Positions 1-64,000 of a DNA stretch of 64,000 nt are shown one piece after another. The DNA is taken from contig JAVXNE010000001.1 of the NCBI GenBank assembly GCA_036645935.1, forward strand, positions 384,660 through 448,659, read 5' to 3'. The position numbers were made by a program, and so were the translations under genes. A model generated the notes under the pieces. The model searched no databases and had not been told where the DNA came from. It was given only the letters and a program-made list of their open reading frames with translations. How positions within the stretch are numbered: the stretch's first letter is position 1; each line of letters begins with the position of its first letter. The stretch is from Oscillospiraceae bacterium. GTDB taxonomy: Bacteria > Bacillota > Clostridia > Oscillospirales > Ruminococcaceae.

Positions 1-3000
1 CGATAAACTCGTCTCCGGAAACGCGAAAGACCTTTGCGCCGCTGAACGTTTTATTGAGAACACCCGCTATAAAACTTATCAGCCTGTCGCCGTATTCATT
101 TCCGTAATCATGATTCAGGCGATTCAGCCCATTGATATCAACAAACATCGCTCCGACCGCGAAAAGCGCATCGGTTTTGATGTTTTGCAGCATTCGATAA
201 TAGCCCTGACGGTTGATAAGCCCTGTCCGGTCGTCAATCAAGCTGCGTGATGGTTTATCCTCATGCTTGACCTCCGTCTGCAGCACTGCCTGAAATCCGC
301 TTCCATTATTGTCATTTGAATATACGGTGACGCGCCCGTGCGCCTCCTGGACATCCTTTTTGCAGGCGGCAAGCGCGCTTTGGAACAGCGCGTCGAAGTC
401 GAGATTTTCGCACCGCTCTGCCGCTATTCCAACAGAAAACGCCAACTCCTCGGACATGCCGATAATCTCGCGTATTCGTCGTATATCGATCACAGCGCGG
501 CTGATGATATCAACCACCTCTTTTTGGGTCTTTGCGTGCGGAACAAAAACCGAAAACCGATGCTCGGAGTCTCGTCCGATCATTCCTATTTCTCCCAAAA
601 CGTTGAGAAACAGGCACGCGACTGAATATATCAACCGGCTTTCCACATCCGGTCCCGATTGGTCAAATGCAACGTCAAGTCCCTGCAGCTCTATGAGCGC
701 CAGCGCACAGTATTCATCGCCACTGCTCTCGATGACGCATTTTGCAAGCCGCTCCATCGTTTTCTTTGTGAAGAGCATCGTCGTCGCGTCGCGCTCAGGG
801 TGCGACGGCAGCGCCAGCTCCCAATATTTGCGGGTGTCTATGTCGCGCAGATATCCAAAACCATAGATATCCCCGCTCGCGGAGTCTGTCATGAGCGATA
901 CCGTATTTGACACCCAGCGTATCTCACCCTCATTCATTGTGCGGCGATACTCAACTTCAACAATCCCGCAGCCGCTTTGATATGCGGAAAACAGAGCTTC
1001 GGGTGACATTTTCTTTTTGAATCTCGCAAGATCGGCTTCACCGAATATGGCTTTACCCTCATGTTCCAGGTTTTCGAGATAGCTTTCCCCAACGCGCACG
1101 CGTTCGGCTGTGCCTCTTATGTGTGCACACTCCATCACTTTGTGAGAGATGTTCACCCGCATCGTCGCAATGACGTTGTTCTTCACCGCCTCCTGCATCC
1201 GCTCCTCTTGAATAAATCTCGATTTCTCATTAAAGATGTTGGGAAGCTCGTGCGTCACACCAATTGCCTTGTGCGGTTTCCCGTCCGCGTCATAAACCAT
1301 GTGGTATGAAAGCGTGGCCCAGCCGAACATACCACTTCCGAAATAGCGAACTATAAAGTCCTCGCTTCCCTTTTCTTTCCCGCTAAGTATCCCGTTGAAA
1401 AATTCAATAAACGGCTCACGGTATTCCGGATGCACCCAGCCGTTGTGCGCAAGGCTCTCGGGAGCATTTTCAAAAGTCGCAGATTCATCATATTTTTGAT
1501 TGACAGTGTCCCACACCGCGAAAATGCGCGTGTTGATATCGAACTCCCATATCGTCGCGTCGGTCTGCTCAAAGGCATAGCGCAGACGCTCGTTTCCGTC
1601 GGCGAGCTTTTTGCGCAGCTCGAGCGTCTGTGTCACGTCCATCACCGTTGACAGGAACACCGGGGTTCCTTCTTTGCTTCTATGCATGTAAACGGTGCGC
1701 ACCAAATAGCTGCGCCGCACACCGTCAATCATCGTCGCCGAACGAAAAGTGCTTTGCACCGAAACGCGTTTCTCCGCGGCTTCCGCCAGATTGCCGCACA
1801 GCATCTCGCTATCTTCGGGATATATAATTTTATACATATCGGACGCGTATCTCGCTTCGTACTCTTCTCTGGATAAACCGCTCATTTTGATGAGTTCGTC
1901 GTTTGCGAACGTCAGATGAAGTTTCTCACCCGCCTCACAGACTCCTATTCCGACCGGGGAGTTTTGTATAATGGCGTCCATCTGTTCCAAAACATTCTTC
2001 TGCTCGGTTATATCAGTCACAACTCCGATAACCACCGGATAATTGCTTCTTTCATAGGGAATGCGCACCGCGCGCAGATGACGCCAGCTCAGACTTTCGT
2101 TGGGTTCTTTGACGCGGTATGTGAAATCGAGCACATCTCCGCTGCACGATATCTCCTTCACTTGCTGCTCGAGTTTCTCGCGGTCTTCAGCATAAACAAA
2201 ATCAAACAGACCTTCTCCCGATTCTCTTGCGTCCTCCTTTTTGCGGCCGGTGGATTTGAAGAAACCGGGACTGACGTAAATTATCCGCAAACTATCGCTC
2301 ACTTCCGCGAGCATGACGCCGCCCTCCATGTATTCAAGCAGCGCGTTCAGCTGCACAGTGCTCGCGGAATCGGATGTGAAACTTGTTAGGGAGAGAGCTT
2401 CCTGTGGCTCAACATGAAGATTGTTTGAAATGCTGTAACTGTTTTTGCTCCCGGACTTCACTTGATAAAGCGAGCTGTCCGCCTGTGAATACAGCTCTTC
2501 AAACGTCTTGTCCCCGTGCCGAAAAATCGCAATTCCGACACTTGCGGAAAGTTGCAACGTGACGCTGTTAGAAGCACAGGAAAACTGCAGCGCATGCACA
2601 AGCTCCTCCGCTTTGGATGCAACTTGTCCGACAGATGCAATGTTTTTCATCAAGACCATGAATTCGTCCCCGCCGACACGACCGACAATATCGCTCGAAC
2701 GGAAAATGCGGCTGAAAACCTCGGCAACACGTATGAGAAATTTATCGCCCTGCTGGTGTCCGAATGTGTCGTTTATAAGCTTGAAGTTGTCAAGGTCAAC
2801 GGCGAACAACGCATGGTTTCCGGTGCTTCCCTCCATTTTCATGAATCTGCTGATATGGGAAATTGTGCTGTCGTGATTGTAGCGCTTAGTCATCGAATCG
2901 CGCTCGGCTGCAGCTTCAAGCTTATACTCCTTGCGCTTTTGGTCATCTATATCGGTCATATATAGGAAGGCCATCAAATCCCCGCTCTCGGGATCTCGAA

Positions 3001-5038
3001 GCAGGTGTGCCTCGTAGTGCATCCAACGTGTTTCGCCGCTCGAAATAGCCTTGATAAAATCAAAAATCACCGGTTCAGCATTCACTTCGGCACGTTTTTC
3101 GAGCATCTCGGGAGAAAAAGACGCGAAGTATTTTTTCACATCCTCATTGTCCACAACACTCTGTTTGGAGAGTTGCGCAAACTCTTCAATTGAGAGCCCT
3201 GAAAATTTCTGCTTATCCTCGGGGTTTTTGAAGTGCATGTCGACCTGAACACGAGTGGTGACGTTGAAAAGCGCAGTTGAATAAAAGCTGGGCTCCATCG
3301 CCACGCGGTATTGCTGCTCCGTTTGATATTTCATTTCCAGCTCATGCTCGGACGTTACGTCCTCAGACATCCCAACCGCACGACAGGGACGCCCACGATC
3401 GTCAAGCACATTTGTGTATCTCACAAGCTCGTAGCAATACCCTGTCCCGTCCTCTTTTTTCACACGCAGTATAGCGGAGACCTTCGCCTCACCTGCCAGA
3501 AGAAGTTCATGCATTTCGAGCAGCTCATTAACGCTTTCGGGATGAATACAGCCGCTCTCAATAAGGCTCGCCGGCGCATTGGCCAGTTCCCTGCCGTTTT
3601 TGAGCCATTTGGTGGAATTCTCTGCCTGAATAATTTTTTGGGTCTCGTAATCATATTCCCACACATTGAGTGTGGTGTCTGCAAGCGCGATATCTGTGAT
3701 CTGCTTTTGAACACGAAGCTCCAGCTCGATCTGCTTCTGCTCAGTTATATCGACGATTACACCGCTCATAATCAGATTGTCCGATTGCTTTTCGATATTT
3801 CCGCTCACAAGCAGATATTTGTTGTTTCCGCTGCCGACAACAATACGCACGACGAACTGAGCGTATCCGCCTCCCTCCCGGATGATGTTTTCTGTCGTCT
3901 CTTGAATCATGGCGGCATCATTGCTGTGAACCATGTGCATGAACTTGTTGTCGAACTTCTCAGCCATGCTTTCGCGGGTGCATTCGATAATGGCGTAAAA
4001 CTTGTCGTTTCCGTAAAGCAGAGTGAACTCGCGATTGACAATAGCGGAAAACACGCCGCTTTCCTCCATTGTGCGATAGAGCGCAAGCTGCTTTGAGTGT
4101 CTGCGTTCGTTGACAACGATTAGAGCGAGCAGCAACAAGGAGATAGCCGAAATCCACGCGGTCTGATGCAGTCCATCGCGGGCAGCAGTGCGCGCGTCGG
4201 CATCCACAACTTCTCCCGGGACGATATTGAACATCACCCAGTCCTCAATGCCGGTTTGCCGATAGACCCCGCATCTTGTCTGATCGCCGACGCTGTAAAT
4301 CACCGTGCCCGACTTAAGTTCCGTAATTTCCTGTTTTATCTCTTCGTAACTTCCTCTGGTAAATTCGGCTGTTTTGAAAAACTCAAACAGGTTTTTTTCT
4401 TTTGCAAGATATCCCTCGCTATCGCTGCTGACAATGATGTCCCCCTTAGAATCGGAAATAAAAGAATAGGCTCCTTGGGTGTTCGTTTTGGATATGAGCA
4501 GTGAGCGAAACACTTTCTCCTCATAGAATCCCGCTATCGCCGCAACAACGTCCCTGCCCTTAAAAACAGGAACCGCAATTACAAAAAAATCAGCATCGCC
4601 GAACGGGGAGGAGCTGACCTTTGCGATGGCCCGAGAGCCCTTCATGGCTTCTTGAAAATACGTCTGGTCCTCCATCTGAATGTCTCTTCCATCGCTCAAC
4701 ACAGCCCGTCCATCACGATCTATCTTAATCACGCTCATGAAATCGGTGATTCTTGCTATTGCTTCCATGCGCGTTTCGAGGTGTTCGTCATCAATGTCAT
4801 CCTGCACGGAGAGGCTGTTGGCAAACGACTCCAAAACCGCATACTGCCCACCAATTTCGGCCCTAATCGTGGCAATTTGATTGGACGCCGATTCCTCCAA
4901 CGTGCGATAGGCGCGCGTCTGTGATCGTTCAACCGCACTTCTTTGAAAAAACAGCATGCTGATAAGCGTGACCACAATCAGGAACAGCGGCACAATCACC
5001 AGCACAGCATTATTCATCTTTCCGTCTTGACGTTTCAT
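1..5038 (-). CDS. Partial (>1679 aa) multidomain c-di-GMP signalling protein: N-terminal TM plus extracytoplasmic sensor, second TM, PAS repeats, GGDEF (RVGGDEF) and a second C-terminal GGDEF-like domain (RVSGDEF) at the window edge. The C-terminus lies outside the window.
   Basis: Reverse complement of 2660-2681 reads RVGGDEF followed by MVLMKNI. The ATG at 5038, with a GAGGA SD 9 nt upstream, is in the same minus frame (coordinate mod 3 = 1) as that GGDEF motif and as the SGDEF motif encoded at positions 5-22. No minus ORF in that frame is listed because the ORF is unterminated at the window start. The plus-strand ORFs at 309-4504 are antisense artefacts in high-GC DNA. Confidence 0.6.
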   Translation of the reverse strand, partial: MKRQDGKMNNAVLVIVPLFLIVVTLISMLFFQRSAVERSQTRAYRTLEESASNQIATIRAEIGGQYAVLESFANSLSVQDDIDDEHLETRMEAIARITDFMSVIKIDRDGRAVLSDGRDIQMEDQTYFQEAMKGSRAIAKVSSSPFGDADFFVIAVPVFKGRDVVAAIAGFYEEKVFRSLLISKTNTQGAYSFISDSKGDIIVSSDSEGYLAKEKNLFEFFKTAEFTRGSYEEIKQEITELKSGTVIYSVGDQTRCGVYRQTGIEDWVMFNIVPGEVVDADARTAARDGLHQTAWISAISLLLLALIVVNERRHSKQLALYRTMEESGVFSAIVNREFTLLYGNDKFYAIIECTRESMAEKFDNKFMHMVHSNDAAMIQETTENIIREGGGYAQFVVRIVVGSGNNKYLLVSGNIEKQSDNLIMSGVIVDITEQKQIELELRVQKQITDIALADTTLNVWEYDYETQKIIQAENSTKWLKNGRELANAPASLIESGCIHPESVNELLEMHELLLAGEAKVSAILRVKKEDGTGYCYELVRYTNVLDDRGRPCRAVGMSEDVTSEHELEMKYQTEQQYRVAMEPSFYSTALFNVTTRVQVDMHFKNPEDKQKFSGLSIEEFAQLSKQSVVDNEDVKKYFASFSPEMLEKRAEVNAEPVIFDFIKAISSGETRWMHYEAHLLRDPESGDLMAFLYMTDIDDQKRKEYKLEAAAERDSMTKRYNHDSTISHISRFMKMEGSTGNHALFAVDLDNFKLINDTFGHQQGDKFLIRVAEVFSRIFRSSDIVGRVGGDEFMVLMKNIASVGQVASKAEELVHALQFSCASNSVTLQLSASVGIAIFRHGDKTFEELYSQADSSLYQVKSGSKNSYSISNNLHVEPQEALSLTSFTSDSASTVQLNALLEYMEGGVMLAEVSDSLRIIYVSPGFFKSTGRKKEDARESGEGLFDFVYAEDREKLEQQVKEISCSGDVLDFTYRVKEPNESLSWRHLRAVRIPYERSNYPVVIGVVTDITEQKNVLEQMDAIIQNSPVGIGVCEAGEKLHLTFANDELIKMSGLSREEYEARYASDMYKIIYPEDSEMLCGNLAEAAEKRVSVQSTFRSATMIDGVRRSYLVRTVYMHRSKEGTPVFLSTVMDVTQTLELRKKLADGNERLRYAFEQTDATIWEFDINTRIFAVWDTVNQKYDESATFENAPESLAHNGWVHPEYREPFIEFFNGILSGKEKGSEDFIVRYFGSGMFGWATLSYHMVYDADGKPHKAIGVTHELPNIFNEKSRFIQEERMQEAVKNNVIATMRVNISHKVMECAHIRGTAERVRVGESYLENLEHEGKAIFGEADLARFKKKMSPEALFSAYQSGCGIVEVEYRRTMNEGEIRWVSNTVSLMTDSASGDIYGFGYLRDIDTRKYWELALPSHPERDATTMLFTKKTMERLAKCVIESSGDEYCALALIELQGLDVAFDQSGPDVESRLIYSVACLFLNVLGEIGMIGRDSEHRFSVFVPHAKTQKEVVDIISRAVIDIRRIREIIGMSEELAFSVGIAAERCENLDFDALFQSALAACKKDVQEAHGRVTVYSNDNNGSGFQAVLQTEVKHEDKPSRSLIDDRTGLINRQGYYRMLQNIKTDALFAVGAMFVDINGLNRLNHDYGNEYGDRLISFIAGVLNKTFSGAKVFRVSGDEFI

Positions 5039-5622
5039 TATAAACATCCTCGTTTTATTCCGCCGATTTAATAAACCACCGACCTGTCGCCGCATCTATG
5101 ATGCGATGTTGGAAACACAATTCGCCGGTCTTTCTGGCAAGCGTCTCTTTGCGACAACGGCGTTTCCTGTTGACGGTATACAAAAAAGGAAGACTCTGCA
5201 ATTTTCGACAGCGCCTTCGATCGTCTTCCTTTTTCGTGTAAACAAATTCGACCGGATCCGCGCTCTGCGCGCGGCCTGCCGACAATGTGTCCGGTATCAC
5301 AAAAAAATAACCCTGAAAAGGCAGTGTCTATTCAAGCGGTGTGAGCCGCTCACCGCCACAAAGAGTGGTTTTGCTTCTTTATGGCGCGCGTGCGGCTGTC
5401 TTCCGGCTCGCTGTGATCCTGTCTGCCGGTAGTTTCACAACATTACACTGTTAAAATCCCTGAGGATTGCAATATTGATTGAACTTGATGTTAGTTTACT
5501 TATATTTATATATATTTACTATATATCATGAGATTCATCATTGCAAGCTCTGAAGTGCCTGTTTTAATGGTGTTCTTTACACAAATCTGCTATTTGAACC
5601 GCGCCGTTTTCAGTTTTTCACA

Positions 5623-5643
5623 TCGCATTTGAAATGCGATGTC
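5623..5643. terminator. Perfect 10-bp-arm palindrome (catcgcattt g aaatgcgatg) about 70 bp downstream of the sortase stop. Putative terminator or regulatory hairpin.
   Basis: Palindrome read directly from the sequence. It is followed on the plus strand by tctttcctt, but the flanking T-tract is weak. Confidence 0.3.
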
Positions 5644-5711
5644 TTTCCTTATTGCGTCAGCACCATATGACGGCGGCATTGATTGCCCATCTTATGGTAA
5701 AACAGCGCTTT

Positions 5712-6371
5712 TTAATTGCATTCATTCACCGTGTCCAATCTGCAAATAACAAGAAATCTTTCTGGGGCGGGGCCGCCATATACGAATGGGTGGCAGGTGA
5801 CAAGTGTCAGATAGGGCGTCTCAAATCTCTGTGTCATCTCCGGAGCCTCAGGCAGACAGACCTGCGTTTTCTCAACGAGATATACATATTCGTATCCCCC
5901 GCTTTTAAGCGTAACCCTGTTGCCGACCTGTATGTCCTTCAACCATTTAAAAACCGTATCCCTGTGCCCAAATATCACACAATTTCCCGATTCTCCGGGC
6001 TGTGCGGTTTCCGAGATGTGCGCGACACCCATCCACAGATGCTCGCTTGTCAGCTCGTCATAAACAGCAAACCGGTGTGCTTTGGGAGTGTGAACTGTTA
6101 AAATTGCATAACCGGAATAGCCCGTCGCCTCTTCGTCATCATGCGCATCTTCCTGCAAAACTTCTTTGCGGCTCTCGCTTGCATCGTGCGGCTGTATCTC
6201 ACGCATCGACATCGATAATTCCGTCGCACACAACCCCTCGCTTATTGCGCGCTCGGAACGATAAACCCTCAGCGCACCAATCACTGTCATGGCGGCGGCA
6301 ATTAAAGTCATGATTACAAATAAAACGATAACTGTTTTTTCTTTTGGCCCTGGAAATTTCAGTTTTTTCAT
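5712..6371 (-). CDS. Sortase-family transpeptidase with an N-terminal membrane anchor
   Basis: N-terminal hydrophobic segment; LTLVTCHPF matches the sortase TLxTC catalytic-cysteine motif; HRDTVF histidine region; GAGGAA SD upstream of the ATG at 6371. Confidence 0.75.
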   Translation of the reverse strand: MKKLKFPGPKEKTVIVLFVIMTLIAAAMTVIGALRVYRSERAISEGLCATELSMSMREIQPHDASESRKEVLQEDAHDDEEATGYSGYAILTVHTPKAHRFAVYDELTSEHLWMGVAHISETAQPGESGNCVIFGHRDTVFKWLKDIQVGNRVTLKSGGYEYVYLVEKTQVCLPEAPEMTQRFETPYLTLVTCHPFVYGGPAPERFLVICRLDTVNECN

Positions 6372-6612
6372 CGATTCCTCGTTTTAAAAGCATTGTCTTG
6401 CGGCTCCGTTCGTCCGTTGGTCATGAATCGGGCTTTGAGCTTGCCGCAGTCGTCCATATATTAGAAATATTCACACATTCGTGACAATATGTATTCTGTG
6501 CACTGTTCACAGCTTCAATTTGGTAATTGGATCACTTATCGAGTCGGCGCATTTGAGTATACTATATCTGTCAGCCAATACGAATTATGCTATTCAAAAA
6601 GAGGGGATTTTC

Positions 6613-7695
6613 ATGAGACGCCTGACACTTGCCGCCACAGCGTTTTTTCTTGCGGCAGCACTCGTATCATGTGGCAATGCTGAAATCAACAACAATCAGG
6701 ACAGCTGTGTAAATCAAAGGGGATATAATATGGCACGGGAAAATTCCGAAATATACATCGCAGGCGGATGCTTTTGGGGAACAGAGCATTTTTTCAATCA
6801 GATTGACGGGGTTATCGAAACCGAGGTCGGCTATGCCAACGGCAGCACCGATAACCCGACCTACCGCAAGGTGTGCTGCGGGGACTCGGGATTCGCTGAA
6901 ACCGTCAGGGTGGTATACGACAAAAATATAGCGCCGCTTGAATTTCTTCTCGGTTTATATTACAAAACCATCGATCCCTCAAGCATCGACCGTCAGGGCA
7001 ACGATGCCGGAACACAATATCGAACCGGCATCTACTACACCGACGAATCCAATCTTGAAATCATTGGGCAATCACTTGAAAATCTTCACGCCGCAACAGG
7101 ACAGCAAGTTGCGATAGAGGTTCAACCACTTGCGAATTTTTACCCCGCAGAGGATTATCATCAGGATTATCTGGACAAGAACCCGGGCGGTTATTGTCAC
7201 ATTGACTCGTATCTTTTCAAAGTTGCAAGAGATGCAAAATACCACGTCCCGACATTTTCAAGACCGGACAACGCTGAACTCCACAAGAAACTGACGCCCG
7301 AACAATACGCCGTGACGCAAAACGGCGCCACCGAGCGACCATTTTCCAACTGCTACTGGAATACCTTTGAAGATGGGATATATGTTGACATAACGACGGG
7401 ACAGCCGCTGTTTGTCTCGACCGACAAATTCGATTCGGGCTGCGGCTGGCCGAGCTTTTCAAAACCAATCGACAGTTCTGTCATTTCGGAAACTACCGAC
7501 AGCAGTTGCGGCATGGTGCGAACCGAGGTGAGAAGTGAAACTGGCGACGCGCATCTCGGGCACGTCTTTGATGACGGCCCGCAGCAAAACGGCGGACTGC
7601 GCTACTGCATCAACAGCGCGTCGCTGCGCTTTGTTCCAAAAAGCGAGATGTCGCGTGAGGGCTATGGCGATTGGCTCTACCTGTTCGAGCGGTGA
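6613..7695 (+). CDS. msrAB: Peptide methionine sulfoxide reductase MsrA-MsrB fusion lipoprotein
   Basis: Signal peptide with lipobox (LVSCG); MsrA GCFWG motif; MsrB GCGWPSF and RYCINSA motifs; AGAGGGGA SD before the ATG at 6613. The ORF track start at 6481 is an upstream in-frame extension. Confidence 0.85.
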
Positions 7696-7979
7696 TGTCT
7701 GTTTCGGGCTGATACAGCTCTTGTTTGGAACAAGCGGGTCTATTGGGAATATTCACAATCTCCGGCTATCGAATGGGCTTTTCCAATCGGCGGATACTCG
7801 GTCGATTTTGCGGAAAGCGACTGCGTTCGCCATGCCGTTTTACCGATTTTATCTGCTTTTTCGTTACATCAAGCACAAAATTTCCAATCAAAAAGACTGC
7901 CTCGCAAAAAATGCGCGGCAGTCTTTTGGAAATCTATAAAGCGTTGCAAAAAAGGGTGTGTCCGCACAGCTTCTTGCAT

Positions 7980-8450
7980 CTATTTTTCTTTGATATCTCC
8001 GATATCTCTATCGTTAAAAATTTCCAGCGAGAATCCCAAATCGCGGTCGGTGTCGAAATATGCCCATTTAAGACCGGGAATTGCGCGGGCAGAGCTCCCG
8101 TTCATCGACATGTGATATCCTGCGTCTTCCAGCACATGCGCCGCTTCATCGTAACTCGGAACGCTGAATTTGATATGCTGCACTCCGCTTCCCTTTTCGC
8201 GCACAAAATCCTGCCATACGCCCTCGCCATCGACCGGCTCGATAAGCTCAATTTCAATGTTTGCAAAGTGATAAATTGCGATCTTTGTCGAGCAGAAAAC
8301 CGGCCGTCCGTGGTAATATCGCGTCGAATTTGAAGAATTTAGAAATTCATCCGGCTGTGCTCCGAAAACACGCTCCATCGCCTTCATCCCGAGGTCGAGA
8401 TTGCTGACAGCTATGCCTATCTGGGATATTTCAGTAAACCTGTTTGCCAT
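7980..8450 (-). CDS. VOC-family protein (glyoxalase / methylmalonyl-CoA epimerase-like)
   Basis: About 155 aa with a glyoxalase-fold pattern. The internal start MANRF is preceded by a GGAGAAAGG SD. It is the last gene of the long minus-strand operon. Confidence 0.65.
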   Translation of the reverse strand: MANRFTEISQIGIAVSNLDLGMKAMERVFGAQPDEFLNSSNSTRYYHGRPVFCSTKIAIYHFANIEIELIEPVDGEGVWQDFVREKGSGVQHIKFSVPSYDEAAHVLEDAGYHMSMNGSSARAIPGLKWAYFDTDRDLGFSLEIFNDRDIGDIKEK

Positions 8451-8466
8451 AGAAGTCCTTTCTCCG

Positions 8467-9489
8467 CTACCTCTGGACACGACCGGAGCCGTCTCCACCC
8501 ATCAGCCGTTTGACATCGTCTACCGTGGCGAGGTTAAAATCGAACTCCATCGTCTGTTTAAGACAGGAGGCCGCAACTGCAAATTCAATCGCTTTCTGCG
8601 CGTCCATTTTGCTGATGAGCGCATAGATAAGTCCCGCGCCGAAACTGTCTCCGCCGCCCACGCGATCGACCATATGAATATCATAAGATTTGGAGTAATG
8701 CGCCTTGCCTGCAGTGTAGTACATGCCGGCCCACGCGTTGTCCGACGCGGAGCGGCTCGTGCGCAACGTGAAGGCAACCCCGTCGCAGCCGTATTTCTCC
8801 TGTATGAGGCGAGCTGTTTCGGCATAAGCTTCGGGGTCAAGTTTCCCGCTTTGCACATCGGTGCGCGGGGGCTTTATGCCGAGTGTCTTATCGGCGTCCT
8901 CCTCGTTGCCTATGATGACATCGCAGTATGACACGAGCGCCGACATAACGCGCTGGGCATTTTCGGGCGACCACAGATTTTTGCGATAGTTAAGATCACA
9001 GCTTATGCGAACACCCGCTGCTTTTGCCGCCTTGCAAGCCTCTTCGCAGATTGCGGGCATTCCGTCGCTTAGCGCGGCGGTGATTCCGGTAAAATGAAAC
9101 CACTCGGCGTTTTTGAATATCGTCTTCCAATCGTAATCCGAGCCGGAGGACATCGAGATCGATGAGTATTTGCGGTCGTAAATAACTTTGGACGGGCGCT
9201 GCGAGGCACCGCGCTCGAGGTAGTATGTGCCCATGCGATCCCCGCCGAACACCACTTCGCCCACACCCACTCCGAATTTCTTAAGCGTGGAGAGCGCCAC
9301 GCGAGAGATGTCGTTGTCCGGCAGCTTAGTGACGAAAGATGTGTCGAGTCCGAAGTTGCTCAAAGACACGCAGATGTTGGCCTCCGCGCCGGTATAATTT
9401 ATGTCAAAATTGTCCGCCTGGATAAATTTGAGATATCCTCGGGGCGCCATGCGCAGCATTATTTCGCCGAATGTGACTACTTTGCCCAT
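8467..9489 (-). CDS. kdgK: 2-dehydro-3-deoxygluconokinase (PfkB-family sugar kinase)
   Basis: MGKVVTFGEIMLR N-terminus; PfkB motifs (GGGDSF...G); length 340 aa. Confidence 0.85.
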   Translation of the reverse strand: MGKVVTFGEIMLRMAPRGYLKFIQADNFDINYTGAEANICVSLSNFGLDTSFVTKLPDNDISRVALSTLKKFGVGVGEVVFGGDRMGTYYLERGASQRPSKVIYDRKYSSISMSSGSDYDWKTIFKNAEWFHFTGITAALSDGMPAICEEACKAAKAAGVRISCDLNYRKNLWSPENAQRVMSALVSYCDVIIGNEEDADKTLGIKPPRTDVQSGKLDPEAYAETARLIQEKYGCDGVAFTLRTSRSASDNAWAGMYYTAGKAHYSKSYDIHMVDRVGGGDSFGAGLIYALISKMDAQKAIEFAVAASCLKQTMEFDFNLATVDDVKRLMGGDGSGRVQR

Positions 9490-9490
9490 C

Positions 9491-10156
9491 TTATCTTCCC
9501 TCGTTGAACGCGCTTACTATGTCGCGGAACGTCTTTGCGCGCTCGGTAAACTCACTATAGTTTCCGCTCTCGAGCACCTTGCGGTCTGTAAGTCTTCCGC
9601 TAATGCCCGCACCTATATACCCGCCATTTAGGAAATCTTTTAAGTTCTCCTCGTTTACGCCCGCCGTTGCGAGCAGCTTCACGTGGCTTATAGGTCCGCG
9701 TATATTTTTTACATAAGACAGTCCGAGGTCGATCGCGGGAAACACCTTCACAATGTCCGCGCCGCATTTGTGTGCGGCGAGAATCTCGGATGGGGTCATG
9801 GCGCCGGGAATCGACACCAGGCCGTGTTCCAGTGTGCGCGCGATAACGTCGGGGTCTGTGTTTGGCGAAATTATGTATTGCGCACCGGCATTGAACGCCG
9901 CATCCGCCTGCGCGGGAGTGAGCACTGTGCCCGCTCCTATCAGCGAATCCGACCCGAAGCGCTTGTTGAGACGCGCTATCGCGTCCGCTGTATGCACAAG
10001 ACAATCGGGATCTGATTGATCGAAGGTCACCTCAACCATGCGAAGGCCTCCCTCGTGCAGTGACTCAAACAACTTTTCGAGCTGCTCGCCGTAAATACGA
10101 CGAACTATCACAATGATTCGCTCACGCTCAATTTGAGAGATTATTGTCTGTTTCAT
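9491..10156 (-). CDS. eda: 2-dehydro-3-deoxyphosphogluconate (KDPG) aldolase
   Basis: 221 aa; family-typical IVIVRR...GAGTVL...KVFPA motifs; lies immediately upstream of kdgK. Confidence 0.85.
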   Translation of the reverse strand: MKQTIISQIERERIIVIVRRIYGEQLEKLFESLHEGGLRMVEVTFDQSDPDCLVHTADAIARLNKRFGSDSLIGAGTVLTPAQADAAFNAGAQYIISPNTDPDVIARTLEHGLVSIPGAMTPSEILAAHKCGADIVKVFPAIDLGLSYVKNIRGPISHVKLLATAGVNEENLKDFLNGGYIGAGISGRLTDRKVLESGNYSEFTERAKTFRDIVSAFNEGR

Positions 10157-10172
10157 TGGACTCTCCTCAAAA

Positions 10173-11150
10173 TTATTCTGCAGTTGCTGTGGGTATAATT
10201 ACACCCTTAATATAGCCATCCGGCTTGTTAACAAGATCCTCAAATGCTTGTCCTATCTCTGCAAGCTCGTAGCGATGAGTGATTATATCTTCCATGCGAA
10301 TTACTCCGCGCTCGAGCAGCCTAAGGCCGCGTCTCATATCCTCAATCTGATCCTCGCTGTATTTTGCGTGAGCCACGACAATCTCTGCGCTGCGCGAAAC
10401 CATCTCCCGGAAATCGAAATCCTTGCACGGGCGCTTGTGCGAACTCATGAGCACCACTCGCCCTCGGCCGGTTGTGCGCAGCAATTTCACACATTCACCG
10501 AGTATCTCCGGTATTCCCGTTCCCTCGATGACAAAGTCCGCCATATGGGCTGCGGTTGCCTCGGAAACAACTGTGGCAACGTCATCGCGCAGCGGATTTG
10601 CAGTGTGCGTCGCACCGTATTTTTGGGCGAGCGCGAGCTTGCGATCGTCGGTATCCACACACACGAGAGCGCCCAGCGAGCCCCCCGCTAGTATCTGCGT
10701 GCTCCAAAGGCCCATCGGCCCACATCCGTATATCACGCCGCAGTCTCCCGCCTTCGCGTTCGTCGCCCGCGTTACGGTTATAACGCATTTGAGCGGCTCT
10801 CCCAGCGCGTGCTCGAGCGGCATTGCGGGATCAATTTTTACGGCTCGCTCATAGTCGACGACGGCGTAGTCCGCAAATCCTATGTAGACGGGCATCGCGA
10901 CAACATGATCTCCAACCGAGAAGCCCTTGACCTCCTCGCCCATGGCAGCGACCGTGCCCGCCCATTCGTGCCCAAGCGGCTGAGGACAGCTTCCGACAAT
11001 TCCGTGATAGTGATTAATCTCCCAGTTGCACAGCCCGCACACAGCCACTTTAACGAGCAGCTCGCGCGGCGCTGGCTTTACGTCATCTTTAATAAGCTCA
11101 AATCTTCCCGGCTCAGCCAATATGGCCCGTCTTGTAATCAATGCATACAC
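10173..11150 (-). CDS. Zinc-dependent alcohol/polyol dehydrogenase (MDR family)
   Basis: CGLCNWEINHYHG zinc-binding signature and a GxGxxG Rossmann segment (GCGPMG). Confidence 0.8.
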   Translation of the reverse strand: MYALITRRAILAEPGRFELIKDDVKPAPRELLVKVAVCGLCNWEINHYHGIVGSCPQPLGHEWAGTVAAMGEEVKGFSVGDHVVAMPVYIGFADYAVVDYERAVKIDPAMPLEHALGEPLKCVITVTRATNAKAGDCGVIYGCGPMGLWSTQILAGGSLGALVCVDTDDRKLALAQKYGATHTANPLRDDVATVVSEATAAHMADFVIEGTGIPEILGECVKLLRTTGRGRVVLMSSHKRPCKDFDFREMVSRSAEIVVAHAKYSEDQIEDMRRGLRLLERGVIRMEDIITHRYELAEIGQAFEDLVNKPDGYIKGVIIPTATAE

Positions 11151-11171
11151 CTCGTGTTAATAAATGCTCCG

Positions 11172-12287
11172 TCAGTCAAGAACTCCAGTTTTCAGAGAGT
11201 TTACCATCGGCGCAGGCCGCTCGTACTGGCTCTCAAGCACAATCTTCTTGCCCTGCTCCGAGCTTTTAAGAATCGATTCAATTATCTCTATCGTATGAGA
11301 GGCAGCCTGGCCGTTTGCCCGAGCAGCGCGGCCTGTTCTCATTGCCCGACACATATCTGAAATTCCGAGCCCTCGGCTGTTTTCGGAATATCCGAACATG
11401 AACGGCATTTCAAGCCATTCGCCGCGCTCGGGACGATAAAGCAGAATGGGGGTTCCTCCAAAACAGTTTGGATCGGGCACACTGATTGAACCCTCCGATC
11501 CATATATCTCTATAAAGGGCAACCGCGCCTTGTGAACGTCAAAAGTCATTGTGAGCGTTCCGAGCGCACCGCTGTCAAACTCAAGCAGCGAGTTCACATA
11601 GGTTGGAACATTTACCTCGATCGTCTCTCCGAAGTGGGGCTGCGAGGTTATCACGCGTTGTTTAAATGAAATTCCTGCCTGCCCACTGACAGTCTTAATT
11701 CGTCCCATCATCTGCAGCAAGGTTCCTATATAGTAAGGTCCCATATCGAGCAAGGGACCTGCCCCCGGCTGGTATAGAAAATTGGGATTCGGATGCCAGG
11801 TCTCAACGCCGCGCTTAATGAGGTTCGCCGTGCAGCCGACTATCTCGCCAATCGCACCGCCGTCTATGAGCTTGCGGCATGTCTGCACTGCAGCACCCAG
11901 CACAGTGTCCGGCGAGCTGCCCACATAAAGACCGCGCACCGCCGCAATTTCAAGCAGTTCGCGTGTTTGCGCATATTGTGCCGCAAGCGGTTTTTCCGAA
12001 TAAACGCTTTTGTTTGCAAGCAGCGCTTTTTTGTTTATATCGTAGTGCAGCAGCGGGGGGCACAGATCGAGAATGACTTCAATCTGATCATCCTCGAGCA
12101 TTTCGTCATAGCTGCTGTATTGGCAGGGCAGGCCATATTCATCGGTCTTTTTCTGTGCGAGAGCGCCGTTAGTGTCACAGACACCCACCACTTTTACTTC
12201 CTTGAACAGCGAAGTTAGATTTTTGAGATATATATCGCTGATCGTCCCGCATCCAACGACACCTATCCCCATGATGCTGTTTTCCAT
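11172..12287 (-). CDS. Gfo/Idh/MocA-family NAD(P)-dependent oxidoreductase
   Basis: N-terminal GIGVVGCGTIS Rossmann fold and the EKP motif (SEKPLA) typical of the family. Confidence 0.8.
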   Translation of the reverse strand: MENSIMGIGVVGCGTISDIYLKNLTSLFKEVKVVGVCDTNGALAQKKTDEYGLPCQYSSYDEMLEDDQIEVILDLCPPLLHYDINKKALLANKSVYSEKPLAAQYAQTRELLEIAAVRGLYVGSSPDTVLGAAVQTCRKLIDGGAIGEIVGCTANLIKRGVETWHPNPNFLYQPGAGPLLDMGPYYIGTLLQMMGRIKTVSGQAGISFKQRVITSQPHFGETIEVNVPTYVNSLLEFDSGALGTLTMTFDVHKARLPFIEIYGSEGSISVPDPNCFGGTPILLYRPERGEWLEMPFMFGYSENSRGLGISDMCRAMRTGRAARANGQAASHTIEIIESILKSSEQGKKIVLESQYERPAPMVNSLKTGVLD

Positions 12288-12289
12288 AG

Positions 12290-12991
12290 CTACTCTCCTA
12301 AATATGCCTTGACTATGCGCGGGTCTCTTATCATATCGCGCGAATTTCCCTGCATGGTCACTTTTCCGTTTTCAAGCACATAGGTATAATCGCTGCTTTG
12401 CAGCGCCTGCTTGGCGTTTTGCTCGATCAAAAGAACCGTCACTCCAGAGGCATTGATCTCTCTGATAAACTTGAACACCTGCTTGATAATAACGGGAGCG
12501 AGACCCATCGAAGGCTCGTCGAACATAATAAGCTGGGGATTCGCCATCATTGCACGTGCAATTGCAAGCATCTGCTGCTCGCCGCCGGAAAGCGTGCCTC
12601 CCTGCTGCTTTTTTCGCTCGCGAAGTATCGGAAAGAGTTTGTAAGCAACCTCAAAATTCTCTTTTGCCTGACGAAGGCCATTGACGGCTCCCATTATCAG
12701 GTTTTCCTCAACGGTTAGTCCATCGAATATTTTGCGCCCTTCTGGAACCTGAGCCACTCCCTTTTTGACGACCTTATCGGGAGACATAATCAAATTCTCT
12801 CCCTGCAGCGTGATGCTGCCCGACTTGGGCTTTACCATTCCAGATATAGTGTTGAGCAGTGAGCTTTTACCTGCGCCGTTCGCGCCGATGACACTCACAA
12901 TTTTGCCTTGCTCGACGTCAATGGAAACGCCGTTGAGTGCGCTGACGTGACTGTAGCTCACTTCGAGATCGCGTACTTCAAGAAACGCCAT
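12290..12991 (-). CDS. livF: ABC transporter ATP-binding protein, LivF type
   Basis: Walker A GANGAGKSS; LSGGEQQML signature; 233 aa, as for LivF. Confidence 0.85.
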   Translation of the reverse strand: MAFLEVRDLEVSYSHVSALNGVSIDVEQGKIVSVIGANGAGKSSLLNTISGMVKPKSGSITLQGENLIMSPDKVVKKGVAQVPEGRKIFDGLTVEENLIMGAVNGLRQAKENFEVAYKLFPILRERKKQQGGTLSGGEQQMLAIARAMMANPQLIMFDEPSMGLAPVIIKQVFKFIREINASGVTVLLIEQNAKQALQSSDYTYVLENGKVTMQGNSRDMIRDPRIVKAYLGE

Positions 12992-13759
12992 CTATTCGTC
13001 CTCCCCCATGTAAGCGTCGATGACATCCTGGTTGGTCTGTATCTCGGCAGGTGTGCCCTCAGCAATAAGCTCGCCGAAGCTGAGCACATAAACCTTTTTA
13101 GAGAGCGAATACACAACCTGCAGGCGATGCTCGATAAGCAGCACCGTCACGTCAAAGCGCTCGCGAATGTCGCGGATCAACGCTATAAACTCATCCACCT
13201 CTGTGGTGTTAAGACCTGCCGCGGGTTCGTCGAGCAGCAACAACTTCGGTTCGGTTGCAAGAGCCCTTGCAAGCTCGAGCTTGCGCTGCATTCCGTACGG
13301 AAGATTGGAGGGCTTCTCGTTCCTGTAGTCGTAAAGCCCAACTATCTTCAGATATTCCTCACTTCGCATGACATTTGCTTTGTCTGTGCTCCGCGCCGAA
13401 GGAAGGCGCAACAGCGCCTCAAGAATATTGTATTTTGCCCGCGCATCGAGCACAGCCTGCACGTTTTGGCAGACACTCAATCCCTGATAGAGCCGAATAT
13501 TCTGAAAGGTTCTCGTAAGACCCAGGTGTGATATTTCGTGCTGTGGCTTTCCTGTGATATCGACACCTTCAAGAGATATCTTTCCTGATGTGGGCTTGTA
13601 AATGCCCGAAATCATATTAAAAACTGTGGTTTTTCCGGCTCCGTTTGGTCCTATGATGCTGGTTATGCTGCCTTTTTCGACCGAGAGGTTCACTTCGCTT
13701 ACAGCTTTAACACCGCCGAAGCTTATGGACAAATTGCTGATATCAAGAATGCTGCTCAT
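12992..13759 (-). CDS. livG: ABC transporter ATP-binding protein, LivG type
   Basis: Walker A GPNGAGKTT; signature LPYGMQRKLELARAL; 255 aa. Confidence 0.85.
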   Translation of the reverse strand: MSSILDISNLSISFGGVKAVSEVNLSVEKGSITSIIGPNGAGKTTVFNMISGIYKPTSGKISLEGVDITGKPQHEISHLGLTRTFQNIRLYQGLSVCQNVQAVLDARAKYNILEALLRLPSARSTDKANVMRSEEYLKIVGLYDYRNEKPSNLPYGMQRKLELARALATEPKLLLLDEPAAGLNTTEVDEFIALIRDIRERFDVTVLLIEHRLQVVYSLSKKVYVLSFGELIAEGTPAEIQTNQDVIDAYMGEDE

Positions 13760-14658
13760 TCTTTTCCGCCCTCCTTGTCGCCATTCTTCGAGCGCAGTTT
13801 TTTGAAAATCGACGAGAAAAATTTCCCTATTTTTTTGAATATGTCGGTTATCTCAAGCTCTCCAAACAGACCTTTAGGCATGAAGTTGATGATCAAGAGC
13901 ACCGTGACGCAGTAGATAACGATGCGCAAATTATCGGTGAAGCGCAGAAACTCCGGCAATATATTCAGCAGCACGCCGGCTGTTATCGTTCCCGACAGGC
14001 TGTTAACTCCGCCAATGAACACCATGATTATCCATTCGATTGACTTCTTGGTGGCGAAAGCGTTCGGCTCAACATAGGTTGTGAGATATGCCCACAGCGC
14101 GCCTCCGAAGGCGGTGATGCCCCCACAGAACACAAATGCAAGCGTCTTGACCTTTTGCACGTTGATGCCCATTGCGGCGGCTGATATCTCATCGCTCTTG
14201 ATCGCGAGGCACTGTCTGCCAAATTTAGAGCGCTTGAAATTCAGCACAATAAATATGACTGCGGCAAGCGAAATCGTTGCGATGAATACCGTCGTCTTGC
14301 GCGGTATACCGTTGAGACCCAAAGAGCCGCCCGTAAACTTTGTGGCCGTGTTGAGCAGCGCGACGATTGCCTCGCCAAATGCCAGCGTCACAAGCGCTAT
14401 ATAGTCTCGCCTTAGCTTGATGACCGGCATGGCAACGCCCCACGCAACGAGCATTCCTATAATTATGGCGACGATAATATTCACTATCATCGGCGTTCCG
14501 ACACGCAGGCACATGAGGCCGGCTGCATAAGCGCCCACCGACATGAACGAAGCCTGTCCCATCGAGAATATTCCCGTGAGGCTGATGAGCACGAACATCG
14601 AAAGAACGCCGATCAACGAAACGCACATCGAAACATAAATTGAGGAGTAATATGACAT
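13756..14658 (-). CDS. livM: Branched-chain amino-acid-type ABC permease, LivM type
   Basis: Polytopic membrane protein. The ATG at 14658 is preceded by an AAGGGGGGAG SD; the track start at 14721 is an upstream extension. Confidence 0.75.
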   Translation of the reverse strand: MSYYSSIYVSMCVSLIGVLSMFVLISLTGIFSMGQASFMSVGAYAAGLMCLRVGTPMIVNIIVAIIIGMLVAWGVAMPVIKLRRDYIALVTLAFGEAIVALLNTATKFTGGSLGLNGIPRKTTVFIATISLAAVIFIVLNFKRSKFGRQCLAIKSDEISAAAMGINVQKVKTLAFVFCGGITAFGGALWAYLTTYVEPNAFATKKSIEWIIMVFIGGVNSLSGTITAGVLLNILPEFLRFTDNLRIVIYCVTVLLIINFMPKGLFGELEITDIFKKIGKFFSSIFKKLRSKNGDKEGGKE

Positions 14659-14672
14659 TATAAGCTCCCCCC

Positions 14673-15548
14673 TTAAACCTTTTCGTAGGTGAATTTGCCT
14701 GCAATACCCTGCGGTCTCCAAATGAGGAAGATAACCGTGAGGAAGAAGATGACAACTGTGCTGTAACCGGATCCCACAATATATACGAGGAAGACCTCCG
14801 TTACTCCCAGCAACAGTCCTCCGTAAAGCGCTCCGGAGATGTTTCCTAGCCCTCCGACAATCGAAGCCGTGAGTCCCTTAAAGACCATGTTCGAAAGCTG
14901 AGGATAGAGCACATAACGGATACCGAGGAAAACTCCGGCGATTGCTCCGAGCATTCCGGACATGAAGAAGCACATGAATACGATGAGGGAAACGTTGATT
15001 CCCATGAGACGCGCAGTGCTCGAATCCATCGACAGAGCCCTGATAGAAACGCCCAGCCTCGTTTTATAGAGCACAAGCATTAATATAACAATCAGCACCG
15101 CAGAAATTACCAGCATGATGGTATCGGTGACGGTAATTGTGAAATTTCCTATTTCAAAATATGCTTTTTCAAAAAAGGTGGGATACGAATAGTAGTTGTT
15201 TGAAAAGCGAATCGCCATGAGATTCTGAAGCAGCGTACCGAGCGTTGATGACGCGACAAAGAACAGCATTATCTCTCCGTTGTTCTTGCGCAGACGCTCA
15301 AACCCGATGACCTGACAGACTGCCGAAACAACCCCGCCAAAGATAGCGGTTATCGCGAGTGTTGGAAACAGGCCCAGTCCGTATGATTTTGATATGATAT
15401 ATCCGAAATATGCCGACGTGACCATCACGCCGCCGTGCGAAAAGTTTGAAAACTTCAAGACGCTATATATAAGCGTGAAGCCCAACGATATGAGCGCGTA
15501 CACTGAGCCGAGAGACAGCCCGTTAATCAGCAGTTGGATAATATTCAA
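14673..15548 (-). CDS. livH: Branched-chain amino-acid-type ABC permease, LivH type
   Basis: MNIIQLLINGLSLGSVYALISLGFTLIY is a classical LivH N-terminus. Confidence 0.8.
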   Translation of the reverse strand: MNIIQLLINGLSLGSVYALISLGFTLIYSVLKFSNFSHGGVMVTSAYFGYIISKSYGLGLFPTLAITAIFGGVVSAVCQVIGFERLRKNNGEIMLFFVASSTLGTLLQNLMAIRFSNNYYSYPTFFEKAYFEIGNFTITVTDTIMLVISAVLIVILMLVLYKTRLGVSIRALSMDSSTARLMGINVSLIVFMCFFMSGMLGAIAGVFLGIRYVLYPQLSNMVFKGLTASIVGGLGNISGALYGGLLLGVTEVFLVYIVGSGYSTVVIFFLTVIFLIWRPQGIAGKFTYEKV

Positions 15549-15564
15549 GCCTTACACTCCCTTC

Positions 15565-15596
15565 GGGGATTTATCCCCCCTTCGAAAAGGGGGGAT
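15565..15596. promoter_or_regulatory. GC-rich stem-loops (two mutually exclusive hairpins sharing ATCCCC) between the binding-protein gene and livH
   Basis: ggggat-tt-atcccc overlaps atcccccctt-cgaa-aaggggggat. It is intercistronic within an operon, so probably a partial terminator or mRNA stabiliser that sets binding-protein versus permease stoichiometry. Confidence 0.4.
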
Positions 15597-15621
15597 ACCC
15601 GGTCTCTGATATTGCGACGGC

Positions 15622-16833
15622 TCAGTTAAAGAGCGTCGGGGTGTATATCCCGCCGTTGCTGAGAACGCCGTTTTCGATCTTGCAAACGGCCATGCTCATT
15701 CCAACGGGAGCGTGCGTTGTCGGGCTCTGGGTGTATCCCTTAACGCCCACGAGGTCGAGGTTGTTGATGTTGTTCTCAACTGCGTAGCGGATGGACTCGG
15801 CATCGGCCTTGCCGTCCATCGATTCGATGGCAGCCTTGATGATGTAAACCATCTCATAACCTTGAACGGTCTTAACTGTCGCGTCCTCGCCGATAATCTC
15901 TTTGTAAAGCTTGCAATAATCTGCCAGCGCGGGATCGCCCATCCAGGCTACGGCGTGGAAATAAGCTTCCTTAACGATTGTGGGATCGTCAAGCAGTGAC
16001 AGGAACGGGTCGGCCATGTCCATTGCTCCCAGAAGAGGAATCTCAAGACCAATCTGACTGGCCTGCTGAACGATAAGCACACAGTTAGGTGTGGTGTTGG
16101 GCATGAAGAGTATCTCGGCGCCGCTGTCCTTAATCTTCTGAAGCTGGGTTTTGAAATCCGATTCGCCGGTCTGGAAGGTGACGGAGCTGACTATCTCGCC
16201 GTCGATTTTCTTCCAAGCCTCGTCGAAACTGTTGGCCATTATCGTCGAATAGGAGTTGGACGCGTCATAGAACATCGCAGCTTTGGTCAAGTTGAGCTTG
16301 CTCTTGGCATAGTCTGCGCAGAACTCTGCCTGCGAGATGGCGTTGGGCTGAGTGCACAGGAACATCGCAGGATAGGGTGTCTTTGTTTTGAGGTCTTGTG
16401 TAACGTTCGGGTCGGAGGGAACGCACAGGACGGAAACGCCCTTTTCGGTGCTGACCTCGACGAGTGACATGCATATCGTGCTGCTCGGGGGTCCGATTAC
16501 CGCAACGGCCTTGTCGACGTCGACCAGGCGGTTGTAGGAGTTAATGGTCTGGGTTGCGTCGTTCTGGTTGTCGTAGGAAATATACTTGATCTGACGGCCG
16601 TTAATTCCGCCGGCCTTGTTAATTTCCTCAACAGCCACCAGTGCGCCGTTATCGACAGCGGTTCCGAGAACAGAGCCGTCGCCGGAAAGATCGTTGACGC
16701 CGCCGATGATGATTGGTCCCTCGTCGGACACAGGGGCTTTTTCTCCCTCCGGGGTGGTCTCTGATTTGCCGCATGCCGCAAACAGACTCAGACAGAGCAC
16801 AAGAACAAGAACAATTGACAGATACTTTTTCAT
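15622..16833 (-). CDS. ABC substrate-binding lipoprotein, LivJ/LivK-like (family 4 SBP)
   Basis: Lipoprotein signal (LFAACGKS); periplasmic binding-protein fold pattern; located upstream of livHMGF. Confidence 0.8.
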   Translation of the reverse strand: MKKYLSIVLVLVLCLSLFAACGKSETTPEGEKAPVSDEGPIIIGGVNDLSGDGSVLGTAVDNGALVAVEEINKAGGINGRQIKYISYDNQNDATQTINSYNRLVDVDKAVAVIGPPSSTICMSLVEVSTEKGVSVLCVPSDPNVTQDLKTKTPYPAMFLCTQPNAISQAEFCADYAKSKLNLTKAAMFYDASNSYSTIMANSFDEAWKKIDGEIVSSVTFQTGESDFKTQLQKIKDSGAEILFMPNTTPNCVLIVQQASQIGLEIPLLGAMDMADPFLSLLDDPTIVKEAYFHAVAWMGDPALADYCKLYKEIIGEDATVKTVQGYEMVYIIKAAIESMDGKADAESIRYAVENNINNLDLVGVKGYTQSPTTHAPVGMSMAVCKIENGVLSNGGIYTPTLFN

Positions 16834-16889
16834 TTTTTGCTCCTTTCAGCATTTTTAATAACAAAAGTTTCCTTTTGCAATTATTGAGT

Positions 16890-18083
16890 TTAGAATATTC
16901 CTTTTTCTTTCAGTTCGGAGATCTGTTCCGGAGTGTATCCCAGCTCCCCCAGTATTTCATCGTTGTGCTCGCCGAGCAATGGAGGCCGTCTCGTTATCTT
17001 GCAAGGCGTTTCGCTGAATTCGATAGGGGATCCAATCACACGAACCTTTCCCGCCTTGGGATGATCGATCTCTTGAATAATTCCGTTGTGTATAACTTGC
17101 GGATCGTTGACCACATCGTTGTAGTCGTTAACCTTAGCGCACCATATGCCCTGAGCGCGGAACATCTCTATCCACTCGTCAGTTGTGCGTTTCGCGATAG
17201 CCGAGGATATAACAGGGTATATCTTGTCGCGGTCGCGCCGCATGGTTTCTTTATCGGGCATAAGTTGCGGCAGCTCGGGTATTTCGAGCGCCTGCGCGAA
17301 CCATTCGATATTGTCTGAGGCATTGGTGGCGAGCGACATATAGCCGTCTTTAGTCTCATATATGCCGTATGGCGATTCCTGCATCGGGTGTCCTGTATGT
17401 CCACCAGGGCGCTCCGGCTGTATGCCGGTGTTTAGGAAATATCCGAACTCCTGCGACTGCAGATGGATTCCGGAATTGAGAAGGTTTACTTCAACCTTCT
17501 GTGCCTTTCCGCCGTTTTGCTTATTGACGAGAGCCGCGAGCACGCCGCTCACCATCAACATCGAGCTGTACATATCCACCACGTAAATACCACCGGTCAT
17601 CGGCGGTCCTTTGGGTCCTACCATCCATGTGTAGCCGCTCATGCTCTGCGCGAGCAGATCCTGCCCGGGCAAATTCGAGTAGGGGCCTGAACTGCCATAA
17701 CCGAGCGCCTCACAGTAGATGATCTGATCGTTCACCTTTTTGCCGTCTTCAAACCCTATGCCGAGCTTGTCAATTACACCGGGTCGGTAGTTGGACATGA
17801 CCACGTCGCACTCTTTAATGAGATCGTATACAATCTGCTTCGACTCAGGCTTTTTAAGATCAAGTGTCATGCTGCGCTTGTTTCGGTTCATCGCGAGAAA
17901 GAACGGACCTTCACCGCCCAGTTTATCCGTTGCCAAAAATGAACGGTTGAAGTCTCCTGTCCTCGGTCGTTCGATGTTGATGACGTCCGCACCCATATCT
18001 CCGAGCAATTGCAGAGCAAACGGAGCCTGTGCAAAATGCGTGAAACCCAGTATCTTTATTCCTTTAAGCGGACCGGGCATCAT
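16890..18083 (-). CDS. CoA transferase family III (CaiB/BaiF-like)
   Basis: N-terminal GIKILGFTHFAQAPFALQLLGDMGADVI matches the family III CoA-transferase signature; 397 aa. Confidence 0.85.
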   Translation of the reverse strand: MMPGPLKGIKILGFTHFAQAPFALQLLGDMGADVINIERPRTGDFNRSFLATDKLGGEGPFFLAMNRNKRSMTLDLKKPESKQIVYDLIKECDVVMSNYRPGVIDKLGIGFEDGKKVNDQIIYCEALGYGSSGPYSNLPGQDLLAQSMSGYTWMVGPKGPPMTGGIYVVDMYSSMLMVSGVLAALVNKQNGGKAQKVEVNLLNSGIHLQSQEFGYFLNTGIQPERPGGHTGHPMQESPYGIYETKDGYMSLATNASDNIEWFAQALEIPELPQLMPDKETMRRDRDKIYPVISSAIAKRTTDEWIEMFRAQGIWCAKVNDYNDVVNDPQVIHNGIIQEIDHPKAGKVRVIGSPIEFSETPCKITRRPPLLGEHNDEILGELGYTPEQISELKEKGIF

Positions 18084-18541
18084 TCCGCCCCCTTTGGCTT
18101 GCGGCCGATGTACTGTTTGTCGATATGAAAGAGCACTGCCTCACCCTTCTGGTTCTTGACGGTGACATCCCATGACACGATACCGAACTCATCGTTCTTT
18201 ATCTTCTTATCGGTCACCTTGAACTCGCAGTGAATTGTGTCGCCGGGATACACAGGTTTGATATACCTCACCTTGTCATGGCCGTAATGCACTGACGGAA
18301 CTTTGGTCGGAGAGACTTCCTTGGCCATGAAGGCATCGGCGACTCCGAGCGTCAGCACACCCTGAACAATGGGGCGGCCGATTGCCGGGAATTTCGCGCA
18401 GTACTCGGCGTCAACGTGCACCGGATGGGTGTTGTCTGAGCAGCCGATAAAAAGTCTGATGTCGGCCTCCGTCATAGTGCGCCCCGATGTTACCTGTTCC
18501 TCGCCTAACTCATAGTCCTCAAAATACTTATACTCTGGCAT
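18080..18541 (-). CDS. MaoC-like (R-specific) enoyl-CoA hydratase/dehydratase, hotdog fold
   Basis: 153 aa; hotdog-fold MaoC pattern; ATGA overlap with the downstream CoA-transferase gene. Confidence 0.8.
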   Translation of the reverse strand: MPEYKYFEDYELGEEQVTSGRTMTEADIRLFIGCSDNTHPVHVDAEYCAKFPAIGRPIVQGVLTLGVADAFMAKEVSPTKVPSVHYGHDKVRYIKPVYPGDTIHCEFKVTDKKIKNDEFGIVSWDVTVKNQKGEAVLFHIDKQYIGRKPKGAE

Positions 18542-18596
18542 TGGTTGCAGCTCCTTTCAAGCCTTAATTAATTGCGTCTGTCTTCTGACTTTTAAA

Positions 18597-19964
18597 TTAT
18601 ATTTCGCCGTCAAATCTTTTCGGCATGAGCACATTCTGGTTGCGAAGACGTGCGCGTATCTCTTTAGTATCGACGTCGCGCAGCGGCTTGCCCTCCCTCA
18701 CCGCAATCGCAGCAGCTATTCCGCAAGCCTGTCCCATCAGCATTGCGGTCGGTATGACGCGAAGCATCTCTATTGCTCCAAAATCTCCCGAAATGCAACG
18801 TCCCGCGACGAGCAGACCATCTGTTTTCTTGGGAAGAAAACAGCGATATGGAATTTCCTTGAAACTATCGCTCGGGCTAAACTGCTGATACGGAGGTTGC
18901 GCCATCACAACGGCATCGTCATATTTGGTGCCGGCAAGCAGTTCCTTTCGGGTGATCGTGTATTCTCCGCAAAGCATCCTTGTGCTGCGAACCCCAACTT
19001 GAGGTGCCGTATCCATCACATAGGCTTTCTCAAATCCCGCAACATTCTCGCGGAAATAATCCACCGTGATCAACATTTTGCGACGGGTTTCGATCTCCAC
19101 CTTAGCGAGATCTTCAATTTTAACTCCGTCCCCTTGCATAGTAGTGTTAAACCACACGACGTCCGGTATGCTGCTGCGCATATAGAATCCTTGCGGCAAT
19201 ATGCCAAAGCTGTATCCGCCGCCCACTCCGCCAATGCGCTTGAGGTCACCCGAGACCGCTTGTGCGACGCCTTCCCTGCGAAGATATTCCTCCGCTTTTT
19301 CGGTGTCCACACCGCACACGCGGAACACCAGTCCGAGTGGCAGATTGCCCGTGGTGAAATCCTCGCCGGCCGTCACGAATACGTCTCCATCTCCGGTGCA
19401 GTCGATAACCGTCTTGCTGAGCACGGCAAGCCTTCCGGACTTGCTCTCGAAAATCGCGCCCTTTATCGTTCCGTCCTCAACATATGCTTTGCTGAACCAC
19501 GCGTGGAACAACGGCTTGACTCCCGCCTCAACGATCATGTCGTTAGCGACACATTTCCACATCTCCGGATCGGCAACAGGACTGTATCTGACAACCTTGT
19601 CCTCGCCACCCGTTGCTCCCCAGCGCCGCCATTTAAGAATATCCTCAGCTTTGTCAGAGCCCCAGACTTGCCGGGGAGGCTCGATAATTCCGTCGTATTT
19701 TCTCAGCCGTTCGATTGTCTCCTCTACCAGTCCTCTGATGACGACGCTTCCGCTGCCGTCGCACAGGCAGTCGATGAGCAACACATACCCGCCTGTACCC
19801 ATACCGCCCAGATAGCCGTATCTTTCCATCAGGACCACCGAAGCTCCCTCGCGAGCGGCGCTCACCGCGGCGCAATAACCGGCCGGGCCTCCGCCGACAA
19901 CGAGCACATCTGCCTCGGCGTAAACAGGTATTTTCTGTTCTCTTTCAACAATATGCTTGACCAA
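18597..19964 (-). CDS. FAD-dependent oxidoreductase (likely TTG start)
   Basis: Dinucleotide-binding motif VLVVGGGPAGYCAAVSAA at residue 19. The first codon is TTG, preceded by GGAGAG. It is the first gene of the operon. Confidence 0.7.
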   Translation of the reverse strand: MVKHIVEREQKIPVYAEADVLVVGGGPAGYCAAVSAAREGASVVLMERYGYLGGMGTGGYVLLIDCLCDGSGSVVIRGLVEETIERLRKYDGIIEPPRQVWGSDKAEDILKWRRWGATGGEDKVVRYSPVADPEMWKCVANDMIVEAGVKPLFHAWFSKAYVEDGTIKGAIFESKSGRLAVLSKTVIDCTGDGDVFVTAGEDFTTGNLPLGLVFRVCGVDTEKAEEYLRREGVAQAVSGDLKRIGGVGGGYSFGILPQGFYMRSSIPDVVWFNTTMQGDGVKIEDLAKVEIETRRKMLITVDYFRENVAGFEKAYVMDTAPQVGVRSTRMLCGEYTITRKELLAGTKYDDAVVMAQPPYQQFSPSDSFKEIPYRCFLPKKTDGLLVAGRCISGDFGAIEMLRVIPTAMLMGQACGIAAAIAVREGKPLRDVDTKEIRARLRNQNVLMPKRFDGEI

Positions 19965-20061
19965 TTCCGTCTCTCCCTTGCTGCCTCATCCGATACCCTT
20001 CCGCACACCGTGCGGATTATTTCTCAAATGCCGCAGAATGCAATGTAATGGAATGTATTGT

Positions 20062-20083
20062 ATCGTGTAATGGTTTACACGAT
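20062..20083. promoter_or_regulatory. Candidate LacI-family operator palindrome (atcgtgtaa-tggt-ttacacgat) plus an extended -10 (tgctataat, about 20113-20121) in the divergent promoter region
   Basis: Perfect 9-bp inverted arms of the TGTAA..TTACA type, which resembles LacI/CcpA-family operators. It lies between the operon start (19964) and the regulator gene (20352). Confidence 0.4.
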
Positions 20084-20351
20084 AATAGCAAATCGTTTAC
20101 TTACTTGCAACAGATTCTGCTATAATCTACATAATGACGGATTTTATGTCACGTAGTATAGCAACTTTAACAATAAAATTTCAATATTCGACTCTGCAAC
20201 CCTTTCAATTATTATCTTTGATGCATTGTTCTCCACAACTGTGTAATCTGATACATCTCTGGATATTCCGACAAATTACGAGGTTGACTTATTGTGTTTG
20301 TGGGGTATAATTGTAACAACACGTAACAATATTGCTAATATGAGGTAATTT

Positions 20352-21359
20352 ATGAATATAAGGGACGTTGCCGTGCTGGCAGAGACATCTACCGCAACCG
20401 TTTCACGAGTGATCAACGAAGACCCTCACGTATCCGAAGAGATACGAAAAAAGGTGCTCGAGGTCGTCGAGCTTACCGGATATAAGCCAAATCTTGTGGG
20501 AAAGGCACTTCGCACGCAGAAGAGCGGAAAACTGCTCGTTTTGCTTCCCACTATACAAAATCCGTACTATTCTCGTGTTTTGCAGGGCGTTGAGCAGTCG
20601 GCGAGCGTACAGGGTTATGACACAATCATCGCAATAACCCACCGCGATCCCGAAATTGAAAAGCGATATTTGATACTCGCAAGCACAAAACAGGTGGATG
20701 GCGTAATTACGTTTACCTCTGCGTGTTCCGACGAGGACGTGCTGAATTACAGCCATCAGTTCCCTGTCGTGCAGTGCGGCGCATCGTCCACAATGGTGAG
20801 CTGCGCGTGCATTGACAACGTCAAGGCAAGCTATGAGGCCACCGAATATTTGCTGCATCTGGGCAACAAGCGCATAGCTCTGCTAAAAGGTCCATATGGC
20901 CGCGCCTATGAGGTCGAACGCGAAAACGGATATCGCTACGCTCTGCTCGACAACGGTCTTCAGGTAAATCAGGCCTATATTGTTCCATGCGACTACAGCT
21001 ACACCGACGGGTTCGACTGCTGCGATGAGCTTATGAAGCTGCCCGAGCCGCCCACCGCGATTTTCACGTCATACGACCTTTCCGCTGCCGGAGCAATAAA
21101 GAAGCTGCTCAAACTGGGACTTGTTCCGGGAAAAGACGTGGACGTCATCGGATTTGACGGGACGTACATAAGTGCGATGTACTCGCCCGACATAACCACC
21201 GTCGAGCAGCCCGGATATGAACTGGGTAAGGCCGCGCTGTCACTGCTGCTGGAAAAGATAGACAATCCCGATTCGATGGTTAAGAAGATCATCATGTCTC
21301 ACAAGCTCACCATTCGCGAAAGCACTAAGTCGCTCCCACCGGCCGAAAGCACAGTCTGA
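20352..21359 (+). CDS. LacI-family transcriptional regulator
   Basis: N-terminal HTH MNIRDVAVLAETSTATVSRVIN followed by a periplasmic-binding-protein-like effector domain; 335 aa. Confidence 0.85.
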   Translation: MNIRDVAVLAETSTATVSRVINEDPHVSEEIRKKVLEVVELTGYKPNLVGKALRTQKSGKLLVLLPTIQNPYYSRVLQGVEQSASVQGYDTIIAITHRDPEIEKRYLILASTKQVDGVITFTSACSDEDVLNYSHQFPVVQCGASSTMVSCACIDNVKASYEATEYLLHLGNKRIALLKGPYGRAYEVERENGYRYALLDNGLQVNQAYIVPCDYSYTDGFDCCDELMKLPEPPTAIFTSYDLSAAGAIKKLLKLGLVPGKDVDVIGFDGTYISAMYSPDITTVEQPGYELGKAALSLLLEKIDNPDSMVKKIIMSHKLTIRESTKSLPPAESTV

Positions 21360-21462
21360 TTGCAAAGTTCTACATGCGTTTTTTTGAACTTATGCAATCT
21401 GTGACTGTTCGTGTGGGCAGCGGTTTCATAAGCTGCCGGCGTACCGAGCAAAATACTGTAAC

Positions 21463-21524
21463 CCAAAAAAAATCCGCCATCTCAATGGGTTGAAGACACC
21501 CATTGAGATGGCGGATTTTATATG
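21463..21524. terminator. Bidirectional rho-independent terminator
   Basis: A8 run, a perfect 19-bp stem (atccgccatctcaatgggt / acccattgagatggcggat) with a 7-nt loop, then a T-run. It sits between the convergent regulator and Hpt genes. Confidence 0.65.
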
Positions 21525-21714
21525 CTTGTTTTGGCGGTGCTGTTTTTAAAAGCCTGCTGGATTTCCTTGTTTCCATAAGTCGCCCTTGCAAACGGCAGAC
21601 ACCACGCGAGACACAGCGGTGAGCTTTTCTTGTCCAATTCACAAGTTCCAAAACCTGCACGGTTTTTATGATTTTTCAGCTCATCTGTTTTTTAGCCGCC
21701 TGAACACCCACGCG

Positions 21715-22059
21715 TCACCGCTGCAATTGTCCCAGCTTGTCCAGTTGCGCAATTACCTCTGTGTAGCATCTCTGCAAGCCTGAATATTCCTTGTTCCTCA
21801 GTTTTTCAACTATGGTGCAGATCACCCGGCTGAGAGGGGTGAGTCCCATATTGCCCGAAACGCCTTTCAGCGTATGTGCGCATTCAAATGCTTTCTCATA
21901 ATCTGTGGCAGACAATGCCTCCCCCAGCTTGAGAAAGGCCTCGTCTTTTAAAAATGCTGTGTAACAGGTTTTGTATAAGTCAACATCGTCCATAAAGCGA
22001 TTCATCGCTCCATCCACATCCGCGCCGTAATCCTTTAGCTCTTCCATCAATTCATCCAT
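21715..22059 (-). CDS. Histidine phosphotransfer (Hpt) domain protein
   Basis: HTLKGVSGNMG matches the Hpt HxxKG...G phospho-histidine motif; 114 aa, all-helical pattern. Confidence 0.75.
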   Translation of the reverse strand: MDELMEELKDYGADVDGAMNRFMDDVDLYKTCYTAFLKDEAFLKLGEALSATDYEKAFECAHTLKGVSGNMGLTPLSRVICTIVEKLRNKEYSGLQRCYTEVIAQLDKLGQLQR

Positions 22060-22553
22060 TTGGGCTATCCTCCTGTTTTTCAGAATCTGCTATAAAGTTT
22101 TAAAAAGCCGATTGAAATCTATGAGCTTTGCAATCGAATATTGCTCATCACGACCAGCGTTCCGAAACACATGCAAACTATATCATCGTTGATCCCGAAG
22201 CCGATGGCCTTGGAGCAGCGCGTCGTCTTTGATATATAGAGCCGGCAGCAGTCTGCCTGCAATACTCTGGATGTCCGCCGGAATCGGTTGTAACCTCAGC
22301 GCGTTGGACAAAACGGACGGCGGTGAACCGCCATGCACTGCAAAATATAATATGCTTTTATTTCTGCTGTTAGGATTAGATCACCGCTTAAATCGGGGGC
22401 ATCGGAACACATGTCGGAGATATTCACGGCCGTGCCGACAAGGTGCCCACATTGCTTCTTTAGATACTTCAGCCGAACGTCCGCAGAATTTTGGGGGCAG
22501 TTCCGCAGATACTCCACTGATGCGGGCAGAACGCTCTCATTTGCACCTTTGCG

Positions 22554-25500
22554 TTATGTGTTGTGATTTTGCAGAAAATTCCGCAGAGTTTGATAGAGCA
22601 GATTCGGCTCTATAGGCTTTGCCAAATGGGCGTTCATGCCGGCGCAATTGGCTTTTTCCATATCTTCCTCAAACGCGTTGGCGGTCATCGCGATTATGGG
22701 AATTGTTTTGGCATCATCACTGCGCATCTGGCGAATTGCCTTAGCTGCGGTCAACCCGTCCATAACGGGCATCTGGATATCCATCAAAATCGCGCTGTAA
22801 TAGTAGGCTTCTCTCTGCGCAAAACTCTCAATTGCCTGAAGTCCGTTTTCAGCGACCTCAACCTCAAAGTTTTTCGCATTCAGAAGTTTTTTTGCAACCT
22901 CAATGTTGAGAGCGTGATCCTCAACGAGTAAGATTCGTTTTCCCTCGAAGTCAAAATTTTCCGGTGCAATCGAAACAGGCTCTTTTCTCTTTTCACTGTA
23001 AATTTTTTCAAGCGCCGAGTAGAGGGACGACTTAAACAACGGCTTTGATATCATCCAATTTACACCTGCCTGTTTTGCCTCCGACTCAATTGCCGCCCAG
23101 TCATACGCGGTCATGATAATAATTGTGACATTCGGGCCGACTATTTTGCGGATTGCACGGGTGGTCTCAATTCCGTCCATGTCCGGCATTCTCCAATCTA
23201 CAATGACAACGTCATAAGCCGCGCCCTTTTCCCACTTGGAACGCACGGACTCCACCGCGCTCATTCCGGAAACCACATATTCCGCCTGCATTCTCATATC
23301 CCACAGAACTTGTTGGGTGTGCCGGCACACGATGATATCGTCATCGACAATGAGGGCTTTGAGTGTTTCAAAATGAATTTGAGATTTTGCCTCAATCGCG
23401 CGTTTACTTGTCTTCGGAATCTTGAGCTTCACCTCAACAACAAATTCGCTTCCGACTCCTTCAATGCTGTTCACCGTGATTTTTCCGCCCATCAAATCAA
23501 CAAGGTTTTTGCATATAGCAAGCCCCAGCCCCGTGCCGCCGTAAATGGATGCCTCTCCCCCCCGCCACTGTTCAAACGGCTCAAAAAGGTGCGGGAGAAA
23601 ATTCTCATTGATTCCGATTCCCGTGTCATTTATGGAAAATTTCATCACGGCTTCATCCCGCGCGATCTTCTCCTGATATATGATGAACTGTACCCTGCCG
23701 CCTTTCGGCGTAAACTTGATTGCATTTGAAATGATATTGATAAGCACCTGTTGCAGCTTCATCGCATCGCCGATATAGGTTTCCTCGGCGAAGCTTGTTA
23801 TTATAGAATCGTATTCCACGCCTTTTTCCTGCGCCTGCGCATGGCAGATGTTGTTTATGCCGCTTATAAATTCTTCAAATGGGATGTTGTCATTGCGAAT
23901 AAATATCTTTCCGCTCTCAATCCTTGACATGTCCAAAATGTCATTTATGAGTGAGAGCAGAAAACGCGCGGAAATTCCAACTTTAGACAGATATTCCGCC
24001 ACCTGTGTCGGGTCATTAACACAGCCCGCCGCCAATGTTGACATCCCTATTATGGCGTTCATCGGGGTTCTGATCTCGTGACTCATGCGTGAGAGAAATT
24101 CGGATTTCGCGGCATTGGCCTGCTGTGCCGCGATCAACGCGTCTCTTAGCGTCTCATTCTTTTGCTGCTCCTCGTTATAGATATTCGTAATATCTGTTCT
24201 TGTGGCGATAATTTTCTTTTTCGCTCTGTCAAGATATGAAAACTGAAGCTTTTTTTGGCTTAAAGCTCCGTTTTCCTCTTTCACTCGGCAATATGTCGTG
24301 AAGACATCGTGCTTCTCCAGCTGTTCAAAGAGATTTTCAACAGACATATCGCGGATATTCTGCTCGATGTCCTCCTGCGCCACAAATTTGTGCGCGTACT
24401 CTGCGACCTCGTCTTTATAGCTGCCGGCGTACATTTGGGGAAGCGGGGTTTTCCCCGCTGTTTTGACATATATTTTGTAACCGTCCGTGATGGCGTCAAT
24501 CAACACCAGGTAGTCGTAGTCCATGTTCACCACTGTGTACACAAGTGCCTGCGATGTCTTTTTTTCATTGATGTCCGTGGCGTAAATATAGGCTTCGACA
24601 TCACGGGTTTTGGGGTTTTGCAACATGTTTGCTTCTATCTTGATCCAGCCGAATCCGTTGTCATTAAAGCTGACATAAGCCTCGCCCGCAACGCTCGTTT
24701 TCCCCTCACGAAAGCATTTCAGCAAGGCCTTTCTGTTAAATGTCTCCCTGTGTTTTTTAAGGTCCTTGTCGTTACTGTGTATGGCATATTCCCTCTCGAA
24801 AAATCCGTCCGCAGTTCCATTCCCCTGAAAGCTTAAAATAACAGGACTGTCGCTTTGACCGTCCTCGCAGGTATTCTGTGTCAGGTTCATCTTGAACGAG
24901 CCAATCACATCTTGATTGTGTACATTTCTCCATTCGATCTCTTCGTTATAGCGCTCTTCCAACCGCATGCGTTCGGTTATGTCCACAGCTGAGCCAATTG
25001 CCTTTATCGGCTTTCCGCTGATATCGAAGATGGTGTTATATGTGATTTCATTCCACCACGAGATGCCGGAATTTAAATTTTTCCAGCGCCCAACGCTTTT
25101 TGCCGTTTTCTCTCCTGCGTAAATTTTCTCATACATTTCAAGACACGCGGGGACGTCGTCCGGGTGCAGGTATCCCTTCCTGACAATCGTTTCGGGAATG
25201 TTTGGAATCGTTGTAACGTTGTTCGGCTCATCAGCGGAACTTGTGAAGTTGTAGATTGTTCTGCTCTCAATATCCAATATCCAACAGGTCAATCCGCTCT
25301 GCTTTGCAGCTTGCATGTACGTCTCCGCAAGTCGCCGATAGACATTGATGTTCTCTGCGATGCCCTTTGCAATGATCGGTCTGCCGCTCTCGTCAAGCTC
25401 GGTGTTATATTGAATTTTTTTCCAGGTTGGAGTGCCTTTTTCATTCACCTGAATTTCCTCGGTGATATGTGCTTCTCCGCGCTTTATTCTCTCGTGTATC

Positions 25501-25745
25501 TGCAGCCATTTTTGAACGCTGTTCTCGCGAATAAACCCCATGTCAATGAGGCTCTGGGGATAATGTTCCCAGTTTTTTGCGCCGCTGAGTTCCTCTGCGA
25601 CGCTCATTCCCGAAACTCCGACGTCACTCACCGGATCATACGTCCAGTACTGTATTCCGCACTGTTTCAAAATCAAGGCAAGTTCCGCTTCCGTTTCCGA
25701 AATATTAGATTGTATCTTATCCCTATCAGCATCTCTCTTATTCAT
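22554..25745 (-). CDS. Hybrid sensor histidine kinase (PAS domains, HisKA, HATPase_c, two receiver domains)
   Basis: H-box SHEIRTPMNAI; N/G1/G2 boxes (NAIKFTP, DTGIGI, GGTGLGL); two REC domains with DWRMPDMDG and LMDIQMPVMDG. The likely start is the ATG at 25745 (MNKRD) behind a GAGG SD. ATGAATAA overlaps the upstream gene's stop, indicating translational coupling. The track start at 25760 is a TTG. Confidence 0.85.
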   Translation of the reverse strand: MNKRDADRDKIQSNISETEAELALILKQCGIQYWTYDPVSDVGVSGMSVAEELSGAKNWEHYPQSLIDMGFIRENSVQKWLQIHERIKRGEAHITEEIQVNEKGTPTWKKIQYNTELDESGRPIIAKGIAENINVYRRLAETYMQAAKQSGLTCWILDIESRTIYNFTSSADEPNNVTTIPNIPETIVRKGYLHPDDVPACLEMYEKIYAGEKTAKSVGRWKNLNSGISWWNEITYNTIFDISGKPIKAIGSAVDITERMRLEERYNEEIEWRNVHNQDVIGSFKMNLTQNTCEDGQSDSPVILSFQGNGTADGFFEREYAIHSNDKDLKKHRETFNRKALLKCFREGKTSVAGEAYVSFNDNGFGWIKIEANMLQNPKTRDVEAYIYATDINEKKTSQALVYTVVNMDYDYLVLIDAITDGYKIYVKTAGKTPLPQMYAGSYKDEVAEYAHKFVAQEDIEQNIRDMSVENLFEQLEKHDVFTTYCRVKEENGALSQKKLQFSYLDRAKKKIIATRTDITNIYNEEQQKNETLRDALIAAQQANAAKSEFLSRMSHEIRTPMNAIIGMSTLAAGCVNDPTQVAEYLSKVGISARFLLSLINDILDMSRIESGKIFIRNDNIPFEEFISGINNICHAQAQEKGVEYDSIITSFAEETYIGDAMKLQQVLINIISNAIKFTPKGGRVQFIIYQEKIARDEAVMKFSINDTGIGINENFLPHLFEPFEQWRGGEASIYGGTGLGLAICKNLVDLMGGKITVNSIEGVGSEFVVEVKLKIPKTSKRAIEAKSQIHFETLKALIVDDDIIVCRHTQQVLWDMRMQAEYVVSGMSAVESVRSKWEKGAAYDVVIVDWRMPDMDGIETTRAIRKIVGPNVTIIIMTAYDWAAIESEAKQAGVNWMISKPLFKSSLYSALEKIYSEKRKEPVSIAPENFDFEGKRILLVEDHALNIEVAKKLLNAKNFEVEVAENGLQAIESFAQREAYYYSAILMDIQMPVMDGLTAAKAIRQMRSDDAKTIPIIAMTANAFEEDMEKANCAGMNAHLAKPIEPNLLYQTLRNFLQNHNT

Positions 25746-28700
25746 TGTCTGCCGCCTCAAATTCCAATCTCATACCTTCAATTTTCGTCACATCAACCGC
25801 AAGCTCGAGATGTGCGGCCATTCCGTTACGGTGGATATTCTTTCCTCGCATTAAAAACACTTGACTCGAGTTCGGCATTTTAAACAACCGGGCATATACC
25901 TTGGATTCCGACATCTTTGACATCGAGCAAAATTCGCATGGCGCGGTTTTGTGCATCAAAAGCTCATAACATTTCTTTCCCCTACACTGTTCCCGCGTGA
26001 CTCCCGCGGATTGGCAGACGCAGTCATTGACATAGAGAAGATCATAGTTATTTCTATCACAGATATAGATTCTGTCGTTAATCGCGTCGAGAACGCTCTC
26101 CGTGTCGTTAATCCACGAGATGATTGAGGTGGTTTCCTGTTCTTCCCCATATATCGAAACCGCATTTTTGCCTTTGCATTTCGCACTGTAAAGCGCCTTG
26201 TCGGCATTTTGATATAGAACTTCAAAGGATCGATTCTCTTCGGTTGAGACCGACATTCCCACAGAACATGTGATCTCGGCGTTTTTGCCGTCGATCTCAA
26301 TTTCCCGCATACTCTTGCACAGCCGGTGCGCTTTATCCTTGATAAGCTTGATATCGGTAACGTTGCAGAGAAACGCGGCAAACTCATCCCCGCCCATACG
26401 TGCGACGATATCCTCTCTCCTGAAAAACGAACGAAGGGTGTCTGCAACTGTGCTTATGACCTTATCCCCATAAGAATGCCCATAAGTGTCATTGAAGTTT
26501 TTAAAATTGTCAATGTCCAGCATCAGCATCACACTCACGTCGCTCGTCTTCTCAAGACTCTGCCTGATTACGGCTTCGGCGCTTGCTCTGTTGAGCAAGC
26601 CCGTCATCAGGTCGGTCTTCACCTGCTCTGAAATGTTAAAATATTCCCTCACCATCTCTTTGAAACGATGATTGGACTCAATGACGTTTGCCACGCGGCG
26701 AGTGACAACCTCCGTAATAAACGGCTTGACAATATAGTCGTTTGCGCCCAAAGACAGCGTGCTGATTTGCTGCTCCGGGCTGTCATCAGCCGTGATCATG
26801 ATGACGGGAATTCCGTCAAACTCGGGGTGTTTTTTCTTATACTGCAAGAATTCTTTCCCATCCATTTTTGGCATCGAAATATCCAGAAGAATCAAGTCGA
26901 TTTTGTTTTGCATTTCCTGCAGCATTTCAATCGCTTCTTCTCCGTTTTCAGCTTCGCAAAACAGAAACTTACCCTCGAGAATTTTCTTTAACACCATTCT
27001 GTTTATCGCGGCATCGTCGACAATCAGCACGGTGTGGGGGTCGTGGTCGCTTTCCAGCAGCGACGTCCTGTATTTTTGAAGCTCGAAATCAATTGTCTTT
27101 CGCATTGTGACGTCGATCAATTCTCCGACTATAATGTGCTTGTTTCCCGTTCCGGAAACGTAGTGCAGCTTCGTGTTAATCCACCGGAATTCACCGTTTA
27201 TTCCGCGCCGCATATATTCGCACTCGCACACATCCTTTGTCTCGACGCAAGCGTTAAATGCATCTGTCAGAAGCACGCAATCTTCCTCTGTCACCAAATT
27301 CAGGATATCAGGCGGCTTTGCCAACATGTCGCCATGGCCCAACAGGTCATAATAAGCTTCATTGACCCTTATCATGTCAACATGTCCGTCTTTGAATTCG
27401 TAAATCGCAGCCGCCTGCGTGCTGTTTCCAAACAACAGCTCCAACTCCTTATTCAGAGAAAACAAATCGTTGTATCGGTAACCGCAATACTTTTTGTTGT
27501 CATTTAACTGGACATCAAACGGCTGTTTTTCGCAAAGCTTATCATAGTCGTCGAGAGACATCGGGCGCGCAAAGTAAAACCCCTGCACGTAGTCACAGCC
27601 GATGCTTCTCAAAAAGTCAACCTGTGCGGCGGTCTCCGCACCCTCAGCAATCACGGGGATATTCAGCCATTTTGCCATGCGGATCACCGACGCGACGATA
27701 TTTTCCCCTCTGCCCGGAATCTCGGTTTTCGCCAAGAAGCGCATGTCGATTTTCAAAACATCGACCTCGATGTCCTTTAACAGTCCCAAGGAGGAATACC
27801 CGCTGCCGAAATCATCCATCATGACCGTGAAGCCGAAGCTTTGCAATTGCGCCATCGTCCTTCTCATCGCGACGGGATTGTCAGAATATGCGCTCTCTGT
27901 CAGTTCCAGGTTCAGAAGGGCCGGTGATACGTTATATCTATCGACCAGCTCAAGCAGTTTCTCGGGAAATTGCGGGTTATAGACATTCACACGGGAAATA
28001 TTCACGGAAATCGGGTATGGTTTTATGCGTCTCGCCGTCCAGCTGCTAAGGCATTTGCACGCCTGCTCCCACACATAGTAATCAAGCTTTGTGATAAATC
28101 CGTTGCGCTCAAACACCGGGATGAATTCACTGGGTGAGAGCACGCCCTTTTGCGGATGCATCCATCTCACAAGAACCTCCGCACCGCACGGCAGATTCGT
28201 GTGAATGTTGTATTGCGGCTGGAAATACACTTCAAACTGGTTGTTTTCTAGCGCATAATTCATATCATTGACGATTTCCTGCGCGTGGGCAATCTCGACT
28301 CTCATGCTCTCGTTGTAATAAGCATAATAGTCGATATAGTTGCCCTTGCAGCTTTTTGCCGCAAGGGTAGCTCTGTTGTACATTTCCTCAACCGAAACCG
28401 TTCTGTCATCCACAACGTAAATTCCAATTGACGGCACAATGTCATAATTTGGATTGTATTTTTCAAGCGTCTCTTTAGAACGCTTGATCATCGATATAAT
28501 TGAGTGTTCGTCATACGGCAGACACCAGCTGAAAACATCGGATTCAATTCTCCCGTAAGTCGTCTTTTCGTTTTTAGCTATATCAGACTTCAGATGATTT
28601 GCAAGATATATGAGCAGGTTGTTTCCCTCTGACATTCCAAAAAAAGAATTGATCAGCTGAAACCTATCAACATCAAAACGGAGAAAGGCGAATGTCTCAT

Positions 28701-29193
28701 CACGATTCGCGTCGATCATCTCACGTGTCGCAGCAAAATAATTTGTCTTGTTGTAAATTCCCGTGAGCTCGTCGTAGTCGGCGAGGTATTTCAGTTGCTT
28801 GAGCGCCGAGAGTTGACTGCGGTCGATTGCGTTTTTCAGCCTGAATTGGATGATTTTAGGGTTATACGGCTTTGAGACAAAATCCCACGCTCCGAGTTCG
28901 AGCGCTTTTATTTCATTGCTGTTGTCAGTATTCTCCGTAGTGACGATAATGGGCAAATTGCCGTAACGCCCGTCGCTCGCAATCGTCTGCAAAAAGGCGT
29001 AGCCATCCATAACCGGCATGATGAGATCGAGCATAACCGCGGCAATTTCTTCCGCACGCCCGCTCAAAATCTCGAGTGCCTCCAGCCCGTTTTCTGCCTC
29101 AAGCACCGCGTATTCTACGGACAATATTTTCGCCAATATCGCTCTGTTAACCTGATTGTCATCAACTATCAGGATTGTTTTCAATGCAGGCAT
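25738..29193 (-). CDS. Response-regulator c-di-GMP enzyme: REC - degenerate GGDEF - EAL - PAS - REC - GGDEF - Cys-rich C-terminal domain
   Basis: REC domains (ILIVDDNQVNR...MPVMDG and VLIVDDAAINR...MPKMDG); EAL motifs (QPQYN, ELTES, KIDMRF, DYVQGFYFARP); GGDEF (RMGGDEFAAF); C-terminal CVCQ...CRGKKC...CEFC cluster. The ATG at 29193 is preceded by an AGAGGTG SD; the track start at 29319 is an upstream extension. Confidence 0.8.
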   Translation of the reverse strand: MPALKTILIVDDNQVNRAILAKILSVEYAVLEAENGLEALEILSGRAEEIAAVMLDLIMPVMDGYAFLQTIASDGRYGNLPIIVTTENTDNSNEIKALELGAWDFVSKPYNPKIIQFRLKNAIDRSQLSALKQLKYLADYDELTGIYNKTNYFAATREMIDANRDETFAFLRFDVDRFQLINSFFGMSEGNNLLIYLANHLKSDIAKNEKTTYGRIESDVFSWCLPYDEHSIISMIKRSKETLEKYNPNYDIVPSIGIYVVDDRTVSVEEMYNRATLAAKSCKGNYIDYYAYYNESMRVEIAHAQEIVNDMNYALENNQFEVYFQPQYNIHTNLPCGAEVLVRWMHPQKGVLSPSEFIPVFERNGFITKLDYYVWEQACKCLSSWTARRIKPYPISVNISRVNVYNPQFPEKLLELVDRYNVSPALLNLELTESAYSDNPVAMRRTMAQLQSFGFTVMMDDFGSGYSSLGLLKDIEVDVLKIDMRFLAKTEIPGRGENIVASVIRMAKWLNIPVIAEGAETAAQVDFLRSIGCDYVQGFYFARPMSLDDYDKLCEKQPFDVQLNDNKKYCGYRYNDLFSLNKELELLFGNSTQAAAIYEFKDGHVDMIRVNEAYYDLLGHGDMLAKPPDILNLVTEEDCVLLTDAFNACVETKDVCECEYMRRGINGEFRWINTKLHYVSGTGNKHIIVGELIDVTMRKTIDFELQKYRTSLLESDHDPHTVLIVDDAAINRMVLKKILEGKFLFCEAENGEEAIEMLQEMQNKIDLILLDISMPKMDGKEFLQYKKKHPEFDGIPVIMITADDSPEQQISTLSLGANDYIVKPFITEVVTRRVANVIESNHRFKEMVREYFNISEQVKTDLMTGLLNRASAEAVIRQSLEKTSDVSVMLMLDIDNFKNFNDTYGHSYGDKVISTVADTLRSFFRREDIVARMGGDEFAAFLCNVTDIKLIKDKAHRLCKSMREIEIDGKNAEITCSVGMSVSTEENRSFEVLYQNADKALYSAKCKGKNAVSIYGEEQETTSIISWINDTESVLDAINDRIYICDRNNYDLLYVNDCVCQSAGVTREQCRGKKCYELLMHKTAPCEFCSMSKMSESKVYARLFKMPNSSQVFLMRGKNIHRNGMAAHLELAVDVTKIEGMRLEFEAADNE

Positions 29194-29371
29194 GTCCACA
29201 CCTCTAATGTTGAATTCCGCACGCAATCCGGCACAATTGCCGCAAGGCTTTTGGACTAAAGCTTTTTTTGACCACTCTCGAGCTCCCTGCAACTTCCAAA
29301 TATCGCGCAGCGCCCGCACCCCGTGCCGACACCGTTTTTGATGATTAACCTACACGCCGGAATACTGAAAA

Positions 29372-29596
29372 TCACTGTTTGCGATCGGTCCTTTTGCGAT
29401 ACTTTTCTGAAAACCCGATATATTGTCCGGTCTTTATTCGCGCATCTGCGGGCTTTTCCGCATTTTGTGGAATTGCCCAAACCCCCACGAATCGGGTTGC
29501 TCCCGGTATACGCCCTTCAGCACACAACGTGTAGACACGTCTTGAGCTGATTCCCCATCTTTTTGCAGCCTCTGCCACGGAAATATAATCTTCCAC
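29372..29596 (-). CDS. Small HTH DNA-binding protein (excisionase/MerR-like HTH_17 family), GTG start
   Basis: EDYISVAEAAKRWGISSRRVYTLCAEGRIPGA is a typical HTH_17 N-terminus; 74 aa. Confidence 0.5.
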   Translation of the reverse strand: MEDYISVAEAAKRWGISSRRVYTLCAEGRIPGATRFVGVWAIPQNAEKPADARIKTGQYIGFSEKYRKRTDRKQ

Positions 29597-30267
29597 GCCA
29601 ATCCTTCTTTCTTTGCCATATATCTGCTTTAGATTATAAGCCGCCGATGGAATGATGTCAATAAAAATACAAAATACGCCTCATTAACACAGCTCTCCTG
29701 CGGTGCATACCTTTTTTGCGGTGTTCACAGCTCAAGGCGACACATTAATACACCACACGCAACGTTGTGCGCGTCCGTGGGCAAAAGAGGAAGGTTGCAC
29801 TGCGATTCTGTCATAATTTTGCTTGCTCAAACGCGCTGCTTTCACAATATATCTGTTTATTTTCAATTGCGGGATCTTTGCACCCCGTCACGAACCATCG
29901 CACAGCCTCATGAGAGTAACCGCTATTCTGCAGAGTATTTGCACCTTCCCGCGACCTTACGGGGAGAATTGTTCCAATTTAAAAAACGACTGCGCCCGTC
30001 AATCTCAAGCTCAGTCCTTTTTGTGACAGCCATGATAATTGGGAAAATTCACATGGGCGCACATTGAGTCCACAATCTCACTGTTGACACACGATCTAAT
30101 ATCTGCCGGATAAGGGGAAGCATCTGATTTCGACTTGATTGGTCTATGCTTTATATCCAAGGAAAGCCCCCACGCCGGTATCTTCTCTTCCTCCCGAATG
30201 CACCATGCAATGATGATGGGATAAAATCACATCATCAATTTGATTATCTGTTCATCACGCTCAATAA

Positions 30268-30313
30268 TAAGCGAAAGCCGATGAACCTCATAAGGTCATC
30301 GGCTTTCGCTTCA
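30268..30313. terminator. Strong hairpin terminator downstream of the GNAT gene
   Basis: gcgaaagccgatga(a)cct - loop - aggtcatcggctttcgc, followed on the minus strand by a U-rich uuauuauug stretch. Confidence 0.5.
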
Positions 30314-30324
30314 TTCGTTTCGGA

Positions 30325-30951
30325 TTACACGAGCTGCCCGGGCAGCTTGAGTCTTGCTTTCGGCGGGAAAAGAGCATCAAATTTCCCCGCATCTTTTTCA
30401 TCTACAAAGTATCCCGACGGCGTATGATAGGTTCCGGTTATCCCGTCTAAAAATCCGTCTTGCAGTTCCTTGAGCAGGAAGTAGGGAACGTCTGCCTCTT
30501 CTGGCTCGGCGTAGTAGTGGATGCCTCTTGTGGAGGCGACCACAAAACCGGACTTGCCATAGAAAGCAAGATTACCTTCTATGCAGAGCGCACCTACGCC
30601 CAACAGTTTTGCCCGCTCTGTGGAGTAGTCAAGCAGTGCTTTTCCATAGCCTCGGCGCTGATACGCCGGCGCAATGCTTAGGGGTCCAAATGTCATGATG
30701 GGAATTTCTCTGCCGTCGTCCGACTGTATCTTTGCCCGCACATACATCACATGTCCGATGATTTTTCCGTCTTTTTCCATGACAAAATCAAGTGGGCGCA
30801 CAAAATCTTCCCGATTGCGATATGTATGCAGAACATAGTGTTCCGAGCAACCCGGACGGTAAACATTCCAGAAAGCCTCTCGTGTTAAAGTTTCGACCAC
30901 GCGATAATCAGCCGGTGTTTCCAAACGGATAGAATATTCATTGTTTGTCAT
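30325..30951 (-). CDS. GNAT-family N-acetyltransferase
   Basis: Acetyl-CoA binding motif QRRGYGKALL; 208 aa. Confidence 0.75.
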   Translation of the reverse strand: MTNNEYSIRLETPADYRVVETLTREAFWNVYRPGCSEHYVLHTYRNREDFVRPLDFVMEKDGKIIGHVMYVRAKIQSDDGREIPIMTFGPLSIAPAYQRRGYGKALLDYSTERAKLLGVGALCIEGNLAFYGKSGFVVASTRGIHYYAEPEEADVPYFLLKELQDGFLDGITGTYHTPSGYFVDEKDAGKFDALFPPKARLKLPGQLV

Positions 30952-31247
30952 TGTTTTTTCTCCTCAAAATTGTTGACTGACAATTTGGGGAGGTTGTGCG
31001 AGATTGTTTAACGCCAACCTCCTCGTCAGCCCACAATCTCCACGGTGTTGTACTTTTTCAAACAGCAATCTCCTTAATGTATTGGTCATTCCTTCGTCCG
31101 AATGTCCGAAAGAATCACTTGTTTTTATTCTGAAAACACACAGATATCAAATAAAAGTTGCCCCTATTGCCTACCAAATAAATGTCTGCAACCGATACTT
31201 GACCCGCTGTGTTTACTCCTCATATCCCTCTAATCCGGTAAAACATC

Positions 31248-31889
31248 TTACTCGTTTTCGAGGCGTTTTGCCAAAATCAACGGCAGTGGCAGTATACAGG
31301 CAAGCGAAAGCCACGATTGCAGCACAAGCGGGATGGATAAAAACAAAGACAGTACAGAAAAATACATGAGATGCCGGACAACGCCATATAGTCCTGTATC
31401 AATGACCTGGTGATTTTTCTGCACATCGACCATACGGGAGGGGTACGCGTTCTCCCGCATCACCTCAATATAGAGTGCGCGCGAAAAAAAGATATATCAC
31501 GACAGCGATTACGGCAATTGGGCGCGGGAGATGGATCCATTGATAGCGAAAATTCAGCCCTGCGGACAGAAAGGCGGCAATCCAAATGATTGACGACCGT
31601 AGAATGGCGATTTGGGCTCTGTTTCCCGCTTTTGTGTGTGCAACCATTTTTCCAGCATCTTCGAATGCTTCGCCATAAGGCAAAGGTCAAAGCAGAGCAA
31701 GGGTACAAAAAGCAAGCCCACCCAAGAACCGGTCGTTCCAATATCAGATGCTGCCAGCAGACAGCAACAGCAGTAAAAAAACAGCTGCCAGCCCAAGGTC
31801 AAATTTGAATAATGCCCGAAAATCAGGGCTGTTTGCATATTCCCACAGCTTTTTGCGAATATTTTATCATTTTCGAGAAAACGAGTCAA
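31248..31889 (-). pseudogene. Frameshifted isoprenylcysteine carboxyl methyltransferase (ICMT / phospholipid methyltransferase) family gene
   Basis: Three consecutive minus-strand ORFs in three frames (31554-31889, 31465-31683, 31248-31463). The last carries the VIDTGLYGVVRHLMYFSVL family signature. The frame change at about 31481-31490 coincides with an A7/T7 homopolymer. Confidence 0.5.
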
Positions 31890-31928
31890 TTGCCCTGCTG
31901 CGAAAAATCAGCGGGGCAATTTCTGAGG

Positions 31929-32786
31929 TTATTTCTTATTGACTGGAATCCATATTTCGCTGTAATACTGCCCGTCCTGTACGCCGTTTTTATAATCCGC
32001 AGGGTCGCTGTACATTTCCACGTTGTATCCTGCCGCAAATTCGTAATCCTTGCAGCTGGGCAGCCATTCGGAGAAGATTTTTCGGTTTGTCTCATACATG
32101 GCCGCCGGCATGGCACCGCTGCAGGGGAACACCGCCCAGGTGAAAGCAGGAATTGTTCTTGTCACAAAGCCCTCCGGCACATCATGTTTGCCGTCGTAAT
32201 CGTCTGCCAGCAGATACTCAAACTCCTTGCCGCCCATCTCCTCGTCGATGTTAATGCCGTACATCCCACATACGGTATGATTCCCACCTGCCTGATAGTG
32301 AGCCGCCCAAAACTTCGGGATTTCCGTTGACGCATCCTCATAAGATAATTTCTTTGATGCCGCAATGACTGTAAATGCGTTCTTTTCCACAATTTTATAC
32401 TCCATGGTAACCCCACCTTTCAAAGTGAATGAAATTTTAAGAGGAGCGAAGGATTTGATGATCGCTCCGTCTTTTCGTGCAGCCGTGGGCGTGATACCAT
32501 GAAAGCGTGTGAAGGCTTTGGTGAAGCTGTCCGGGGAGTCGTAACCGTATTTGAGCGCGATGTCAATCACCTTTGCGTCGGTGGAAATTAGCTCACTGCC
32601 GGCAAGTGCCAACCTGCGCTGACGGATATAATCTCCCGCTGTAAATCCGCAGAGCATGGAAAATCCTTTTTGGAAATAAAACGGCGAAATTAGTGCATGC
32701 TTTGCAATCTGATTGATTGTCAGTTCCTCCGTTAGATTTTCCTCTATATAGCGGATTGCTTCGCTGATGTCGCCCACCCATTCCAT
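31929..32786 (-). CDS. AraC-family transcriptional regulator with a C-terminal GyrI-like effector-binding domain
   Basis: N-terminal AraC HTH pair (INQIAKHALISPFYFQKGF...YGYDSPDSFTKAFTRFHGITP) and a GyrI-like C-terminal half. The ATG at 32786 follows a perfect AGGAGG SD; the track start at 33017 is an upstream extension. Confidence 0.8.
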   Translation of the reverse strand: MEWVGDISEAIRYIEENLTEELTINQIAKHALISPFYFQKGFSMLCGFTAGDYIRQRRLALAGSELISTDAKVIDIALKYGYDSPDSFTKAFTRFHGITPTAARKDGAIIKSFAPLKISFTLKGGVTMEYKIVEKNAFTVIAASKKLSYEDASTEIPKFWAAHYQAGGNHTVCGMYGINIDEEMGGKEFEYLLADDYDGKHDVPEGFVTRTIPAFTWAVFPCSGAMPAAMYETNRKIFSEWLPSCKDYEFAAGYNVEMYSDPADYKNGVQDGQYYSEIWIPVNKK

Positions 32787-33679
32787 GGTGTTCACCTCCT
32801 CGTCTGTCTCACGTATCTTATCACTTTTAAAAAACGGATTCCCGACAGATTGTGCTTTGCTCTGTCCGAAAACGGTTTGCTTGTCAAGCGCAATCGGCGC
32901 AATGAATTGCAATGTACGCCGCCATAAAGACAGCTGTGCCGACTTCGCTATTGTCAATGCTTCCGGTAAAGCGCGCGTCTCCCGCATGCATCTGTCCGAG
33001 GCAGAAAAAAATTGCATTGATAGCGTGATCGAAATGAGAAGTACCCTACAATCTGAATTAAAAGGGCAACGTTTACAACCTCTGCACAGCTGTTATGCCG
33101 TCATATAAAAAAACCTACCTGCTTTTCAAAGATGTACGCTCTGAAGCAATCCATTTCTATTGCTGATTAAGCAATCAAGCCTATATCCACTACCAAAACA
33201 ACATATCTCGATGAAGCATAAGTAAGCTCCTGCAAATAAAATTTCCGTCATTCTGTTAACTCGTCATTTTAATGCAAATCAATTGTGTTGAGCAGCCTCT
33301 TTGCCCGCAATGGTTCCAATAATAGTACTGCTGCTCATTCGGGCATAAGTAGAAGGCAATATAGTCCATGCAGCATTCGTTAAATATGCCAAAGCTTCTG
33401 CCGAGCGTTTGTCGGCGTACGCAGTATTTTGTCTGTGCGACTCTCTAATCAAAGTGTTTAATGTTGTATCAGCCACCGCAACACAAAGAACCGTCCCTTA
33501 TGTTTTTCAAAACTTTGTTGTCGTATGTATTATGTATCAATCGATGGTGATGCGCTATCAGCAATGGGTTGTTTATTTGTCTTTTAACCCCTATGCGCGC
33601 TGATTCTTAGGTGACTTACGAGGCCCTCTTGGTTTTGATGTTGGCTTCTTTATGATACCGTTGCGAAAGTGGGTATACT

Positions 33680-33745
33680 AAAATTTCTCGAAATAAAACA
33701 ATAATCCGAGCCCATCTCCTATTTGTAGGATAACTGGGTTCGGAT
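33680..33745 (-). terminator. Hairpin terminator downstream of tRNA-Arg
   Basis: aacaatataatccgaaccca ... tgggctcggattattgtt stem on the minus-strand transcript, followed by uuauuu. Confidence 0.45.
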
Positions 33746-33755
33746 TATATTGTTT

Positions 33756-33832
33756 TGGTGCGCCAGAAGGGACTCGAACCCCCGACCTACTGGTTCGTAG
33801 CCAGTCACTCTATCCAGCTGAGCTACTGGCGC
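33756..33832 (-). tRNA. tRNA-Arg (anticodon ACG) with an encoded CCA end
   Basis: Minus-strand sequence GCGCCAGTAGCTCAGCTGGATAGAGTGACTGGCTACGAACCAGTAGGTCGGGGGTTCGAGTCCCTTCTGGCGCACCA folds as a cloverleaf with a 7-bp acceptor stem, GGTTCGAGTCC T-arm and anticodon loop CTACGAA. Confidence 0.85.
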
Positions 33833-34022
33833 ACATCGACACCGCTGTGAAACACGCACTCGCGGATACCAATTTGTATCAGCATACGCGCGTCATTCAC
33901 AGGGCGCTCGTACATAATATCACAATGAAAAAAGGCTGTCAATATCGCTGGTCTCTTTATAATGGACTTTGCCGCCGTGTTGCGATATAATTCCAGTTAC
34001 GTAGCAAGGAGGAGGGCGTCTT

Positions 34023-34733
34023 ATGCTGGGCACAATCGTTAATACAGCCGCTGTGGTCGTGGGGGCGGGCATTGGCCTTCTTGTAAAAAAGGGGATAAGC
34101 CGCGAGCTGTCTGATACCTGTATGCGCGTTATGGGGCTCGCAACCTCACTAATAGGTCTCACCAATCTGCTCCCGCTCATGCTGACGTCGGACGGGAGCG
34201 GAAAACTCGTGGCGGGCGGCGGGCTTTTACTGCTTGTCAGTCTCGTCGTCGGGACGACTGTCGGAGAGCTTCTCCGACTTGAAACCTGGGTCGAACGACT
34301 GAGTTTGTTCGCCGAACGCAGATTTAAACTTGATGGGTTCTCAAAGGGATTTGTGACCGCATCTCTGCTGTATTGTGTCGGCGCGATGGCTATAATCGGC
34401 TCTTTCAACGATGGGCTTTACGGCAACCACAGCATACTGTTTGTGAAAAGTGTGATGGATGCGATAAGCGGCTTTTTTCTCGCATCAACACTCGGGGTCG
34501 GCGTGTTGTTTGCAGCGCTGCCCGTGCTGCTCTATCAGGGGGCACTCACACTGGGAGCGGGGTTGATCGCGCCGCTGCTCTCTCAATCGGCAATGGACGA
34601 CATGTGCATGGCTGGCTTCGCGCTAATCATCGTTATCGGTCTCAACATGATGGGCATTACAAAATTCAAAACAACCAACATGCTGCCCTCGATGCTTGTG
34701 ATTTTGCTCGTTCGGCTCATTCCGTGGTTTTAG
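34023..34733 (+). CDS. DUF554-family integral membrane protein (YqgA-like)
   Basis: MLGTIVNTAAVVVGAGIGLL N-terminus characteristic of DUF554; polytopic; AGGAGG SD upstream. Confidence 0.7.
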   Translation: MLGTIVNTAAVVVGAGIGLLVKKGISRELSDTCMRVMGLATSLIGLTNLLPLMLTSDGSGKLVAGGGLLLLVSLVVGTTVGELLRLETWVERLSLFAERRFKLDGFSKGFVTASLLYCVGAMAIIGSFNDGLYGNHSILFVKSVMDAISGFFLASTLGVGVLFAALPVLLYQGALTLGAGLIAPLLSQSAMDDMCMAGFALIIVIGLNMMGITKFKTTNMLPSMLVILLVRLIPWF

Positions 34734-34745
34734 GAGATTCTGCCG

Positions 34746-35551
34746 TGAAAAATAATTTGCGTGCGTGTTACACCCCGACACGCTTCGCGTGTCTCGACGC
34801 ATTTTGGCTCAAGCTGATTGCGGTCATCGCCATGCTGTGCGATCATCTCGGTTATACCGGGCTTGCGAGCGGTGACTGGCTGCGGTTATTCGGTCGTATT
34901 GCCCTTCCTATCTACGCATTTTTACTCGTCGAAGGCTTTTTTAACACACACAATGTATCGCGCTACGCGCTGCGGCTCGCTCTATTTGCGCTGATATCTG
35001 AACTGCCATTCGACTTGATGGCGAGCTCAGGCTCGTCGCTTTTCTGTTGGGACGCGCAAAACGTGTTTTTCACGCTTCTGCTCGGTCTGCTCACGATAGC
35101 TGCACTGGATTATGTGAAGCGCACGTTCTATGATTCTCGACTTGACGCGGACATAAAATCACGCGTGCTGGGCGGTGCTTACGGACTGCTTCTTGCCATC
35201 GCTGCCGTCATTGCAGCCTGCGCACTTGCAACTGTTCTCTACACCGACTATTCATATTACGGAGTGCTGCTGATAGTCAGCTTCTACCTGCTGCGCGGCC
35301 ATCTCCTCCTCATTGCAGCGGCACAGCTTGTGATTTTCTTTCTGCTTATGCCTCACTACACCGTGAGTCTCACCCTTTTCAGCACTACGATGACTGTCGG
35401 GTTCTACGGTTTCGCCGTGTTCTCAATGATTCCGCTCGCCCTCTACAACGGAAAACGAGGGTTGCGCAATCCCGCTCTGCAATACGCATTTTATGCGTTT
35501 TATCCGCTGCATCTGCTCGTTCTCGGGATTATTGTGCGCGCCGTACGCTAA
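34746..35551 (+). CDS. TraX-family membrane protein (GTG start)
   Basis: FWLKLIAVIAMLCDHLGY is the TraX-family signature. An AGGAG SD lies 8 nt before the GTG at 34746. The track ORF at 34373 begins inside the upstream gene. Confidence 0.65.
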
Positions 35552-36089
35552 ACGTTCAGCGCGCAACAGCATGTCGCCCCATGCAGTACTCGAAATTCTC
35601 CGGGGCTCAAGGTCGTTTCGTTCCAAAGGGATCCTTTGGCAGGATTTAGCGCAGGTTCAAAAACTAAATTTTTGCTGTTCAGCCCTGAAGTTCCACTCTG
35701 AAGATTTCTTTTTGAAATTTCGCATTTGGGGTAAAAAATCAGGTGAACATAGAAAACGCTACACCCCAAATGGCGACACCCGTGTGGTAAACGGGCAAAA
35801 GCAATGCTGTTTCTTAGGCTTCGGCTGACTTGACGATAACGATGAGCCAAGGCAAGATGTCTGTGTTGGGGACATATATGAAAACGGAAATAAAATCAGC
35901 AGCATGGGCGGTGGCACCTCTGTGGATGGCGAGGGCGAGATCAATAAAATGGTGGCACTATGGCTTAGTATGTAGCGGTCAAAGGGCGTTCCCGAGCGGA
36001 ACCCTCTTTGACTTTTGTTAAACGGAGATAATCTCTTGAGCATAAAAAGGGTGGAACGATTTGTTATACCCTTGTCTATAGACAAATTA

Positions 36090-37147
36090 TCAAGATGTGT
36101 CGCAGTGAACGGTGAACGGTGTGTAACGAATCGTTACGTACCTTAACAACTGCTCAAGTGTGCCGTAAATCACGACGCACCTACTCGGCAGCTTCGCATT
36201 CCAATTTTCTTTGAATGATTGCAATCTCGTCATGAAGCCAGTCCGGCAGATCGGCATTTTCTTATTCACTGATAATCCGCTTGCGACGTCCAATCTCCAT
36301 AGGGGGTTCGTCCCCGATACGCAGAAAAATGGGACTGTCAAGGTTTACGGAAACCTCTTTCTTTTCGGTGTCGATGGTCAAAATGCACTTCGTAAAATTG
36401 TTCCTTCCAAAATTAAAGTATCTGCGTTTGCTTTTGGGGTTGGGACTGCCGCTTCTCAAAATTAGCGATAAGCTCCTCACGCAAGGGCGCCCGGATAGAC
36501 TTGACAAAATCCTGATAGGAATTCAGCTCCCGCACAGGGTCGATGTTTTCTCTTGCCGCCTGCTCTGCCTTACAAATGGCTCGTTGATTTTCCGAATGTA
36601 TCCCACCGCTTGGTTGTGCTTTAAAACATCAAGCTGGCTCGGGTACGGTCGCAGATGATTTTCAAAGGCGTTGACCTTGGTATACCATTTGTTGAATAAT
36701 TCTGTAAGAATTTCTTGCTTTTTCTGTGCTTTACTTTTTCTGTGCTTTAAATGTGCCAATGCTTTGAATCTCATTTTGCAGCTCGGTTATCTGCTGGGTT
36801 AAGCGGTGCGCCTGCCTATACAGCCAGGTTGAAATGTGCTTGCGTTCGGTAGATGCTGCCGACTGCACCCGCTCCAATATGGGAAATTGCAGTATTATGT
36901 GATCGTGAAACTTGTCCTGTCACAAAGTCAGTTTGTTGCGGTCACCCATCACCTCCTTTGCGGATAGACGCTTGTCCTTTGTCATCGGCGCAACGCACAG
37001 ATGCATGTGCGGGTTGCGCTCGTCTATGTGTACCGCCGCTGAAAACATCTTTTCCTTGCCTACTTCCTCCTTCGAAAAATCCCATGCGTGTTCAAAATAG
37101 TGACGTGTTTCCTCCCACAAAAACATCCAGTGAACACTGAACTGCAC
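36090..37147 (-). pseudogene. Decayed MobV/Pre-type mobilisation relaxase (four ORF fragments in shifting frames)
   Basis: The N-terminal fragment 36920-37147 has AAVHIDERNPHMHLCVAPM (the HxDE...PHxH relaxase motif) and RLSAKEVMGDRNKLT. Downstream fragments at 36523-36774, 36262-36507 and 36090-36341 continue in other frames. The palindrome ccccaattttgggg at 37150-37163 could be an oriT remnant. Confidence 0.45.
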
Positions 37148-37335
37148 CCCAATTTTGGGGATTGTATTTTTGCTTTCGATCGCAAATTATTGTCAATACC
37201 CTTACATTAAATTATTTATAGTCGTATCCTGTTGCGTTGCTTCTCATTTTTCTCCTCAATATATCGGCGTAGCTCCGCAATTAATGCGTTGTCCTGACAA
37301 ATATATTCAAATTGTATTGAAAAGGATGTGAGAGT

Positions 37336-38577
37336 ATGGCATATAGCGAGCTGATTAAAAATTTTGACGGCATTCGGGACTATATGCATGAATTCTATGT
37401 GTACGGTTTCAAAAACCGTGAGGAGTTCACAAAGAAGAGCGCCCGCTCTTATGACGACGAACGGCGTCGCATCGAAAGCTGGCTGGGCGATTATATGTGC
37501 TTCCGCCAGACCGCTGATGGCAAAAATGTCTTTCTATCCATCGACAGCCGAATTTCTCACCATAACCCACTCTACAAGGCATGGAAAGCGAAAAGCTTTA
37601 CCGACGGAGACATCACCCTACATTTTCTGATTTTCGATATTTTGTGTAATTCTGATACCGCACTACAGCTAAACAAAATCACGGACGAGATTGACCGGCG
37701 GCTTCTGTGCTTTGACGATCCGAAAACCTTTGATTCCTCCACTGTTCGTAAAAAGCTAAAGGAATACGTAGAGCAGGGGCTTATCTGTATGGAGAGATCC
37801 GGAAAGACGGTAGTGTACCACCGGGCGGAAATGACTAATCCGGACTGCAAAGATGCGCTGGACTTCTTTTCCGAGATCGCACCCTGCGGGGTAATTGGCT
37901 CTTTTTTGCTCGATAAAATCGATACACCTGGGGAGCACTTTGCGTTCAAGCATCACTATATCACCGGGGCGCTGGACAGTGAAATTCAATGCGCATTGTT
38001 TAAGGCAATGCATGGCAAGCAATTTGTTCAAACAGAAACCGTAAACGGACGCAAGAAACTCACCGATGCGCAGAAGATTGTTCCTTTACGCATTTTTATC
38101 AGTGTGCAGAATGGCCGCCAGTACTTGATGGCCTATGTACCCGGTAACAGACGGTTCAGTTCCATCCGGCTTGACAACATTCTGTCGGTTTTTGCGGCGG
38201 AAACTTGCGAAAACTATGATGAATATCGGCAGAAACTTGACCAAATTCAAAAGCATATTTGGGGCGTCAGCACTGAAGGCGGATCTGAGCGTCTGGAGCA
38301 TGTGGAGTTTACTGTGCGGTACCGTGACGGTGAAGAGCATATTCACCGCCGACTTGAACGGGAAAAACGCTGCGGGCAGGTTGAACGAGTTGACAATCAC
38401 ACCGACCGGTTTTTCGCCGACGTCTATGACACAGGCGAGTTGGTGCCGTGGATTCGCACCTTTATCTGCCGAATTGTCAGCATTCATTTTTCAAATCAAG
38501 AGCTGGAAGCACAGTTCAAAAATGATATTGATAAAATGTATCGCCTGTACGGACTGAGCAAAGGCGATGAAACATGA
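37336..38577 (+). CDS. WYL-domain protein with a C-terminal WCX-like extension (PafBC/BrxR-like putative ligand-sensing regulator)
   Basis: Probable wHTH segment (LKEYVEQGLICMERSGKTVVYH); WYL core YLMAYVPGNRRFSSIRLDNI; C-terminal LVPWIRTFICRIVSIH resembling WCX; 413 aa; ATGA overlap with the next gene. Confidence 0.55.
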   Translation: MAYSELIKNFDGIRDYMHEFYVYGFKNREEFTKKSARSYDDERRRIESWLGDYMCFRQTADGKNVFLSIDSRISHHNPLYKAWKAKSFTDGDITLHFLIFDILCNSDTALQLNKITDEIDRRLLCFDDPKTFDSSTVRKKLKEYVEQGLICMERSGKTVVYHRAEMTNPDCKDALDFFSEIAPCGVIGSFLLDKIDTPGEHFAFKHHYITGALDSEIQCALFKAMHGKQFVQTETVNGRKKLTDAQKIVPLRIFISVQNGRQYLMAYVPGNRRFSSIRLDNILSVFAAETCENYDEYRQKLDQIQKHIWGVSTEGGSERLEHVEFTVRYRDGEEHIHRRLEREKRCGQVERVDNHTDRFFADVYDTGELVPWIRTFICRIVSIHFSNQELEAQFKNDIDKMYRLYGLSKGDET

Positions 38578-39485
38578 TTTTCAGCGAGCTTTACAGCGCC
38601 TACTACAACACCGTTGCGGCGATTTTACAGCAAGCGACCCGGCAGCCGGTTACCAAGGAACATCTCCGAACAATTATCGAGAATCGTGCATTTTCGGAAA
38701 GCATTTTATCAATCGATCCTTCGCTCACGAGCGGAAGATGGCAACTGCTGTGGTCGGATGGGACAACACCTCTCAAGTGTCCGCCAACCATGCCGCTTAC
38801 TATTCTGCAAAAGCGCTGGTTAAAAGCGATTTCCCTTGATCCGCGCATTCGACTGTTTGATTTTGATGATTCAAGCCTTGAAGATGTGTCCCCACTGTTC
38901 ACGCCGGACGATATTTATATCTTCGACCGATATACTGACGGAGACCCCTATGAGGATGCAGTATACATACAATACTTCCGTCTGATTTTAGATGCAATCA
39001 AAAACCGCTGTCCCTTGAGCATTGATGTGAAAAATCGTCGGGAGATCCGCACACATCTGACCGTGATGCCGGAATATTTGGAATATTCCGAAAAGGATGA
39101 CAAGTTCCGGCTGGTTACCTCCGGATGTCGGTACGGAAAGGTCGTCAATCTTGGGCGAATCCTATCCTGCAAACCGTTTCAGGGAGATTATTATGGATAT
39201 TTCAAAAAAACCGTCCCCGCAAATAAATTCGTTGTGATCGAGCTGTACGACGCGCGCAACGCGCTGGAACGAGTGCTGCTTCACTTTGCCCACTTCAAAA
39301 AAGAGGCACAGCGGTTGGATGAAAATCACTACCGTATCACGATTAAGTATCAGCAGGACGATGAGACGGAGTTGGTGATCCGGGTCCTTTCCTTTGGCCC
39401 GTTCATCAGGGTGACTGAGCCGGAAAGCTTTGTGGAACTGATCACAAAGCGGCTGGAAATGCAAAAAAGCTGTGAGCTCATTTGA
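38574..39485 (+). CDS. Second WYL/WCX-domain protein (partner of the preceding gene, PafC-like)
   Basis: WYL-like FRLVTSGCRYGKVVNLGRILSC and WCX-like LVIRVLSFGPFIRVTEPESF; 303 aa. Confidence 0.5.
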   Translation: MIFSELYSAYYNTVAAILQQATRQPVTKEHLRTIIENRAFSESILSIDPSLTSGRWQLLWSDGTTPLKCPPTMPLTILQKRWLKAISLDPRIRLFDFDDSSLEDVSPLFTPDDIYIFDRYTDGDPYEDAVYIQYFRLILDAIKNRCPLSIDVKNRREIRTHLTVMPEYLEYSEKDDKFRLVTSGCRYGKVVNLGRILSCKPFQGDYYGYFKKTVPANKFVVIELYDARNALERVLLHFAHFKKEAQRLDENHYRITIKYQQDDETELVIRVLSFGPFIRVTEPESFVELITKRLEMQKSCELI

Positions 39486-39501
39486 GTTCGCAGCTTTTTT
39501 T
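39464..39501 (+). terminator. Rho-independent terminator after the WYL gene pair
   Basis: aaaaaagctg ... cagctttttt stem flanking the stop codon, followed by a T7 run. Confidence 0.5.
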
Positions 39502-39600
39502 CCGTGATAATAGAGGATGAGTTTCGTATTCTATGCTTGCAAGCTGACCTATGCGGGTGTTTGCATCTTCCTTCACCGCGGTGCACAAGGAGCTTCCAAC

Positions 39601-39745
39601 GTGTATGCCGGTTATGCTTTGCACATGGCAATCGCGAAAGCGACGGGGTTCAAATCCCTCTTATCGCAGGTTCGAATCCTGCCTTACATCACGTAATGAT
39701 GTATGCCGGTGGTTTGGCAGCCGCCAAAAGCGACACAAAAAGCAC
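39601..39745 (+). ncRNA. tRNA-like element: two tandem T-arm-like motifs (GGGGTTCAAATCCC and GCAGGTTCGAATCCTGC) flanked by a direct repeat (tgtatgccggt ... aaagcgac). Candidate tRNA-mimic or Y-RNA-like ncRNA, or a tRNA-gene remnant.
   Basis: The GGTTCGAATCC T-loop consensus appears twice in plus sense within a 480-bp ORF-free leader between the WYL terminator and the SPFH-rtcB operon. No full cloverleaf could be folded by eye. Confidence 0.3.
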
Positions 39746-39986
39746 CTTCGGGTACTGATGAAAACCGCATTCGTTATCCGGCAAAGAATGCCCAGGGCAT
39801 AATAACTCGGATGCCAAAAGTATTCCGAGCAATGCATATCCGGCTTTGTCTTGAATCGGATACCGTGCACGGGACCAAAAGACCGTGAAGCCATTCTCCG
39901 TCGATTGGATCCCTGCGCTTAAGATTTCAGCCGCCGAATAGGCATGGATGACGAATCACAACTTTTAACCTGAGGAGGTTTACCAT

Positions 39987-41093
39987 ATGAAAAAGGTTAT
40001 TATCAATGAGAACCAGAAGGGATTTCTGTTCCGGAACGGTCAACTCGTCAAGCTTCTGAATGCAGGAAAATACCATGTGTTTGGGGACAGCGAAATTGAG
40101 CTTGTCTCTCTAAAAGAGCCCTTATCCTCCACAAAATGCGAGCTGGAGACCCTGCTCGCCAACAATGAAATCGCAAAGCACACCTTGGTCTGCGACGTTG
40201 AAGATCAGCAGCTGGCGCTCCATATCGTAAACGGCAATTTTGAAGGAGTGCTGCGCCGTGGCAAATATGCTTTCTGGTCCGTCACTGACCACCACGAATA
40301 TCATCCGGTGGATATTTCAACGCCCGAAGTCGCCCCAGATGTTCCTCTGTACATATTTGCAAAACTGCCCGCCACGCTTTATACGAAGATAGAAGTGGCG
40401 CAGTATCAGAAGGCGCGGCTGTACTTTGATCAGAAGCTTGTTTGCATTCTGGATGCCGGTGTGTATTACTTCTGGAAAAATAATATCCGGATCGATGTCG
40501 GGCTTGTGGATACGAGGCTTACTCAGATGGAGATCACCGGGCAGGAGATCATGACTCAAGACAAGGTCAGCCTTCGCATCAATTTTGTGTGCAATTATCG
40601 CATAACGGATTATGTGAAGATCCTTACCGAGATCGACGACTATTCCGCGCAGATGCACGTTGCAGCACAGCTCGCCCTGCGAGACTTTGTGGGAAAGCAA
40701 AAGCTGGACGACATTCTTGCAAATAAGGATGAGATGTCAAGGTATGTCTTTGACCGGCTCAAAGCAAGAGAAAGTGAGTTCTTTGTGGAAATCACCGACG
40801 CGGGCGTGAAAGATATCATACTGCCCGGTGAGATTCGCGACATCATGAACACAGTGCTGGTGGCAGAAAAGCGCGCACAGGCCAATGTTATTACCCGCCG
40901 AGAGGAGGTCGCTTCCACCCGCTCTTTGCTTAATACCGCCAAGCTGATGGAGGAGAACCAAACTCTTTACAAGCTCAAGGAACTCGAGCATATCGAACAC
41001 ATCTGCGAGAATGTGGGAAACATAAACCTGAACGGAAACGGAGATGTTCTGTCCCAGCTCATGAGCCTGATACATGCGGGTTCACCCTTCTGA
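39987..41093 (+). CDS. SPFH/Band-7 (stomatin/flotillin-like) domain protein with an N-terminal domain of about 180 aa of unknown function
   Basis: SPFH core (QEIMTQDKVSLRINFVCNYRITD ... PGEIRDIMNTVLVAEKRAQANVITRREEVASTRSL); strong GAGGAGG SD. Confidence 0.75.
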   Translation: MKKVIINENQKGFLFRNGQLVKLLNAGKYHVFGDSEIELVSLKEPLSSTKCELETLLANNEIAKHTLVCDVEDQQLALHIVNGNFEGVLRRGKYAFWSVTDHHEYHPVDISTPEVAPDVPLYIFAKLPATLYTKIEVAQYQKARLYFDQKLVCILDAGVYYFWKNNIRIDVGLVDTRLTQMEITGQEIMTQDKVSLRINFVCNYRITDYVKILTEIDDYSAQMHVAAQLALRDFVGKQKLDDILANKDEMSRYVFDRLKARESEFFVEITDAGVKDIILPGEIRDIMNTVLVAEKRAQANVITRREEVASTRSLLNTAKLMEENQTLYKLKELEHIEHICENVGNINLNGNGDVLSQLMSLIHAGSPF

Positions 41094-41154
41094 CCGATGG
41101 CGACGGAACCGCGTCAGTTGTGCGCTCTGCCTCAAATAGAAAGGGAACAAAATT

Positions 41155-42357
41155 ATGATCGAAATAAAAGGGAATTTTAACACTGCGCTATGCTATACAC
41201 CGGAGTTGGAAGAAAAAGCGGCGGAACAGATTCGTACTGTCTGCGATGAGAAAGCCTTCCATGACTGCAAAATCCGCATCATGCCGGACGTTCACGCCGG
41301 CAAAGGCTGCACAATCGGAACGACCATGACTATCACGGATAAGATCGTTCCCGGTATGGTGGGTGTGGACATCGGATGCGGCATGGAAACAGTGAAGATT
41401 GAGCAGTGTGATATTGACTTTGAAAAGCTGGATGAACTGATTCACAAAAGCATCCCCTGCGGTCGTGAGGTGCGGAATGTGCCCCACGAATACAACGCGC
41501 AAATTGACCTGACAGAGCTTCGCTGCGCCCCCTATGTCAGCCTTGAGCGAGCGACAAAAAGCATTGGCACACTGGGCGGAGGCAATCATTTTATCGAGGC
41601 AGATTGCTCCGACGCCGGAGACATTTATATGGTAGTCCATTCCGGCAGCCGTCATTTAGGGATTGAGGTAGCCGATTACTATCAGAAACAGGGACGGCAG
41701 GCTATGTGGGGTGGCGCGCGCTATCAAATTGAGCAGCTTATTGAATCGCTCAAGGCAGAGGGGCGATTCCAAGATATACAACCGGCGGTGACTGCACTCA
41801 AAAATGAGCACAAAATCGATATACCGGGCAATCTGACCTATGTGGAAGGCAAACTGTTCGACGATTATATCCATGATATGCGTATTGTGCAGCGCTTCGC
41901 CATCCTGAACCGCAAGGCGATGATGGATGTTATCCTTTCTGATATGGGATTCACAAAAACAGACGAATTCACGACCATTCACAACTATATCGATACCGAT
42001 GCGATGATCCTCCGCAAAGGCTCAGTTTCTGCAAATAAGGGTGAAACTCTGCTGATTCCAATCAACATGCGTGATGGCAGTCTTATCTGCGTGGGCAGGG
42101 GAAACCCGGAATGGAACTATTCCGCGCCCCACGGCGCAGGGCGGCTCATGAGCCGTAAAGCGGCGTTTTCGTCATTATCCATGGAACAGTACCGGGAAGA
42201 GATGAAAGGCGTTTACTCCACCTGCGTCATGCCGGATACGCTGGATGAATCCCCCATGGCCTATAAGAGCATAGAGGAAATTATCCAGCAGATCGAACCC
42301 ACTGCACAAATTATAGAGCGCATCAAGCCTATTTATAACTTTAAGGCGGCAGAATAA
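41155..42357 (+). CDS. rtcB: RNA 3'-phosphate/2',3'-cyclic-phosphate ligase RtcB
   Basis: Metal-site motifs MPDVHAGKGCTIG, GGGNHFIE, HNYID, PINMRDG and SAPHGAGR (the nucleophilic His lies in SAPHGAGR); 400 aa. Confidence 0.85.
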   Translation: MIEIKGNFNTALCYTPELEEKAAEQIRTVCDEKAFHDCKIRIMPDVHAGKGCTIGTTMTITDKIVPGMVGVDIGCGMETVKIEQCDIDFEKLDELIHKSIPCGREVRNVPHEYNAQIDLTELRCAPYVSLERATKSIGTLGGGNHFIEADCSDAGDIYMVVHSGSRHLGIEVADYYQKQGRQAMWGGARYQIEQLIESLKAEGRFQDIQPAVTALKNEHKIDIPGNLTYVEGKLFDDYIHDMRIVQRFAILNRKAMMDVILSDMGFTKTDEFTTIHNYIDTDAMILRKGSVSANKGETLLIPINMRDGSLICVGRGNPEWNYSAPHGAGRLMSRKAAFSSLSMEQYREEMKGVYSTCVMPDTLDESPMAYKSIEEIIQQIEPTAQIIERIKPIYNFKAAE

Positions 42358-42736
42358 TGGAAATGTTTATTTCGCCCATTCTCACAGCAGAGATAGGCTG
42401 CCTGTAAGAAAGCAATCCCCTGACGATTCTTACCGGTGGCCCGAACTGTCGGGGGGTGATTCACTTGCAAAGGACAAAAACATATTATCGGTGGAGTCGG
42501 AAGCAATCGATCAAACTGAAATTTGGAATTCTGCAAAGGCTAGGCGACGAGAATTATGTATATGCCCGGACGCACAGAGCATATGGGCGTCTTGCCAAAG
42601 GTTAAATTCACTGCTCCTGTCCCATGTTCCGAAGAAAATCTTATGACGACTTTAGCCATAAGGACAAGAAGGCTTTTTTATCCGCTAAGCGGCAAATTGA
42701 CGGCTGGTTTATAAACCGGAAAGGAGAAAATCCCGA

Positions 42737-42886
42737 ATGAAGGAAACAATTCTGAAACAACTATCTCAAGTTGAACAAGCAGAAAATATCCGAATTGTTT
42801 TTGCTGCCGAACCCGGAAGCCGCGCATGGGAATTTACCTCACCGGACAAAACAACCCAAAACGTCCACGGAAGATACGGTCAATGA
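42737..42886 (+). pseudogene. N-terminal fragment of a COG3541-type nucleotidyltransferase, truncated or frameshifted
   Basis: AAGGAGAAAA SD then MKETILKQLSQVEQAENIRIVFAAEPGSRAWEFTSPDK, which matches the ...YACESGSRAWGF nucleotidyltransferase signature. The frame terminates after 49 aa, next to an A8 homopolymer at 42892-42899. Confidence 0.35.
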
Positions 42887-43231
42887 TTTCGTATTAAAAA
42901 AAACTCGAAATTCAAGACACACAAGTGAAACGCGGTCTCGAGAAATACGGTTTTCTCCGTGTTCACATAGGCTCCCTCGAGCTCTGCTGCGGCAAGCGGG
43001 AGGGTGCTCTGTTTGCAGATGTCACCTACAATTTAAAGATAGCAGACCGTTGAAGTTCGCAAAAGCACGTTCTGTCAAAGCACTTTTTAAGCTACCGCGT
43101 TGGAATTTGCTTTTTGCCGGCCAATCGCAGTTGCAGAGCTGATTCAAAACACGGAGCATTTTTGCACTTGCACTTTAAACCGCAAAGAAATACCGCCCGC
43201 GAGATGAGAACCTCGCGGGCGGTATTGGATT

Positions 43232-43807
43232 TTAATAGTATCGCAAACATCCCACAACACGGCCGAGCACCTGAACGTCATCCGCAATTATAGGTTCAAA
43301 ACTGGGATTCTCCGCATGAAGCTCAACGCGTCCGTTTTTTCGGTAAAGACGCTTCACCGTAGCCTCGTCTCCAATGAGCGCAACGGCAATCTCACCGTCC
43401 TCAACGGTCGGTGTCTGCTTTGCGACTATAATATCTCCGTCTAGGATTCCCGCGTTTATCATACTCTCGCCGCGAACGTGCAACGCAAAGAGATCGCTGT
43501 TGTCCCTGCGGGGACTGTCGAACATTATGTAATCCTCGATATACTGCTGTGCGAGAATGGGCACGCCGGCAGCAACGGTTCCGAGTAAAGGAACAGAAAC
43601 CGCAGACCCGCTCTTGGTGAGCGATATGTTGCGACGTTTGCCCGACGCTATTGAAATCCGTCCCTCATCCTCCAGCTCGTGCAAAAGTTTGTGAACCTGC
43701 GATGTCGATTTAATCGCAAGGGCATCGCACAGCTCTCGCACCGACGGTGGAGATTCAAAGCTGTTCTCGACAAGATAGCGAAAGAGCTTTTCCTTCTTAC
43801 CGCTCAT
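43232..43807 (-). CDS. lexA: LexA repressor (S24 peptidase, SOS regulator)
   Basis: N-terminal LexA DNA-binding domain (PPSVRELCDALAIKSTSQVHKLLHELEDEGRI); S24 Ser-Lys dyad (GESMINAGI ... TVKRL). The ATG at 43807 follows a GGAGGAT SD; the track start at 43843 is an extension. Confidence 0.85.
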   Translation of the reverse strand: MSGKKEKLFRYLVENSFESPPSVRELCDALAIKSTSQVHKLLHELEDEGRISIASGKRRNISLTKSGSAVSVPLLGTVAAGVPILAQQYIEDYIMFDSPRRDNSDLFALHVRGESMINAGILDGDIIVAKQTPTVEDGEIAVALIGDEATVKRLYRKNGRVELHAENPSFEPIIADDVQVLGRVVGCLRYY

Positions 43808-43837
43808 ATAATATCCTCCGCCCTTAGCGTTGGGTTT

Positions 43838-43849
43838 GAACATTTGTTT
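43838..43849. promoter_or_regulatory. Putative LexA (Cheo-type) box GAACATTTGTTT in the lexA promoter
   Basis: GAAC-N4-GTTT, as for clostridial and Bacillus LexA operators. It lies about 30 bp upstream of the lexA start and downstream of a TGgTATTAT extended -10 on the minus strand. Confidence 0.45.
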
Positions 43850-44051
43850 TGATCGCTTTCATAATACCACATTAACTCGCAAAAAGTAAAGTCAAAAAAA
43901 TATTTTCCGGCGACTTAGAATTAACATTATGTTAAAATTTCAGACATATTGAATACATGGTTGGGTAATATACTTCAGTTGTACCGAGTTAGCCGCATAA
44001 CTTCGTACGGTAGCATTATTCCTCCTCATTAACTGTACCCCCTTAAAGCCC

Positions 44052-44084
44052 GGGCCTCGAAAAATATTCGAGGCCCATTTTTTT
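44052..44084. terminator. GC hairpin with a T-tract (gggcctcg-N9-cgaggccc-atttttttg) just 3' of the DltD-like gene
   Basis: 8-bp GC stem with a T7 run on the plus strand. The orientation is ambiguous; it may insulate lexA from the upstream minus-strand operon. Confidence 0.4.
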
Positions 44085-44088
44085 GCGC

Positions 44089-45108
44089 TTATTCTATTTT
44101 GGCGTCGAGCTCCTTTTCCGAAAGATATTGTTCCTTTGTCGTTCTAATGCAGAACTCGCTCTCCTCTCCCGCAAAGAAGACACGCGCCAAATGCTTTTTT
44201 TCCTCGAGCACAAAATGAAAACCGTCGTAAAAAATCGGGTCATTTGCGGCATATTCGTTATTGAACTCCATATCGTAAACTGTGGCGCGCGACTTGAGGC
44301 GATCCTTATATATATTGATATAAAAATCAATTTCCATCGGGTACACGACAAAATCCCAGATTGCACGGTTGCTGTTCGGCATGATAAACACGAGCTCAAT
44401 GCCGTTCGTGTCACAATAATCTATTATCTCGTCCAGTCGGGACAGGTATTCGAGAGCACCCTTATATCCATCGCACTGGCTGTAGATTATCGCGGCATAG
44501 TTCTGCAAATCAATGCGGTAGCCATCGGCAGAATAGTCGGAGGGCGGCCGCACATCTTGCGTGAGCGACGAGGGGTCGTCCACAACCATTCGCAGCTTCT
44601 CGTTTCCGGTGATATTCGCCCATGCATTGGACAGCGCAACTTCAAGATTGCCTAGCATATCCAGCCACACGTCAAAGTCGAAGAAAAACTTTGTGGGCGA
44701 GAGAGCCTTTTCGCTGGCCGATTCAAAGCGACCCTCAGAATAGTGAATGTCACTGAGATTGTAGAAGTTAAGACCGATGACAACCTTTTTCAGTTCGGTG
44801 TGCTCACTCGCAAACCAAAACTGCTCAATGTTTTCGTTGAGCGTCGCGCCGCCATAGCACAACATCGTCCAGTGACCACCGCCGATCTCTTCGATATAAT
44901 CGGCATTGAAATTTGCCATGCGCGAATCCCCGAGAACGATGTTCTCGGGATGCTCACGCAGCAGCTCACGCAGCGAGCTGACCGAACGCGCATAATAGCG
45001 TGATTCGCCTTTAAGCCCCCAATAGTCGTATGGTTCAAACGCGACGAAGAGCGCGAATATCAGCGCAAAAGGGAATATGAATATCACAATCTTTTTAAAC
45101 AACTTCAT
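44089..45108 (-). CDS. DltD/AlgJ-like SGNH-fold acyltransferase partner protein, N-terminally membrane-anchored (copy 2)
   Basis: N-terminal TM; conserved blocks shared with the 48128-49105 paralogue (FEPYDY, LGDSRMANxN, FWF..EHTELKKVV, SRATVYDME, DGFH); adjacent to an MBOAT gene. Confidence 0.55.
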   Translation of the reverse strand: MKLFKKIVIFIFPFALIFALFVAFEPYDYWGLKGESRYYARSVSSLRELLREHPENIVLGDSRMANFNADYIEEIGGGHWTMLCYGGATLNENIEQFWFASEHTELKKVVIGLNFYNLSDIHYSEGRFESASEKALSPTKFFFDFDVWLDMLGNLEVALSNAWANITGNEKLRMVVDDPSSLTQDVRPPSDYSADGYRIDLQNYAAIIYSQCDGYKGALEYLSRLDEIIDYCDTNGIELVFIMPNSNRAIWDFVVYPMEIDFYINIYKDRLKSRATVYDMEFNNEYAANDPIFYDGFHFVLEEKKHLARVFFAGEESEFCIRTTKEQYLSEKELDAKIE

Positions 45109-45116
45109 TTTTTACC

Positions 45117-46601
45117 TCAAAATCCCTGGTATATGAGCGAGCTGCTCACGGTTCCCGTGACAGATATCATATAGAAGATAATCACGGCGGCACCCATCGT
45201 CCAGTAAAGTGCCCAGCGTGTTTTTTTGCCGAATGTTCCAAGCGGGTTAAAATCAGTCTGCCCCATACGTGTCGGGCGGCTGCTCAAAATATCGAAAATT
45301 ATCGTTAGAACAAGACCGAACACGATCCCGATAAAATAGAACCACATGTATCTGCTGTCGGTAAAAATCCCTTTGGCGGCATATTTTTGCAGCAGTGCGA
45401 CGGTGTCCGCAAAAGGACCGAATTTAAAGAGATTTGAGAATAGATATCCTGCATGTGCAAGGGATGGTGCGCGAAAGAACACCCAGCCGAGCGCGACGAG
45501 AATGTCGCTTATAACTATGCGTGCCACCCTCAACGCGCCGCGCGGCTTTGCAAATCTCTCTCCGAACGCATGCGTGAGCAGCTCGTCGCATATTCGCAAG
45601 ACTCCGTGCCACGCGCCCCAGACCAAAAATGTCACTCCAACGCCGTGCCACAGCCCGCTCACGAGAAACACGAGCAATATGTTGATTAGCTTGCGTGCAA
45701 ATCCCTTGCGGTTGCCCCCTAGCGGGATGTAGACATAGTCGCGAAGCCACGAGGTGAGCGACATATGCCAGCGCGACCAGAAATCAGTGATGCCGGCCGC
45801 GAGATACGGTGCTCTGAAATTCTCGCGCAGCTTGAACCCGAGCATTTCAGCCACCCCGATCGCCATGTCTGTGTATCCCGAAAAATCGCAGTATATCTGA
45901 ATCGCATATGCCGCAACGGCTACGAGCAGTGTCACTCCATCATACTGAGGAAGGTCACTGTAAACCCCGTTCACTATTGAAGCAAGTCCGTCTGCTATCA
46001 CAACTTTTTTAAACGCGCCCCACAGACACCGCTCAAGCCCGCTTACAGCGCGCGAATAACTGAAATCATGCTGCTCGCGAAACTGCGGTATAAGCTCGCC
46101 CGCGCGGTTTATCGGGCCGGATATTATCTGCGGGAAGAAGCTGACGAAGAGTGAGAACGTGACAAAATCCCGCTCGGGGCTCGCGTCACCACGATAGATA
46201 TCAATGAAATATCCGATCAGTTGCAGCGTGTAGAAGCTGATTCCGAGCGGCTGAACGAGCGAGAACCCATTCTCAGGCACCCCAATTCCGAGCGATGCCG
46301 CTACACCGCTCAGCAAATTAAAATATTTGAAGAAAAACAGCGCGCCCAGCAGCACAATTATCGAGAGCGTCAGTCGCCGTTTTTTTGATTTTTCCGTCAC
46401 CGCACCGCCCAGTTTGATCGCGGCAAAATATGCGAAAGCTGTCGTTCCGAGCACAAGCGCTCCGTAATACGGCAGCTTCCACATGTAAAACACATAGCTC
46501 GCTATGAGCAAAAATGGGTTGCGCAGCTTGCGCGGAAGCAGATAATATCCTGCAAGCACAAGGGTGAGAAACAGAATAAACAGCGGGGAGTTAAGAGACA
46601 T
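45117..46601 (-). CDS. MBOAT-family membrane-bound O-acyltransferase (AlgI/DltB/PatA-like), copy 2
   Basis: WSRWHMSLTSWLRDYVYIPLGGNRKG with the MBOAT catalytic His; polytopic. The ATG at 46601 follows a GAGGTGA SD. The central roughly 353 codons are near-identical to the upstream paralogue. Confidence 0.8.
   Translation of the reverse strand: MSLNSPLFILFLTLVLAGYYLLPRKLRNPFLLIASYVFYMWKLPYYGALVLGTTAFAYFAAIKLGGAVTEKSKKRRLTLSIIVLLGALFFFKYFNLLSGVAASLGIGVPENGFSLVQPLGISFYTLQLIGYFIDIYRGDASPERDFVTFSLFVSFFPQIISGPINRAGELIPQFREQHDFSYSRAVSGLERCLWGAFKKVVIADGLASIVNGVYSDLPQYDGVTLLVAVAAYAIQIYCDFSGYTDMAIGVAEMLGFKLRENFRAPYLAAGITDFWSRWHMSLTSWLRDYVYIPLGGNRKGFARKLINILLVFLVSGLWHGVGVTFLVWGAWHGVLRICDELLTHAFGERFAKPRGALRVARIVISDILVALGWVFFRAPSLAHAGYLFSNLFKFGPFADTVALLQKYAAKGIFTDSRYMWFYFIGIVFGLVLTIIFDILSSRPTRMGQTDFNPLGTFGKKTRWALYWTMGAAVIIFYMISVTGTVSSSLIYQGF
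45468..46527. repeat. Direct repeat copy A (1,060 bp), near-identical to 46984-48043
   Basis: Constant offset of 1,516 bp. Identical sub-ORFs appear in the track (45719-45916 versus 47235-47432; 45765-45980 versus 47281-47496). One mismatch was seen (cccGctcac versus cccActcac). Confidence 0.85.
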
Positions 46602-46626
46602 ATTCACCTCATGTTTCGTGAAAAAA

Positions 46627-48117
46627 TTAAAAATTGCCGTATATGAACGACGCGGACAGTGCTCCACGCGACGCGCTGATGATAAAGAAGCACATTACCG
46701 CGAGTGCGAGCGAAATACACAGCGTCCATTTTGTGATTTTGCCAAAATCATACAGCGGATTATAACCATCGCTATCACCCTCGCGCGTTCGTCGCGCGAG
46801 CTTTGCATCAAATATCGCACAAATCACAAGGCCCATCAAAATCAATCCAAAGAAAAGAAGATAGAACACCGTTGCGTTCGCGACATTTTGAGACGCAAGG
46901 TAGGTTATCTGTTCAAGCGCGCCCGAAAAGGAAACGGAATTTAGCATGTTTTTAAAGACATAGAGCGCATCAGGCAGCGAATTTGCGCGAAAGAACACCC
47001 AGCCGAGCGCGACGAGAATGTCGCTTATAACTATGCGTGCCACCCTCAACGCGCCGCGCGGCTTTGCAAATCTCTCTCCGAACGCATGCGTGAGCAGCTC
47101 GTCGCATATTCGCAAGACTCCGTGCCACGCGCCCCAGACCAAAAATGTCACTCCAACGCCGTGCCACAGCCCACTCACGAGAAACACGAGCAATATGTTG
47201 ATTAGCTTGCGTGCAAATCCCTTGCGGTTGCCCCCTAGCGGGATGTAGACATAGTCGCGAAGCCACGAGGTGAGCGACATATGCCAGCGCGACCAGAAAT
47301 CAGTGATGCCGGCCGCGAGATACGGTGCTCTGAAATTCTCGCGCAGCTTGAACCCGAGCATTTCAGCCACCCCGATCGCCATGTCTGTGTATCCCGAAAA
47401 ATCGCAGTATATCTGAATCGCATATGCCGCAACGGCTACGAGCAGTGTCACTCCATCATACTGAGGAAGGTCACTGTAAACCCCGTTCACTATTGAAGCA
47501 AGTCCGTCTGCTATCACAACTTTTTTAAACGCGCCCCACAGACACCGCTCAAGCCCGCTTACAGCGCGCGAATAACTGAAATCATGCTGCTCGCGAAACT
47601 GCGGTATAAGCTCGCCCGCGCGGTTTATCGGGCCGGATATTATCTGCGGGAAGAAGCTGACGAAGAGTGAGAACGTGACAAAATCCCGCTCGGGGCTCGC
47701 GTCACCACGATAGATATCAATGAAATATCCGATCAGTTGCAGCGTGTAGAAGCTGATTCCGAGCGGCTGAACGAGCGAGAACCCATTCTCAGGCACCCCA
47801 ATTCCGAGCGATGCCGCTACACCGCTCAGCAAATTAAAATATTTGAAGAAAAACAGCGCGCCCAGCAGCACAATTATCGAGAGCGTCAGTCGCCGTTTTT
47901 TTGATTTTTCCGTCACCGCACCGCCCAGTTTGATCGCGGCAAAATATGCGAAAGCTGTCGTTCCGAGCACAAGCGCTCCGTAATACGGCAGCTTCCACAT
48001 GTAAAACACATAGCTCGCTATGAGCAAAAATGGGTTGCGCAGCCTTTGGGGTAACACAAAATACACCGTTGCGGCAACTGTCAGGAATATCAAAAACGCA
48101 GGGGTTGAAAATGACAT
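46627..48117 (-). CDS. MBOAT-family membrane-bound O-acyltransferase, copy 1
   Basis: Same MBOAT motifs; unique N-terminus (about 30 aa) and C-terminus (about 100 aa) flank the shared core. Confidence 0.8.
   Translation of the reverse strand: MSFSTPAFLIFLTVAATVYFVLPQRLRNPFLLIASYVFYMWKLPYYGALVLGTTAFAYFAAIKLGGAVTEKSKKRRLTLSIIVLLGALFFFKYFNLLSGVAASLGIGVPENGFSLVQPLGISFYTLQLIGYFIDIYRGDASPERDFVTFSLFVSFFPQIISGPINRAGELIPQFREQHDFSYSRAVSGLERCLWGAFKKVVIADGLASIVNGVYSDLPQYDGVTLLVAVAAYAIQIYCDFSGYTDMAIGVAEMLGFKLRENFRAPYLAAGITDFWSRWHMSLTSWLRDYVYIPLGGNRKGFARKLINILLVFLVSGLWHGVGVTFLVWGAWHGVLRICDELLTHAFGERFAKPRGALRVARIVISDILVALGWVFFRANSLPDALYVFKNMLNSVSFSGALEQITYLASQNVANATVFYLLFFGLILMGLVICAIFDAKLARRTREGDSDGYNPLYDFGKITKWTLCISLALAVMCFFIISASRGALSASFIYGNF
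46984..48043. repeat. Direct repeat copy B (1,060 bp)
   Basis: See copy A. Confidence 0.85.
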
Positions 48118-48127
48118 AGGCTCGGTT

Positions 48128-49105
48128 TCAATCCTTTACATATCTCGTTATCACGTCGCTGTCCTCCCCTGCAAACACCGCGCGCATCACAATCTTTTTA
48201 GGTTCGGTGAACAGGTGAAAACCGTCGCGGAAATTGTTCTCATCACGGGTGAAGTCATTCAGATATTCCATGTCGTACACCGTCGCGCGCGATTTTAAAA
48301 AATTCAGCAACTGCACACGATATGGCTCAACGCCGCACGGCTCTGTGGCCATCTCAAATATCGATTCGTGCATGGGTGGTATCACAAACTGAAGCTCGAT
48401 ATGGTGTTCTTCGCAGTAATCGATAACCTTTGAAATCTGCTTATATGTTTCAGGAGCGATTGAATATCCCTGCACGCCGCCGTATATGAGAATCGCGTAA
48501 TCCTCAAGGTCCTGCCGATACTTTTCTCCGCGCTCGCTCGTGGGATTCGCGTCCACCACAAGCGCATTCGGATCCTCGGGGTATTCCAACCATTCGGGAC
48601 GACCAAACGCTGCTGCCGCAAGATTTTTGGTCTTGTATTTTATCGCATTGCCAGCCTCGAGCCAATTCCCGAACGACGTCAAAAAGCTGTACGTGCTTGT
48701 CGCCTGCCTCTCGACCACCGGTATACGCCCTGCAGTCTGATCTCCACGGCACATATAAAAACTCACGCCAAACACAACTTTCTTGAGCTCAGTGTGCTCA
48801 GTGCAAAACCAAAACAGCTCGAGCTGCTCTCCGAGCGTGGATCCTCCGAAGCCGACCATCTCGTATCTCTTTGCACTTATCTGCTCAATGTAATCGGTGT
48901 TGAGGTTTGCCATGCGCGAGTCGCCGAGAATGATTTTATCGGGCTTCTGTATGATAATTTTGCGCATAGCGGACAGCGGTTTTGAGAGATATGTGGCATC
49001 GCCGCGCACACAGAAATAATCATACGGCTCAAAAGCGAAAAAGACGAGCAGCACAAGTATAAAAGGCAACGAGAAAATCGCGAGATTTTTGATGAATTTC
49101 TTCAA
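48128..49105 (-). CDS. DltD/AlgJ-like SGNH-fold acyltransferase partner protein (copy 1)
   Basis: Paralogue of 44089-45108 at about 40% identity by eye, with an N-terminal TM anchor. Confidence 0.55.
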   Translation of the reverse strand: MKKFIKNLAIFSLPFILVLLVFFAFEPYDYFCVRGDATYLSKPLSAMRKIIIQKPDKIILGDSRMANLNTDYIEQISAKRYEMVGFGGSTLGEQLELFWFCTEHTELKKVVFGVSFYMCRGDQTAGRIPVVERQATSTYSFLTSFGNWLEAGNAIKYKTKNLAAAAFGRPEWLEYPEDPNALVVDANPTSERGEKYRQDLEDYAILIYGGVQGYSIAPETYKQISKVIDYCEEHHIELQFVIPPMHESIFEMATEPCGVEPYRVQLLNFLKSRATVYDMEYLNDFTRDENNFRDGFHLFTEPKKIVMRAVFAGEDSDVITRYVKD

Positions 49106-49205
49106 ACGGGAATCTCCTATTTGTAGGTGGTTACTGTTGCTTGCAAAACACGTTTGGAATCAGGAGCCGACCGCGTGTCCCGCACCTTGTGTGCGATCCG
49201 ATATT

Positions 49206-50945
49206 TTATGCAAACTGACTGTTATAAAGTGTGCGATACAGACCGTCATGTTGCATCAGCTGCTCATGAGTTCCGCTGTCCTCAATGCCCTCGTCCGTGA
49301 TGACAACTATCTCGTCTGAGCCCTGAACGGTTGACAGGCGATGGGCAACGACGATGGTCGTGCGACCCTCGCACAGCTCGTCCAGCTCGCGCTGCAGCTC
49401 AAACTCTGTCACGTTGTCGAGCGCGGAAGTTGCCTCGTCAAGGATGAGTACCTGTGGGTTTTTGAGGAATATACGCGCAATTGCAATGCGCTGCTTCTGC
49501 CCGCCCGACAGTCTGATTCCGCGCTCGCCTACCCATGTGTCGTAGCCGTCCGGCAGCGATTCGATAAAGCTGTCTATTTTGGCGCGCCGCGCGGCTTCTT
49601 CAATCTGCTCCCTGGTGGCATCCGCCCGCGCGTAGGCGATGTTGTCGGCTATCGTTCCGGTGAACAGAAAAACCTCCTGCTGCACGATTCCGACAAGTCT
49701 TCTGAGACTTGCGCGCGTTATCATTGAGAGATCTCGCCCACCAATCGTTATCTTTCCCGCCGATATGTCATAAAAGCGCGGTATGAGATGGCAGAGCGTC
49801 GTCTTGCCCGCACCCGAGGGACCAACCAGCGCAGTCTTTTTTCCGTTTTTCATAACGAGATTGACGTGGTTGAGCACGCGGGCGTCGCTGCCATATGTGA
49901 AGCTCACATCGTTGAAAACAATATCGCCATCCAGTTCCTCGGCGTCAACCGCAAGCAGACTTTCAGGCTCCGGCTGTGCGTCCATCACCTCGCAGAATCT
50001 CTTGAATCCGGTCTTGCCGTCCTCATACATTTCAACAAACTGCGTCAGTTTGCGAATTGGGTTGATGAACTGGCCTATATAGAGAAAATAAGCCGCAAAA
50101 TCGCCCATATCTATCTTGCCGTTAAAGTAGAAAAATCCTCCCGCAACGAGCACCACAAGGTACATGAGGTCGATGAAATAATACATCCATGAGTAGAACA
50201 CGGACATGGTTTTGTATGCGGCGTAGCGCGCCTCTTTGTAGTTGTCGATAGCGCGCGAGAACTTTTCGTTTTCCCCCTGCTCATTGTCGAATGCTTTGGC
50301 AACTCTGATTCCCGAAATGGAGTTGGACAGCTCCGCGTTAATATCGGAGGTCTTCTCTCTTGCGAGCGCAAAGCCGCGTTCCATGCGCGCTTGCATCTTC
50401 ACCATTATAAATATGAATATCGGCAAAAACGCGAATACTATAAGCGTGAGTGGGACGTTAACCGTGCACAGGACTGCAAAAGATCCCGCCATCATCATGA
50501 AAGACAGAAAAAAATACTCGGGTCCGTGATGGGCAAGCTCGGAGACGTCGTTTAAGTCGTTGACGATTCGGGACATGAGCGCGCCCGATTTGTTCTCGTC
50601 AAAATATGCAAACGGGAGCTTCTGCATGTGCGCGAAAACGTCGCCGCGCATGTCTCCCTGCATTCCGACTCCCAGCACATGCCCGTAATAGTTGACCACA
50701 TAATTAAGGCCGAGCTTCACAAGGTAGATGATGAACAGCACGCCGGCGTACACAAAAAGCAGCCTGAGCGCACGCGAGGGGACGACGTCATTGATGACCG
50801 TTCTCGTGATCATCGGATAGACGAGATCACACAGTGATATGATGAACGCGGCTATCATATCGATAACCATCAGTCCCTTGTATGGTTTATAATAGTGAAA
50901 AAATCGTTTTGTAAAGCTTGCGGGTTTCATAATTGCTCTTTTCAT
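49206..50945 (-). CDS. ABC exporter, fused permease-ATPase (MsbA/multidrug type)
   Basis: Six-TM N-terminal half; Walker A GPSGAGKTT; LSGGQKQRIAIAR signature; 579 aa. Confidence 0.85.
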   Translation of the reverse strand: MKRAIMKPASFTKRFFHYYKPYKGLMVIDMIAAFIISLCDLVYPMITRTVINDVVPSRALRLLFVYAGVLFIIYLVKLGLNYVVNYYGHVLGVGMQGDMRGDVFAHMQKLPFAYFDENKSGALMSRIVNDLNDVSELAHHGPEYFFLSFMMMAGSFAVLCTVNVPLTLIVFAFLPIFIFIMVKMQARMERGFALAREKTSDINAELSNSISGIRVAKAFDNEQGENEKFSRAIDNYKEARYAAYKTMSVFYSWMYYFIDLMYLVVLVAGGFFYFNGKIDMGDFAAYFLYIGQFINPIRKLTQFVEMYEDGKTGFKRFCEVMDAQPEPESLLAVDAEELDGDIVFNDVSFTYGSDARVLNHVNLVMKNGKKTALVGPSGAGKTTLCHLIPRFYDISAGKITIGGRDLSMITRASLRRLVGIVQQEVFLFTGTIADNIAYARADATREQIEEAARRAKIDSFIESLPDGYDTWVGERGIRLSGGQKQRIAIARIFLKNPQVLILDEATSALDNVTEFELQRELDELCEGRTTIVVAHRLSTVQGSDEIVVITDEGIEDSGTHEQLMQHDGLYRTLYNSQFA

Positions 50946-51559
50946 TTGTCATAGAAATTTCAAAACTGACTGATTTGTATTATAACATAGATTCACAGCG
51001 ATTTAACACCCTTTCGCCGCTTTTCGGCGTGTGCGCCGCCGATGTTCCGACCCGCGTTCCGTCGCTTTCTTCCGTCCTGGAATATTTACAGAGAAAATAG
51101 TGAGGTTCCGATATTTTTCAAACCTTTCCGCTATCGTCTCTTGTCCGGCGAGCTTCTCAAATTGCGGTCCTCTGAGCATTGTTTCACCGCCCAAAAGCTC
51201 AAACACCGCTGTCTTTTTCATCTGACCGATAACGGCAAATCTGCAATTATTCCACTAAAAATCCGTGCTTTGCTTTCTGAAAATTTCTTTCACTGCATGC
51301 GAACGAGAGAACAAACTCACTGAAACGGCACGTTATATTGCCGCGCTCGTTGAAAATCCATCTGCCCTTCGACACTCTTTTTAAACAGCTTTTAACCGCC
51401 GCCGACTCTCGCATGTCCGTTACCCGCACGCCAACCGTTGACTCTCCCGCGCCCACTCAAGATTTTATACAACGGGTCAATAAAAGGGAGCCTCGAAGCT
51501 CCCTTCTGTATGTTAATATGCCATTCCTGGCATCATCGAGTTTAAAAGCGCTCCGCGCT

Positions 51560-52009
51560 TTATTTCTTGAAAGACATTGCTCTGCGCGGATATCGTTCGT
51601 CCATGTGCGGAGATGTGATTATGAAATCTGCTGTCGCCTCGTTGTTGGCAATCGGTGTGTCGTAAACCTGCGCTATGCGAAGCAGAGCCTTGACGTCGGG
51701 ATCGTGCGGATGAGCGGAGAGCGGATCGGACAGAAATATTATCACGTCGACCTTGCCATCCACAATGCGAGCGCCGATCTGCTGATCACCGCCAAGCGGT
51801 CCGCTCTTGTATGCACGTACAGGGAGCCCTGTCTCCTCCGAGATAAGCCGTGCTGTCGTACCCGTCCCAATAAGAAAATGTTGCTCGAGGATGCTCTTGT
51901 TTCTGCGGCACCACTCGATCATTGCCGGTTTGAGATTGTCATGCGCTATGAGTGCGATATTTTTTTTCTTCTCCATTGGTCTTAAGACTTTCATGGTAAT
52001 TTCAGGCAT
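51560..52009 (-). CDS. mgsA: Methylglyoxal synthase
   Basis: ALIAHDNLKP...GTGTTA...GPLGGDQQIGA...HPHDPDV MgsA motifs. The ATG at 52009 (MPEIT) follows an AGGAGG SD; the track start is an extension. Confidence 0.85.
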   Translation of the reverse strand: MPEITMKVLRPMEKKKNIALIAHDNLKPAMIEWCRRNKSILEQHFLIGTGTTARLISEETGLPVRAYKSGPLGGDQQIGARIVDGKVDVIIFLSDPLSAHPHDPDVKALLRIAQVYDTPIANNEATADFIITSPHMDERYPRRAMSFKK

Positions 52010-52237
52010 ATATCTTCCTCCTTTCATATTCTTGACACGGTTGTTTTCCGTTAGTTGTATTATACCATGACTGTCAACTCGCACAAAATACAATTTACAT
52101 TTTCGTATGATTGCACAGTTTGCAAGCTTCAAAAACGTCTCTTTTTACAAGAACAGTTGTTTTTTACCATAAATTATGTATAATAAACTTGTGCTAAATA
52201 TTTTGCACTTAATTTAACCTGATGGGAGAAAAATGCA

Positions 52238-52873
52238 ATGAATAGAAACAAAATTCTTACTTCTTTTGCCGTGATGGCGCTGTTGTGCACGCTTGCGCTT
52301 GCGATTCCCAGCTGTAAAAGCAGCGAAGTGGCCCCACCGGATGATACCTCCCAAAATCAAGTCGATCCCGCAGCTGCAAAAACTCCGACACAGGACGAAG
52401 TTGTTGCAGCTTACAAGAAAGCTTCGACAGCCTATTCGTGGTTCGCGATCAACACAATACCCGTTGACGGAGAAAACCAGAAGAAAATCGGAGAGATGAC
52501 CTATCAACGCGTCAAATTTGAGGGTATTAACTCAATGGCGGAGTTGCGCAGCTATCTGCTCACCATGTTTACCGACGAGATGACCGCAAAGATTCTCGCT
52601 ATGGATTCTGATACCGCCAATCCCCGCTATCAGGATGTCGACGGCGTGTTGTACGCTCTGCCATCTGCCCGCGGCGCAAATATACTGTTGAGCGAAGAGA
52701 GGTTTTCCCTTGTTACCAAGGACGCCACCAATATAGTGCTTGTTGTCGAGGTCGATGAATATGACAACCCCGAGACAAAGAATATTGTCAACACGATCAA
52801 GCACGAGTTCAATTACACCGCCGTTGACGGTAAATCGGACTGGCGCTTCTCGACTTTCGAATCGGTATATTAG
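52238..52873 (+). CDS. Hypothetical lipoprotein
   Basis: Signal peptide with a cysteine (LALAIPSC); no recognisable catalytic motif; 211 aa. Confidence 0.55.
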   Translation: MNRNKILTSFAVMALLCTLALAIPSCKSSEVAPPDDTSQNQVDPAAAKTPTQDEVVAAYKKASTAYSWFAINTIPVDGENQKKIGEMTYQRVKFEGINSMAELRSYLLTMFTDEMTAKILAMDSDTANPRYQDVDGVLYALPSARGANILLSEERFSLVTKDATNIVLVVEVDEYDNPETKNIVNTIKHEFNYTAVDGKSDWRFSTFESVY

Positions 52874-53514
52874 TTGTATATCTGAGTCCCCGCATTGACG
52901 TTATCTATCATCAAGCTTCGCGTCCGCATCCTTTGAACTTCCGATTCCCGCTTTTGCAAGTCGAAACTTACCAAACTTAAATTTTGATTGCTCTTCAACA
53001 GTGTCCTCGACACCGTGCCATTAGGCTTTACCCGCGCTTTGAGCGCAGGTCTGTATCTTTGAATTTTGAATGTCTTTGCACAAAACCCGCGACACCATGT
53101 CGCGGGTTTTGTTTGTCTATTATTACAGATTCTTCGCTACGTTTTGCATGACAACGTTCAATCGAAAGCTGTCATTTCTGTTCGGATTCAATCGTGTTTT
53201 CAGTTGTTATGATGCAGAATTTTTTAATGCATGGGCATTCACCGCACATCCGACACGAAAATATTGTGTTTCTACTAACTTTAGGGGGCGCGCTCATATT
53301 CAAAATCTGATTGTATACACGGTCTATAGTTCTTTGGTAACCATAAAATAAAAAGATATAAAATTAATTTCCCCGCAAATTTCCACCGCCTGTTGAGTGC
53401 AAACATGAGGGATACGGACTTGCGTCTGATTTTTAGAAATGCTGGGTTTTCCTGCTTGCAACGGGCCAGTTTTGTTTCGAGAGGCAGAGCTTTGAGAACC
53501 GCCGGCAATTTTAA

Positions 53515-54114
53515 TCAGTCGGAGTTTTTCAGCGCGAGCACCTCACTTATTGCGTCTCGAAGCTCATCCTCGTCAACAGCGCGCGTCACCGAGCTGTACA
53601 GATTGCCCTCGCTGTCAACAATCACCGTGGTTGGAAGTCCCACTATCGAATATGCGCGCGTACCCTCCCCGAGAGTGTCGTAGTAAACGGGAAATGTGAA
53701 GCCGCTCTCGGCAATAAACCCCTTTGCCTTATCAACCGTCTCTCCTGAAGCTTCGTCGGTAGCGTTGAGCATAACAAAATGTACTTCGTCCCTAAATTCC
53801 TTATATACCGTTTCAAAATCCGGCATCTCCCGGCGGCAGTATCCACACCATGTTGCCCAAAAATTCAGCACGACCGGTTTTCCGCGCAGCGAGCTCAACG
53901 TCACTTCATTGCCATCAGAATCCATCGCTGTAAAGTCGGGCACCTCGATGGGGACAGCAGCGTCACCACCCTGCTCATTTTGTCCGCCACCCGCGTCCTC
54001 TGCCAGGTTCTCCAATCCAGCTTTGTCTTTTAGTGCCCTGTACCCAAACGCCGAAAGCGCCAACAGCGAAACTATCGCAAGCACCAGCAGCAATGTCTTT
54101 ATCGTTTTATTCAT
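53515..54114 (-). CDS. TlpA/ResA-like thiol-disulfide oxidoreductase (thioredoxin fold, membrane-anchored)
   Basis: N-terminal TM; WATWCGYC CxxC motif. The ATG at 54114 follows a GGAGA SD. Confidence 0.8.
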   Translation of the reverse strand: MNKTIKTLLLVLAIVSLLALSAFGYRALKDKAGLENLAEDAGGGQNEQGGDAAVPIEVPDFTAMDSDGNEVTLSSLRGKPVVLNFWATWCGYCRREMPDFETVYKEFRDEVHFVMLNATDEASGETVDKAKGFIAESGFTFPVYYDTLGEGTRAYSIVGLPTTVIVDSEGNLYSSVTRAVDEDELRDAISEVLALKNSD

Positions 54115-54125
54115 CTTAATCTCCA

Positions 54126-54835
54126 TCACAGTGTTATCGAATTCAGCAGTGCGCCCAGCCGGCCCGTCATCATCAGAATTCCCACGACAATGAGAAGTGC
54201 ACCGCAAACAACATTTACGCTTCGGTAGTTTTTCTTAATGAACGCAAACGTACCTTTCAGCCGATCTATCAGCAGCGCGCTCAGAACAAACGGGATACCC
54301 AATCCCAAAGAATAGACAAGCAGCATCAGCATCCCTCGCGCCGCCGTGCCCTGCTGTGAAGCGAGCAGCAATGCCGAGCCGAGAAAGGCGCCGACACATG
54401 GAGTCCAGCCAACCGCAAACACCGCTCCGAAAACCGCGGCCGAACCGAAACCCAACGGCCGAACCGAGCTGTTCAGACGAACTGAAGCGTTGAGAAATCC
54501 AATTTTGAGCACTCCAATGTAATTGAGTCCAAATACAATCACTATCGCCCCGCTCACAATGTTGACCGCTGTCTCGTGCTCGCGCAGCACCGTGCCCACC
54601 GTTCCCGCAAATGCACCAAGCAAAACAAACACCGCCGAAAAACCCAACACGAAACCCAGCGAATTCACGAGCGCGCGGGATGAGTTTTTGGGCTTGCCAT
54701 TCTGCGCCGAATCCGCCTCGCTCTGCGCGGTCTGCTCTCCGCCCGCAAAATAAGCGATGTAGATAGGAAGCATCGGGAGCAGGCAGGGCGAGATGAACGT
54801 TATTATTCCCTCTAAAAACGAGACCAGATACTGCA
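54126..54835 (-). CDS. ccdA: Cytochrome-c-biogenesis/thiol-disulfide transporter CcdA (DsbD-core family)
   Basis: FISPCLLPMLP and GWTPCVG conserved cysteine motifs; six TM segments. The ATG at 54835 follows an AAGGGGAG SD. Confidence 0.8.
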
Positions 54836-55329
54836 TATAACTCCCCTTAGTTTTTGCTGTCAAAACTGACCTGTCAATGCTCTTTATTATGATCCCTGCT
54901 GCCATATGCATACAGTCGAAGTTGAGTTTTAATATTCGTCTTTCCTGAAAAGCGCGTTCTGCACAGAGTTTGCGGCACAATCCATATTCACGCCGCCACG
55001 CAGCGACCGGTAAATCTCTGTTCGCGCTCCGCGCAAGCTGCGGAGCACACCCATCACGACTGTGTGTCGCTATCCGCGCGAGGCAGATTCTGCTTTTTAT
55101 GCTATGCTGCTTTTTAAAAATCCACAAACAAAGACAGACAGCAGCATCTGCCACCGAACGTGATTTGTCTCTCGCAATCATTCCCGCTCGAGATGTTCCA
55201 ATTATATTGATAACGGCACCCCCATGTCAACGCAAGGCGCTGCTCAATGTGACCGAATCACATTGAGTCGAGTTCAAAAGACCGAACTTTAAAAAACGCA
55301 CAATTTTATTTTGCCACAAGAGATTGTTC

Positions 55330-56270
55330 GCGGTCGATAGCCGGATTGCAGTCATCGGTGCGGGCTTTCTCTCTCTCGTGGGATTTCTCTCTCTCGTGGG
55401 CTTTCTCTCTCCCTCGCGGGATTTCTCTCTCTCGTGGGATTTCTCTCTCCCTCGCGGGATTTCTCTCTCCCTCGCGGGCTTTTTCGCTCTCTCGCGGGAT
55501 TTCTCTCTCCCTCTCGGGCTTTCTCTCTCGTGTGATTTCTCTCTCCCTCTCGGGCTTTCTCTCTCGTGTGATTTCTCTCTCCCTCTCGGGCTTTCTCTCT
55601 CGTGTGATTTCTCTCTCTCGTGGGATTTCTCTCACGTGGGGCTTCTCTCTCGTGGGCTTTCTCTCTCCCTCTCGGGCTTTCGCTCCCTCGCGGGACTTCT
55701 CTAGCGTGGGACTTCTCTCCCTCTCGGTTTTTCTCTCGCGTAGGCTTTCGCTCCCTCGCGGGTTTTCTCTCTCGCGTGGGTTTTCTCTCTCGCGTGGGTT
55801 TTCTCTCTCTCGTGGGCTTTTTCGCTCTCTCGTGGGCTTTTTCGCTCTCTCGTGGGCTTTTTCGCTCTCTCGTGGGCTTTTTCGCTCTCTCGTGGGCTTT
55901 CTCTCCCTCGTGGGACTTCTCTCTCGTGGGACTTCTCTCTCGTGGGACTTCTCTCTCGTGGGACTTCTCTCACGTAAGGCTTCTCTCTCACGCAGGTTTT
56001 CTCTCTCTCGTGGGCTTTCGCTCCCTCGCGGGACTTCTCTCTCGTGGGACTTCTCTCACGTGGGGCTTCTCTCTCACGCGGGATTTCTCTCTCTCGTGGG
56101 ATTTCTCTCACGTGGGGCTTCTCTCTCCCTCTCGGGCTTTCTCTCTCGCGGGATTTCTCTCTCCCTCTCGGGCTTTCTCTCTCGCGGGATTTCTCTCTCC
56201 CTCTCGGGCTTTCTCTCACGTGGGGCTTCTCTCGCGCGGGACTTCTCTCGCGCGGACAATTTTCTGACGC
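55330..56270. repeat. About 940-bp degenerate tandem minisatellite, pyrimidine-rich on the plus strand (units TCTCTC-TCGYGGG-MTTTC of 15-21 nt; higher-order periods 36 and 20 nt)
   Basis: Read directly from the sequence. Almost no A on the plus strand, so five of six frames are open, giving ER-rich (REREIPRERKPE) or SL-rich low-complexity ORFs. Confidence 0.85.
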
Positions 56271-56323
56271 TCGAGGTAAAAATGTGACAGATAATTAAAT
56301 GTTGAAAAATAAGTTAAAATGAC

Positions 56324-56491
56324 ATGAACAGAAAACATTTATCCCAACAAGAACTTGCTGAACTGGTGGGAGTTTCCAGTAATACAATTAGCTCCATAGA
56401 AACGGCCCGGTTTAATCCTACTGCTAAATTGGCACTTGCGCTATGCATTGCTCTTGATAAAAAGTTTGAGGCCTTGTTTTGCTTTTAATAA
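56324..56491 (+). CDS. Small XRE-family (Cro/CI-type) HTH transcriptional regulator, 55 aa
   Basis: MNRKHLSQQELAELVGVSSNTISSIETARFNPTAKLALALCIALDKKFEALFCF has the canonical HTH_3 core QxxLAxxxGVSxxxISxIE. It is below the ORF-track length cutoff and has a weak SD. Confidence 0.5.
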
Positions 56492-56562
56492 AATGATAAG
56501 TTTGCCATGTATATGTCACTCCCATCAGCTTCTTTTCGAGGGTAGCTGAGATAATCCTTATA

Positions 56563-56605
56563 ATCAATACCGCCCTTCTGATTTTCAAGTCAGTAGGGCG
56601 GTATT
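56563..56605 (+). terminator. Hairpin terminator after the XRE gene
   Basis: aataccgccct-N18-agggcggtatt followed by ttaaatt. Confidence 0.4.
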
Positions 56606-56857
56606 TTAAATTGCAGATCTATTCTTCCATAGTGCTTTCATCGGCTATCATTTAGCTGTAACGCCAAACGATTTTGGTTTCCGTAACCATCCTTATCCTG
56701 AAGAGCCTTACCGTCCGTTCCTCTTTATTCTTAATCGCAATGCGACTAAACCCGGCGGGCTGACACTGTCCTACTCAGCGTGCAAATCTTAGCGGATATA
56801 TTTTACCGCGCGTGATAACAGTGTGTGGCCAATTGAGCGTCGCCGTCAAAATTTCAT

Positions 56858-57667
56858 CTATGCTTTGAGCATGGCATAGTCGCCGATCTCCTCAAATCCG
56901 ATTTTTTTGTATATTGATGCGGCGACAGGGTTGTCATAAAAAATGCTGACAAATCCACGGCCGCGCGCGAGGCTGTCACGGCAAACCGCCGACACTGCCG
57001 CGCTCGCAAGCCCTCTTCCTCGCATGTCCTTGCGTGTTGCAACTCCGACTACCATTCCTCCTATGCTGCATCTCGCCGCTATTGCCGCCGTTGAGATCAG
57101 CTCTCCGCTCTCGTCAAACACCCCGAAGCAGCTGTCTGAACCACTGGCAAGCTCGGCGCGCTTTTCCTCAATGCGCTGTTCGAGTTTTCCGATATAGTCG
57201 TCGCGAAACTCGTCGATCTCACAAAAAAACGAAATTATCTTTTCGGCTTCCTGCGCTCTCATCGGCCTTATCAGCGCGCTCCCATAATTCAGCTCAAACC
57301 CATGTGCTTCACGGCAGCGCGCAAGACGCGTCATGCGCAACTGAGTGTGTTTGACATAAGGCGCAATCGCCGCCACCGTATCCGACTTGCCGCTTATCAT
57401 CTCAAAGCCGTGAGCAGACAAAAAATCCGCAAGCGCGCGTGAATCAAAATCCCCGTCGCGCGAATATATCACCCAGCTATTGTAAAACCGCAGCGCGATA
57501 CAGGTTATCGCGCCGCAATCACGCAAAGCAAAAACCTCCACATGCTCGGAATCAAAGCCGCAGTTTTCTGTGTCTCCGATTATAAACATGTTGTATTCCG
57601 GTTCGGCAAAAAGATATTCAAGCAGCGCCTCTCTGTTTTGTTCCCGGAGCTTTTCAATGTTTGTCAT
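56858..57667 (-). CDS. GNAT-family acetyltransferase (C-terminal GNAT fold)
   Basis: C-terminal QRGRGLA...FYDNPVAASIYKKIGFEE acetyltransferase motif. The start is assigned to MTNIEK because an upstream small ORF occupies 57676-57813. Confidence 0.6.
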   Translation of the reverse strand: MTNIEKLREQNREALLEYLFAEPEYNMFIIGDTENCGFDSEHVEVFALRDCGAITCIALRFYNSWVIYSRDGDFDSRALADFLSAHGFEMISGKSDTVAAIAPYVKHTQLRMTRLARCREAHGFELNYGSALIRPMRAQEAEKIISFFCEIDEFRDDYIGKLEQRIEEKRAELASGSDSCFGVFDESGELISTAAIAARCSIGGMVVGVATRKDMRGRGLASAAVSAVCRDSLARGRGFVSIFYDNPVAASIYKKIGFEEIGDYAMLKA

Positions 57668-57675
57668 GAGGTTAA

Positions 57676-57813
57676 CCCTTATTTGCCACCCTTTATTATC
57701 CTGGAAAATAGCCATACTGCCGCAAATACCAGTGCTGCGGCGAGAACGTAACTCGCTATCTGCTTCACCAGCGGTGGAAGACTGATGAGCGCTATGTAAT
57801 ATGTGGATGCCAT
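57676..57813 (-). CDS. Possible small hydrophobic protein (46 aa)
   Basis: AGGAGTG SD 5 nt before the ATG; MASTYYIALISLPPLVKQIASYVLAAALVFAAVWLFSRIIKGGK suggests a single TM helix. Confidence 0.3.
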
Positions 57814-58073
57814 GTTGTCACTCCTATGCCCACGCAAGCGAAGATTGCGCCGCGCGGACTGCTGTTTTTGTCATACTATCAAAAAGAGACTCAATTTACA
57901 ACAGCATTACTGCTGCGCGAAAAGCACTGAACCATCCCAAACTTCACTGCTGTTTTCATAGCAAACAGATATAAGACGTTGTCTTAAATGCGCGTTGGAT
58001 TGTTTGGCATAAAGGTAAACCGAAGAGGACGCCAAGGCGTCCTCTTCGACTGCGTTCTTAACTGGATGATTTT

Positions 58074-58904
58074 TTATCTTGCGATTGATTTGAACGCCGC
58101 AGCCTGCTCTTTGATCCCGCGCTCTGCTGCGAACCGCTCTATTGAAGACGCTCCAAAAAATCCGTCAATCTCCGGTATGCGACTGATTACATACTGCGCG
58201 TCGTCCGGCTCGGCTATCGGTCCGCCGTGGCAGATGACCATGACGTCGGGACGAACGGCCTTGGCTGCCTTGATGATGCCCTTGATGCGCTCGACGCAGT
58301 CGTCAAGTGTCAGTGCCGTCTTGGCGCCGATCGTGCCCTTTGTTGTAAGGCCCATGTGTGTGACGATTATATCGGCTCCCGCCTCGGCCATAGCCGCGCC
58401 CTGCTCATTGTCGAAAACGTAGGGGCATGTGAGCATATCAAGCTCATGCGCCTTGCGAACCATCTCGACCTCAAGGCCGTATCCCATGCCTGTCTCCTCG
58501 AGATTTGCGCGGAACACACCATCGATAAGTCCGACTGTCGGGAAGTTCTGCACGCCGTTAAATCCCTGTGCTTTGAGCTGTTTTAGATATACGTCCATCA
58601 CGCGGAAGGGGTCGGTGCCGCAGACACCCGCCAGCACGGGGGTGTGCTTGACAACGGGCAGAACTTCGGCGCCCATCTCGACCACTATTTGGTTCGCGTC
58701 GCCATAAGACAGAAGCCCGGACAACGAGCCGCGTCCCGCCATGCGGAAGCGTCCTGAGTTGTAGATGATGAGCATGTCCGCGCCGCCCGCTTCGCTGCTC
58801 TTCGCTGTTATTCCGGTGCCGGCGCCAACGCCGAGCAATATGCGTCCGTTCTTGCGCTCCTCACGGAATTTGGCGACTATCTCTTTCCTTGATTGGGTAT
58901 TCAT
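58074..58904 (-). CDS. Phosphoenolpyruvate-hydrolase-like TIM-barrel protein (homologue of the Tm-1 C-terminal domain; partner of UPF0261)
   Basis: TIM-barrel pattern; conserved blocks shared with the N-terminal domain of the 60516-61712 product ([18 protein letters not shown] versus GADLILALSAGKFRIMGR; [15 protein letters not shown] versus FSGIVNFPTVCLIDG). The ATG at 58904 follows an AAAGGAG SD. Confidence 0.7.
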
Positions 58905-58974
58905 CGTATAAACTCCTTTTAAATTTATTATATTCACGGCCGTTTCGGTCGCGTTGGGTGGATTGATCTCAGGA

Positions 58975-60192
58975 TTATTTGTCCAACATCGAGATGAGCT
59001 TATCAGCCATCGCGACGGCGAACGCGTCATCGTTAACGTCGGTGTCGAGCTCAACTATCTCAACCCCGGGATTTTTTATGCCCGAACGAAGTGCATCGAA
59101 CAGTTCCTTGTCCGCTTCGGCATCATAGAAAGGCTGTCCCTCGACCGCGATCATCGAAACACCCTTGAGCGGCAGGAAAAGCGCAGTCTTTTTCTTCGCA
59201 AGATTCAGCTTTTCCGCAAGCTTTTGTCCGAGCTTTTTGCACTCGGCCGCTGTCGTGCGCATGAGTGTCACGGTCGGGTTGTGTTTGTAGAGATTGCGAC
59301 CCTTATGCTCGGCGGGAACGGTGTCTATCGGTCCGAAATTCACCATGTCCATGGCGCCGACCGACACAACCTGCGGTATTCCCATTTTTGAGGCAGCCTC
59401 GCTGCGATGCTCACCCGCCGAAAGAACTCCGCCAAACAATTCGTCGCACCACTCGGTCGTGGTGACGTCGAGCACTCCGTCAAAGAACCCGGCCTCGACA
59501 AGGCTCTCAAAACAACGTCCGCCGGTGCCCGTCGCGTGGAAGACCACAACGTCGTAGCCCTTGCCCTCAAGATATTCTTTTGCTTTTGTAACACATGGGG
59601 TGGTCACGCCGAACATCGTCGCGCCGATAGTCGGTCTTTTGGCTCCGACACTCTCTTTAATTCTGTCTTTAAACTCGAGCATTCCCGCGGCCGCCATCAC
59701 CGCATTTTTGAAAATTGTGCGGGATATCTCATTGAGACCCGCAACGTCGACAATTGAAGGAATCATCATTATGTCGCTCGTGCCGACATACTGCTCCACG
59801 TTACCGGAAGCCATCGTGCTGACCATTATCTTAGGAACACCAACCGGAAGCGCACGCATGGCGGGTGTTGCGAGCGAAGTTCCGCCCGATCCGCCGAGTG
59901 AGAGAATTCCGTCAAATCTGCCCTCTTTGTACAGACGCGGCACAATTTTTTCCATGCCGCTCGCGAGAGCCTCCGTGCCGAGTGCGCGGTCTTTCTTTTT
60001 CGCTATCTCGGCGATATCATACCCCGCCTCCTTAGCGACGTCGACGTTGGAAACGTCGGGTGTGAATTTCGGCTCAAAAACCCCCGTGTGGATCATGTAT
60101 GTCTTGAGCCCCAGCTGCTCGGCGATATCCTTTATATAGAGATACTCGTCGGCTTTTGAGTCGAACGTACCGCATATTGCCAGTGTTTTCAT
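58975..60192 (-). CDS. UPF0261-family protein (Tm-1-like N-terminal domain)
   Basis: 405 aa with a flavodoxin-like / UPF0261 pattern ([16 protein letters not shown]...); typically found paired with the TIM-barrel partner. Confidence 0.7.
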
Positions 60193-60515
60193 AAGCGCTC
60201 CTTTCGTTATTGACGGAAGCTGAGTGTGGTATGGTGGAATATTAACAATATTATTATATATTGTTGAAACAATTTTGTTAATGTGCTGCCGCTATCAATT
60301 TTTGTGCTTTTCTTGTCCGCGCGCCCTCGGCCGTCCTCATCCTCTTGTGGTTTTATTGTAATGTGTTTATATAACAACAAGAGTCGCGCTTAACAGCACA
60401 TACTGACACCTGCGAACTATCGGGGCAGCACACTCGCTCGGGCGCATCGATGCAACTGCGTGTTTTTGAGTGGCCGCCGCATCTTTTCGCTATCTCGGAC
60501 GGAGCAGAAAGGGAA

Positions 60516-61712
60516 TCACATGCTTTTTGTTTGCGCAGCTTTTTTTCGCAACTCGGACGGCGAGACACCTTTATGTTTTTTGAACATTTTTGAAAATTGT
60601 GCGTAGTCGCTGTATCCGACAAGTTCGGCGATGCGAGAGAGCGACGTGTCGTCGTGCACAATCAGGCTCTCGGCCTTGTTCATGCGGCATCGCACGAGAT
60701 ACTCGGTGAAACTGCACCCGACTGCTTCCTTGAATCTTCCGCTGAGGTAGGGCGCGCTCACATGCGCGACAAGCGCGAGATCATACAGACGAATTTCTTT
60801 CATATAGTTGTCATCAACATAGCGCCTGACAAATTCGGCGTATCCGACCTCATGCGGAGCACCGCGGCTGCCGGGCAGTGTCGTCGCAAAGTCTGTTGTC
60901 TGTTTGAATGCGCGGGTCGTCTCAAGAATGGCCTGTTCGGTTGGGATTCTGTCGAATGTTGAACCTCCGATATAACCGTTGCAGCAGGTGTTGTCGTAAA
61001 GATAGCGCACGTCCTGAGGAGTGTTCGCTGGGCCGCCGTACACCATTTTTATCACATCCGTGCGCACCTCATCACAGGCGCGAAAAACACTTTCCGCGAG
61101 CAGTCGGGCCCGCTCAATAGGCAAATATTGCTTCGCTCCGACATATCCGCCCTTTGTGAAACCGAGATGCGCGCAGACGACGTCTGCTCCCGCCTGCGCC
61201 ATGCGGCGGGCTTGTTCCTCGTCGCGCACGAACGCGAGAGTGAATAGATCAAGATAGCGGGCGAGGCTTATCGCCTCTATCTCCTTTTCATATGTATTGC
61301 CGTCCTCTTCAAGCGCTTCGCGAAACTGCCCGTCAATCAGACAGACGGTCGGGAAGTTGACTATTCCTGAAAATCCGTTGAGCTTTATGTTGTTGATGTA
61401 ATCATACAGATTGATGAGCGGATCACACGCATTCAGCCCAAAAAGCACCGGGACATCCGCAAGCAACGGAAGCAGCTCTTTTGTTCCCAGCTCGAGCACG
61501 ATATCGTTGCTGTTGCCGAAGCAAAAAAAGCTTGTGAACGAGCTGCGCCCCATGATTCTGAACTTGCCCGCCGACAGCGCGAGTATCAAATCCGCACCGC
61601 CCATAGCGGTGTAACGTGCGGTCATTCCCGAGCCTGCCACCGTTCCGATAACATGTCCCGTAACGCTAATCTGCGCGCCTATTCTTCGCAGAATTTCCTC
61701 TCGTTTCACCAA
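60516..61712 (-). CDS. AraC-family transcriptional regulator with an N-terminal PEP-hydrolase-like TIM-barrel sensor domain
   Basis: The N-terminal 270 aa is paralogous to the 58074-58904 product; the C-terminal AraC HTH pair is YLVRCRMNKAESLI...GYSDYAQFSKMFKKHKGVSPSE. Confidence 0.75.
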   Translation of the reverse strand: MVKREEILRRIGAQISVTGHVIGTVAGSGMTARYTAMGGADLILALSAGKFRIMGRSSFTSFFCFGNSNDIVLELGTKELLPLLADVPVLFGLNACDPLINLYDYINNIKLNGFSGIVNFPTVCLIDGQFREALEEDGNTYEKEIEAISLARYLDLFTLAFVRDEEQARRMAQAGADVVCAHLGFTKGGYVGAKQYLPIERARLLAESVFRACDEVRTDVIKMVYGGPANTPQDVRYLYDNTCCNGYIGGSTFDRIPTEQAILETTRAFKQTTDFATTLPGSRGAPHEVGYAEFVRRYVDDNYMKEIRLYDLALVAHVSAPYLSGRFKEAVGCSFTEYLVRCRMNKAESLIVHDDTSLSRIAELVGYSDYAQFSKMFKKHKGVSPSELRKKAAQTKSM

Positions 61713-61905
61713 AATATCACCCCACTTTTGAGCAAAGTAGTTTGTGCTTTTATCTCTTGTTTTGATTATAACACAATTTTAAGAAAATATTATACAATTT
61801 TGCAACTGCTTCTCGAAGTAAAATCTGCAAAAAAAAACGTCCTGCCTCGGGTTGCCACGAGACCGAACGTCAGACATATTAACTGGATGTCATATTTAAA
61901 TATTG

Positions 61906-62883
61906 TCAGCCAATTGCGCAGCGTGAGCGAACTGCAGACATTTCGCTCTTTGCTATCTCGCGCAGCCGCCCAAAGGAAGAGAATTCCTCGAGTGTGAGTC
62001 CGCGCTCTCCCAGCTTTCTTGCGTCTTGCACGCCTTTTTTGTGGTCGGCGTGATAATCGGAGCCGGCCGAGATTATTTCAAGCCGTTCACCGTATTGACT
62101 GCAGACAAGCTGCTCGATCTCATCTGGCGCAAGATCTCCGGAATAACTCGTTTTATCATAGGTGTAACGCGCCTCAATGCCGTCCAACCCTGCCGCGATC
62201 AGCCTCTCGATGTATGCCGAACGCGTGAGAGCATTGCCGTCTACGGCGACCGGCTCCGCTATCAGAAAAGGATGCGCAAGAATGGCGATTCCGCCGCAGC
62301 GATGTGCCTCGGATATAACATCAATCGGGTTGGGTTTGGGGCGCATTACACAGTAGCGTTCGGTCTGCTTGCAGCGCAGTTTGGCCGCGCTCCAGCTCTC
62401 TGCAAACCCAATTTGGGCGAGGCGCTCGAAAATCAACTTTTTCTGTGTCTGCTCGGGGAGAATGGGATTGCCACCATTATATAGCACATCACCCCATGTT
62501 ATGTTGTAACCGTCCTCATGAATTAACTCAATCAGCTTGCGATAACTATCGATTTTCGAGCGCTGAACCTGTGCTTCAAGCTGCGCGAAGAACGGGTCGC
62601 CCCAGTCGCATCCGAGCACGACAAGATGGACATCTTCAACCTCGGTCTCACATGATATTTCACTGCCACGCAGCACGCTAATCCCTTTGAGCGCGGCGTA
62701 AGCTGCAACTGGTATCTGCGTCCCGTTAACCTCTACCGTTTCGGGAGGGGGGACGTCATGATCGGTTATCGCAATAATTTTCAGCCCGAGTGCCGCCGCG
62801 TTGGAAATCAGTTCTCGCGGTGTGTCACATCCGTCTGATCGAGTTGTATGGCAGTGCAAATCGCACGGATAAGCCGCCGTCAT
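61906..62883 (-). CDS. PHP-domain metal-dependent phosphoesterase
   Basis: CDLHCHTTRSDG and AITDHD PHP motifs; 325 aa. Confidence 0.75.
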   Translation of the reverse strand: MTAAYPCDLHCHTTRSDGCDTPRELISNAAALGLKIIAITDHDVPPPETVEVNGTQIPVAAYAALKGISVLRGSEISCETEVEDVHLVVLGCDWGDPFFAQLEAQVQRSKIDSYRKLIELIHEDGYNITWGDVLYNGGNPILPEQTQKKLIFERLAQIGFAESWSAAKLRCKQTERYCVMRPKPNPIDVISEAHRCGGIAILAHPFLIAEPVAVDGNALTRSAYIERLIAAGLDGIEARYTYDKTSYSGDLAPDEIEQLVCSQYGERLEIISAGSDYHADHKKGVQDARKLGERGLTLEEFSSFGRLREIAKSEMSAVRSRCAIG

Positions 62884-63722
62884 TTCAGCTCGCCTCCGAA
62901 TCTTTTAATGTGTTCAAACACAACTTTCTTTATTCCCTCTCGAGCCGCCGCGTCCAGGTCGAGAGGCTCTGTGGCATGGGGCTGCGCCGCCAGAAATCCG
63001 CGAATAGAATCGTAGTATGCGGCCTTGAGCGCCGTTGAGACATTGACCTTGCATCCACCGCCAAAAATCAACCTCCGAAACGCGTCGTCCGACAAACCCG
63101 TTCCGCCGTGAATAACGACAGGTACGTCTGTATGTTCACGAAGCGTCTCCACCAGTTCAAAATCAATTTTCGGCACTCCCTTATACACGCCGTGTGCCGT
63201 TCCGATTCCCGGTGCAAACGCGTCGATCTCCGACCTTTCGACAAATTTGAGGCAATCGTCAAGCGATATCCGCGACACGTCGCTGTCTTTGGCCGCAACA
63301 TCTTCCTCCACCCCGGCGATTCGGCCCAGCTCCCCCTCGACCACAACACCTGCCTTGTGGGCGTAGCGCGCGACCTCAACACAGAGCGCGATATTTTCAT
63401 CAACTGGAAGCGCCGAGCCGTCAAACATCACCGAATCCCACCCGGCATCGACGCACTCTTTTGCAAGCGCGACGTCACGGCAGTGGTCAAGATGCAAAAA
63501 CACATGCCCTTTTCTTCCATACGCACATGCTCTCACCAAATTTGCAAGGGTTTGCGCGCCGTAGAATTTGACCGTTTTTGTGGACGTCTGAAGGATCACA
63601 TCTGAATCCGCTTCACTCGCAGCATCGACCGCCCCGAGAATGCTCTGCACATTGAAAATGTTGAATGCACCTATAGCACAATTTTCTTTTCGCGCCTGTT
63701 TTAGAGTTTCGATATAATTCAT
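62880..63722 (-). CDS. Class II aldolase (tagatose/fructose-1,6-bisphosphate aldolase family, KbaY/GatY/FbaA-like)
   Basis: LHLDHC, GELGRIAG and VIHGGTG motifs. The ATG at 63722 (MNYIETL) follows a GGAGGAG SD; the track start is an extension. Confidence 0.8.
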   Translation of the reverse strand: MNYIETLKQARKENCAIGAFNIFNVQSILGAVDAASEADSDVILQTSTKTVKFYGAQTLANLVRACAYGRKGHVFLHLDHCRDVALAKECVDAGWDSVMFDGSALPVDENIALCVEVARYAHKAGVVVEGELGRIAGVEEDVAAKDSDVSRISLDDCLKFVERSEIDAFAPGIGTAHGVYKGVPKIDFELVETLREHTDVPVVIHGGTGLSDDAFRRLIFGGGCKVNVSTALKAAYYDSIRGFLAAQPHATEPLDLDAAAREGIKKVVFEHIKRFGGELK

Positions 63723-63907
63723 GGCTTCTCCTCCAGTTTGTGGCAGCTGCGACCGCGTTACCGCGAATGTCAGTTGCCGCGCCGCTTGGGCTCCACGCGA
63801 CCTCGACGCTTTGAGTCGTCGCCGTGCGTTTTCCAACTTCACCCGCTTGTACTTGATTCGTGCTTTTACACCGTTCCATTTTAGGGCTGTTCACTGCTCT
63901 CTGGTCT

Positions 63908-64000
63908 GTTCTTTGGTCTGGCTCTTTGGTCTGGCTCTTTGGTCTGGCTCTTTGGTCTGGCTCTTTGGTCTGGCTCTTTGGTCTGGCTCTTTGGTCTGGC
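63908..64000. repeat. Tandem repeat of a 14-bp unit (CTCTTTGGTCTGGC), at least 7 copies, running off the window end
   Basis: Read directly from the sequence. Confidence 0.8.

Follow-up and report, generated by a model that had tools for sequence, protein, structure and literature searches.

A candidate LacI-controlled operon combining CoA-thioester and 2-keto-3-deoxy-acid enzymes for the catabolism of an imported acid, possibly a C6 sugar acid

Thirteen genes in a 64,000-nucleotide stretch of DNA from an Oscillospiraceae bacterium (the window) probably form a LacI-repressed operon for the import and breakdown of a hydroxy-carboxylate. This compound, most probably a C6 sugar acid, would be converted to a CoA thioester and then split as a 2-keto-3-deoxy acid. 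The initial annotation had claimed that the CoA genes and the KDG-type genes belong together, and comparison with loci far outside the window bears this out: genes for an aldolase and a kinase are present in all 12 lineages that carry the PF12831 flavoprotein and have at least 7.5 kb of flanking sequence, whereas they occur in none of the 5 lineages that carry an FrdA-like flavoprotein and an SDR, and the linkage survives when unrelated families stand in for aldolase, kinase and transporter. This supports the view that the predicted CoA module (flavoprotein, MaoC protein and CoA-transferase) and the KDG-type module constitute one pathway. We found no literature match describing this combination of predicted genes, which recurs in many uncultured anaerobes.

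Operon anatomy and the putative operator

The 13 genes lie on the minus strand from position 19964 to 7980 and are separated by intergenic gaps of no more than 73 bp. Sequence scans detected one promoter-like site for these genes and one terminator at the end of the set (Table 1); none of 200 shuffled sequences folded as well as this terminator. No internal terminator stands out, as 18 terminator-like matches were obtained where 16.2 are expected. The sequence thus fits, and lends support to, one operon under LacI control. All genes named in the initial annotation were recovered on the minus strand, with lacI divergent on the plus strand, although the last gene, encoding a VOC/glyoxalase-fold protein, had been missed.

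Table 1. Features of the predicted operon and its putative control sites (positions within the window)
Feature	Position	Strand	Characteristics
lacI, LacI-family repressor, divergent from operon	20352-21359	+	PF00356 HTH and Peripla_BP_1/3 domains
Promoter-like site, lacI	20284-20311	+	TTGACT-16-TATAAT, 11/12 consensus matches; predicted by match alone
Possible operator O2	20242-20255		TGTAATCTGATACA, 1 mismatch; 176 bp from O1
Promoter-like site, operon	20082-20110	-	TTGCAA-17-TATTAT with TG extension (consensus scan); -10 box abuts/overlaps O1
Putative operator O1	20061-20084		Perfect palindrome TATCGTGTAA-TGGT-TTACACGATA; core TGTAA-N4-TTACA
FAD-dependent oxidoreductase (flavoprotein)	18597-19964	-	PF12831; TTG start, GGGAGA Shine-Dalgarno
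MaoC-fold (de)hydratase, atypical	18080-18541	-	PF01575 (hot-dog MaoC domain), 78.8 bits
Family III CoA-transferase	16890-18083	-	PF02515, 363.8 bits, profile positions 1-366 of 366
Lipoprotein substrate-binding protein (SBP), Peripla_BP_6 (family 4)	15622-16833	-	PF13458, 188.6 bits; lipobox LFAAC
LivH permease	14673-15548	-	BPD_transp_2
LivM permease	13756-14658	-	BPD_transp_2
LivG, ATPase of importer	12992-13759	-	ABC_tran and BCA_ABC_TP_C
LivF, ATPase of importer	12290-12991	-	ABC_tran
Gfo/Idh/MocA NAD(P)-dependent oxidoreductase, accessory	11172-12287	-	Profile matches
Medium-chain (Zn-type) dehydrogenase, accessory	10173-11141	-	Catalytic Zn ligands present; structural-Zn loop absent
Eda-type class I pyruvate aldolase (KDPG/KHG aldolase)	9491-10156	-	PF01081, 116 bits; VKVFPA lysine present
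PfkB sugar-acid kinase, KDG-kinase-like	8467-9489	-	PF00294; GGGD motif present
VOC/glyoxalase-fold protein, last operon gene, accessory	7980-8450	-	PF13669, 50.8 bits
Intrinsic terminator, operon end	7878-7935	-	Hairpin then U-run; dG -30.1 kcal/mol, z -7.6

The regulator has the domain architecture of the LacI family, with an N-terminal LacI-type HTH (57 bits) and a type-1 periplasmic-binding-protein-like effector domain (PF00532, 121.6 bits; PF13377, 95.5 bits), and its orthologues (41-78% identity) are found at the equivalent place in most of the related loci. The palindrome upstream of the operon, previously credited with 9-bp arms, is indeed perfect but has arms of 10 nt. This putative operator is of the TGnAA...TTnCA type characteristic of LacI/GalR operators and abuts the -10 box of the promoter that it would regulate. 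Its core occurs exactly once in the window, against an expectation from shuffles of 0.05 (at least one copy in 5 of 100 shuffles). On sequence comparison the motif is conserved in 8 related lineages, where 32-128 nt separate the exact core from the first operon gene downstream of it, and in orthologous loci the operator likewise directly follows a -10-like box. It tracks the LacI orthologue, and is absent from loci whose regulator is instead of the IclR type or is another LacI paralogue (31-33% identity). The possible second operator in the window is not significant taken alone; sites with one mismatch also occur 179-181 bp from O1 in L011, L012/L015 and L017, and at 164 bp in L021.

Conservation and properties of the encoded proteins

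We compared 15 loci from genomes and 63 further metagenomic loci, which were collapsed to lineages for counting. Across ~27 lineages of Clostridia and Synergistales, the invariant core consists of the MaoC protein, the CoA-transferase and an importer, accompanied by regulators of the LacI, IclR or GntR-FCD types, and a minimal operon (L105) comprises only LacI, flavoprotein, MaoC protein, CoA-transferase, transporter, Eda and PfkB. Eda is paired with PfkB in 10 lineages, a DHDPS-family aldolase with DhaK/DhaL in L104 and L109, and an HpcH/HpaI aldolase (closest to 2-keto-3-deoxy-L-rhamnonate aldolase) with DhaK in L098; each of these three non-homologous pairings implies cleavage of a 2-keto-3-deoxy acid to pyruvate and a C3 aldehyde. 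The genes are contiguous and run in one direction in the window and in L011, L019, L007, L101, L105, L109, L013 and L020. As to the possibility of two independent transcription units, raised in the initial annotation, gene packing, promoter and terminator fit a single unit in the window, with the qualification that Eda-PfkB forms a neighbouring divergent unit beside an AraC-type regulator, with no LacI-type site, in L012, L015, L017, L018, L120, L122 and L125. Co-regulation is therefore not universal, although physical linkage is. No UxuA/UxaA, IlvD/Edd or enolase-superfamily dehydratase was found in the window operon or in L001, L007, L008, L091, L095, L101, L104, L105 and L109.

Sister loci with the same MaoC, CoA-transferase and importer core, and lacking aldolase and kinase, have an AroE-type dehydrogenase nearby, an observation that points elsewhere and hints at a hydroaromatic acid. 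This AroE-family gene, whose product passes TIGR00507, lies divergently beside the MaoC gene in a flavoprotein-less variant in C. asparagiforme (L014), L022, L128, L129 and L139, and is absent from all flavoprotein-type loci.

The MaoC protein is the most conserved protein of the system, with the motif CSDNTHPVHVD invariant in 15 aligned orthologues. Hydratase-2 enzymes carry a catalytic Asp and His in the signature D-x-N-P-x-H. In alignments with PaaZ, 1Q6W and 4FFU the His is matched (H42) and the catalytic Asp column is occupied by Asn37, with Asp36 adjacent, so ordinary hydratase chemistry is not guaranteed. The best solved relative of the CoA-transferase is SUGCT (251 bits). No NCBIfam equivalog cut-off was reached, the scores and cut-offs for the formyl-CoA, succinate-glutarate, mesaconate and carnitine types being 235/442, 227/750, 209/700 and 138/413, respectively. 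The flavoprotein has C=C reductases as its structural neighbours, and no other gene is linked so closely with those for the aldolase and kinase.

The importer has the make-up of a HAAT (LivJ/HMGF) system, comprising a Peripla_BP_6 SBP, two BPD_transp_2 permeases and two ATPases, one of which contains BCA_ABC_TP_C. Among solved structures the SBP is closest to amino-acid binders (1e-29 or weaker), its score against the NCBIfam LivJ model is 77.9 (cut-off 477), and relatives at ~40% identity occur with O-demethylase and enoate-reductase genes. In other lineages the importer is replaced by the TTT system TctCBA (L104, L105) or by a sugar-type ABC transporter (L101, L095), an exchange that favours a sugar-like molecule with a carboxyl group over an amino acid as substrate.

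The aldolase narrowly passes TIGR01182 (156.4 against a cut-off of 156.05), and we take its VKVFPA lysine to be the Schiff-base catalytic residue from knowledge of the family. The kinase scores 529 bits against the NF041633 aldolase/kinase fusion family, of which it matches the kinase half (cut-off 700). The best KDG/KDGal kinase model gives 216 against a cut-off of 440, and the assignment accordingly stops at PfkB membership. Among the accessory proteins, the Gfo/Idh/MocA oxidoreductase, which among solved structures is most similar to the C-glycoside 3-oxidase DgpA (no better than 3e-17), occurs in 7 of the 15 first loci and is substituted by another Gfo type in others. The Zn-type dehydrogenase is present only in the window and L011. 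The VOC protein, which weakly matches methylmalonyl-CoA epimerase and may possibly be an epimerase or isomerase, has an orthologue in L011; L007, L013 and L020 encode a small protein with a sub-threshold Glyoxalase_4 match (23.4 bits, cut-off 27; one of two members).

A proposed route and its alternatives

We propose that the CoA-transferase and the atypical MaoC protein replace the missing sugar-acid dehydratase, by analogy with CaiB and CaiD. The acid would be taken up by the Liv-type ABC system and converted to a CoA thioester by the family III CoA-transferase, with CoA probably donated by the product formed in the preceding turnover, in the manner of CaiB. The MaoC protein may then remove the beta-hydroxyl or another beta-leaving group to give a 2-keto-3-deoxy acid, an elimination that would be easy because the substrate is a thioester. 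The flavoprotein would contribute one two-electron step, which could reduce a remaining carbonyl or a C=C bond, or could prepare the substrate. The intermediate is most likely a 2-keto-3-deoxy-hexonate, which would be phosphorylated by the PfkB kinase and cleaved by the Eda aldolase to pyruvate and glyceraldehyde-3-phosphate. The Gfo, Zn-type dehydrogenase and VOC proteins may act as lineage-specific helpers in redox, isomerisation or epimerisation steps. This chemistry is incomplete, because plain dehydration of an aldonyl- or uronyl-CoA needs no flavoprotein, yet the flavoprotein is the gene tied most tightly to the cleavage enzymes. The data are compatible with the substrate class suggested in the initial annotation, an acidic sugar or amino-sugar acid, and a C6 sugar acid is our leading guess.

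The AroE-family gene of the sister loci would suit a hydroaromatic substrate such as quinate, shikimate or a related cyclohexane carboxylate, processed as a CoA ester through hydration by the MaoC protein, redox steps by the flavoprotein and Gfo-type dehydrogenases, and ring opening that delivers fragments to the aldolase. Blocks resembling inositol genes (two Gfo and two xylose-isomerase-fold proteins) in L013, L020, L091, L095 and L113 are in keeping with this, as are the phenolic-acid genes linked to the ~40%-identity SBP relatives and the C=C reductase neighbours of the flavoprotein; more distant MaoC relatives (55% identity) occur with crotonase, SDR and Zn-dehydrogenase genes, surroundings that resemble alicyclic ring-opening sets. 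However, a C7 acid would not give the pyruvate and C3 aldehyde implied by the Dak kinases, the AroE gene is missing from the flavoprotein-type loci, and no ring-cleaving hydrolase or thiolase is conserved, crotonase being confined to L007 and there split. Starting from shikimoyl- or quinoyl-CoA, we could also devise no sequence of steps by the conserved enzymes that would end in a 2-keto-3-deoxy acid bearing a terminal CH2OH, and we regard a hydroaromatic substrate as unlikely.

An amino-sugar acid such as D-glucosaminate, imported by the Liv-type system, could give KDG and ammonia by beta-elimination from a 2-amino-3-hydroxyacyl-CoA, or could be deaminated by the flavoprotein. The chemistry seems feasible and agrees with the amino-acid binders among the SBP relatives, but importers of the TTT or sugar-type ABC class serve other lineages, the regulators are of types typical of sugars and sugar acids, and deaminase or RidA-like genes are missing. 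The SBP has many invariant polar residues (Asn, Asp and Gln), which may hint at a polyol ligand instead. We consider an amino-sugar acid very unlikely. It is more improbable still that two unrelated modules merely lie side by side, one comprising an organic-acid CoA module with its importer and the other a KDG kinase/aldolase module of general use in other hexuronate pathways. The divergent Eda-PfkB units and the FrdA-type sister loci devoid of both enzymes would accord with this arrangement, whereas the strict co-occurrence with the flavoprotein, the contiguity of the genes in the window and eight other loci, the occupation of the Eda-PfkB position by two further, unrelated aldolase/kinase pairs in other lineages and the lack of an outstanding internal terminator in the window all argue for a single pathway.

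Relation to known systems

In the carnitine pathway of Enterobacteria, the CoA-transferase CaiB acts with CaiD, a dehydratase of the crotonase fold, and CaiA, a flavoprotein reductase of the acyl-CoA-dehydrogenase fold. The window likewise encodes a family III CoA-transferase, a (de)hydratase predicted to act on the beta-hydroxyl of a CoA ester and a flavoprotein together, presumably with CoA recycled from product to substrate, but its dehydratase has the MaoC fold, its flavoprotein belongs to PF12831, its product would be cleaved by an aldolase rather than excreted, and the NCBIfam CaiB score is 137.7 (cut-off 413). A Cai-like mode of action is plausible for the system, which is not itself a member. 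The pairing of a family III CoA-transferase with a MaoC-type hydratase is shared with itaconate/mesaconate degradation (Ict CoA-transferase, Ich hydratase, Ccl lyase). However, NCBIfam matches to succinyl-CoA:mesaconate transferase (209 bits) and RipB/Ich (50 bits) are weak and far below cut-offs, no CitE-type CoA-ester lyase is present, and the HpcH protein of L098 is of the free-acid aldolase type.

At the other end of the proposed route, the adjoining PfkB kinase and Eda aldolase resemble the lower hexuronate or semi-phosphorylative Entner-Doudoroff branch (KdgK and KdgA/Eda), but UxaC/UxuB/UxuA, KduI/KduD and gluconate dehydratase are all absent and CoA enzymes stand in their place. Non-phosphorylative 2-keto-3-deoxy-acid routes are exemplified by the archaeal KDG aldolase and by the fungal D-galacturonate pathway with its DHDPS-type aldolase. 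L104 and L109 recall these in having a DHDPS-family aldolase and a triose (Dak) kinase where the window has Eda and PfkB; the window arrangement differs, and the upstream dehydratase would again be replaced by the CoA-transferase and MaoC protein. Thermotoga converts myo-inositol to KDG through IolG, IolM, IolN and IolO, followed by UxaB/UxaA, KdgK and KdgA. The Gfo-type and Zn-type dehydrogenases and xylose-isomerase-fold proteins weakly match IolG, IolM, IolO and IolE, and the proposed route would likewise end in a KDG kinase and aldolase, but the matches (1e-15 to 1e-37) lie below cut-offs and concern accessory, lineage-specific genes, and the importer and CoA enzymes of the window have no counterpart there.

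A broader reading, which we put forward tentatively and hold to be possible rather than probable, is that the CoA-transferase and atypical MaoC protein constitute an unrecognised thioester-dependent sugar-acid dehydratase, which would act by beta-elimination from aldonyl- or uronyl-CoA and replace metal-dependent dehydratases in many gut anaerobes, with the PF12831 flavoprotein as a dedicated redox partner. The leaving group of such an enzyme might possibly even be methanol, derived from 4-O-methyl-glucuronate. If PF12831 does serve as this partner, it would be the first function for a large orphan family.

Architecture and regulation of the operon

Assignment of protein families with Pfam and NCBIfam identified thirteen open reading frames on the minus strand (19964-7980), separated by gaps of no more than 73 bp and with several overlaps of 1-4 bp. 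The initial annotation had described a LacI-controlled operon combining a Liv-type importer with KDG-pathway and acyl-CoA genes, and this description is borne out by the packing of the reading frames, the protein families, the divergent LacI gene, the palindrome and a hairpin at the 3' end, where a U-run follows the stem just past the last gene (dG -30.1 kcal/mol, z-score -7.6). All of the genes that it named are present, but the thirteenth had been left unlisted. The medium-chain dehydrogenase retains the catalytic Cys and the His-Glu ligands, lacks the structural-zinc loop and falls ~25 residues short of the length usual in its family. The fold of the operon 5' UTR is not significant (z -1.75), and an Rfam search of 7000-22000 for riboswitches or leader RNAs gave no match to any known RNA family. 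An identical locus is present in the metagenome-assembled genome (MAG) GCA_036642875.1, partial sequences carry an Oscillospiraceae label, and a Candidatus Pelethousia MAG is the closest relative; a sortase gene near the locus fits a Gram-positive organism.

Features of the window and of related loci (L-numbers; coordinates of these refer to their own records)
Feature	Position	Strand or orientation	Remarks
Gene 1, PF12831 FAD-dependent oxidoreductase		minus	
Gene 2, MaoC-fold protein		minus	
Gene 3, family III CoA-transferase		minus	
Gene 4, Peripla_BP_6 lipoprotein	15622-16833	minus	substrate-binding protein
Genes 5-8, LivH, LivM, LivG, LivF		minus	
Gene 9, Gfo/Idh/MocA oxidoreductase		minus	
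Gene 10, medium-chain dehydrogenase	10173-11141	minus	
Gene 11, Eda-type aldolase		minus	
Gene 12, PfkB kinase		minus	closest to KDG kinases
Gene 13, VOC/glyoxalase-fold protein		minus	last of thirteen
Palindrome, candidate operator	20061-20084		core at 20066-20079
Second operator-like site	20242-20255		one mismatch
LacI-family gene	20352-21359	divergent from operon	
Terminator	21471-21517		very strong, 20-bp stem
Hpt gene	21715-22059	minus	
Hybrid histidine kinase and GGDEF-EAL genes	22554-29319		
MBOAT-family membrane acyltransferases	44089-49105	minus	two tandem paralogues, each followed by a ~330-aa protein without a Pfam match
UPF0261 protein, PEP-hydrolase-like/AraC-type HTH fusion, PHP-domain protein, class II fructose-bisphosphate-type aldolase	58975-63842	minus	in the fusion, an enzyme-like domain is joined to a regulator, which is unusual
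Type B sister loci	350642-371853 (L014)		L014 (C. asparagiforme NZ_CP102272), L022, L023, L110, L115, L139, L148
LacI gene co-transcribed with YghZ-like reductase and YhcH/YjgK/YiaL-family protein	3791-5315 (L012 and L017)		one lineage: L012, L017, L116, L121, L122
ThDP-dependent enzyme, acetolactate-synthase-like superfamily	6706-8367 (L101)		after Eda-PfkB, in a lineage with a sugar-type ABC importer

The 387-bp intergenic region contains a perfect palindrome, TATCGTGTAA-TGGT-TTACACGATA. This candidate operator directly adjoins a promoter-like site of the operon strand, at its -10 box; the perfection of the palindrome had been recognised initially, with arms of 9 rather than the actual 10 nt. 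A single copy of the palindrome core, TGTAA-N4-TTACA, is present in the 64 kb, where 0.05 would be expected. This exact motif precedes the first operon gene by 32-128 nt, immediately past a -10-like box, in the window and in the lineages of L011, L007/L108, the L012 group, L013/L020, the L018 group, L019 and L021, and L007 has a further, one-mismatch copy ahead of its distal genes. It was not found in the type B loci, where the LacI protein is a different paralogue, nor in L112, where the regulator is of the IclR type. L099, L101, L104, L105, L109 and L113 also lack it when up to one mismatch is allowed; the LacI repressors of these six (41-54% identity) are probably specific for sites that have diverged. 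We considered whether these sites are cre elements bound by CcpA, but rejected this because the central dinucleotide varies (CG is not conserved, and GG, CT, AG and CC are all seen); the disappearance of the motif where the local regulator differs also counters this reading. The second operator-like site in the window, at a distance of 176 bp from the perfect one, is not statistically significant when taken alone. Similar second sites are spaced at 179-181 bp in three further lineages and at 164 bp in another (loci L011, L012, L015, L017 and L021). Such paired sites may reflect repressor-mediated DNA looping over the divergent promoters.

Two independent transcription units would have been at odds with the initial reading. 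Within the operon of the window, no hairpin comparable to the terminal one was found. However, in lineages of the L012 and L018 types the Eda-PfkB pair lies next door in divergent orientation, accompanied by an AraC-type regulator, and lacks a LacI-type site; therefore physical linkage is universal whereas co-regulation is not. On the far side of lacI, between the end of this gene and the Hpt gene, a terminator screens off the operon region from the hybrid histidine kinase and the GGDEF-EAL genes, which lie upstream.

Association of CoA and KDG-type genes in related loci

Related loci were obtained by exact look-up of binding-protein homologues, by scanning a genome collection with a binding-protein alignment and by scanning metagenomes with a MaoC alignment, and their reading frames were labelled by BLASTP against the window proteins and Pfam-annotated neighbours. 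The invariant core consists of MaoC, the CoA-transferase and an importer, with MaoC the most conserved protein (67-92% identity) and the binding protein at just 47-55%. Type A loci, which include the window, contain the PF12831 flavoprotein, a pyruvate aldolase and a kinase. Type B loci contain an FrdA-like flavoprotein of 650-700 aa, an SDR and a different LacI, and never an aldolase or kinase; an AroE-family dehydrogenase is often present as well. Comparative genomics, which the initial annotation had suggested as a check on the operon, does link the CoA genes to the KDG-type genes: when loci were collapsed into lineages at MaoC identities of at least 93%, with at least 7.5 kb of downstream sequence required, aldolase and kinase were present in 12/12 type A lineages versus 0/5 of type B.

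The strongest evidence that these genes belong together is non-orthologous replacement. In L104 and L109 a DHDPS-family aldolase and DhaK/DhaL stand in place of Eda and PfkB, and the substitutes in L098 are DhaK and an HpcH/HpaI aldolase most similar to 2-keto-3-deoxy-L-rhamnonate aldolase. The importer is exchanged for TctCBA in L104 and L105, and for a sugar-type ABC system in L101 and, alongside a more distant MaoC, in L095. The minimal operon, in L105, reads LacI / flavoprotein-MaoC-CoAT-TctC-MFS-TctB-TctA-Eda-PfkB. Chance adjacency of the CoA and KDG-type genes is contradicted both by the lineage association and by these replacements. Since three unrelated pyruvate aldolases are each accompanied by a 2-keto-3-deoxy-hexonate or triose kinase, the upstream enzymes appear to deliver a 2-keto-3-deoxy acid that is split into pyruvate and a C3 aldehyde, and therefore has a C6 skeleton. 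We consider it highly probable that the operon genes constitute one pathway ending in the pyruvate aldolase. The context of a more distant flavoprotein relative (P0225, 45% identity) was not informative.

The Gfo, Zn-type dehydrogenase and VOC proteins differ from lineage to lineage and are best seen as providing accessory redox, isomerase or epimerase steps. The alternatives elsewhere are other Gfo types, blocks that combine two Gfo proteins with two of the xylose-isomerase fold, or a YghZ-like aldo-keto reductase accompanied by a protein of the YhcH family. This reductase passes the cut-off for L-glyceraldehyde-3-phosphate reductase (451.9 versus 448), which hints that the aldolase in the L012/L017 lineage may release an L-configured triose phosphate.

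The type B operon shares MaoC, the CoA-transferase and the Liv importer and adds an epimerase-like TIM-barrel protein, with the AroE-family dehydrogenase in some lineages (L014, L022, L139); it may represent a reductive, electron-sink version of the pathway. A cultured strain, Enterocloster asparagiformis DSM 15981 (NZ_CP102272), carries this variant; the flavoprotein-type (type A) loci retrieved all come from MAGs. In each of the pairs L102/L110 and L103/L115, both variants lie back to back on one contig with two MaoC paralogues, and thus a single organism can carry both. Loci L132-L138, L154 and L156, in which a distant MaoC (55% identity) accompanies a crotonase, SDR, CoA-transferase, Zn-type dehydrogenase and TRAP DctP binding protein, suggest one more relative of the module, beta-oxidation-like in character.

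Proposed chemistry and candidate substrates

None of the classical dehydratases (UxuA/UxaA, IlvD/Edd or enolase-type) is present in any locus whose gene content was annotated. We propose CoA-dependent elimination because it explains the lack of such an enzyme most simply. The imported acid would be converted to its CoA ester, the thioester would render the alpha-proton more acidic and MaoC would remove the beta-substituent by elimination. From an aldonyl-CoA this would give the enol of the 2-keto-3-deoxy acid directly; from a uronyl-CoA it would yield a 4,5-unsaturated uronate and then a 4-deoxy-5-keto-uronate, which one reduction would convert to a 2-keto-3-deoxy-hexonate. The chances that the 2-keto-3-deoxy acid is formed by such beta-elimination appear to us evenly balanced. 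The carnitine system (CaiB, CaiD, CaiA) follows the same logic, combining a family III CoA-transferase, a (de)hydratase and a flavoprotein, although the folds differ in the window operon. When aligned to PaaZ and two solved MaoC proteins, the MaoC of the operon has Asn37 in the catalytic Asp column, with Asp36 adjacent, and the motif CSDNTHPVHVD is invariant among 15 orthologues aligned; judged by its sequence, this MaoC is atypical.

A substrate of composition C6H10O7 is favoured because, by mass balance, one dehydration and one reduction would be needed to reach KDG, and a hexuronate or keto-aldonate is our tentative, rather doubtful, assignment. The AroE-type gene of type B loci, inositol-like accessory genes and binding-protein relatives at ~40% identity that adjoin O-demethylase and enoate-reductase genes hint at a hydroaromatic acid; however, a C7 acid does not match pyruvate plus triose, and the loci have no conserved ring-opening enzyme. 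An amino-sugar acid fits in part, agreeing with the Liv-type binder yet at odds with the TTT and sugar-type importers of other lineages. Three further routes were rejected on paper: Cai-like reductive loss of the beta-hydroxyl would produce a 3-deoxy-aldonate or 4-deoxy-uronate instead of a 2-keto acid; opening the ring of shikimoyl-CoA by beta-oxidation would result in C7 diacids and leave the kinase without a role; and the glucarate route would generate tartronate semialdehyde, which is unsuited to PfkB or Dak.

Distribution and significance

We class the operon as sugar-acid-type catabolism, with the usual lower branch and an upper branch of CoA-thioester enzymes. To our knowledge, the only CoA-dependent sugar-acid route described is that for 2-deoxyribonate. 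A full-text literature search returned no description of this gene set, of a PF12831 function or of any C6 sugar acid as a CoA ester, and searches on shikimoyl/quinoyl-CoA and 4-O-methylglucuronate catabolism likewise turned up no account of the system. Uncultured Oscillospiraceae, Christensenellales-like Clostridia and Synergistales commonly carry the module, a single flavoprotein cluster represents 219 sequences, and record names indicate human, mouse and other animal gut sources. Pathway-prediction tools based on classical dehydratases would overlook it. If the CoA-dependent elimination proposed here is correct, it would constitute a third way to 2-keto-3-deoxy sugar acids, would provide functions for the orphan PF12831 flavoprotein family and an atypical MaoC subfamily, and would reveal a gut nutrient for which genome sequences do not at present allow the organisms that use it to be predicted.

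Follow-up and report, generated by a model that had tools for sequence, protein, structure and literature searches.

In RpfC, RocS1, and Hk1, the Hpt domain is fused to the kinase, and in PdeA and RbdA, GTP binding to a degenerate GGDEF domain stimulates the EAL domain. Phosphorylation of Lpl0329, in the account of Levet-Paulo et al. 2011, reportedly lowers cyclase activity alone. Lpl0330/Lpl0329, RavR, and Lpg0277 have been cited as kinase-linked receiver-GGDEF-EAL regulators with dual activity (PMC11841396). In Cph2, each sensor governs one catalytic half of the protein, and both activities have been reported in vivo (PMC10124867). In ShkA, the first receiver is a pseudo-receiver that has no acidic pair and binds c-di-GMP, which faces competition from a DDR motif in the linker between Rec1 and Rec2 (PMC6969517). 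A length rule is also available for Rec-GGDEF proteins, by which the linker from the KP motif to DxLT equals that of DgcR plus 7n residues, with hydrophobic residues at heptad positions (PMC8041772).

The locus described here is a signaling cassette of three genes on the minus strand of the window, the whole 64-kb stretch of DNA that was analyzed. By ORF calls and Pfam, it is composed of a gene for a c-di-GMP enzyme (25738..29193, 1151 aa, REC1-degenerate GGDEF-EAL-PAS-REC2-GGDEF-PAS), a hybrid histidine kinase gene (22554..25745, 1063 aa), a spacer of 494 bp (22060..22553), and a gene for a stand-alone Hpt protein (21715..22059, 114 aa, H62 in AHTLKG). The cassette is real and kept in many relatives, and its components are all well known. 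A Shine-Dalgarno sequence, AGAGGTG, precedes the ATG of the enzyme, and the enzyme and kinase genes overlap (25738..25745), the junction being GACAATGAATAAG, so that the stop codon of the enzyme (TAA) and the start codon of the kinase (ATG) fall within the same 8 nt, ATGAATAA. Such a tight overlap fits direct His-to-Asp transfer equally well. Gene order, coordinates, overlap, and spacer length are all as an earlier note on this DNA had given them, and the domains it assigned are recovered by Pfam: REC, GGDEF, EAL, PAS, REC, and GGDEF in the enzyme (Response_reg twice, GGDEF twice, EAL at 309-544, PAS_3 at 608-686), two receivers in the hybrid kinase, and Hpt. Its list of six enzyme domains was right as far as it went but missed a further PAS at the C-terminus (about 1032-1111 in Pfam); it was also silent on the Cys3-His set of this PAS, on the solubility of both large proteins, and on the large conserved family to which the enzyme belongs. 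The AF2 model of the enzyme (mean pLDDT 78) predicts seven folded domains. Both the enzyme and the kinase are soluble, non-membrane proteins. The host is an uncultured gut-type Clostridia bacterium, and the identical protein in the database is annotated as 'EAL domain-containing protein [Oscillospiraceae bacterium]'. With moderate confidence, we read the cassette as a cytoplasmic multistep phosphorelay that probably sets c-di-GMP turnover, phosphate passing via Hpt to the receivers of the enzyme.

As had been claimed earlier, a receiver precedes each half of the enzyme in the Pfam matches, REC1 standing before the EAL half and REC2 before the GGDEF half. REC1 (residues 4-122, 28828..29184, minus strand), which is backed by Pfam, family conservation, and the AF2 model, carries D11, D12, D56, T86, F105, and K108, with D56 kept in 76 of 85 family members, and its α5 is modeled as running on as a helix (112-139) into the degenerate GGDEF domain. 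The linker from K108 to D141 counts 33 residues, that is, DgcR plus 2, and is therefore off the DgcR length lattice (31 + 7n), though the helix is continuous and DELT canonical. The first GGDEF domain (residues 138-300, 28294..28782, minus strand) had been called degenerate, and profile alignment and family conservation bear this out: neither a GG(D/E)EF signature nor an RxxD site is found in it by profile alignment, which places E217-S-D-V-F221 (ESDVF) against GGDEF and AKNE against RxxD. Across the family, this degenerate sequence is conserved in the form GR(I/M)E(S/A)D. Retained and near-invariant are D174, N182, K280, and K283, while position 191 is N in the window protein and D in 75 of 88 relatives; we take these five positions to be equivalent to nucleotide-contacting residues of PleD, and their role is putative. 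The EAL domain (residues 309-544, 27562..28269, minus strand) matches the full Pfam profile (E 5e-68), and its best PDB matches are MorA, DosP, RbdA, and RocR. Competence was judged by the E of EAL/EVL, R, E, N, the ExxE of ELTE, the DD of loop 6 (DDFG(S/T)GYSS), the K and D of KID, the ExxE of EGxE, and the Q of QG. The complete set is present (E339, R343, E362, N398, E430, E433, D460, D461, K481, D483, E517, E520, and Q537), and all 13 positions are invariant (87-88 of 88 relatives), as expected of a c-di-GMP phosphodiesterase that is predicted to be catalytically competent.

The other half begins with a PAS domain (residues about 590-700, 27094..27426, minus strand), recognized from the PAS_3 match and from modeled strands and helices of the PAS type. 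It is followed by REC2 (residues 720-838, 26680..27036, minus strand), identified by Pfam, conservation, and the model, with D726, D727, D771 (kept in 62 of 65 family members), T801, Y820, and K823. All five residues of the allosteric quintet are in place in both enzyme receivers, with F105 and Y820 as the aromatic switch. The α5 of REC2 is predicted by AF2 to continue as one helix (827-858) up to the second GGDEF domain (residues 859-1016, 26146..26619, minus strand), for which Pfam, profile alignment, and conservation agree. The features sought in an active GGDEF domain were GG(D/E)EF, a DxD metal site, N/D guanine contacts, and K/R phosphate contacts, and the domain has the DLMT wide turn (861-864), D893, D895, N901, D902, the GGDEF itself (934-938), and the KALYSAKCKGKN tail, most active-site residues being conserved in 31-39 of 41-42 relatives. 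An RxxD I-site is in place as well: R925-R-E-D928 is separated from GGDEF by the five residues IVARM, and its R and D are conserved in 36 of 44 and 41 of 43 relatives, respectively. By these sequence features, the domain would qualify as an active diguanylate cyclase. REC2-GGDEF2 can be aligned with PleD, DgcR, and WspR, end to end for the latter two. Its linker from K823 to D861 has 38 residues, exactly 7 more than that of DgcR, in which the difference appears as gaps of 4 and 3, and V830, V837, F844, Y851, and V858 form a hydrophobic series at intervals of 7. The linker length agrees with the DgcR rule, and the unit appears to fit the DgcR/WspR class of coiled-coil cyclases. The protein ends in the additional PAS (residues about 1032-1136, 25786..26100, minus strand), which matches PAS_9, PAS_4, and PAS_8 and has a PAS fold in the model; C1075, C1086, C1089, and H1128 (Cys3-His) are invariant in 12-13 of 13 members, and a structure search found no close solved relative of this domain.

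The enzyme is a member of a large, conserved, and uncharacterized protein family in Clostridia, the invariant core of which is REC1-degenerate GGDEF-EAL; many members end after PAS or REC2 and have no second GGDEF domain. This composition, together with the EAL residues seen in 87-88 of 88 members, is what would be expected if the protein were a phosphodiesterase regulated in one direction, REC2-GGDEF2-PAS being an appendage for regulation or for sensing c-di-GMP/GTP, or else a phosphate sink, without significant cyclase activity. In members that end at REC2, this receiver has no output domain, so REC2 can serve other purposes than driving a cyclase. We nevertheless consider such a one-way enzyme unlikely, given that the GGDEF signature, the I-site, and the residues for metal and substrate are intact in the window protein and in most long members, that the linker follows the length rule of active Rec-GGDEF proteins, and that both domains are active in Cph2, whose output topology is the same (PMC10124867). 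The EAL set and the second GGDEF are intact by sequence, and the two catalytic domains do not look like inactive variants. The dual-activity reading is kept, by which the enzyme can, as predicted from its residues, both make and destroy c-di-GMP.

The hybrid kinase has no hydrophobic segment along its length (maximum KD19 1.35). Its N-terminal sensor region (residues 1-535, 24141..25745, minus strand) is PAS-like, with weak Pfam PAS matches at 191-259 only, and is followed by the Pfam kinase core (23421..24110, minus strand), made up of HisKA (546-612, H556 in SHEIRTP) and HATPase_c (659-775). Two Response_reg domains, confirmed by a residue check, complete the protein: receiver A (about 796-915, 23001..23360, minus strand) with D801, D802, D850, T879, and K901, and receiver B (about 936-1058, 22572..22940, minus strand) with E942, D943, D989, T1021, and K1043. 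Conservation of D801, D802, and D850 in receiver A extends to 14 related kinases. The aromatic switch position is occupied by M898 in receiver A and by H1040 in receiver B; this position has been reported to vary in intermediate receivers (PMC9981736). A kinase activated by c-di-GMP in the manner of ShkA was considered and rejected, since the acidic pocket of receiver A is intact and the A-B linker EKRKEPVSIAPENFDFEGK has no DDR motif.

A multistep relay was taken to comprise a kinase H-box His, a fused receiver with acidic pocket, Asp, Thr, and Lys, an HxxKG Hpt protein, and a terminal receiver with the full quintet. All four stations have their key residues intact (H556; D850 and D989; Hpt H62; D56 and D771), the Hpt His being invariant in 23 homologs, so that by residue content the cassette would form the complete His-Asp-His-Asp relay proposed earlier. 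The wiring proposed along with it is supported by conserved gene linkage in both directions. On the enzyme side, among 56 related loci with adequate flanks, a Hpt homolog is nearby in 19 (directly adjacent in 16, all on the same strand), a same-strand hybrid kinase in 22, and one or the other in 29, although about half have neither, which counts against the relay; Hpt also adjoins family members that lack REC2 (L061, L071, L079, and L091). On the Hpt side, four of six homologs (43-57% identity) adjoin such an enzyme, and for five of the six, the neighbors include hybrid kinases or such an enzyme. A classical two-component arrangement, in which the DHp His of the kinase phosphorylates the enzyme receiver(s) directly and the kinase receivers and Hpt form a side branch, act as a phosphate sink, or feed another regulator, draws on other features of the same loci. 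The enzyme and kinase genes overlap in L002, L005, L010, L011, L013, and L016 as well, and overlapping genes recur in distant relatives (47% identity), a recurrence that counts in favor of the relay too; the pair stays adjacent there, frequently in the absence of an Hpt gene close by. Several kinase loci have no adjacent Hpt gene (L002, L005, and L007), and in the window Hpt is set 494 bp apart. We hold direct transfer to be rather improbable, because the linked kinases are nearly always hybrid with receiver B conserved, and because the linkage between Hpt and the enzyme family is strong and reciprocal, often with no kinase in between. In addition, a fused Hpt domain is absent from all of four linked kinases that were tested, and onward transfer therefore requires an Hpt protein of its own, in line with the preferred relay.

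The spacer between the kinase and Hpt genes contains a weak promoter-like site (22373..22344) and a small GC hairpin (22334..22317), so that Hpt would not necessarily be co-transcribed across this gap of 494 bp. No riboswitch or other known RNA was found in it with Rfam covariance models, nor any recognizable gene, kinase or other gene remnant, or significant RNA structure. The sole Rfam matches, weak ones to microRNA families, stem from the terminator hairpin (21463-21536). This hairpin (21464..21524), with arms of 27 bp and a following run of T (minus strand), is likely the terminator of the cassette, shared with a convergent LacI-type gene. A motif search locates three copies of TCCGCAGA at 22480, 22502, and 22580 (22480..22587). 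All three had been assigned to the spacer as a possible regulatory site; the copies exist, but the third lies within the kinase coding sequence, and the first two, which are in the spacer, can base-pair to form a hairpin in the sense RNA. Of the four copies in the entire window, three lie within 108 bp, and they might be read as an operator through which a separate regulator controls an Hpt gene that is merely an unrelated neighbor, the more so as AGGAGG ahead of its ATG provides Hpt with a strong ribosome-binding site of its own. In simulations of 64-kb windows, however, 15% contained three copies of some 8-mer inside 110 bp, and the cluster is thus only weakly beyond chance. Given this figure, the coding copy, the lack of sequence homologous to the spacer in related loci and of RNA structure or an Rfam family in it, and the conserved linkage of Hpt to the enzyme family, we regard an unrelated Hpt as very unlikely, and the regulatory role of TCCGCAGA is not upheld.

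In the phosphorelay that we favor, an intracellular signal perceived at the N-terminus of the kinase would lead to autophosphorylation at H556, and the phosphate would move to a kinase receiver, most likely B, as this type is common to all linked kinases, then to H62 of Hpt, and from there plausibly to either receiver of the enzyme. REC1 is the most likely target, as it is the sole domain common to all Hpt-linked family members, and REC2 is probably phosphorylated as well. From each receiver, a single long helix would lead into a GGDEF-type domain, in a phosphodiesterase half (REC1, degenerate GGDEF, and EAL) and a cyclase half (PAS, REC2, GGDEF with I-site, and PAS). Phosphorylated REC2 may activate the cyclase by a coiled-coil register shift like that of DgcR/WspR, the product limiting activity at RxxD, and phosphorylated REC1 may alter EAL activity through the degenerate GGDEF, which retains putative GTP-contacting residues. 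Which receiver is phosphorylated, together with the two PAS inputs, would set the net direction, and a switch of the enzyme from synthesis to breakdown, or back, by differential phosphorylation is plausible. Were both receivers phosphorylated at once, synthesis and breakdown would run as a futile cycle, unless one of the two has an inhibitory role.

Judged by architecture, the closest analog is Cph2 (sensor-degenerate GGDEF-EAL-sensor-GGDEF), which shares the output topology of sensor 1, degenerate GGDEF, active EAL, sensor 2, and active GGDEF. The likeness is one of topology and shared catalytic domains: Cph2 senses light through GAF/phytochrome and cyanobacteriochrome domains rather than receivers, has neither a kinase/Hpt partner nor a C-terminal PAS, and comes from a different phylum. 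With DgcR, WspR, and PleD, the cyclase unit has in common the continuous α5 linker helix, a DxLT-type turn (DLMT here, DVMT in DgcR), GGDEF, and the RxxD I-site, but it is one part of a larger protein, with a phosphodiesterase half ahead of it and a Cys-rich PAS after it. The GGDEF-EAL pair of the first half best matches the MorA and RbdA structures, and its degenerate GGDEF appears to retain putative nucleotide-contacting residues as in PdeA and RbdA, whereas the input in MorA, RbdA, and PdeA is a PAS or membrane domain instead of a receiver. A kinase encoded beside a receiver-controlled, dual-activity GGDEF-EAL enzyme is also seen in Lpl0330/Lpl0329 of Legionella pneumophila, RavR, and Lpg0277, but Lpl0329, RavR, and Lpg0277 have one receiver and one GGDEF and are phosphorylated directly by the kinase, with no Hpt step. 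ShkA-ShpA-TacA displays the same core-Rec-Rec order and a separate Hpt protein (PMC6969517); in contrast to ShkA, the pocket of receiver A is intact here, and there is no DDR motif in the linker. In RpfC-RpfG, RocS1-RocR, and Hk1-Rrp1, a hybrid kinase likewise signals through an Hpt module to a receiver controlling c-di-GMP turnover, and the EAL domain of the enzyme has RocR (REC-EAL) as one of its best matches, but the outputs of these systems are single-activity enzymes.

The three genes of the cassette lie on the minus strand at 21715-29193, in exactly the order that the earlier note had read there, and open reading frames match that order throughout. The enzyme gene (29193..25738, 1151 aa), with a good ribosome-binding site, AGAGGTG, ahead of its ATG, runs into the kinase gene (25745..22554, 1063 aa) through the overlapping junction that had been claimed, the stop codon of the one and the start codon of the other sharing eight bases, ATGAATAA; the 494-bp spacer is likewise present, at 22060..22553, and the Hpt gene (22059..21715, 114 aa) has its own AGGAGG site. 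The transcription unit probably ends at 21464-21524, where a strong hairpin (27-nt arms) with a T run stands between the Hpt gene and a convergent LacI-type gene. Letter-for-letter copies of all three proteins occur in metagenome-assembled genomes labelled Oscillospiraceae bacterium, in which their annotations go no further than 'EAL domain-containing protein', 'response regulator', and 'Hpt domain-containing protein'.

On the upstream side, a 74-aa HTH_17 (excisionase-like) gene is located 178 bp from the enzyme gene (29372-29661, minus strand) and has a perfect TTGACA-17-TATAAT promoter ahead of it (29661..29633). No terminator is predicted between these two genes, and read-through from the HTH_17 promoter could drive the cassette; an HTH_17 gene upstream of the enzyme gene was not called in the relatives examined (loci L002, L005, and L007). 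In addition, a 68-aa Mob_Pre fragment, a TraX gene, and a tRNA gene are found upstream of the cassette (2068-4449 of locus L001, about 34.7-37.1 kb of the window, and window 33759-33832), a hint of mobile-element remnants near the locus.

Pfam assigns to the enzyme the two receivers (REC1 and REC2), two GGDEF domains, EAL domain, and central PAS domain expected from the earlier note, together with a C-terminal PAS domain absent from its list. The first GGDEF domain is degenerate (GGDEF*), as had been proposed, because in a profile alignment with the second, E217-S-D-V-F221 stands opposite GGDEF and AKNE opposite the RxxD inhibitory site. The second (GGDEF2) carries the signature GGDEF at 934-938, with R925-x-x-D928 five residues upstream, and the EAL catalytic set is complete (E339, R343, E362, N398, E430, E433, D460, D461, K481, D483, E517, E520, and Q537); by these residues, the phosphodiesterase domain and one cyclase domain are intact. 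Both receivers keep the acidic pair, the phospho-acceptor Asp (D56 and D771), Thr, the aromatic switch (F105 and Y820), and Lys. In an AlphaFold2 model built from a 17-sequence alignment, all seven domains are folded (mean pLDDT 78), and unbroken helices (112-139 and 827-858) lead from the last helix of each receiver to the next GGDEF-type domain.

The complete set of phosphorelay parts that had been claimed is also present, with all four relay stations bearing intact residues. The kinase has an H-box histidine, H556, an ATPase domain, and two receivers, A and B, with intact phosphorylation sites (D850 and D989, respectively), and in the Hpt protein H62 lies within AHTLKG and is invariant across 23 homologues. 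At the aromatic switch position the kinase receivers have Met and His; terminal, allosteric receivers are reported to conserve this position, which varies among intermediate receivers (PMC9981736). Although this is not a strict rule, the pattern fits a division in which the kinase receivers would hand phosphate on and the enzyme receivers would respond. Membrane anchoring of the kinase or the enzyme was rejected, no hydrophobic segment having been found in either, and the system is therefore expected to sense something intracellular.

The enzyme belongs to a large family, with more than 100 sequence clusters matching it over its full length at 44-70% identity and a form of about 1020 aa that misses only the last PAS. 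To this were added 80 related loci fetched from one-genome-per-species contigs and scanned with profiles built from the window proteins and their relatives. The members form a graded series, from REC-GGDEF*-EAL through REC-GGDEF*-EAL-PAS, REC-GGDEF*-EAL-PAS-REC, and REC-GGDEF*-EAL-PAS-REC-GGDEF to REC-GGDEF*-EAL-PAS-REC-GGDEF-PAS. At the EAL catalytic positions, 87-88 of 88 members have the same residue, and the phospho-acceptors are kept in most (D56 in 76/85; D771 in 62/65). As to the exceptions, Gly replaces D56 in REC1 of member P0090, and in REC2 of member P0114 D771 is changed to Asn and K823 to Glu (alignment A1); pseudo-receivers thus arise within the family. A common shorter architecture, REC-GGDEF*-EAL-PAS-REC, has no output domain after REC2 (L025, L031, L033, L036-L042, L047, and others), and Hpt often lies directly downstream of such enzymes; REC2 in this form might serve as a phosphate sink or as an intermediate of the relay instead of switching an output. 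Searches of the literature found no characterised family member in Clostridia or Lachnospiraceae, and no paper on this Clostridia family or on any two-receiver bifunctional enzyme.

Gene linkage within the family was counted over the 56 loci with enough flanking DNA. An Hpt homologue is found in 19 of them, without exception on the strand of the enzyme gene, which it directly adjoins in 16; a same-strand hybrid kinase is close by in 22, and one or the other is present in 29. The overlapping enzyme-kinase junction is kept in relatives at 47% identity, and Pfam detected no fused Hpt domain in four linked kinases of other loci. The reverse test, starting from six Hpt homologues (43-57% identity) on long contigs, gave a corresponding result, in that four adjoin an enzyme of the family, a fifth has three hybrid kinases around it, and the sixth is an orphan. 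Hpt also accompanies enzymes without a second receiver (L061, L071, L079, and L091), which leaves REC1 as the only partner that every Hpt-linked enzyme shares. Taken as comparative evidence, this is a good indication that kinase, Hpt, and enzyme work together, while being silent on the choice of receiver in the long form, to which the enzyme of the window belongs. With linkage conserved in both directions and the relay residues intact, the phosphorelay reading of the cassette is well supported at the sequence level.

The genome of the window also harbors a paralogous module, L005 (GCA_036651515.1, contig JAVVXR010000002.1, 7001-16431), consisting of an enzyme (P0018, 64% identical), a two-receiver hybrid kinase, and a second hybrid kinase, with PAS. 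This module is not followed by an Hpt gene, and the Hpt of the window may therefore serve both. In other genomes, Hpt lies inside clusters of up to four kinases (L090, 3414-18345; L091, 3663-12570; L092, 1-9363), some of them carrying SBP_bac_3 sensor domains, and a REC-GGDEF-EAL enzyme accompanies the Hpt-kinase cluster in two of these three loci. Such clusters suggest a funnel from many kinases to one Hpt.

In the relay as proposed for the cassette, a cytoplasmic cue would be sensed by the 535-residue PAS-like N-terminus of the kinase, inducing autophosphorylation, and the phosphate would pass to the kinase's own receiver, likely receiver B because its type is common to all linked kinases, then to H62 of Hpt, and from there to REC1 and probably also REC2. 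A mechanism can be proposed in more detail for the cyclase half. DgcR and WspR align with REC2-GGDEF2 over its whole length, and the REC2-GGDEF2 linker exceeds that of DgcR by exactly seven residues, has a hydrophobic residue at every seventh position (V830, V837, F844, Y851, and V858), and ends in a DLMT turn, like the DVMT of DgcR. In the Rec-GGDEF class, linker lengths are spaced by multiples of seven, and phosphorylation shifts the coiled-coil register, bringing two GGDEF domains together (Teixeira et al., PMC8041772). In the phosphodiesterase half, the REC1 linker, at 33 residues, falls off the multiple-of-seven lattice of DgcR. GGDEF* keeps D174, N182, K280, and K283, putative nucleotide contacts by comparison with PleD and PdeA, and has N at position 191, which is D in most relatives; this domain may plausibly act on the EAL domain either by sensing GTP or as a purely structural relay. 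Phosphorylation may affect the two halves in opposite, sequential, or redundant ways, and the switch between synthesis and breakdown envisaged in the earlier note stands as a reasonable hypothesis rather than a finding.

The C-terminal PAS (residues ~1032-1136; window 25786-26100, minus strand) has the pattern KKCYE..x..PCxxC...HL, in which C1075, C1086, C1089, and H1128 are invariant in 12-13 of the 13 family members with this domain. The model places these residues on the elements that normally line a PAS cofactor pocket, namely the helices, the loop, and the last strand, an arrangement suggestive of a metal, Fe-S, or redox site. Sequence comparison gave no solved relative. A LOV domain was rejected, the alignment with YtvA being at chance level (E 1.2) and the flavin-contact R and Q absent, as was a c-type-heme PAS, the motif being CxxC-S, not CxxCH; after these rejections, a metal or redox site is possible.

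The spacer contains only a weak promoter-like site and a small GC hairpin, and none of the related loci yielded a homologous spacer. A riboswitch or structured leader was rejected, with no Rfam match in the 494 bp and a fold z-score of +0.58, and so was a small protein gene, the short ORFs being without support. In the closest Hpt-bearing relatives (L013, L016, and L018), a second kinase occupies the spacer position, giving enzyme-kinase-kinase2-Hpt; a remnant of a lost second kinase was rejected as untraceable, since blastx and blastn of the spacer against all ORFs and loci came back empty. The 8-mer TCCGCAGA, proposed in the earlier note as a regulatory site of the spacer, occurs three times within 108 bp versus four times in the whole window, and its two spacer copies can pair via G-U wobbles on the sense RNA (region z-score -1.78). 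However, one of the three clustered copies lies within the kinase gene, and a three-fold cluster of some 8-mer arises in 15% of simulated windows; the proposal is thus unsupported, with clustering near chance.

Three further features were seen in the window. A very large c-di-GMP protein (2-5095, minus strand; >1698 aa, extending past the window edge) has dCache, GGDEF, PAS, and PAS domains and one further GGDEF domain. At 55362-56249, overlapping ORFs with no Pfam match contain a degenerate tandem array of about 47 copies of an 18-nt unit, GGGATTTCTCTCTCTCGT (75% matches), and its six-codon period suggests that the repeats are coding. A 13-nt tandem repeat, GCTCTTTGGTCTG (8 copies, 95% matches), reaches the window end at 63896-64000.

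Signalling by c-di-GMP has received little attention in the strictly anaerobic Clostridia dominating gut and digester communities, and the cassette defines a widespread, conserved, and wholly soluble module of hybrid kinase(s), a dedicated Hpt, and a REC-GGDEF*-EAL enzyme. Its long form offers a compact test case of a two-receiver protein choosing between making and destroying the second messenger. A broader joint reading is speculative and, as a whole, improbable. Clostridia of the gut and anaerobic digesters may share a dedicated, as yet uncharacterised Hpt subfamily that funnels several cytoplasmic hybrid kinases to REC-GGDEF*-EAL enzymes; one Hpt may feed two receivers of different affinity on the long-form polypeptide, with one activity switched on at low phosphate flux and the second at high flux. 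If so, a single input would yield c-di-GMP output that is bidirectional or pulse-like. This output may be further gated by the Cys3-His (metal or redox) PAS, and the paralogous enzyme-kinase-kinase module of the same genome may draw on the same Hpt.

The cassette is conserved, uncharacterised, and built from familiar parts, mainly of concern to specialists in anaerobe second-messenger signalling; it represents no new kind of biology, as every part and the general wiring have precedents. Relays from a hybrid kinase via an Hpt module to a c-di-GMP enzyme are well known, such as RpfC-RpfG, RocS1-RocR, and Hk1-Rrp1. Dual-activity receiver-GGDEF-EAL enzymes are also known, including Lpl0329 and Lpg0277 (PMC11841396). 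The kinase resembles ShkA in its core-Rec-Rec order and separate Hpt, but differs in that the first receiver of ShkA is a c-di-GMP-binding pseudo-receiver without an acidic pocket (PMC6969517); assignment to ShkA-like c-di-GMP feedback was rejected, the pocket being intact here and a DDR motif absent. In Cph2, two different light sensors serve one catalytic half each, and both halves are active (PMC10124867). The enzyme has the same output layout with receivers replacing the light sensors, and the long form is to phosphorylation what Cph2 is to two-colour light logic.

Follow-up and report, generated by a model that had tools for sequence, protein, structure and literature searches.

The closest described relative of the locus analyzed here is an RNA-repair system that Burroughs and Aravind put forward as a prediction in NAR in 2016, whose core reportedly comprises a Band-7 protein, the b7a-tRNA, RtcB, and RlaP. 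As summarized in 10.1101/312249, RtcB lies there beside a Band-7 protein and a “band-7-associated tRNA”. In E. coli, Salmonella, and Pseudomonas, the RtcB operon is controlled by a dedicated regulator with a ligand-binding domain, the CARF and sigma-54 activator RtcR, which senses damaged tRNA ends (PMC7790460), and an SPFH gene (PaFlo8) is found within the Pseudomonas rtcR-rtcA-rtcB locus (PMC13086221). The rsr-yrlBA-rtcBA operon couples a scaffold protein, Rsr (Ro60), with a T-arm-bearing cognate RNA, YrlA/Y RNA. A further comparison is with the WYL activators PafBC of mycobacteria and DriD of Caulobacter, which control DNA-damage regulons and, together with CapW, are reported to sense ssDNA. 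PafB and PafC are paralogous chains that act together.

Our analysis covered a 64,000-nt window of the Oscillospiraceae bacterium assembly GCA_036645935.1 (contig JAVXNE010000001.1, positions 384,660 to 448,659), within which we consider the region below to be probably a self-contained module for RtcB-based RNA repair that includes regulators of its own. The positions given in an initial annotation of this DNA for four ORFs, a terminator, a non-coding leader, a Mob remnant, a nucleotidyltransferase stub, and lexA were all confirmed.

About 36818–37114, minus strand: Mob_Pre relaxase remnant (E = 4.8e-23)
37336–38577, plus strand: WYL1, 413-aa PafB/PafC-like regulator (PADLOC WYL model, homologues, profile search, Foldseek)
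38574–39485, plus strand: WYL2, 303-aa paralogue with WYL and predicted WCX domains (PADLOC WYL model, Foldseek, Pfam WCX below threshold)
39463–39500, plus strand: near-perfect inverted repeat followed by T7, AAAAAAGCTGTGAGCTC-ATTT-GAGTTCGCAGCTTTTTT (17-bp stem, consensus fold, sequence reading)
39504–39532, plus strand: putative sigma-A promoter for the repair genes (−35-like GTGATA at 39504–39509, 17-nt spacer, −10-like TATTCT at 39527–39532)
39538–39960, plus strand: structured non-coding leader RNA (Band-7-associated RNA), ~420 nt (conservation, consensus fold, covariation)
39987–41093, plus strand: soluble stomatin-type SPFH/Band-7 protein, 368 aa (Pfam Band_7, profile search)
41155–42357, plus strand: RtcB 3'-phosphate RNA ligase, 400 aa, short subfamily (Pfam RtcB E = 1.5e-59, motif alignment)
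42737–42886, plus strand: RlaP stub, 49 codons, RNA-ligase-associated nucleotidyltransferase (tblastn)
43232–43843, minus strand: LexA

The combination of SPFH protein, tRNA-like RNA, and RtcB had already been put forward by Burroughs and Aravind in 2016, as the summary in 10.1101/312249 indicates; on that account the repair core is already known as a prediction, and the cassette appears to add regulators and RNA extent. Both systems have a Band-7/SPFH protein, RtcB downstream, and RlaP, the last in intact relatives of this locus; directly upstream of the Band-7 gene each has a non-coding RNA, whose tRNA feature here is a T arm. Compared with the system as summarized, the RNA here is ~420 nt long with at least three covarying modules and lacks a cloverleaf; a WYL pair and a conserved operator-promoter stand in front; and RlaP, frequent there but not obligatory, is only a stub in this window. 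We found no published description of the WYL regulator pair or of the full RNA extent, and the 2016 paper, known here through its summary, may itself mention WYL regulators. What appears to be additional is the WYL pair as regulator with an invariant palindrome and promoter, the ~420-nt RNA, and an SPFH protein that lacks a membrane segment.

Gene neighborhoods were surveyed in both directions. Starting from SPFH loci, the SPFH gene has the WYL pair on its 5' side in 44 of 52 Clostridia genomes and RtcB on its 3' side in 51 of 65, and the order is constant in every SPFH locus that carries the WYL pair or RtcB. The WYL pair is not adjacent to the module in 8/52 loci, where housekeeping genes lie upstream, and an adjacent RtcB is missing in 14/65 SPFH loci; in one locus (L006) SPFH and RtcB are fused in a single ORF, which was counted as physical coupling. 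Starting from 80 WYL1 orthologues (59–83% identity), WYL2 follows WYL1 in every metagenome locus whose contig covers the WYL2 position, and RtcB is found in 38 of the 41 loci whose downstream sequence extends over 4.6 kb or more. These loci fall into three operon types, in which the WYL pair is followed by SPFH, by DUF2828, or directly by RtcB. Linkage from both the SPFH side and the WYL1 side bears out the earlier suggestion that the genes form a unit. That unrelated WYL genes came by chance to lie beside SPFH-RtcB in island DNA is next to inconceivable: the mobile-element remnants beside the cassette, and nothing more, speak for it, and the neighborhood survey refutes it, since order and spacing repeat in dozens of genomes, across several Clostridia families and amid unrelated flanks. 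The cassette is conserved in gut Clostridia, with Oscillibacter valericigenes Sjm18-20 among its cultured carriers, and its gene order is not due to chance.

Both upstream proteins had been proposed to be PafB/PafC-like WYL regulators, and the PADLOC WYL model (WYL1, E = 5.9e-9, residues 221–401; WYL2, E = 2.2e-7) together with Foldseek supports this assignment. Pfam searches of the window proteins recovered Band_7 and RtcB but detected a WYL domain in neither WYL1 nor WYL2, and WCX was reached only below threshold, in WYL2 (E = 0.0036, 18 bits vs. a cut-off of 23.9); the WCX region of PafBC aligns at E = 0.18. Many homologues of the two proteins carry PF13280 or PF25583 and are named “WYL domain-containing” at NCBI; PF13280 is found in WYL1 homologues, and PF25583 is passed by only a few homologues. 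WYL1 comprises a conserved N-terminal region, a predicted winged helix (~96–165), a WYL domain (~215–290), and a predicted WCX domain (~320–400). Its profile search matched PafB/PafC and ArsR/SmtB winged helices, the latter over residues 113–187 (E = 0.02) and also returned by Foldseek. Foldseek alignments of both AlphaFold models cover their full length, with top matches to PafBC (9fnd), DriD, BrxR, and CapW for WYL1 (E = 4e-9) and to PafBC (9fnd_Y, E = 1.4e-8) and DriD, as well as BrxR and CapW, for WYL2 (pLDDT 79.5, N-terminus helical).

The pair would share with PafBC and DriD the predicted order of winged helix, WYL, and WCX, and has two paralogous chains, as do PafB and PafC. It differs in its low sequence identity (10–16%), in the extra conserved N-terminal region of ~95 aa in WYL1, and in its linkage to RtcB RNA-repair operons rather than to a DNA-damage regulon. 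Because the WYL2 start overlaps the WYL1 stop by 4 nt (ATGA), WYL2 is the likely heterodimer partner of WYL1. The DNA 5' of WYL1 is not conserved (38% identity). The suggestion that WYL domains take the sensor role of RtcR is consistent with the data, as this pair stands ahead of all three kinds of RtcB operon, and it looks like a dedicated regulator of the repair operon. No match to RtcR (CARF/sigma-54) or RtcA was found among the cassette ORFs; in place of a CARF and sigma-54 activator, the locus has two regulator proteins of predicted winged-helix-WYL-WCX architecture, and its promoter looks sigma-A-like.

The inverted repeat at 39463–39500 overlaps the final WYL2 codons; it forms the regulator genes' intrinsic terminator and is a candidate operator of the WYL pair. 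It is near-invariant (GTTCGCA[AG]C T7 CCGTGAT) across SPFH-type, DUF2828-type, and RtcB-only operons, lies ~500 nt 5' of the SPFH start in most loci with the WYL pair, and is mostly missing where WYL is missing. CCGTGAT and, 17–18 nt on, a TAGAAT/TATAAT-like box are likewise conserved in all three operon types; the putative transcription start of the repair operon lies at ~39539. The palindrome might nonetheless serve only as a terminator, kept well conserved by the WYL2 codons that it overlaps.

In our preferred scheme, a WYL1-WYL2 heterodimer would bind this palindrome just 5' of the conserved promoter, its WYL domains would recognize a single-stranded nucleic-acid damage product by analogy with PafBC, DriD, and CapW, and the ligand-bound pair would activate, rather than repress, the downstream operon. 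Two points weigh against this scheme: to our knowledge, the established WYL ligands are ssDNA or c-di-GMP and not RNA, and WYL regulators can be repressors, as in BrxR and CapW. Were the pair a repressor of that type, the cassette would be an anti-phage or anti-toxin island, derepressed on infection and reversing ribonuclease damage by phage or toxin. BrxR and CapW are indeed among the top structural matches, a mobile-element remnant abuts the cassette here, and one relative is flanked by a HipBA toxin-antitoxin pair on one side and by NurA/HerA genes on the other. We regard this as improbable, given that the top matches are the activators PafBC and DriD, that the palindrome occupies the usual place of an activator site, 5' of the −35 box, that PADLOC returned a generic WYL model alone for the cassette and recognized none of its other proteins, that the viral contigs searched yielded no relatives, and that the contexts in most genomes are housekeeping. 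The initial annotation had placed the cassette among island cargo linked to phage defense. This setting is not borne out and appears to be incidental, because neither neighborhood survey linked LexA or the Mob remnant to the cassette in other genomes, the search of viral contigs gave no relatives, and the flanks are mostly housekeeping genes; a phage-defense role is unsupported.

Downstream of the promoter, the leader RNA of six relatives is 84% identical at the nucleotide level and differs by indels of 1, 2, 4, and 7 nt. Such indels are not multiples of three and are therefore incompatible with coding, and the ORFs within the leader are mechanical only and unconserved. Its consensus fold holds 158 pairs, with the following elements.

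39580–39609, plus strand: hairpin Pa, GGTGCAC paired with GTGTATGCC, with a small apical hairpin (covariation in 55 sequences)
39645–39682, plus strand: tandem T-arm hairpins, GGGG-TTCAAAT-CCCT at 39645–39659 and GCAGG-TTCGAAT-CCTGC at 39666–39682 (partial Rfam tRNA match, covariation)
39685–39719, plus strand: variable hairpin abutting the T arm (39685–39703) and conserved GCCRGYGG-UUGG hairpin (39704–39719) (consensus fold, 56 T-arm loci)
39832–39945, plus strand: 3' domain, formed by a long, irregular hairpin whose conserved loops are GGATACCG, CTYAA, and GCCGCC (covariation, 24 sequences)

Among 79 intergenic regions searched, the 5' module was present in 51, the middle module in 31, and the 3' module in 48. 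The 3' domain, enclosed by a closing helix (39771–39779 with 39946–39954), is 89.3% paired across all cells of 24 sequences and 35 pairs, and 30 of these pairs have changed on both sides. Its covariation score of 0.578 compares with 0.22 in shuffles, none of 500 reaching the observed value, and with at most 0.18 for slid partners. An Rfam search of the leader gave no family matches. The Rfam tRNA model (RF00005) scored 16.8 bits vs. a threshold of 29, over model positions 10–63 only; ARAGORN did not call the leader as a tRNA in this window, its sole call being a tRNA-Arg at 33756–33832, and it calls a tRNA at this leader position in six loci.

The earlier description of this segment as a tRNA-like element holds for the T arm and fails for a cloverleaf mimic. 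The T arm is present in 56/79 loci and its stem covaries (pair 2, C-G in 44 and T-A in 11; pair 3, G-C in 38 and A-T in 18). A hairpin of unrelated stem sequence begins within 4 nt of it in 52 of these 56 loci. Hairpin Pa holds a conserved GYGTATGCC motif that can be mistaken for a tRNA acceptor strand. Acceptor pairing was rejected, as it would contain C:A and C:T mismatches and the 5' strand pairs with upstream sequence in 55/55 sequences. All seven pairs of hairpin Pa form in 54–55 of the 55, pair 39585:39602 being A-T in 29, G-C in 25, and C-G in 1. The tRNA-like element is just a T arm inside a ~420-nt leader RNA with strong covariation.

The protein encoded next begins behind a GAGGAGG ribosome-binding site (39972–39978), over which the consensus fold draws a weak hairpin. 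Pfam Band_7 matches residues 154–307 (E = 1.3e-25), and residues 128–345 match stomatin structures in a profile search (E = 5e-18). The N-terminal extension of ~125 aa repeats the first beta-hairpin motif in two additional copies, with weak internal repeats. More than 6900 homologues are named “slipin family protein”. The proposal of a membrane scaffold did not hold up, as no hydrophobic or transmembrane segment was found in the protein (maximum 19-residue Kyte-Doolittle score 0.88).

The leader RNA is restricted to SPFH-type operons (13/13), being found in 0/29 DUF2828 and 0/15 RtcB-only operons (0/44 that lack SPFH). No terminator was found between it and the SPFH start, and for this reason it might act in cis, as a 5' untranslated sensor or attenuator of SPFH-RtcB and not as a trans-acting partner of the SPFH protein; its T-loops might then dock tRNA or protein. 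The RNA always lies directly 5' of SPFH at a fixed distance, and the hairpin over the ribosome-binding site would suit such a role. Even so, no terminator/antiterminator pair was seen, the RNA has several domains and is very large, Salmonella Y RNAs are also encoded within the rsr-rtcBA operon, and the RNA is missing where the same regulators and RtcB lack SPFH, so that a protein-specific partner fits better than an operon-level sensor. Control in cis is on these grounds unlikely.

In our preferred reading, RNA and SPFH protein would assemble into a ribonucleoprotein scaffold in the manner of Ro and Y RNA. The parallel with the Rsr system extends to the DUF2828-type operons behind the same WYL pair, which hold several tRNA-like elements in their leaders, although the scaffold here is a stomatin-like protein; the window has no Y RNA in the Rfam search and no DUF2828 or TROVE/Ro-like match. 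We offer tentatively, as a possibility short of even odds, the joint proposal that in Clostridia the part of RtcR is taken by a PafBC-like WYL heterodimer, which senses damaged nucleic-acid ends and drives three interchangeable RtcB operons (stomatin-like, DUF2828, or bare), and that the partner of the stomatin-like protein is an uncatalogued multi-domain ~420-nt RNA and not a small tRNA mimic. If so, a vault-like ribonucleoprotein devoted to RNA repair would arise from this RNA and a soluble SPFH protein that forms cages.

A gap of 61 nt separates RtcB from the SPFH gene. Its motifs MPDVHAGKG, GVDIGCG, GGGNHF, HSGSRHLG, and PHGAGR align to Pyrococcus (P. horikoshii) RtcB and include the metal-binding Cys/His/Asp and the His nucleophile in HGAGR, making it a predicted ligase. 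RlaP, which adds 1–2 nucleotides at RNA 3' ends (10.64898/2025.12.29.696909), is intact and directly 3' of RtcB in close relatives (L094, L090, L095–L105). The stub in this window matches the RlaP of locus L088 (tblastn, 51% identity over 37 aa, E = 2e-8) and, judged from this homology, is a decayed fourth gene of the operon. The RNA-repair theme of the initial annotation is supported by homology and gene linkage, through RtcB and, in relatives, RlaP. The operon transcript would carry the ~420-nt structured RNA with its T arm and long covarying 3' hairpin, then SPFH, then RtcB, and in intact relatives also the end-healing nucleotidyltransferase RlaP; RtcB would reseal broken tRNA or rRNA offered to it by the scaffold. 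RtcB is split in some close relatives and RlaP is decayed here, and the system is therefore dispensable.

The cassette consists of a pair of regulator genes (WYL1 and WYL2), a leader RNA, an SPFH (Band-7) gene and an RtcB gene, and its four open reading frames lie exactly where the initial annotation had placed them. A fragment of RlaP, a nucleotidyltransferase associated with RNA ligases, follows, and a relaxase remnant precedes the cassette:

~36818-37114, minus strand: Mob_Pre (MobV-type) relaxase remnant, E 4.8e-23, profile positions 98-194 of 196
37336-38577, plus strand: WYL1, 413 aa
38574-39485, plus strand: WYL2, 303 aa, start overlapping the WYL1 stop by ATGA
39987-41093, plus strand: SPFH gene, 368 aa, Pfam Band_7 at residues 154-307 (E 1.3e-25)
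41155-42357, plus strand: RtcB gene, 400 aa, Pfam RtcB (E 1.5e-59)
42737-42886: RlaP stub, 49 codons, preceded by a ribosome-binding site

This arrangement is real and well conserved. An SPFH-based scan with one genome per species gave 80 loci from Oscillospiraceae, Lachnospiraceae, Ruminococcus, Acutalibacteraceae, Christensenellaceae, Robinsoniella and Oscillibacter valericigenes. In 44/52 loci with enough sequence the WYL pair precedes SPFH, and in 51/65 RtcB lies downstream, with a constant gene order and a gap of ~500 bp. SPFH loci without RtcB have no alternative ligase downstream, and those without WYL genes have no alternative regulator upstream; unrelated housekeeping genes stand there instead. 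These counts refute a chance juxtaposition. In one locus without RtcB, the gene directly after SPFH encodes a full-length class-I peptide release factor with PCRF and RF-1 domains (L064:7071-8288).

Starting from WYL1, a survey of 80 metagenome loci (orthologues at 59-83% identity) found WYL2 after WYL1 wherever its position is on the contig, and RtcB downstream in 38 of the 41 loci whose contig runs on for at least 4.6 kb on that side. Architectures were counted in WYL1 loci with at least 3 kb downstream: 12 read WYL-WYL-RNA-SPFH-RtcB, 23 carry a DUF2828 protein gene in place of SPFH (WYL-WYL-RNA-DUF2828-RtcB), and 14 have neither scaffold gene, mostly passing from WYL2 directly to RtcB and then RlaP. 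DUF2828 and SPFH occur together in two loci. The existence of three architectures behind one regulator pair indicates that the pair is linked to RtcB itself and that the scaffold gene is interchangeable. DUF2828, which we take to be related to Ro/TROVE, gave no match in PDB or NCBIfam. In the scaffold-less type (L111, L133, L147 and others), RtcB and RlaP begin 80-170 nt past WYL2, without a long leader. Flanking genes differ in every genome, and an operator search upstream of WYL1 found no conservation there (38% DNA identity); thus the cassette starts at WYL1.

Pfam did not find the WYL domain in either regulator of the window, and its sole output was a sub-threshold WCX match in WYL2. The domain was recovered by other means. 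The PADLOC WYL model matches both WYL1 (E 5.9e-9) and WYL2 (E 2.2e-7), and PF13280 or PF25583 is present in many close homologues, which NCBI names WYL domain-containing. AlphaFold models built from 40-sequence alignments (pLDDT 62 for WYL1 and 79.5 for WYL2) both have the PafBC-RNA polymerase complex as their top Foldseek match (E 4e-9 and 1.4e-8), followed by DriD, BrxR and CapW. Because these three lines agree, we regard the WYL assignment as settled, and PafB/PafC-like is a fair description of the two proteins. WYL1 residues 113-187 additionally match ArsR/SmtB winged helices (E 0.02). Paralogy of WYL1 and WYL2 is read from their shared fold, as the similarity between the family profiles is weak (hhalign probability 7%, E 0.005).

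The RtcB protein retains the metal-binding and nucleophile motifs, and these align with Pyrococcus RtcB. Residues 128-345 of the SPFH protein are stomatin-type (profile against PDB, E 5e-18), and its N-terminal ~125 residues resemble two additional repeats of the beta-hairpin that opens the domain. The protein lacks a hydrophobic segment (19-residue hydropathy peaks at 0.88) and is therefore soluble, which removes the membrane-scaffold role first proposed for it. Two SPFH homologues of 637-638 aa (P0001 and P0002) share ~60% identity over 98% of the window protein's length and bear ~270 extra residues. At L006:8001-10325, SPFH and RtcB form a single 775-aa ORF without an intervening stop codon. 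The fusion is either natural or an artefact of assembly; if true, it would argue for physical interaction of the two proteins.

RlaP (PF10127) stands directly after RtcB in close relatives of the window, so the stub, previously recorded as a nucleotidyltransferase fragment, belongs to the system. According to a 2025 preprint (10.64898/2025.12.29.696909), the enzyme extends RNA 3' ends by one or two nucleotides; the preprint credits its name to Burroughs and Aravind. Between the RtcB stop and the stub, the window has ~380 nt of unassigned sequence (42358-42736) as compared to only 63 nt in the intact relative L094, and we therefore read this stretch as an insertion or rearrangement scar. RtcB itself is split into two ORFs in close relatives (L081:9820-10549 and L090:5169-6370). 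Combined with the RlaP stub, these splits suggest that the repair genes decay often.

The ~500-nt gap between WYL2 and SPFH is non-coding, with 84% identity in six relatives and indels of 1, 2, 4 and 7 nt; gene callers disagree on small ORFs within it. Its consensus fold comprises 158 pairs. Profile searches of 79 intergenic regions found the 5' part in 51, the middle part with the T arm in 31 and the 3' part in 48. The main elements in the window, on the cassette strand, are:

39645-39659: second hairpin, T-arm-like
39666-39682: canonical T arm
39832-39945: 3' domain, a long hairpin, aligned in 24 diverse sequences

The T arm is present in 56/79 loci with covarying stem pairs, and in 52 of these 56 a hairpin of variable sequence lies directly 3' of it. 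A conserved GYGTATGCC pairs with GGTGCRC 15 nt upstream in 55/55 sequences, and the Y/R positions covary (A-T 29, G-C 25, C-G 1). In the 3' domain, 89.3% of cells are paired and 30 of 35 pairs show changes on both sides; the covariation score is 0.578, whereas shuffles give 0.22 (0/500 as high) and slid partners 0.18 at most.

The leader had been described as holding a tRNA-like element, and of this description the T arm stands but the cloverleaf does not. A cloverleaf was attempted with GTGTATG (39602-39608) as the acceptor 5' strand and CTTACAT past the T arm. This pairing has C:A and C:T mismatches, and its position 2 is T in some sequences and C in others with no compensating change across the helix; that position covaries perfectly with the upstream partner instead. 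The Rfam tRNA model scores the window leader at 16.8 bits and ARAGORN calls no tRNA in it; at six loci ARAGORN does call odd tRNAs at the T-arm spot. At its gathering threshold Rfam yielded no family match to this RNA in the window or in 20 loci, and a search of the leader at E up to 10 gave no relevant match.

All three RNA modules occur in 13/13 SPFH-type operons and in 0/44 DUF2828-type or RtcB-only operons with the same regulators. The RNA in its entirety thus accompanies the SPFH protein, and not the regulators or the ligase. An RNA kept in the leader of the SPFH gene might act in cis, the rival to a role as partner of the SPFH protein. In two DUF2828-type operons (L084:9153-10066 and L088:9154-9815), the leader that follows this WYL pair carries several different tRNA-like units, whose sequences include D-arm-like GATAGCTCA and T-arm-like GGTTCGACTCC; these units are reminiscent of YrlA-type Y RNAs.

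A near-perfect inverted repeat followed by T7 is formed at 39463-39500 by the last codons of WYL2 and the next bases. CCGTGAT comes after it, and in every operon type a TAGAAT/TATAAT-like box follows at a distance of 17-18 nt. In the window, the predicted promoter is read as:

39504-39509: -35 element, GTGATA
39527-39532: -10 element, TATTCT

Transcription would start near 39539, at the beginning of the conserved RNA. Most loci with WYL genes have the palindrome motif ~500 nt before the SPFH start, and loci without these genes mostly lack it. Such a terminator sequence is unusually constant, being kept although the proteins are only 59-80% identical, and for this reason we take the palindrome as a candidate operator. 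It is likely the operator of the WYL pair, sited where activator sites lie; a rival reading gives the cassette a defence role under repressor control. Its 5' arm (39463-39485) also codes the last WYL2 residues, QKSCELI, and a constraint on the nucleotides may lie behind the invariant Q297, K298 and C300 no less than one on the protein.

Taken jointly, and with moderate confidence, the best reading is of a WYL heterodimer as damage sensor and activator, an RNA-SPFH scaffold, and resealing by RtcB and RlaP. The analysis shows the protein identities, the gene linkage and the RNA structure; we infer that the WYL pair binds the palindrome and that control is positive. The PafBC-like heterodimer would sense a single-stranded nucleic-acid damage product as its ligand and, acting at the conserved promoter, turn the operon on. 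Leader RNA and SPFH protein would form a ribonucleoprotein scaffold, like Ro and Y RNA, and broken RNA would be resealed by RtcB, with RlaP in intact copies.

The grouping of SPFH, tRNA-like RNA and RtcB is not new. A 2018 preprint from the Wolin laboratory, summarizing Burroughs and Aravind 2016, states that in certain bacteria RtcB has two neighbours, a Band-7 protein and a "band-7-associated tRNA"; the latter was a prediction, lacking experimental validation as of 2018 (10.1101/312249). Pseudomonas aeruginosa has an SPFH gene inside its rtcR-rtcA-rtcB locus (PMC13086221). Together these reports mean that the core was already predicted, in 2016 as far as the summary conveys. No literature linking WYL to RtcB, Band-7, SPFH or RNA ligase was found, the 2016 paper being represented by its summary. 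What appears additional is the tight reciprocal linkage of the WYL pair and RtcB in three operon types, the conservation of palindrome and promoter, how large the RNA is and how it folds, and the solubility of the SPFH protein.

The locus bears on RtcB substrates and regulation outside the RtcR paradigm; the chemistry of bacterial RtcB is well studied. It is a compact, testable system, present also in cultured strains such as Oscillibacter valericigenes Sjm18-20 (L031), and supplies candidates for operator and promoter as well as two regulators from a family with assayable ligands. The large RNA, with its solid covariation-supported fold, could enter RNA family databases. Should the WYL pair sense RNA damage, RNA repair would join DNA damage and phage defence as a field of WYL signalling, and CARF and WYL sensors would be interchangeable ahead of the same enzyme.

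The initial annotation also attached meaning to an island setting with Mob and lexA genes, and this is not upheld. The LexA gene in the window is real, and a LexA match was found in only one other locus (L003, 30% identity). Base composition is flat (0.45-0.50 GC) and gives no island signal, and no relatives of the SPFH protein were found in viral contigs. Given these observations and the variable flanks, the mobile-element and SOS neighbours are local accidents. The missing N-terminal half of the relaxase would overlap the WYL1 start, so its gene was truncated at the cassette's left boundary. To its left lie a minus-strand tRNA-Arg(acg), then a DUF554 gene and a TraX gene (33756-35551); with the relaxase remnant, these look like a decayed mobilisable element integrated beside a tRNA gene. 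On the other side of the cassette, at 45117-48117 on the minus strand, stand two MBOAT-family acyltransferase genes in tandem (516 and 496 aa), with an overlap of ~40 nt.

Follow-up and report, generated by a model that had tools for sequence, protein, structure and literature searches.

Two T-loop motifs flagged earlier upstream of an SPFH-rtcB gene pair are shown here, by comparison of homologous loci, to belong to a predicted tRNA-like module of a conserved structured RNA of ~420 nt, encoded on the sense strand between a pair of WYL-domain genes and the SPFH gene. Throughout, "the window" denotes the whole 64-kb stretch of DNA that was analyzed; coordinates are those of the window and features lie on the + strand unless otherwise indicated. 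The RNA was matched over its full length by an nhmmer profile and extends from approximately 39538 to 39955, with both ends placed from the sequence; it is assigned to the + strand because G-U pairs fix its orientation. The sequence-only reading had described a stand-alone tRNA-like element of 145 nt, which proved instead to be one module of this much longer RNA, the others being a 5' domain and a 3' rod. The RNA is absent from Rfam 15 and is a candidate new family. By analogy with Ro60-Y RNA complexes, we propose with moderate confidence that it may act as the RNA subunit or cofactor of an SPFH (or SPFH-RtcB) particle, with a tRNA elbow as the interaction surface.

Distribution and gene context of the RNA

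A search with the SPFH protein yielded 80 loci from species-representative genomes; in 74 of the 80, an nhmmer profile built by iteration on the gap preceding the SPFH gene matched the leader from end to end, immediately ahead of SPFH. RNA-bearing loci were found in MAGs annotated as Oscillospiraceae, Lachnospiraceae, Ruminococcus, Acutalibacteraceae and Christensenellaceae, as well as in Robinsoniella peoriensis and Oscillibacter valericigenes. The isolates that carry the locus are O. valericigenes Sjm18-20, for which the genome is complete (AP012044.1, locus at ~469.6-478.7 kb), and R. peoriensis CCUG 48729, and the locus is common in genomes of uncultured gut and rumen Clostridia. The window itself comes from an Oscillospiraceae MAG.

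To remove the ascertainment bias inherent in an SPFH query, metagenome contigs were scanned RNA-first, using as signature a near-invariant loop motif, GGAUACCG, taken from the 3' domain only. Fifty-eight of the 81 hits were confirmed as the full RNA, essentially all with a same-strand SPFH gene downstream, and approximately nine more were divergent RNAs that retained the T-arm and lay beside SPFH proteins of ~50% identity. A scan of viral contigs with a 5'-domain signature gave zero matches.

The conserved cassette has the order WYL-WYL-RNA-SPFH(-RtcB). Within the window, the putative regulator pair consists of a WYL-domain protein of 413 aa (37336-38577; PADLOC WYL, E 5.9e-9, residues 221-401), for which a Pfam search returned no match, and a WYL/WCX-domain protein of 303 aa (38574-39485; PADLOC WYL, E 2.2e-7; Pfam WCX at 18 bits, under the cut-off). 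The first of these genes was present upstream of the RNA in 56/80 loci and the second in 61/80. Downstream lie the genes for an SPFH/stomatin-like (slipin) protein extended N-terminally by 150 aa (39987-41093; Pfam Band_7, 1.3e-25; PDB stomatin 3bk6, E 5.9e-17) and for an RtcB RNA ligase (41155-42357; Pfam RtcB, 1.5e-59). An rtcB gene follows SPFH in about three quarters of the loci and is missing downstream in ~13, one of which has an RlaP nucleotidyltransferase gene and another a release-factor gene. Given that RtcB is absent from these ~13 loci, and that the locus L098 has the RNA and SPFH without RtcB, SPFH is a tighter partner of the RNA than RtcB. In ~10 loci an unannotated ORF of ~210 aa separates the RNA from SPFH.

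The flagged motifs and the direct repeat

Both T-loop motifs were found where the sequence-only reading had placed them. GGGGTTCAAATCCC was read from the window sequence at 39645-39658, and GCAGGTTCGAATCCTGC, a perfect T-arm, at 39666-39682, with CTTACAT directly 3' of it (39683-39689). The two hairpins are separated by 7 nt and the two 11-mer T-loop cores by 11 nt; it is the latter gap that corresponds to the spacing of 11 nt given previously. The 64-kb window contains three copies of the consensus GGTTCRANTCC, whereas 0.31 would be expected, and at least three copies arose in 0/100 shuffles, i.e., the motifs are present above chance. The third copy belongs to a genuine tRNA-Arg gene (33756-33832, - strand) located 6 kb from the element.

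The direct repeats reported to flank the T-arm were likewise borne out. TGTATGCCGGT is an exact repeat of 11 nt (39602-39612 and 39700-39710), and AAAGCGAC also occurs twice (39637-39644 and 39727-39734). When one bulge was allowed, at least 8 of the 11 positions of the former were common to both segments in 26 of 43 distinct homologous leaders, and the repeat is thus recognizable there. Its first copy, with the conserved sequence GYGUAUGCCRG (39601-39612), supplies the 3' strand of helix P3 and the following junction (GUAUGCCRG), and its second copy (39700-39710) supplies the 3' strand of the acceptor hairpin and the first bases of the D-stem. Since 39683-89 is complementary to each of the two, a canonical acceptor stem (39601-07/39683-89) competes with the closed hairpin. 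This alternative stem forms 6/7 pairs in the window. About half of the distinct sequences likewise allow at least 6/7, but many lineages allow just 1-4 of the 7 pairs and so cannot form it.

The repeats look like two copies of the 5' part of a tRNA, comprising the acceptor 5' strand and the start of the D-stem, on either side of the T-arm. From this arrangement we infer that the module probably derives from a tRNA together with the 5' third of another. Such an origin would account for the direct repeat, and it would run contrary to an att duplication, in which the tRNA 3' end is what gets copied.

The region had also been described as free of protein-coding frames. Mechanical ORFs do overlap it (e.g., 39504-39758), but the variable insert of 20-119 nt and the pervasive compensatory changes in stems speak against coding.

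A circularly permuted tRNA-like core

Comparison of orthologous loci, the check that the sequence-only reading had proposed, revealed compensatory changes throughout the 5' domain, the tRNA-like module and the 3' rod. For the module, the alignments show the arrangement of a predicted circularly permuted tRNA mimic, in which a helix or anticodon-like hairpin is followed by a variable loop, a T-arm, a closed acceptor hairpin and a D-arm. The order T-arm, closed acceptor hairpin, D-arm was parsed in 55/67 leaders, and a covariance model of the core (R1) found one copy per leader in ~65 loci, the copy in the window lying at 39659-39719 with a score of 52.3 bits.

The T-arm, GCAGG-UUCGAAU-CCUGC (39666-39682), was 100% paired in 66 distinct sequences; its stem contained 0 broken pairs despite exchanges of CG for UA (50/16) and of GC for AU (44/22), its loop, of the UUCRANY type, was nearly invariant, and the arm is conserved in ~65 related loci. 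Abutting the T-stem is a loop-closed acceptor-like hairpin (39683-39705, with its loop near 39692-39697) in which 7/7 pairs were compensatory. It is followed by a D-arm-like hairpin, CCG-GUGGUU-UGG (39706-39717), with an invariant GG in its loop and a covarying third stem pair (AU 41, GC 6, GU 5, UA 2, CG 1). The T-arm is preceded by a variable-loop-like linker, CUUAUC (39660-39665), the last nucleotide of which, C39665, would be the Levitt-type partner of G39709. These two positions (columns 7/100) covary, with CG in 46 sequences and UA in 5, though they are unpaired in the model, and the predicted contact is of the R15:Y48 type, i.e., that of the tRNA Levitt pair. The T-loop would contact the GG of the D-loop and so form a tRNA elbow.

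Across the module 92.5% of cells were paired, a value that, like our other percent-paired figures, is biased upward by the fitting of the pair-count alignments to their own models; this bias is mitigated by slid controls (31-49% here), by shuffles (152 compensatory cells in the module vs 41.6 in shuffles) and by the unmodelled Levitt pair. Thirteen of the 15 pairs in the module were compensatory. The conserved T-arm, the GG of the D-loop and the covarying Levitt-type pair uphold the earlier suggestion that an RtcB locus is here associated with a mimic of tRNA.

The 5' domain and the 3' rod

The 5' end of the RNA (39538-39544) provides the 5' strand of helix P1, which pairs in a second covariance model (R2) with GCUUUGCA at 39616-39623; 6/6 of its pairs were compensatory. 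Enclosed by P1 are the P2 hairpin (39553-39579, pairing 39553-59/39574-79), with 5/5 compensatory pairs and 95.5% pairing, and P3 (39582-39605, pairing 39582-86/39601-05), which was 99.7% paired and in which one pair was AU in 35 sequences and GC in 35. Nested in P3 is P3a (39589-91/39595-97), one pair of which was AU in 38 sequences and CG in 20. For the 5' domain as a whole, 94.1% of cells were paired and 16/19 pairs were compensatory, as compared with 23-53% pairing in slid controls (model R2, 73 sequences). A further helix crossing P1, D1 (UGCC 39606-09/GGCA 39627-30), is possible in the sub-family of the window; its UGCC strand is invariant and thus gives no covariation signal.

Beyond the tRNA-like module, a linker (39722-39756) contains two small hairpins (39722-32 and 39741-56) assigned from sequence and fold, and homologues have equivalent capped hairpins. 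The 3' domain (39785-39955) is predicted, from averaged pair probabilities, to form a long rod of six helices, and 28 of the 31 predicted pairs were compensatory. Its outer helices are 39785-94/39946-55, 39832-44/39933-45 and 39848-57/39923-31, and its inner helices are 39865-74/39910-18, 39877-83/39900-07 and 39886-89/39894-97. The rod carries the near-invariant loops GCYUUGYC, GGAUACCG, CUNAA and GCCGC, of which GGAUACCG is an internal-loop motif (39858-39865) conserved across the leaders. A pseudoknot between the GGAUACCG loop and an ACGGU in the linker, possible in two homologous leaders (L007 and L013), was dropped as ACGGU is absent from the window.

RNAalifold applied to the MAFFT alignment of full leaders was disturbed by the variable insert and returned a poor consensus; it was replaced by averaged pair probabilities, block alignments and the two covariance models. 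A naive scan for stacked pairs was swamped by conserved columns and was left out of the results.

The variable region and the first hairpin

Between the 5' domain and the T-arm lies the hypervariable part of the RNA, which measures 20-119 nt and contains 0-4 hairpins among homologues. In the window it includes a small hairpin, CGCGAAAGCG (CGCG-AA-AGCG, 39633-39642), which belongs to the optional module, which the Rfam tRNA model aligned to the D-arm and whose stem length varies in homologues. It is followed by GGGG-UUCAAAU-CCCU (39645-39659), which had been read as the first of two T-arms and which the Rfam tRNA model aligned as an anticodon arm. The two motifs are therefore not the equivalent, tandem T-arms that they had been taken for: by its placement, the first appears to be a hairpin at the anticodon position, or the class II variable-arm position, of a tRNA, and a second T-loop motif is present in only 19/67 leaders.

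Other leaders have at this position a 5-bp stem and a 7-nt loop with U at position 2. A hairpin just before the variable loop was detected in 44 leaders; its loop measured 7 nt in 22 of them, and U occupied position 2 in 22/22. At least 12 of the loops read CUGUNAA and two (in L054 and L059) read CUUUUAA; we take the former to resemble the anticodon loops of tRNA-Tyr, tRNA-Asn and tRNA-Asp, and the latter presumably resembles that of tRNA-Lys. Four minimal variants (L078, L079, L014 and L035) are without such a hairpin. At the other extreme, L098 has in the same place two tandem tRNA-Asn(GUU)-like genes called by ARAGORN, followed by the 3' rod and then by SPFH.

Predicted promoter, operator and translation signals

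An inverted repeat of two arms with 89% complementarity (39463-39500; arms 39463-80/39483-500), to which no strand applies, forms a terminator-like hairpin of the WYL gene and is a likely operator. Its 3' arm is invariant in sequence even at loci without upstream WYL genes. This arm is part of a near-invariant element, AGTTCGCAGCTTTTTTTCCGTGA (39485-39507), that combines an operator half-site, a T-tract and the -35 region; AGTTCGCAGCTTTTTTTCCGTGA occurs once in the window and is near-identical in ~60 loci; the palindrome to which it contributes the 3' arm also serves the WYL gene as its terminator hairpin. Alignment of upstream regions placed a -10 box, TATTCT, at 39527-39532, where most homologues have an extended -10 (TGnTAAAAT), and transcription would thus start at ~39538-39540. 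A second copy of the promoter motif in L054 (5137-5210) directly drives another gene without a leader RNA, which indicates that the promoter/operator module is a DNA-level element.

No terminator was found on the + strand in the 487-nt gap ahead of the SPFH gene, and thus none between the RNA and the SPFH ORF. The Shine-Dalgarno sequence of SPFH, GAGGAGG (39972-39978), lies outside the conserved structure and is not sequestered.

Possible roles of the RNA

We consider that the RNA may be a partner of the SPFH protein. The WYL pair would control the promoter and respond to nucleic-acid damage, and the RNA would be co-transcribed with SPFH(-RtcB) in the way that yrlA and yrlB are within rsr-yrlBA-rtcBA. 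It could then be the RNA component of a particle built on SPFH, its 5' and 3' domains binding the SPFH oligomer and its tRNA-shaped elbow acting as the working end, which might recruit RtcB or another tRNA-recognizing factor, or might occupy tRNA-directed nucleases. On this proposal the SPFH-RNA pair would be the SPFH counterpart of Ro60-Y RNA. In its favor are the presence of the leader in 74/80 SPFH loci and the fact that the RNA-first scan led again to SPFH, together with the covarying, tRNA-like structure, the closer linkage of the RNA to SPFH than to RtcB, the lack of any expression platform (no terminator, free Shine-Dalgarno sequence) and the separation of the RNA from SPFH in ~10 loci. 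There is also a precedent in the Band-7-associated tRNA-like cofactor of Burroughs and Aravind, as it is described by Wang et al. (2018). Against it, the constant position of the RNA as a sense-strand 5' leader suits a role in cis equally well, the RNA scores below the Rfam thresholds for both tRNA and YrlA, and neither a Ro60 gene in the cassette nor a Ro-binding motif was identified.

A role solely in cis on the SPFH-rtcB mRNA, which we regard as rather unlikely, would agree with the RNA always being first in the operon, in sense orientation, and with the lack of a terminator ahead of the first ORF. The leader might be an element for processing or stability, cut at the tRNA-like module by RNase P or another tRNA-processing enzyme, and published work in which Mycobacterium smegmatis YrlA with a 7-bp acceptor stem became an RNase P substrate is consistent with this. 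Alternatively, it might be a sensor that switches between the closed acceptor hairpin and the canonical acceptor stem in response to tRNA-binding factors or damage; the direct repeat does provide 39683-89 with two competing partners, both in the window and in about half of the distinct sequences. However, the alternative pairing cannot form in many lineages, whereas the closed hairpin is universal, and there is neither a conserved terminator/antiterminator nor a helix that sequesters the Shine-Dalgarno sequence. A leader of 420 nt with more than 12 covarying helices goes far beyond usual expression platforms. Moreover, the promoter in L054 drives a gene that has no such leader, and in ~10 loci the RNA and SPFH are not immediate neighbors.

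A different kind of function, as a bait or decoy for toxins that cut tRNAs, is compatible with the SPFH particle but seems improbable to us. Here anticodon nucleases would recognize the tRNA-shaped module and its hairpins resembling anticodon loops, and the module would either protect tRNAs competitively or be cleaved itself, leaving 2',3'-cyclic phosphate and 5'-OH ends, with re-ligation by RtcB reporting the damage, e.g., to the WYL regulators. This would fit the 7-nt loops in 22 of 44 detectable hairpins, all with U at position 2, the recurrence of CUGUNAA (at least 12 loops) and CUUUUAA, the two tRNA-Asn(GUU)-like genes at the same place in L098, and the location of the hairpins in the hypervariable stretch of 20-119 nt; Hughes et al. 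likewise suggested that YrlA may inhibit an anticodon nuclease. On the other hand, the minimal variants lack any such hairpin, the loop in the window is itself T-loop-like (UUCAAAU) and not a recognizable target, and YrlA was not cleaved by the Salmonella nuclease (Hughes et al.). The segment might instead be a degenerate tRNA gene or att scar, i.e., a functionless tRNA 3' end duplicated upon integration of a mobile element; the sequence-only reading had offered an att-site remnant as its alternative. In favor of this are the perfect T-arm followed by a 7-nt acceptor-like strand, the flanking direct repeats and the real tRNA-Arg gene 6 kb away. We reject it as having next to no chance of being correct: the element sits at the same place ahead of SPFH, and points the same way, in 74 of the 80 species-level loci, which come from several families of Clostridia, its helices are maintained by compensatory changes, its repeats correspond to the 5' part of a tRNA and not to the 3' end expected of att sites, and its sequence differs from that of the neighboring tRNA-Arg. 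The zero matches to the 5'-domain signature in viral contigs also speak against it, and against a phage origin.

Returning to the SPFH-RNA particle, a more elaborate version can be imagined, although we think it unlikely in its entirety. An ornate 420-nt RNA would sit on a soluble stomatin-like cage reminiscent of vault or Ro particles and would present a permuted tRNA with lineage-specific, anticodon-like baits for toxins; cleavage of the bait and re-sealing by RtcB, or titration of the toxin, would sense damage for feedback through the WYL proteins. The module would in this version have arisen at the junction of a tandem tRNA pair, which would explain why there is a direct repeat and why two acceptor pairings compete.

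Bacterial RtcB systems respond to damaged tRNAs, and the present locus would be a second, Ro-independent example of a tRNA-like RNA associated with them. It is distinctive in the far greater size and good definition of its RNA, in having SPFH as a fixed partner, and in having a WYL pair with a recognizable operator as the type of regulator. It thereby gives a handle on tRNA mimicry in RNA repair, on SPFH proteins as possible RNA-binding scaffolds and on sensing by WYL domains.

Comparison with known RNAs

The likeness to canonical tRNA comprises the perfect T-arm, the linker of variable-loop length, the hairpin aligned as an anticodon arm (4-bp stem, 7-nt loop, U33), the GG of the D-loop, the R15:Y48 covariation and, in about half of the lineages, a possible 7-bp upstream acceptor pairing. 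In contrast to tRNA, the SPFH-linked RNA has no free acceptor ends or CCA, and its arms are permuted, the covarying D-arm being 3' of the T-arm. ARAGORN called no tRNA in the region and made odd calls, with differing anticodons, in 4/60 homologous leaders. The Rfam tRNA model (RF00005) scored 16.8 bits against a threshold of 29 and aligned over model positions 10-63 only, and the YrlA model (RF02553) gave no match in the window at E values up to 10. At gathering thresholds, no Rfam 15 family matched the region, and none matched the 5' or 3' domain; permissive Rfam scans returned sub-threshold T-arm-type matches to tRNA, tmRNA, mascRNA and YrlA, and chance matches to microRNAs. The covariance-model search put forward by the sequence-only reading thus returned none of the expected families, yet the structure is strongly conserved all the same, which makes the lack of a hit too narrow a test for dismissing the element.

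In size and architecture, i.e., several hundred nucleotides with many covarying helices and invariant internal loops, the RNA presumably resembles ROOL, GOLLD, OLE and raiA, a likeness of class only. The same applies to what we take to be their narrow range, here Clostridia, and to their having no assigned biochemical function. The SPFH-linked RNA differs from them in its fixed protein-gene partner and its embedded tRNA mimic. Our literature search returned no large RNA described at RtcB, SPFH or WYL loci, and no description of the 5' and 3' domains.

YrlA, whose gene lies within the rsr-yrlBA-rtcBA operon of Salmonella (Hughes et al.), has been described as a permuted tRNA mimic (Chen et al., 2014, PMC4201824; Wang et al., 2018, bioRxiv 10.1101/312249). 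The analogy with Y RNAs drawn by the sequence-only reading is apt, in that our RNA shares with YrlA the succession of variable stem-loop or variable loop, T-arm, loop-closed acceptor and D-arm, as well as the invariant T-loop, the GG of the D-loop and the covarying Levitt-type pair. One homologue (L007) aligned to the Rfam YrlA model with T-arm, acceptor hairpin and D-arm in register, but scored 14.1 bits where the gathering score is 69. Both RNAs are encoded within an RtcB RNA-repair operon, with probable co-transcription in our case, and both are modular, consisting of a tRNA-like module and a separate, presumably protein-binding, module. They differ in that the "anticodon" stem is formed by the 5' and 3' flanks in YrlA, where the SPFH-linked RNA has a local hairpin or P1, and in size, the latter having roughly four times the length of YrlA and including a 5' domain and a 3' rod of 170 nt. 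SPFH is the protein that partners the RNA; no Ro60/TROVE (rsr) gene was found within the cassette of WYL, WYL, RNA, SPFH and RtcB, and it has no Ro-binding helix, the Ro-binding motif GNCGAAN0-1G being absent from the window and scattered at no fixed position in 15/67 leaders. As neither a Ro60 gene nor a Ro-binding motif was identified, the analogy rests solely on topology and operon context.

The closest precedent is the band-7-associated tRNA, or b7a-tRNA, which, according to Wang et al. (2018), was predicted beside Band-7 and RtcB genes and proposed to be an RNA-repair cofactor (Burroughs and Aravind, 2016, NAR 44:8525), a prediction stated never to have been validated experimentally (Wang et al., 2018, bioRxiv 10.1101/312249). 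As so described, it is, like our RNA, a tRNA-like non-coding RNA adjoining a Band-7/SPFH gene and RtcB. It is said to resemble an authentic tRNA strongly, whereas neither ARAGORN nor the Rfam tRNA model calls the element in the window, whose acceptor is closed; L098, where ARAGORN calls two tRNA-Asn genes ahead of the 3' rod and SPFH, fits the citing description better. That description mentions no 5' or 3' domains, promoter/operator or WYL pair. Insofar as b7a-tRNA is known from it, the two are very probably the same phenomenon. The RNA reported here would thus fall into the class of YrlA and b7a-tRNA, to which the present analysis adds a large conserved RNA, its structure, its promoter and operator, and its SPFH-centered linkage.

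tRNA-like features of the RNA in homologous loci

Among the homologous leaders, the RNA varies most in the hairpin region just 5' of the variable loop. In loci such as L013, L015, L027 and L054 (handles for homologous loci, with coordinates local to each), this hairpin carries a 7-nt loop of sequence CUGUCAA, CUGUAAA, CUGUUAA or CUUUUAA; such loops resemble those found in the anticodon arms of tRNA-Asp, Tyr, Asn and Lys. At L098 (1105-1250 and 1394-1494), a GC-rich metagenome contig, two tandem tRNA-Asn(GUU) genes called by ARAGORN lie directly 5' of a 3'-rod-like element that includes GGATACCG and of an SPFH gene, with no RtcB in the vicinity. This arrangement may represent the tRNA-like module in an ancestral or "authentic tRNA" state. 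The window contains a genuine tRNA-Arg(ACG) (33756-33832, minus strand) adjoining a TraX-family gene (34373-35551, plus strand), to neither of which the tRNA-like element is related.

Within the RNA, UGCC at 39606-39609 could pair with GGCA at 39627-39630 to give a D-stem-like helix around the 3' strand of P1; were this helix to form, it would create a pseudoknot with P1. The pairing is present only in the sub-family carrying the UGGCAAUC motif. The 3' rod contains the near-invariant unpaired motifs GGAUACCG, CUNAA and GCCGC (39858-39865 and 39918-39934), which are candidate protein-contact or tertiary-contact sites.

A conserved promoter/operator module

A conserved promoter/operator module (window 39463-39532) overlaps the stop codon and terminator hairpin of the WYL gene and consists of a palindrome, GCTGYGRACT...AGTTCGCAGC, followed by TTTTTTTCCGTGA and an extended -10 box. 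The module is likely to be a binding site of the WYL pair. In L054 (5137-5210) and L059, a second copy drives a gene that has no RNA leader and is located between SPFH and RtcB.

Genes neighboring SPFH and rtcB

In about ten loci, including L005, L022, L027, L037 (3366-4001), L063, L069, L070 and L072, a conserved ORF of ~210 aa sits between the RNA and SPFH. It has no Pfam match and displays the motifs YHCIFSRSxDGY...ISYWNE.YR...YRYKDY.GKKLY. Among the loci in which SPFH is not followed by RtcB, one has a gene for the RNA-repair-pathway nucleotidyltransferase RlaP and another a PCRF/RF-1 release-factor gene (L067 5123-5887; L064 5277-6494).

On the strand opposite to rtcB, some 900 bp past the end of that gene, the window encodes a LexA-type repressor with Peptidase_S24 and LexA DNA-binding domains (43232-43843, minus strand). 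The Salmonella rtc operon is induced via the SOS response, and the proximity of this repressor gene to rtcB may or may not be meaningful.
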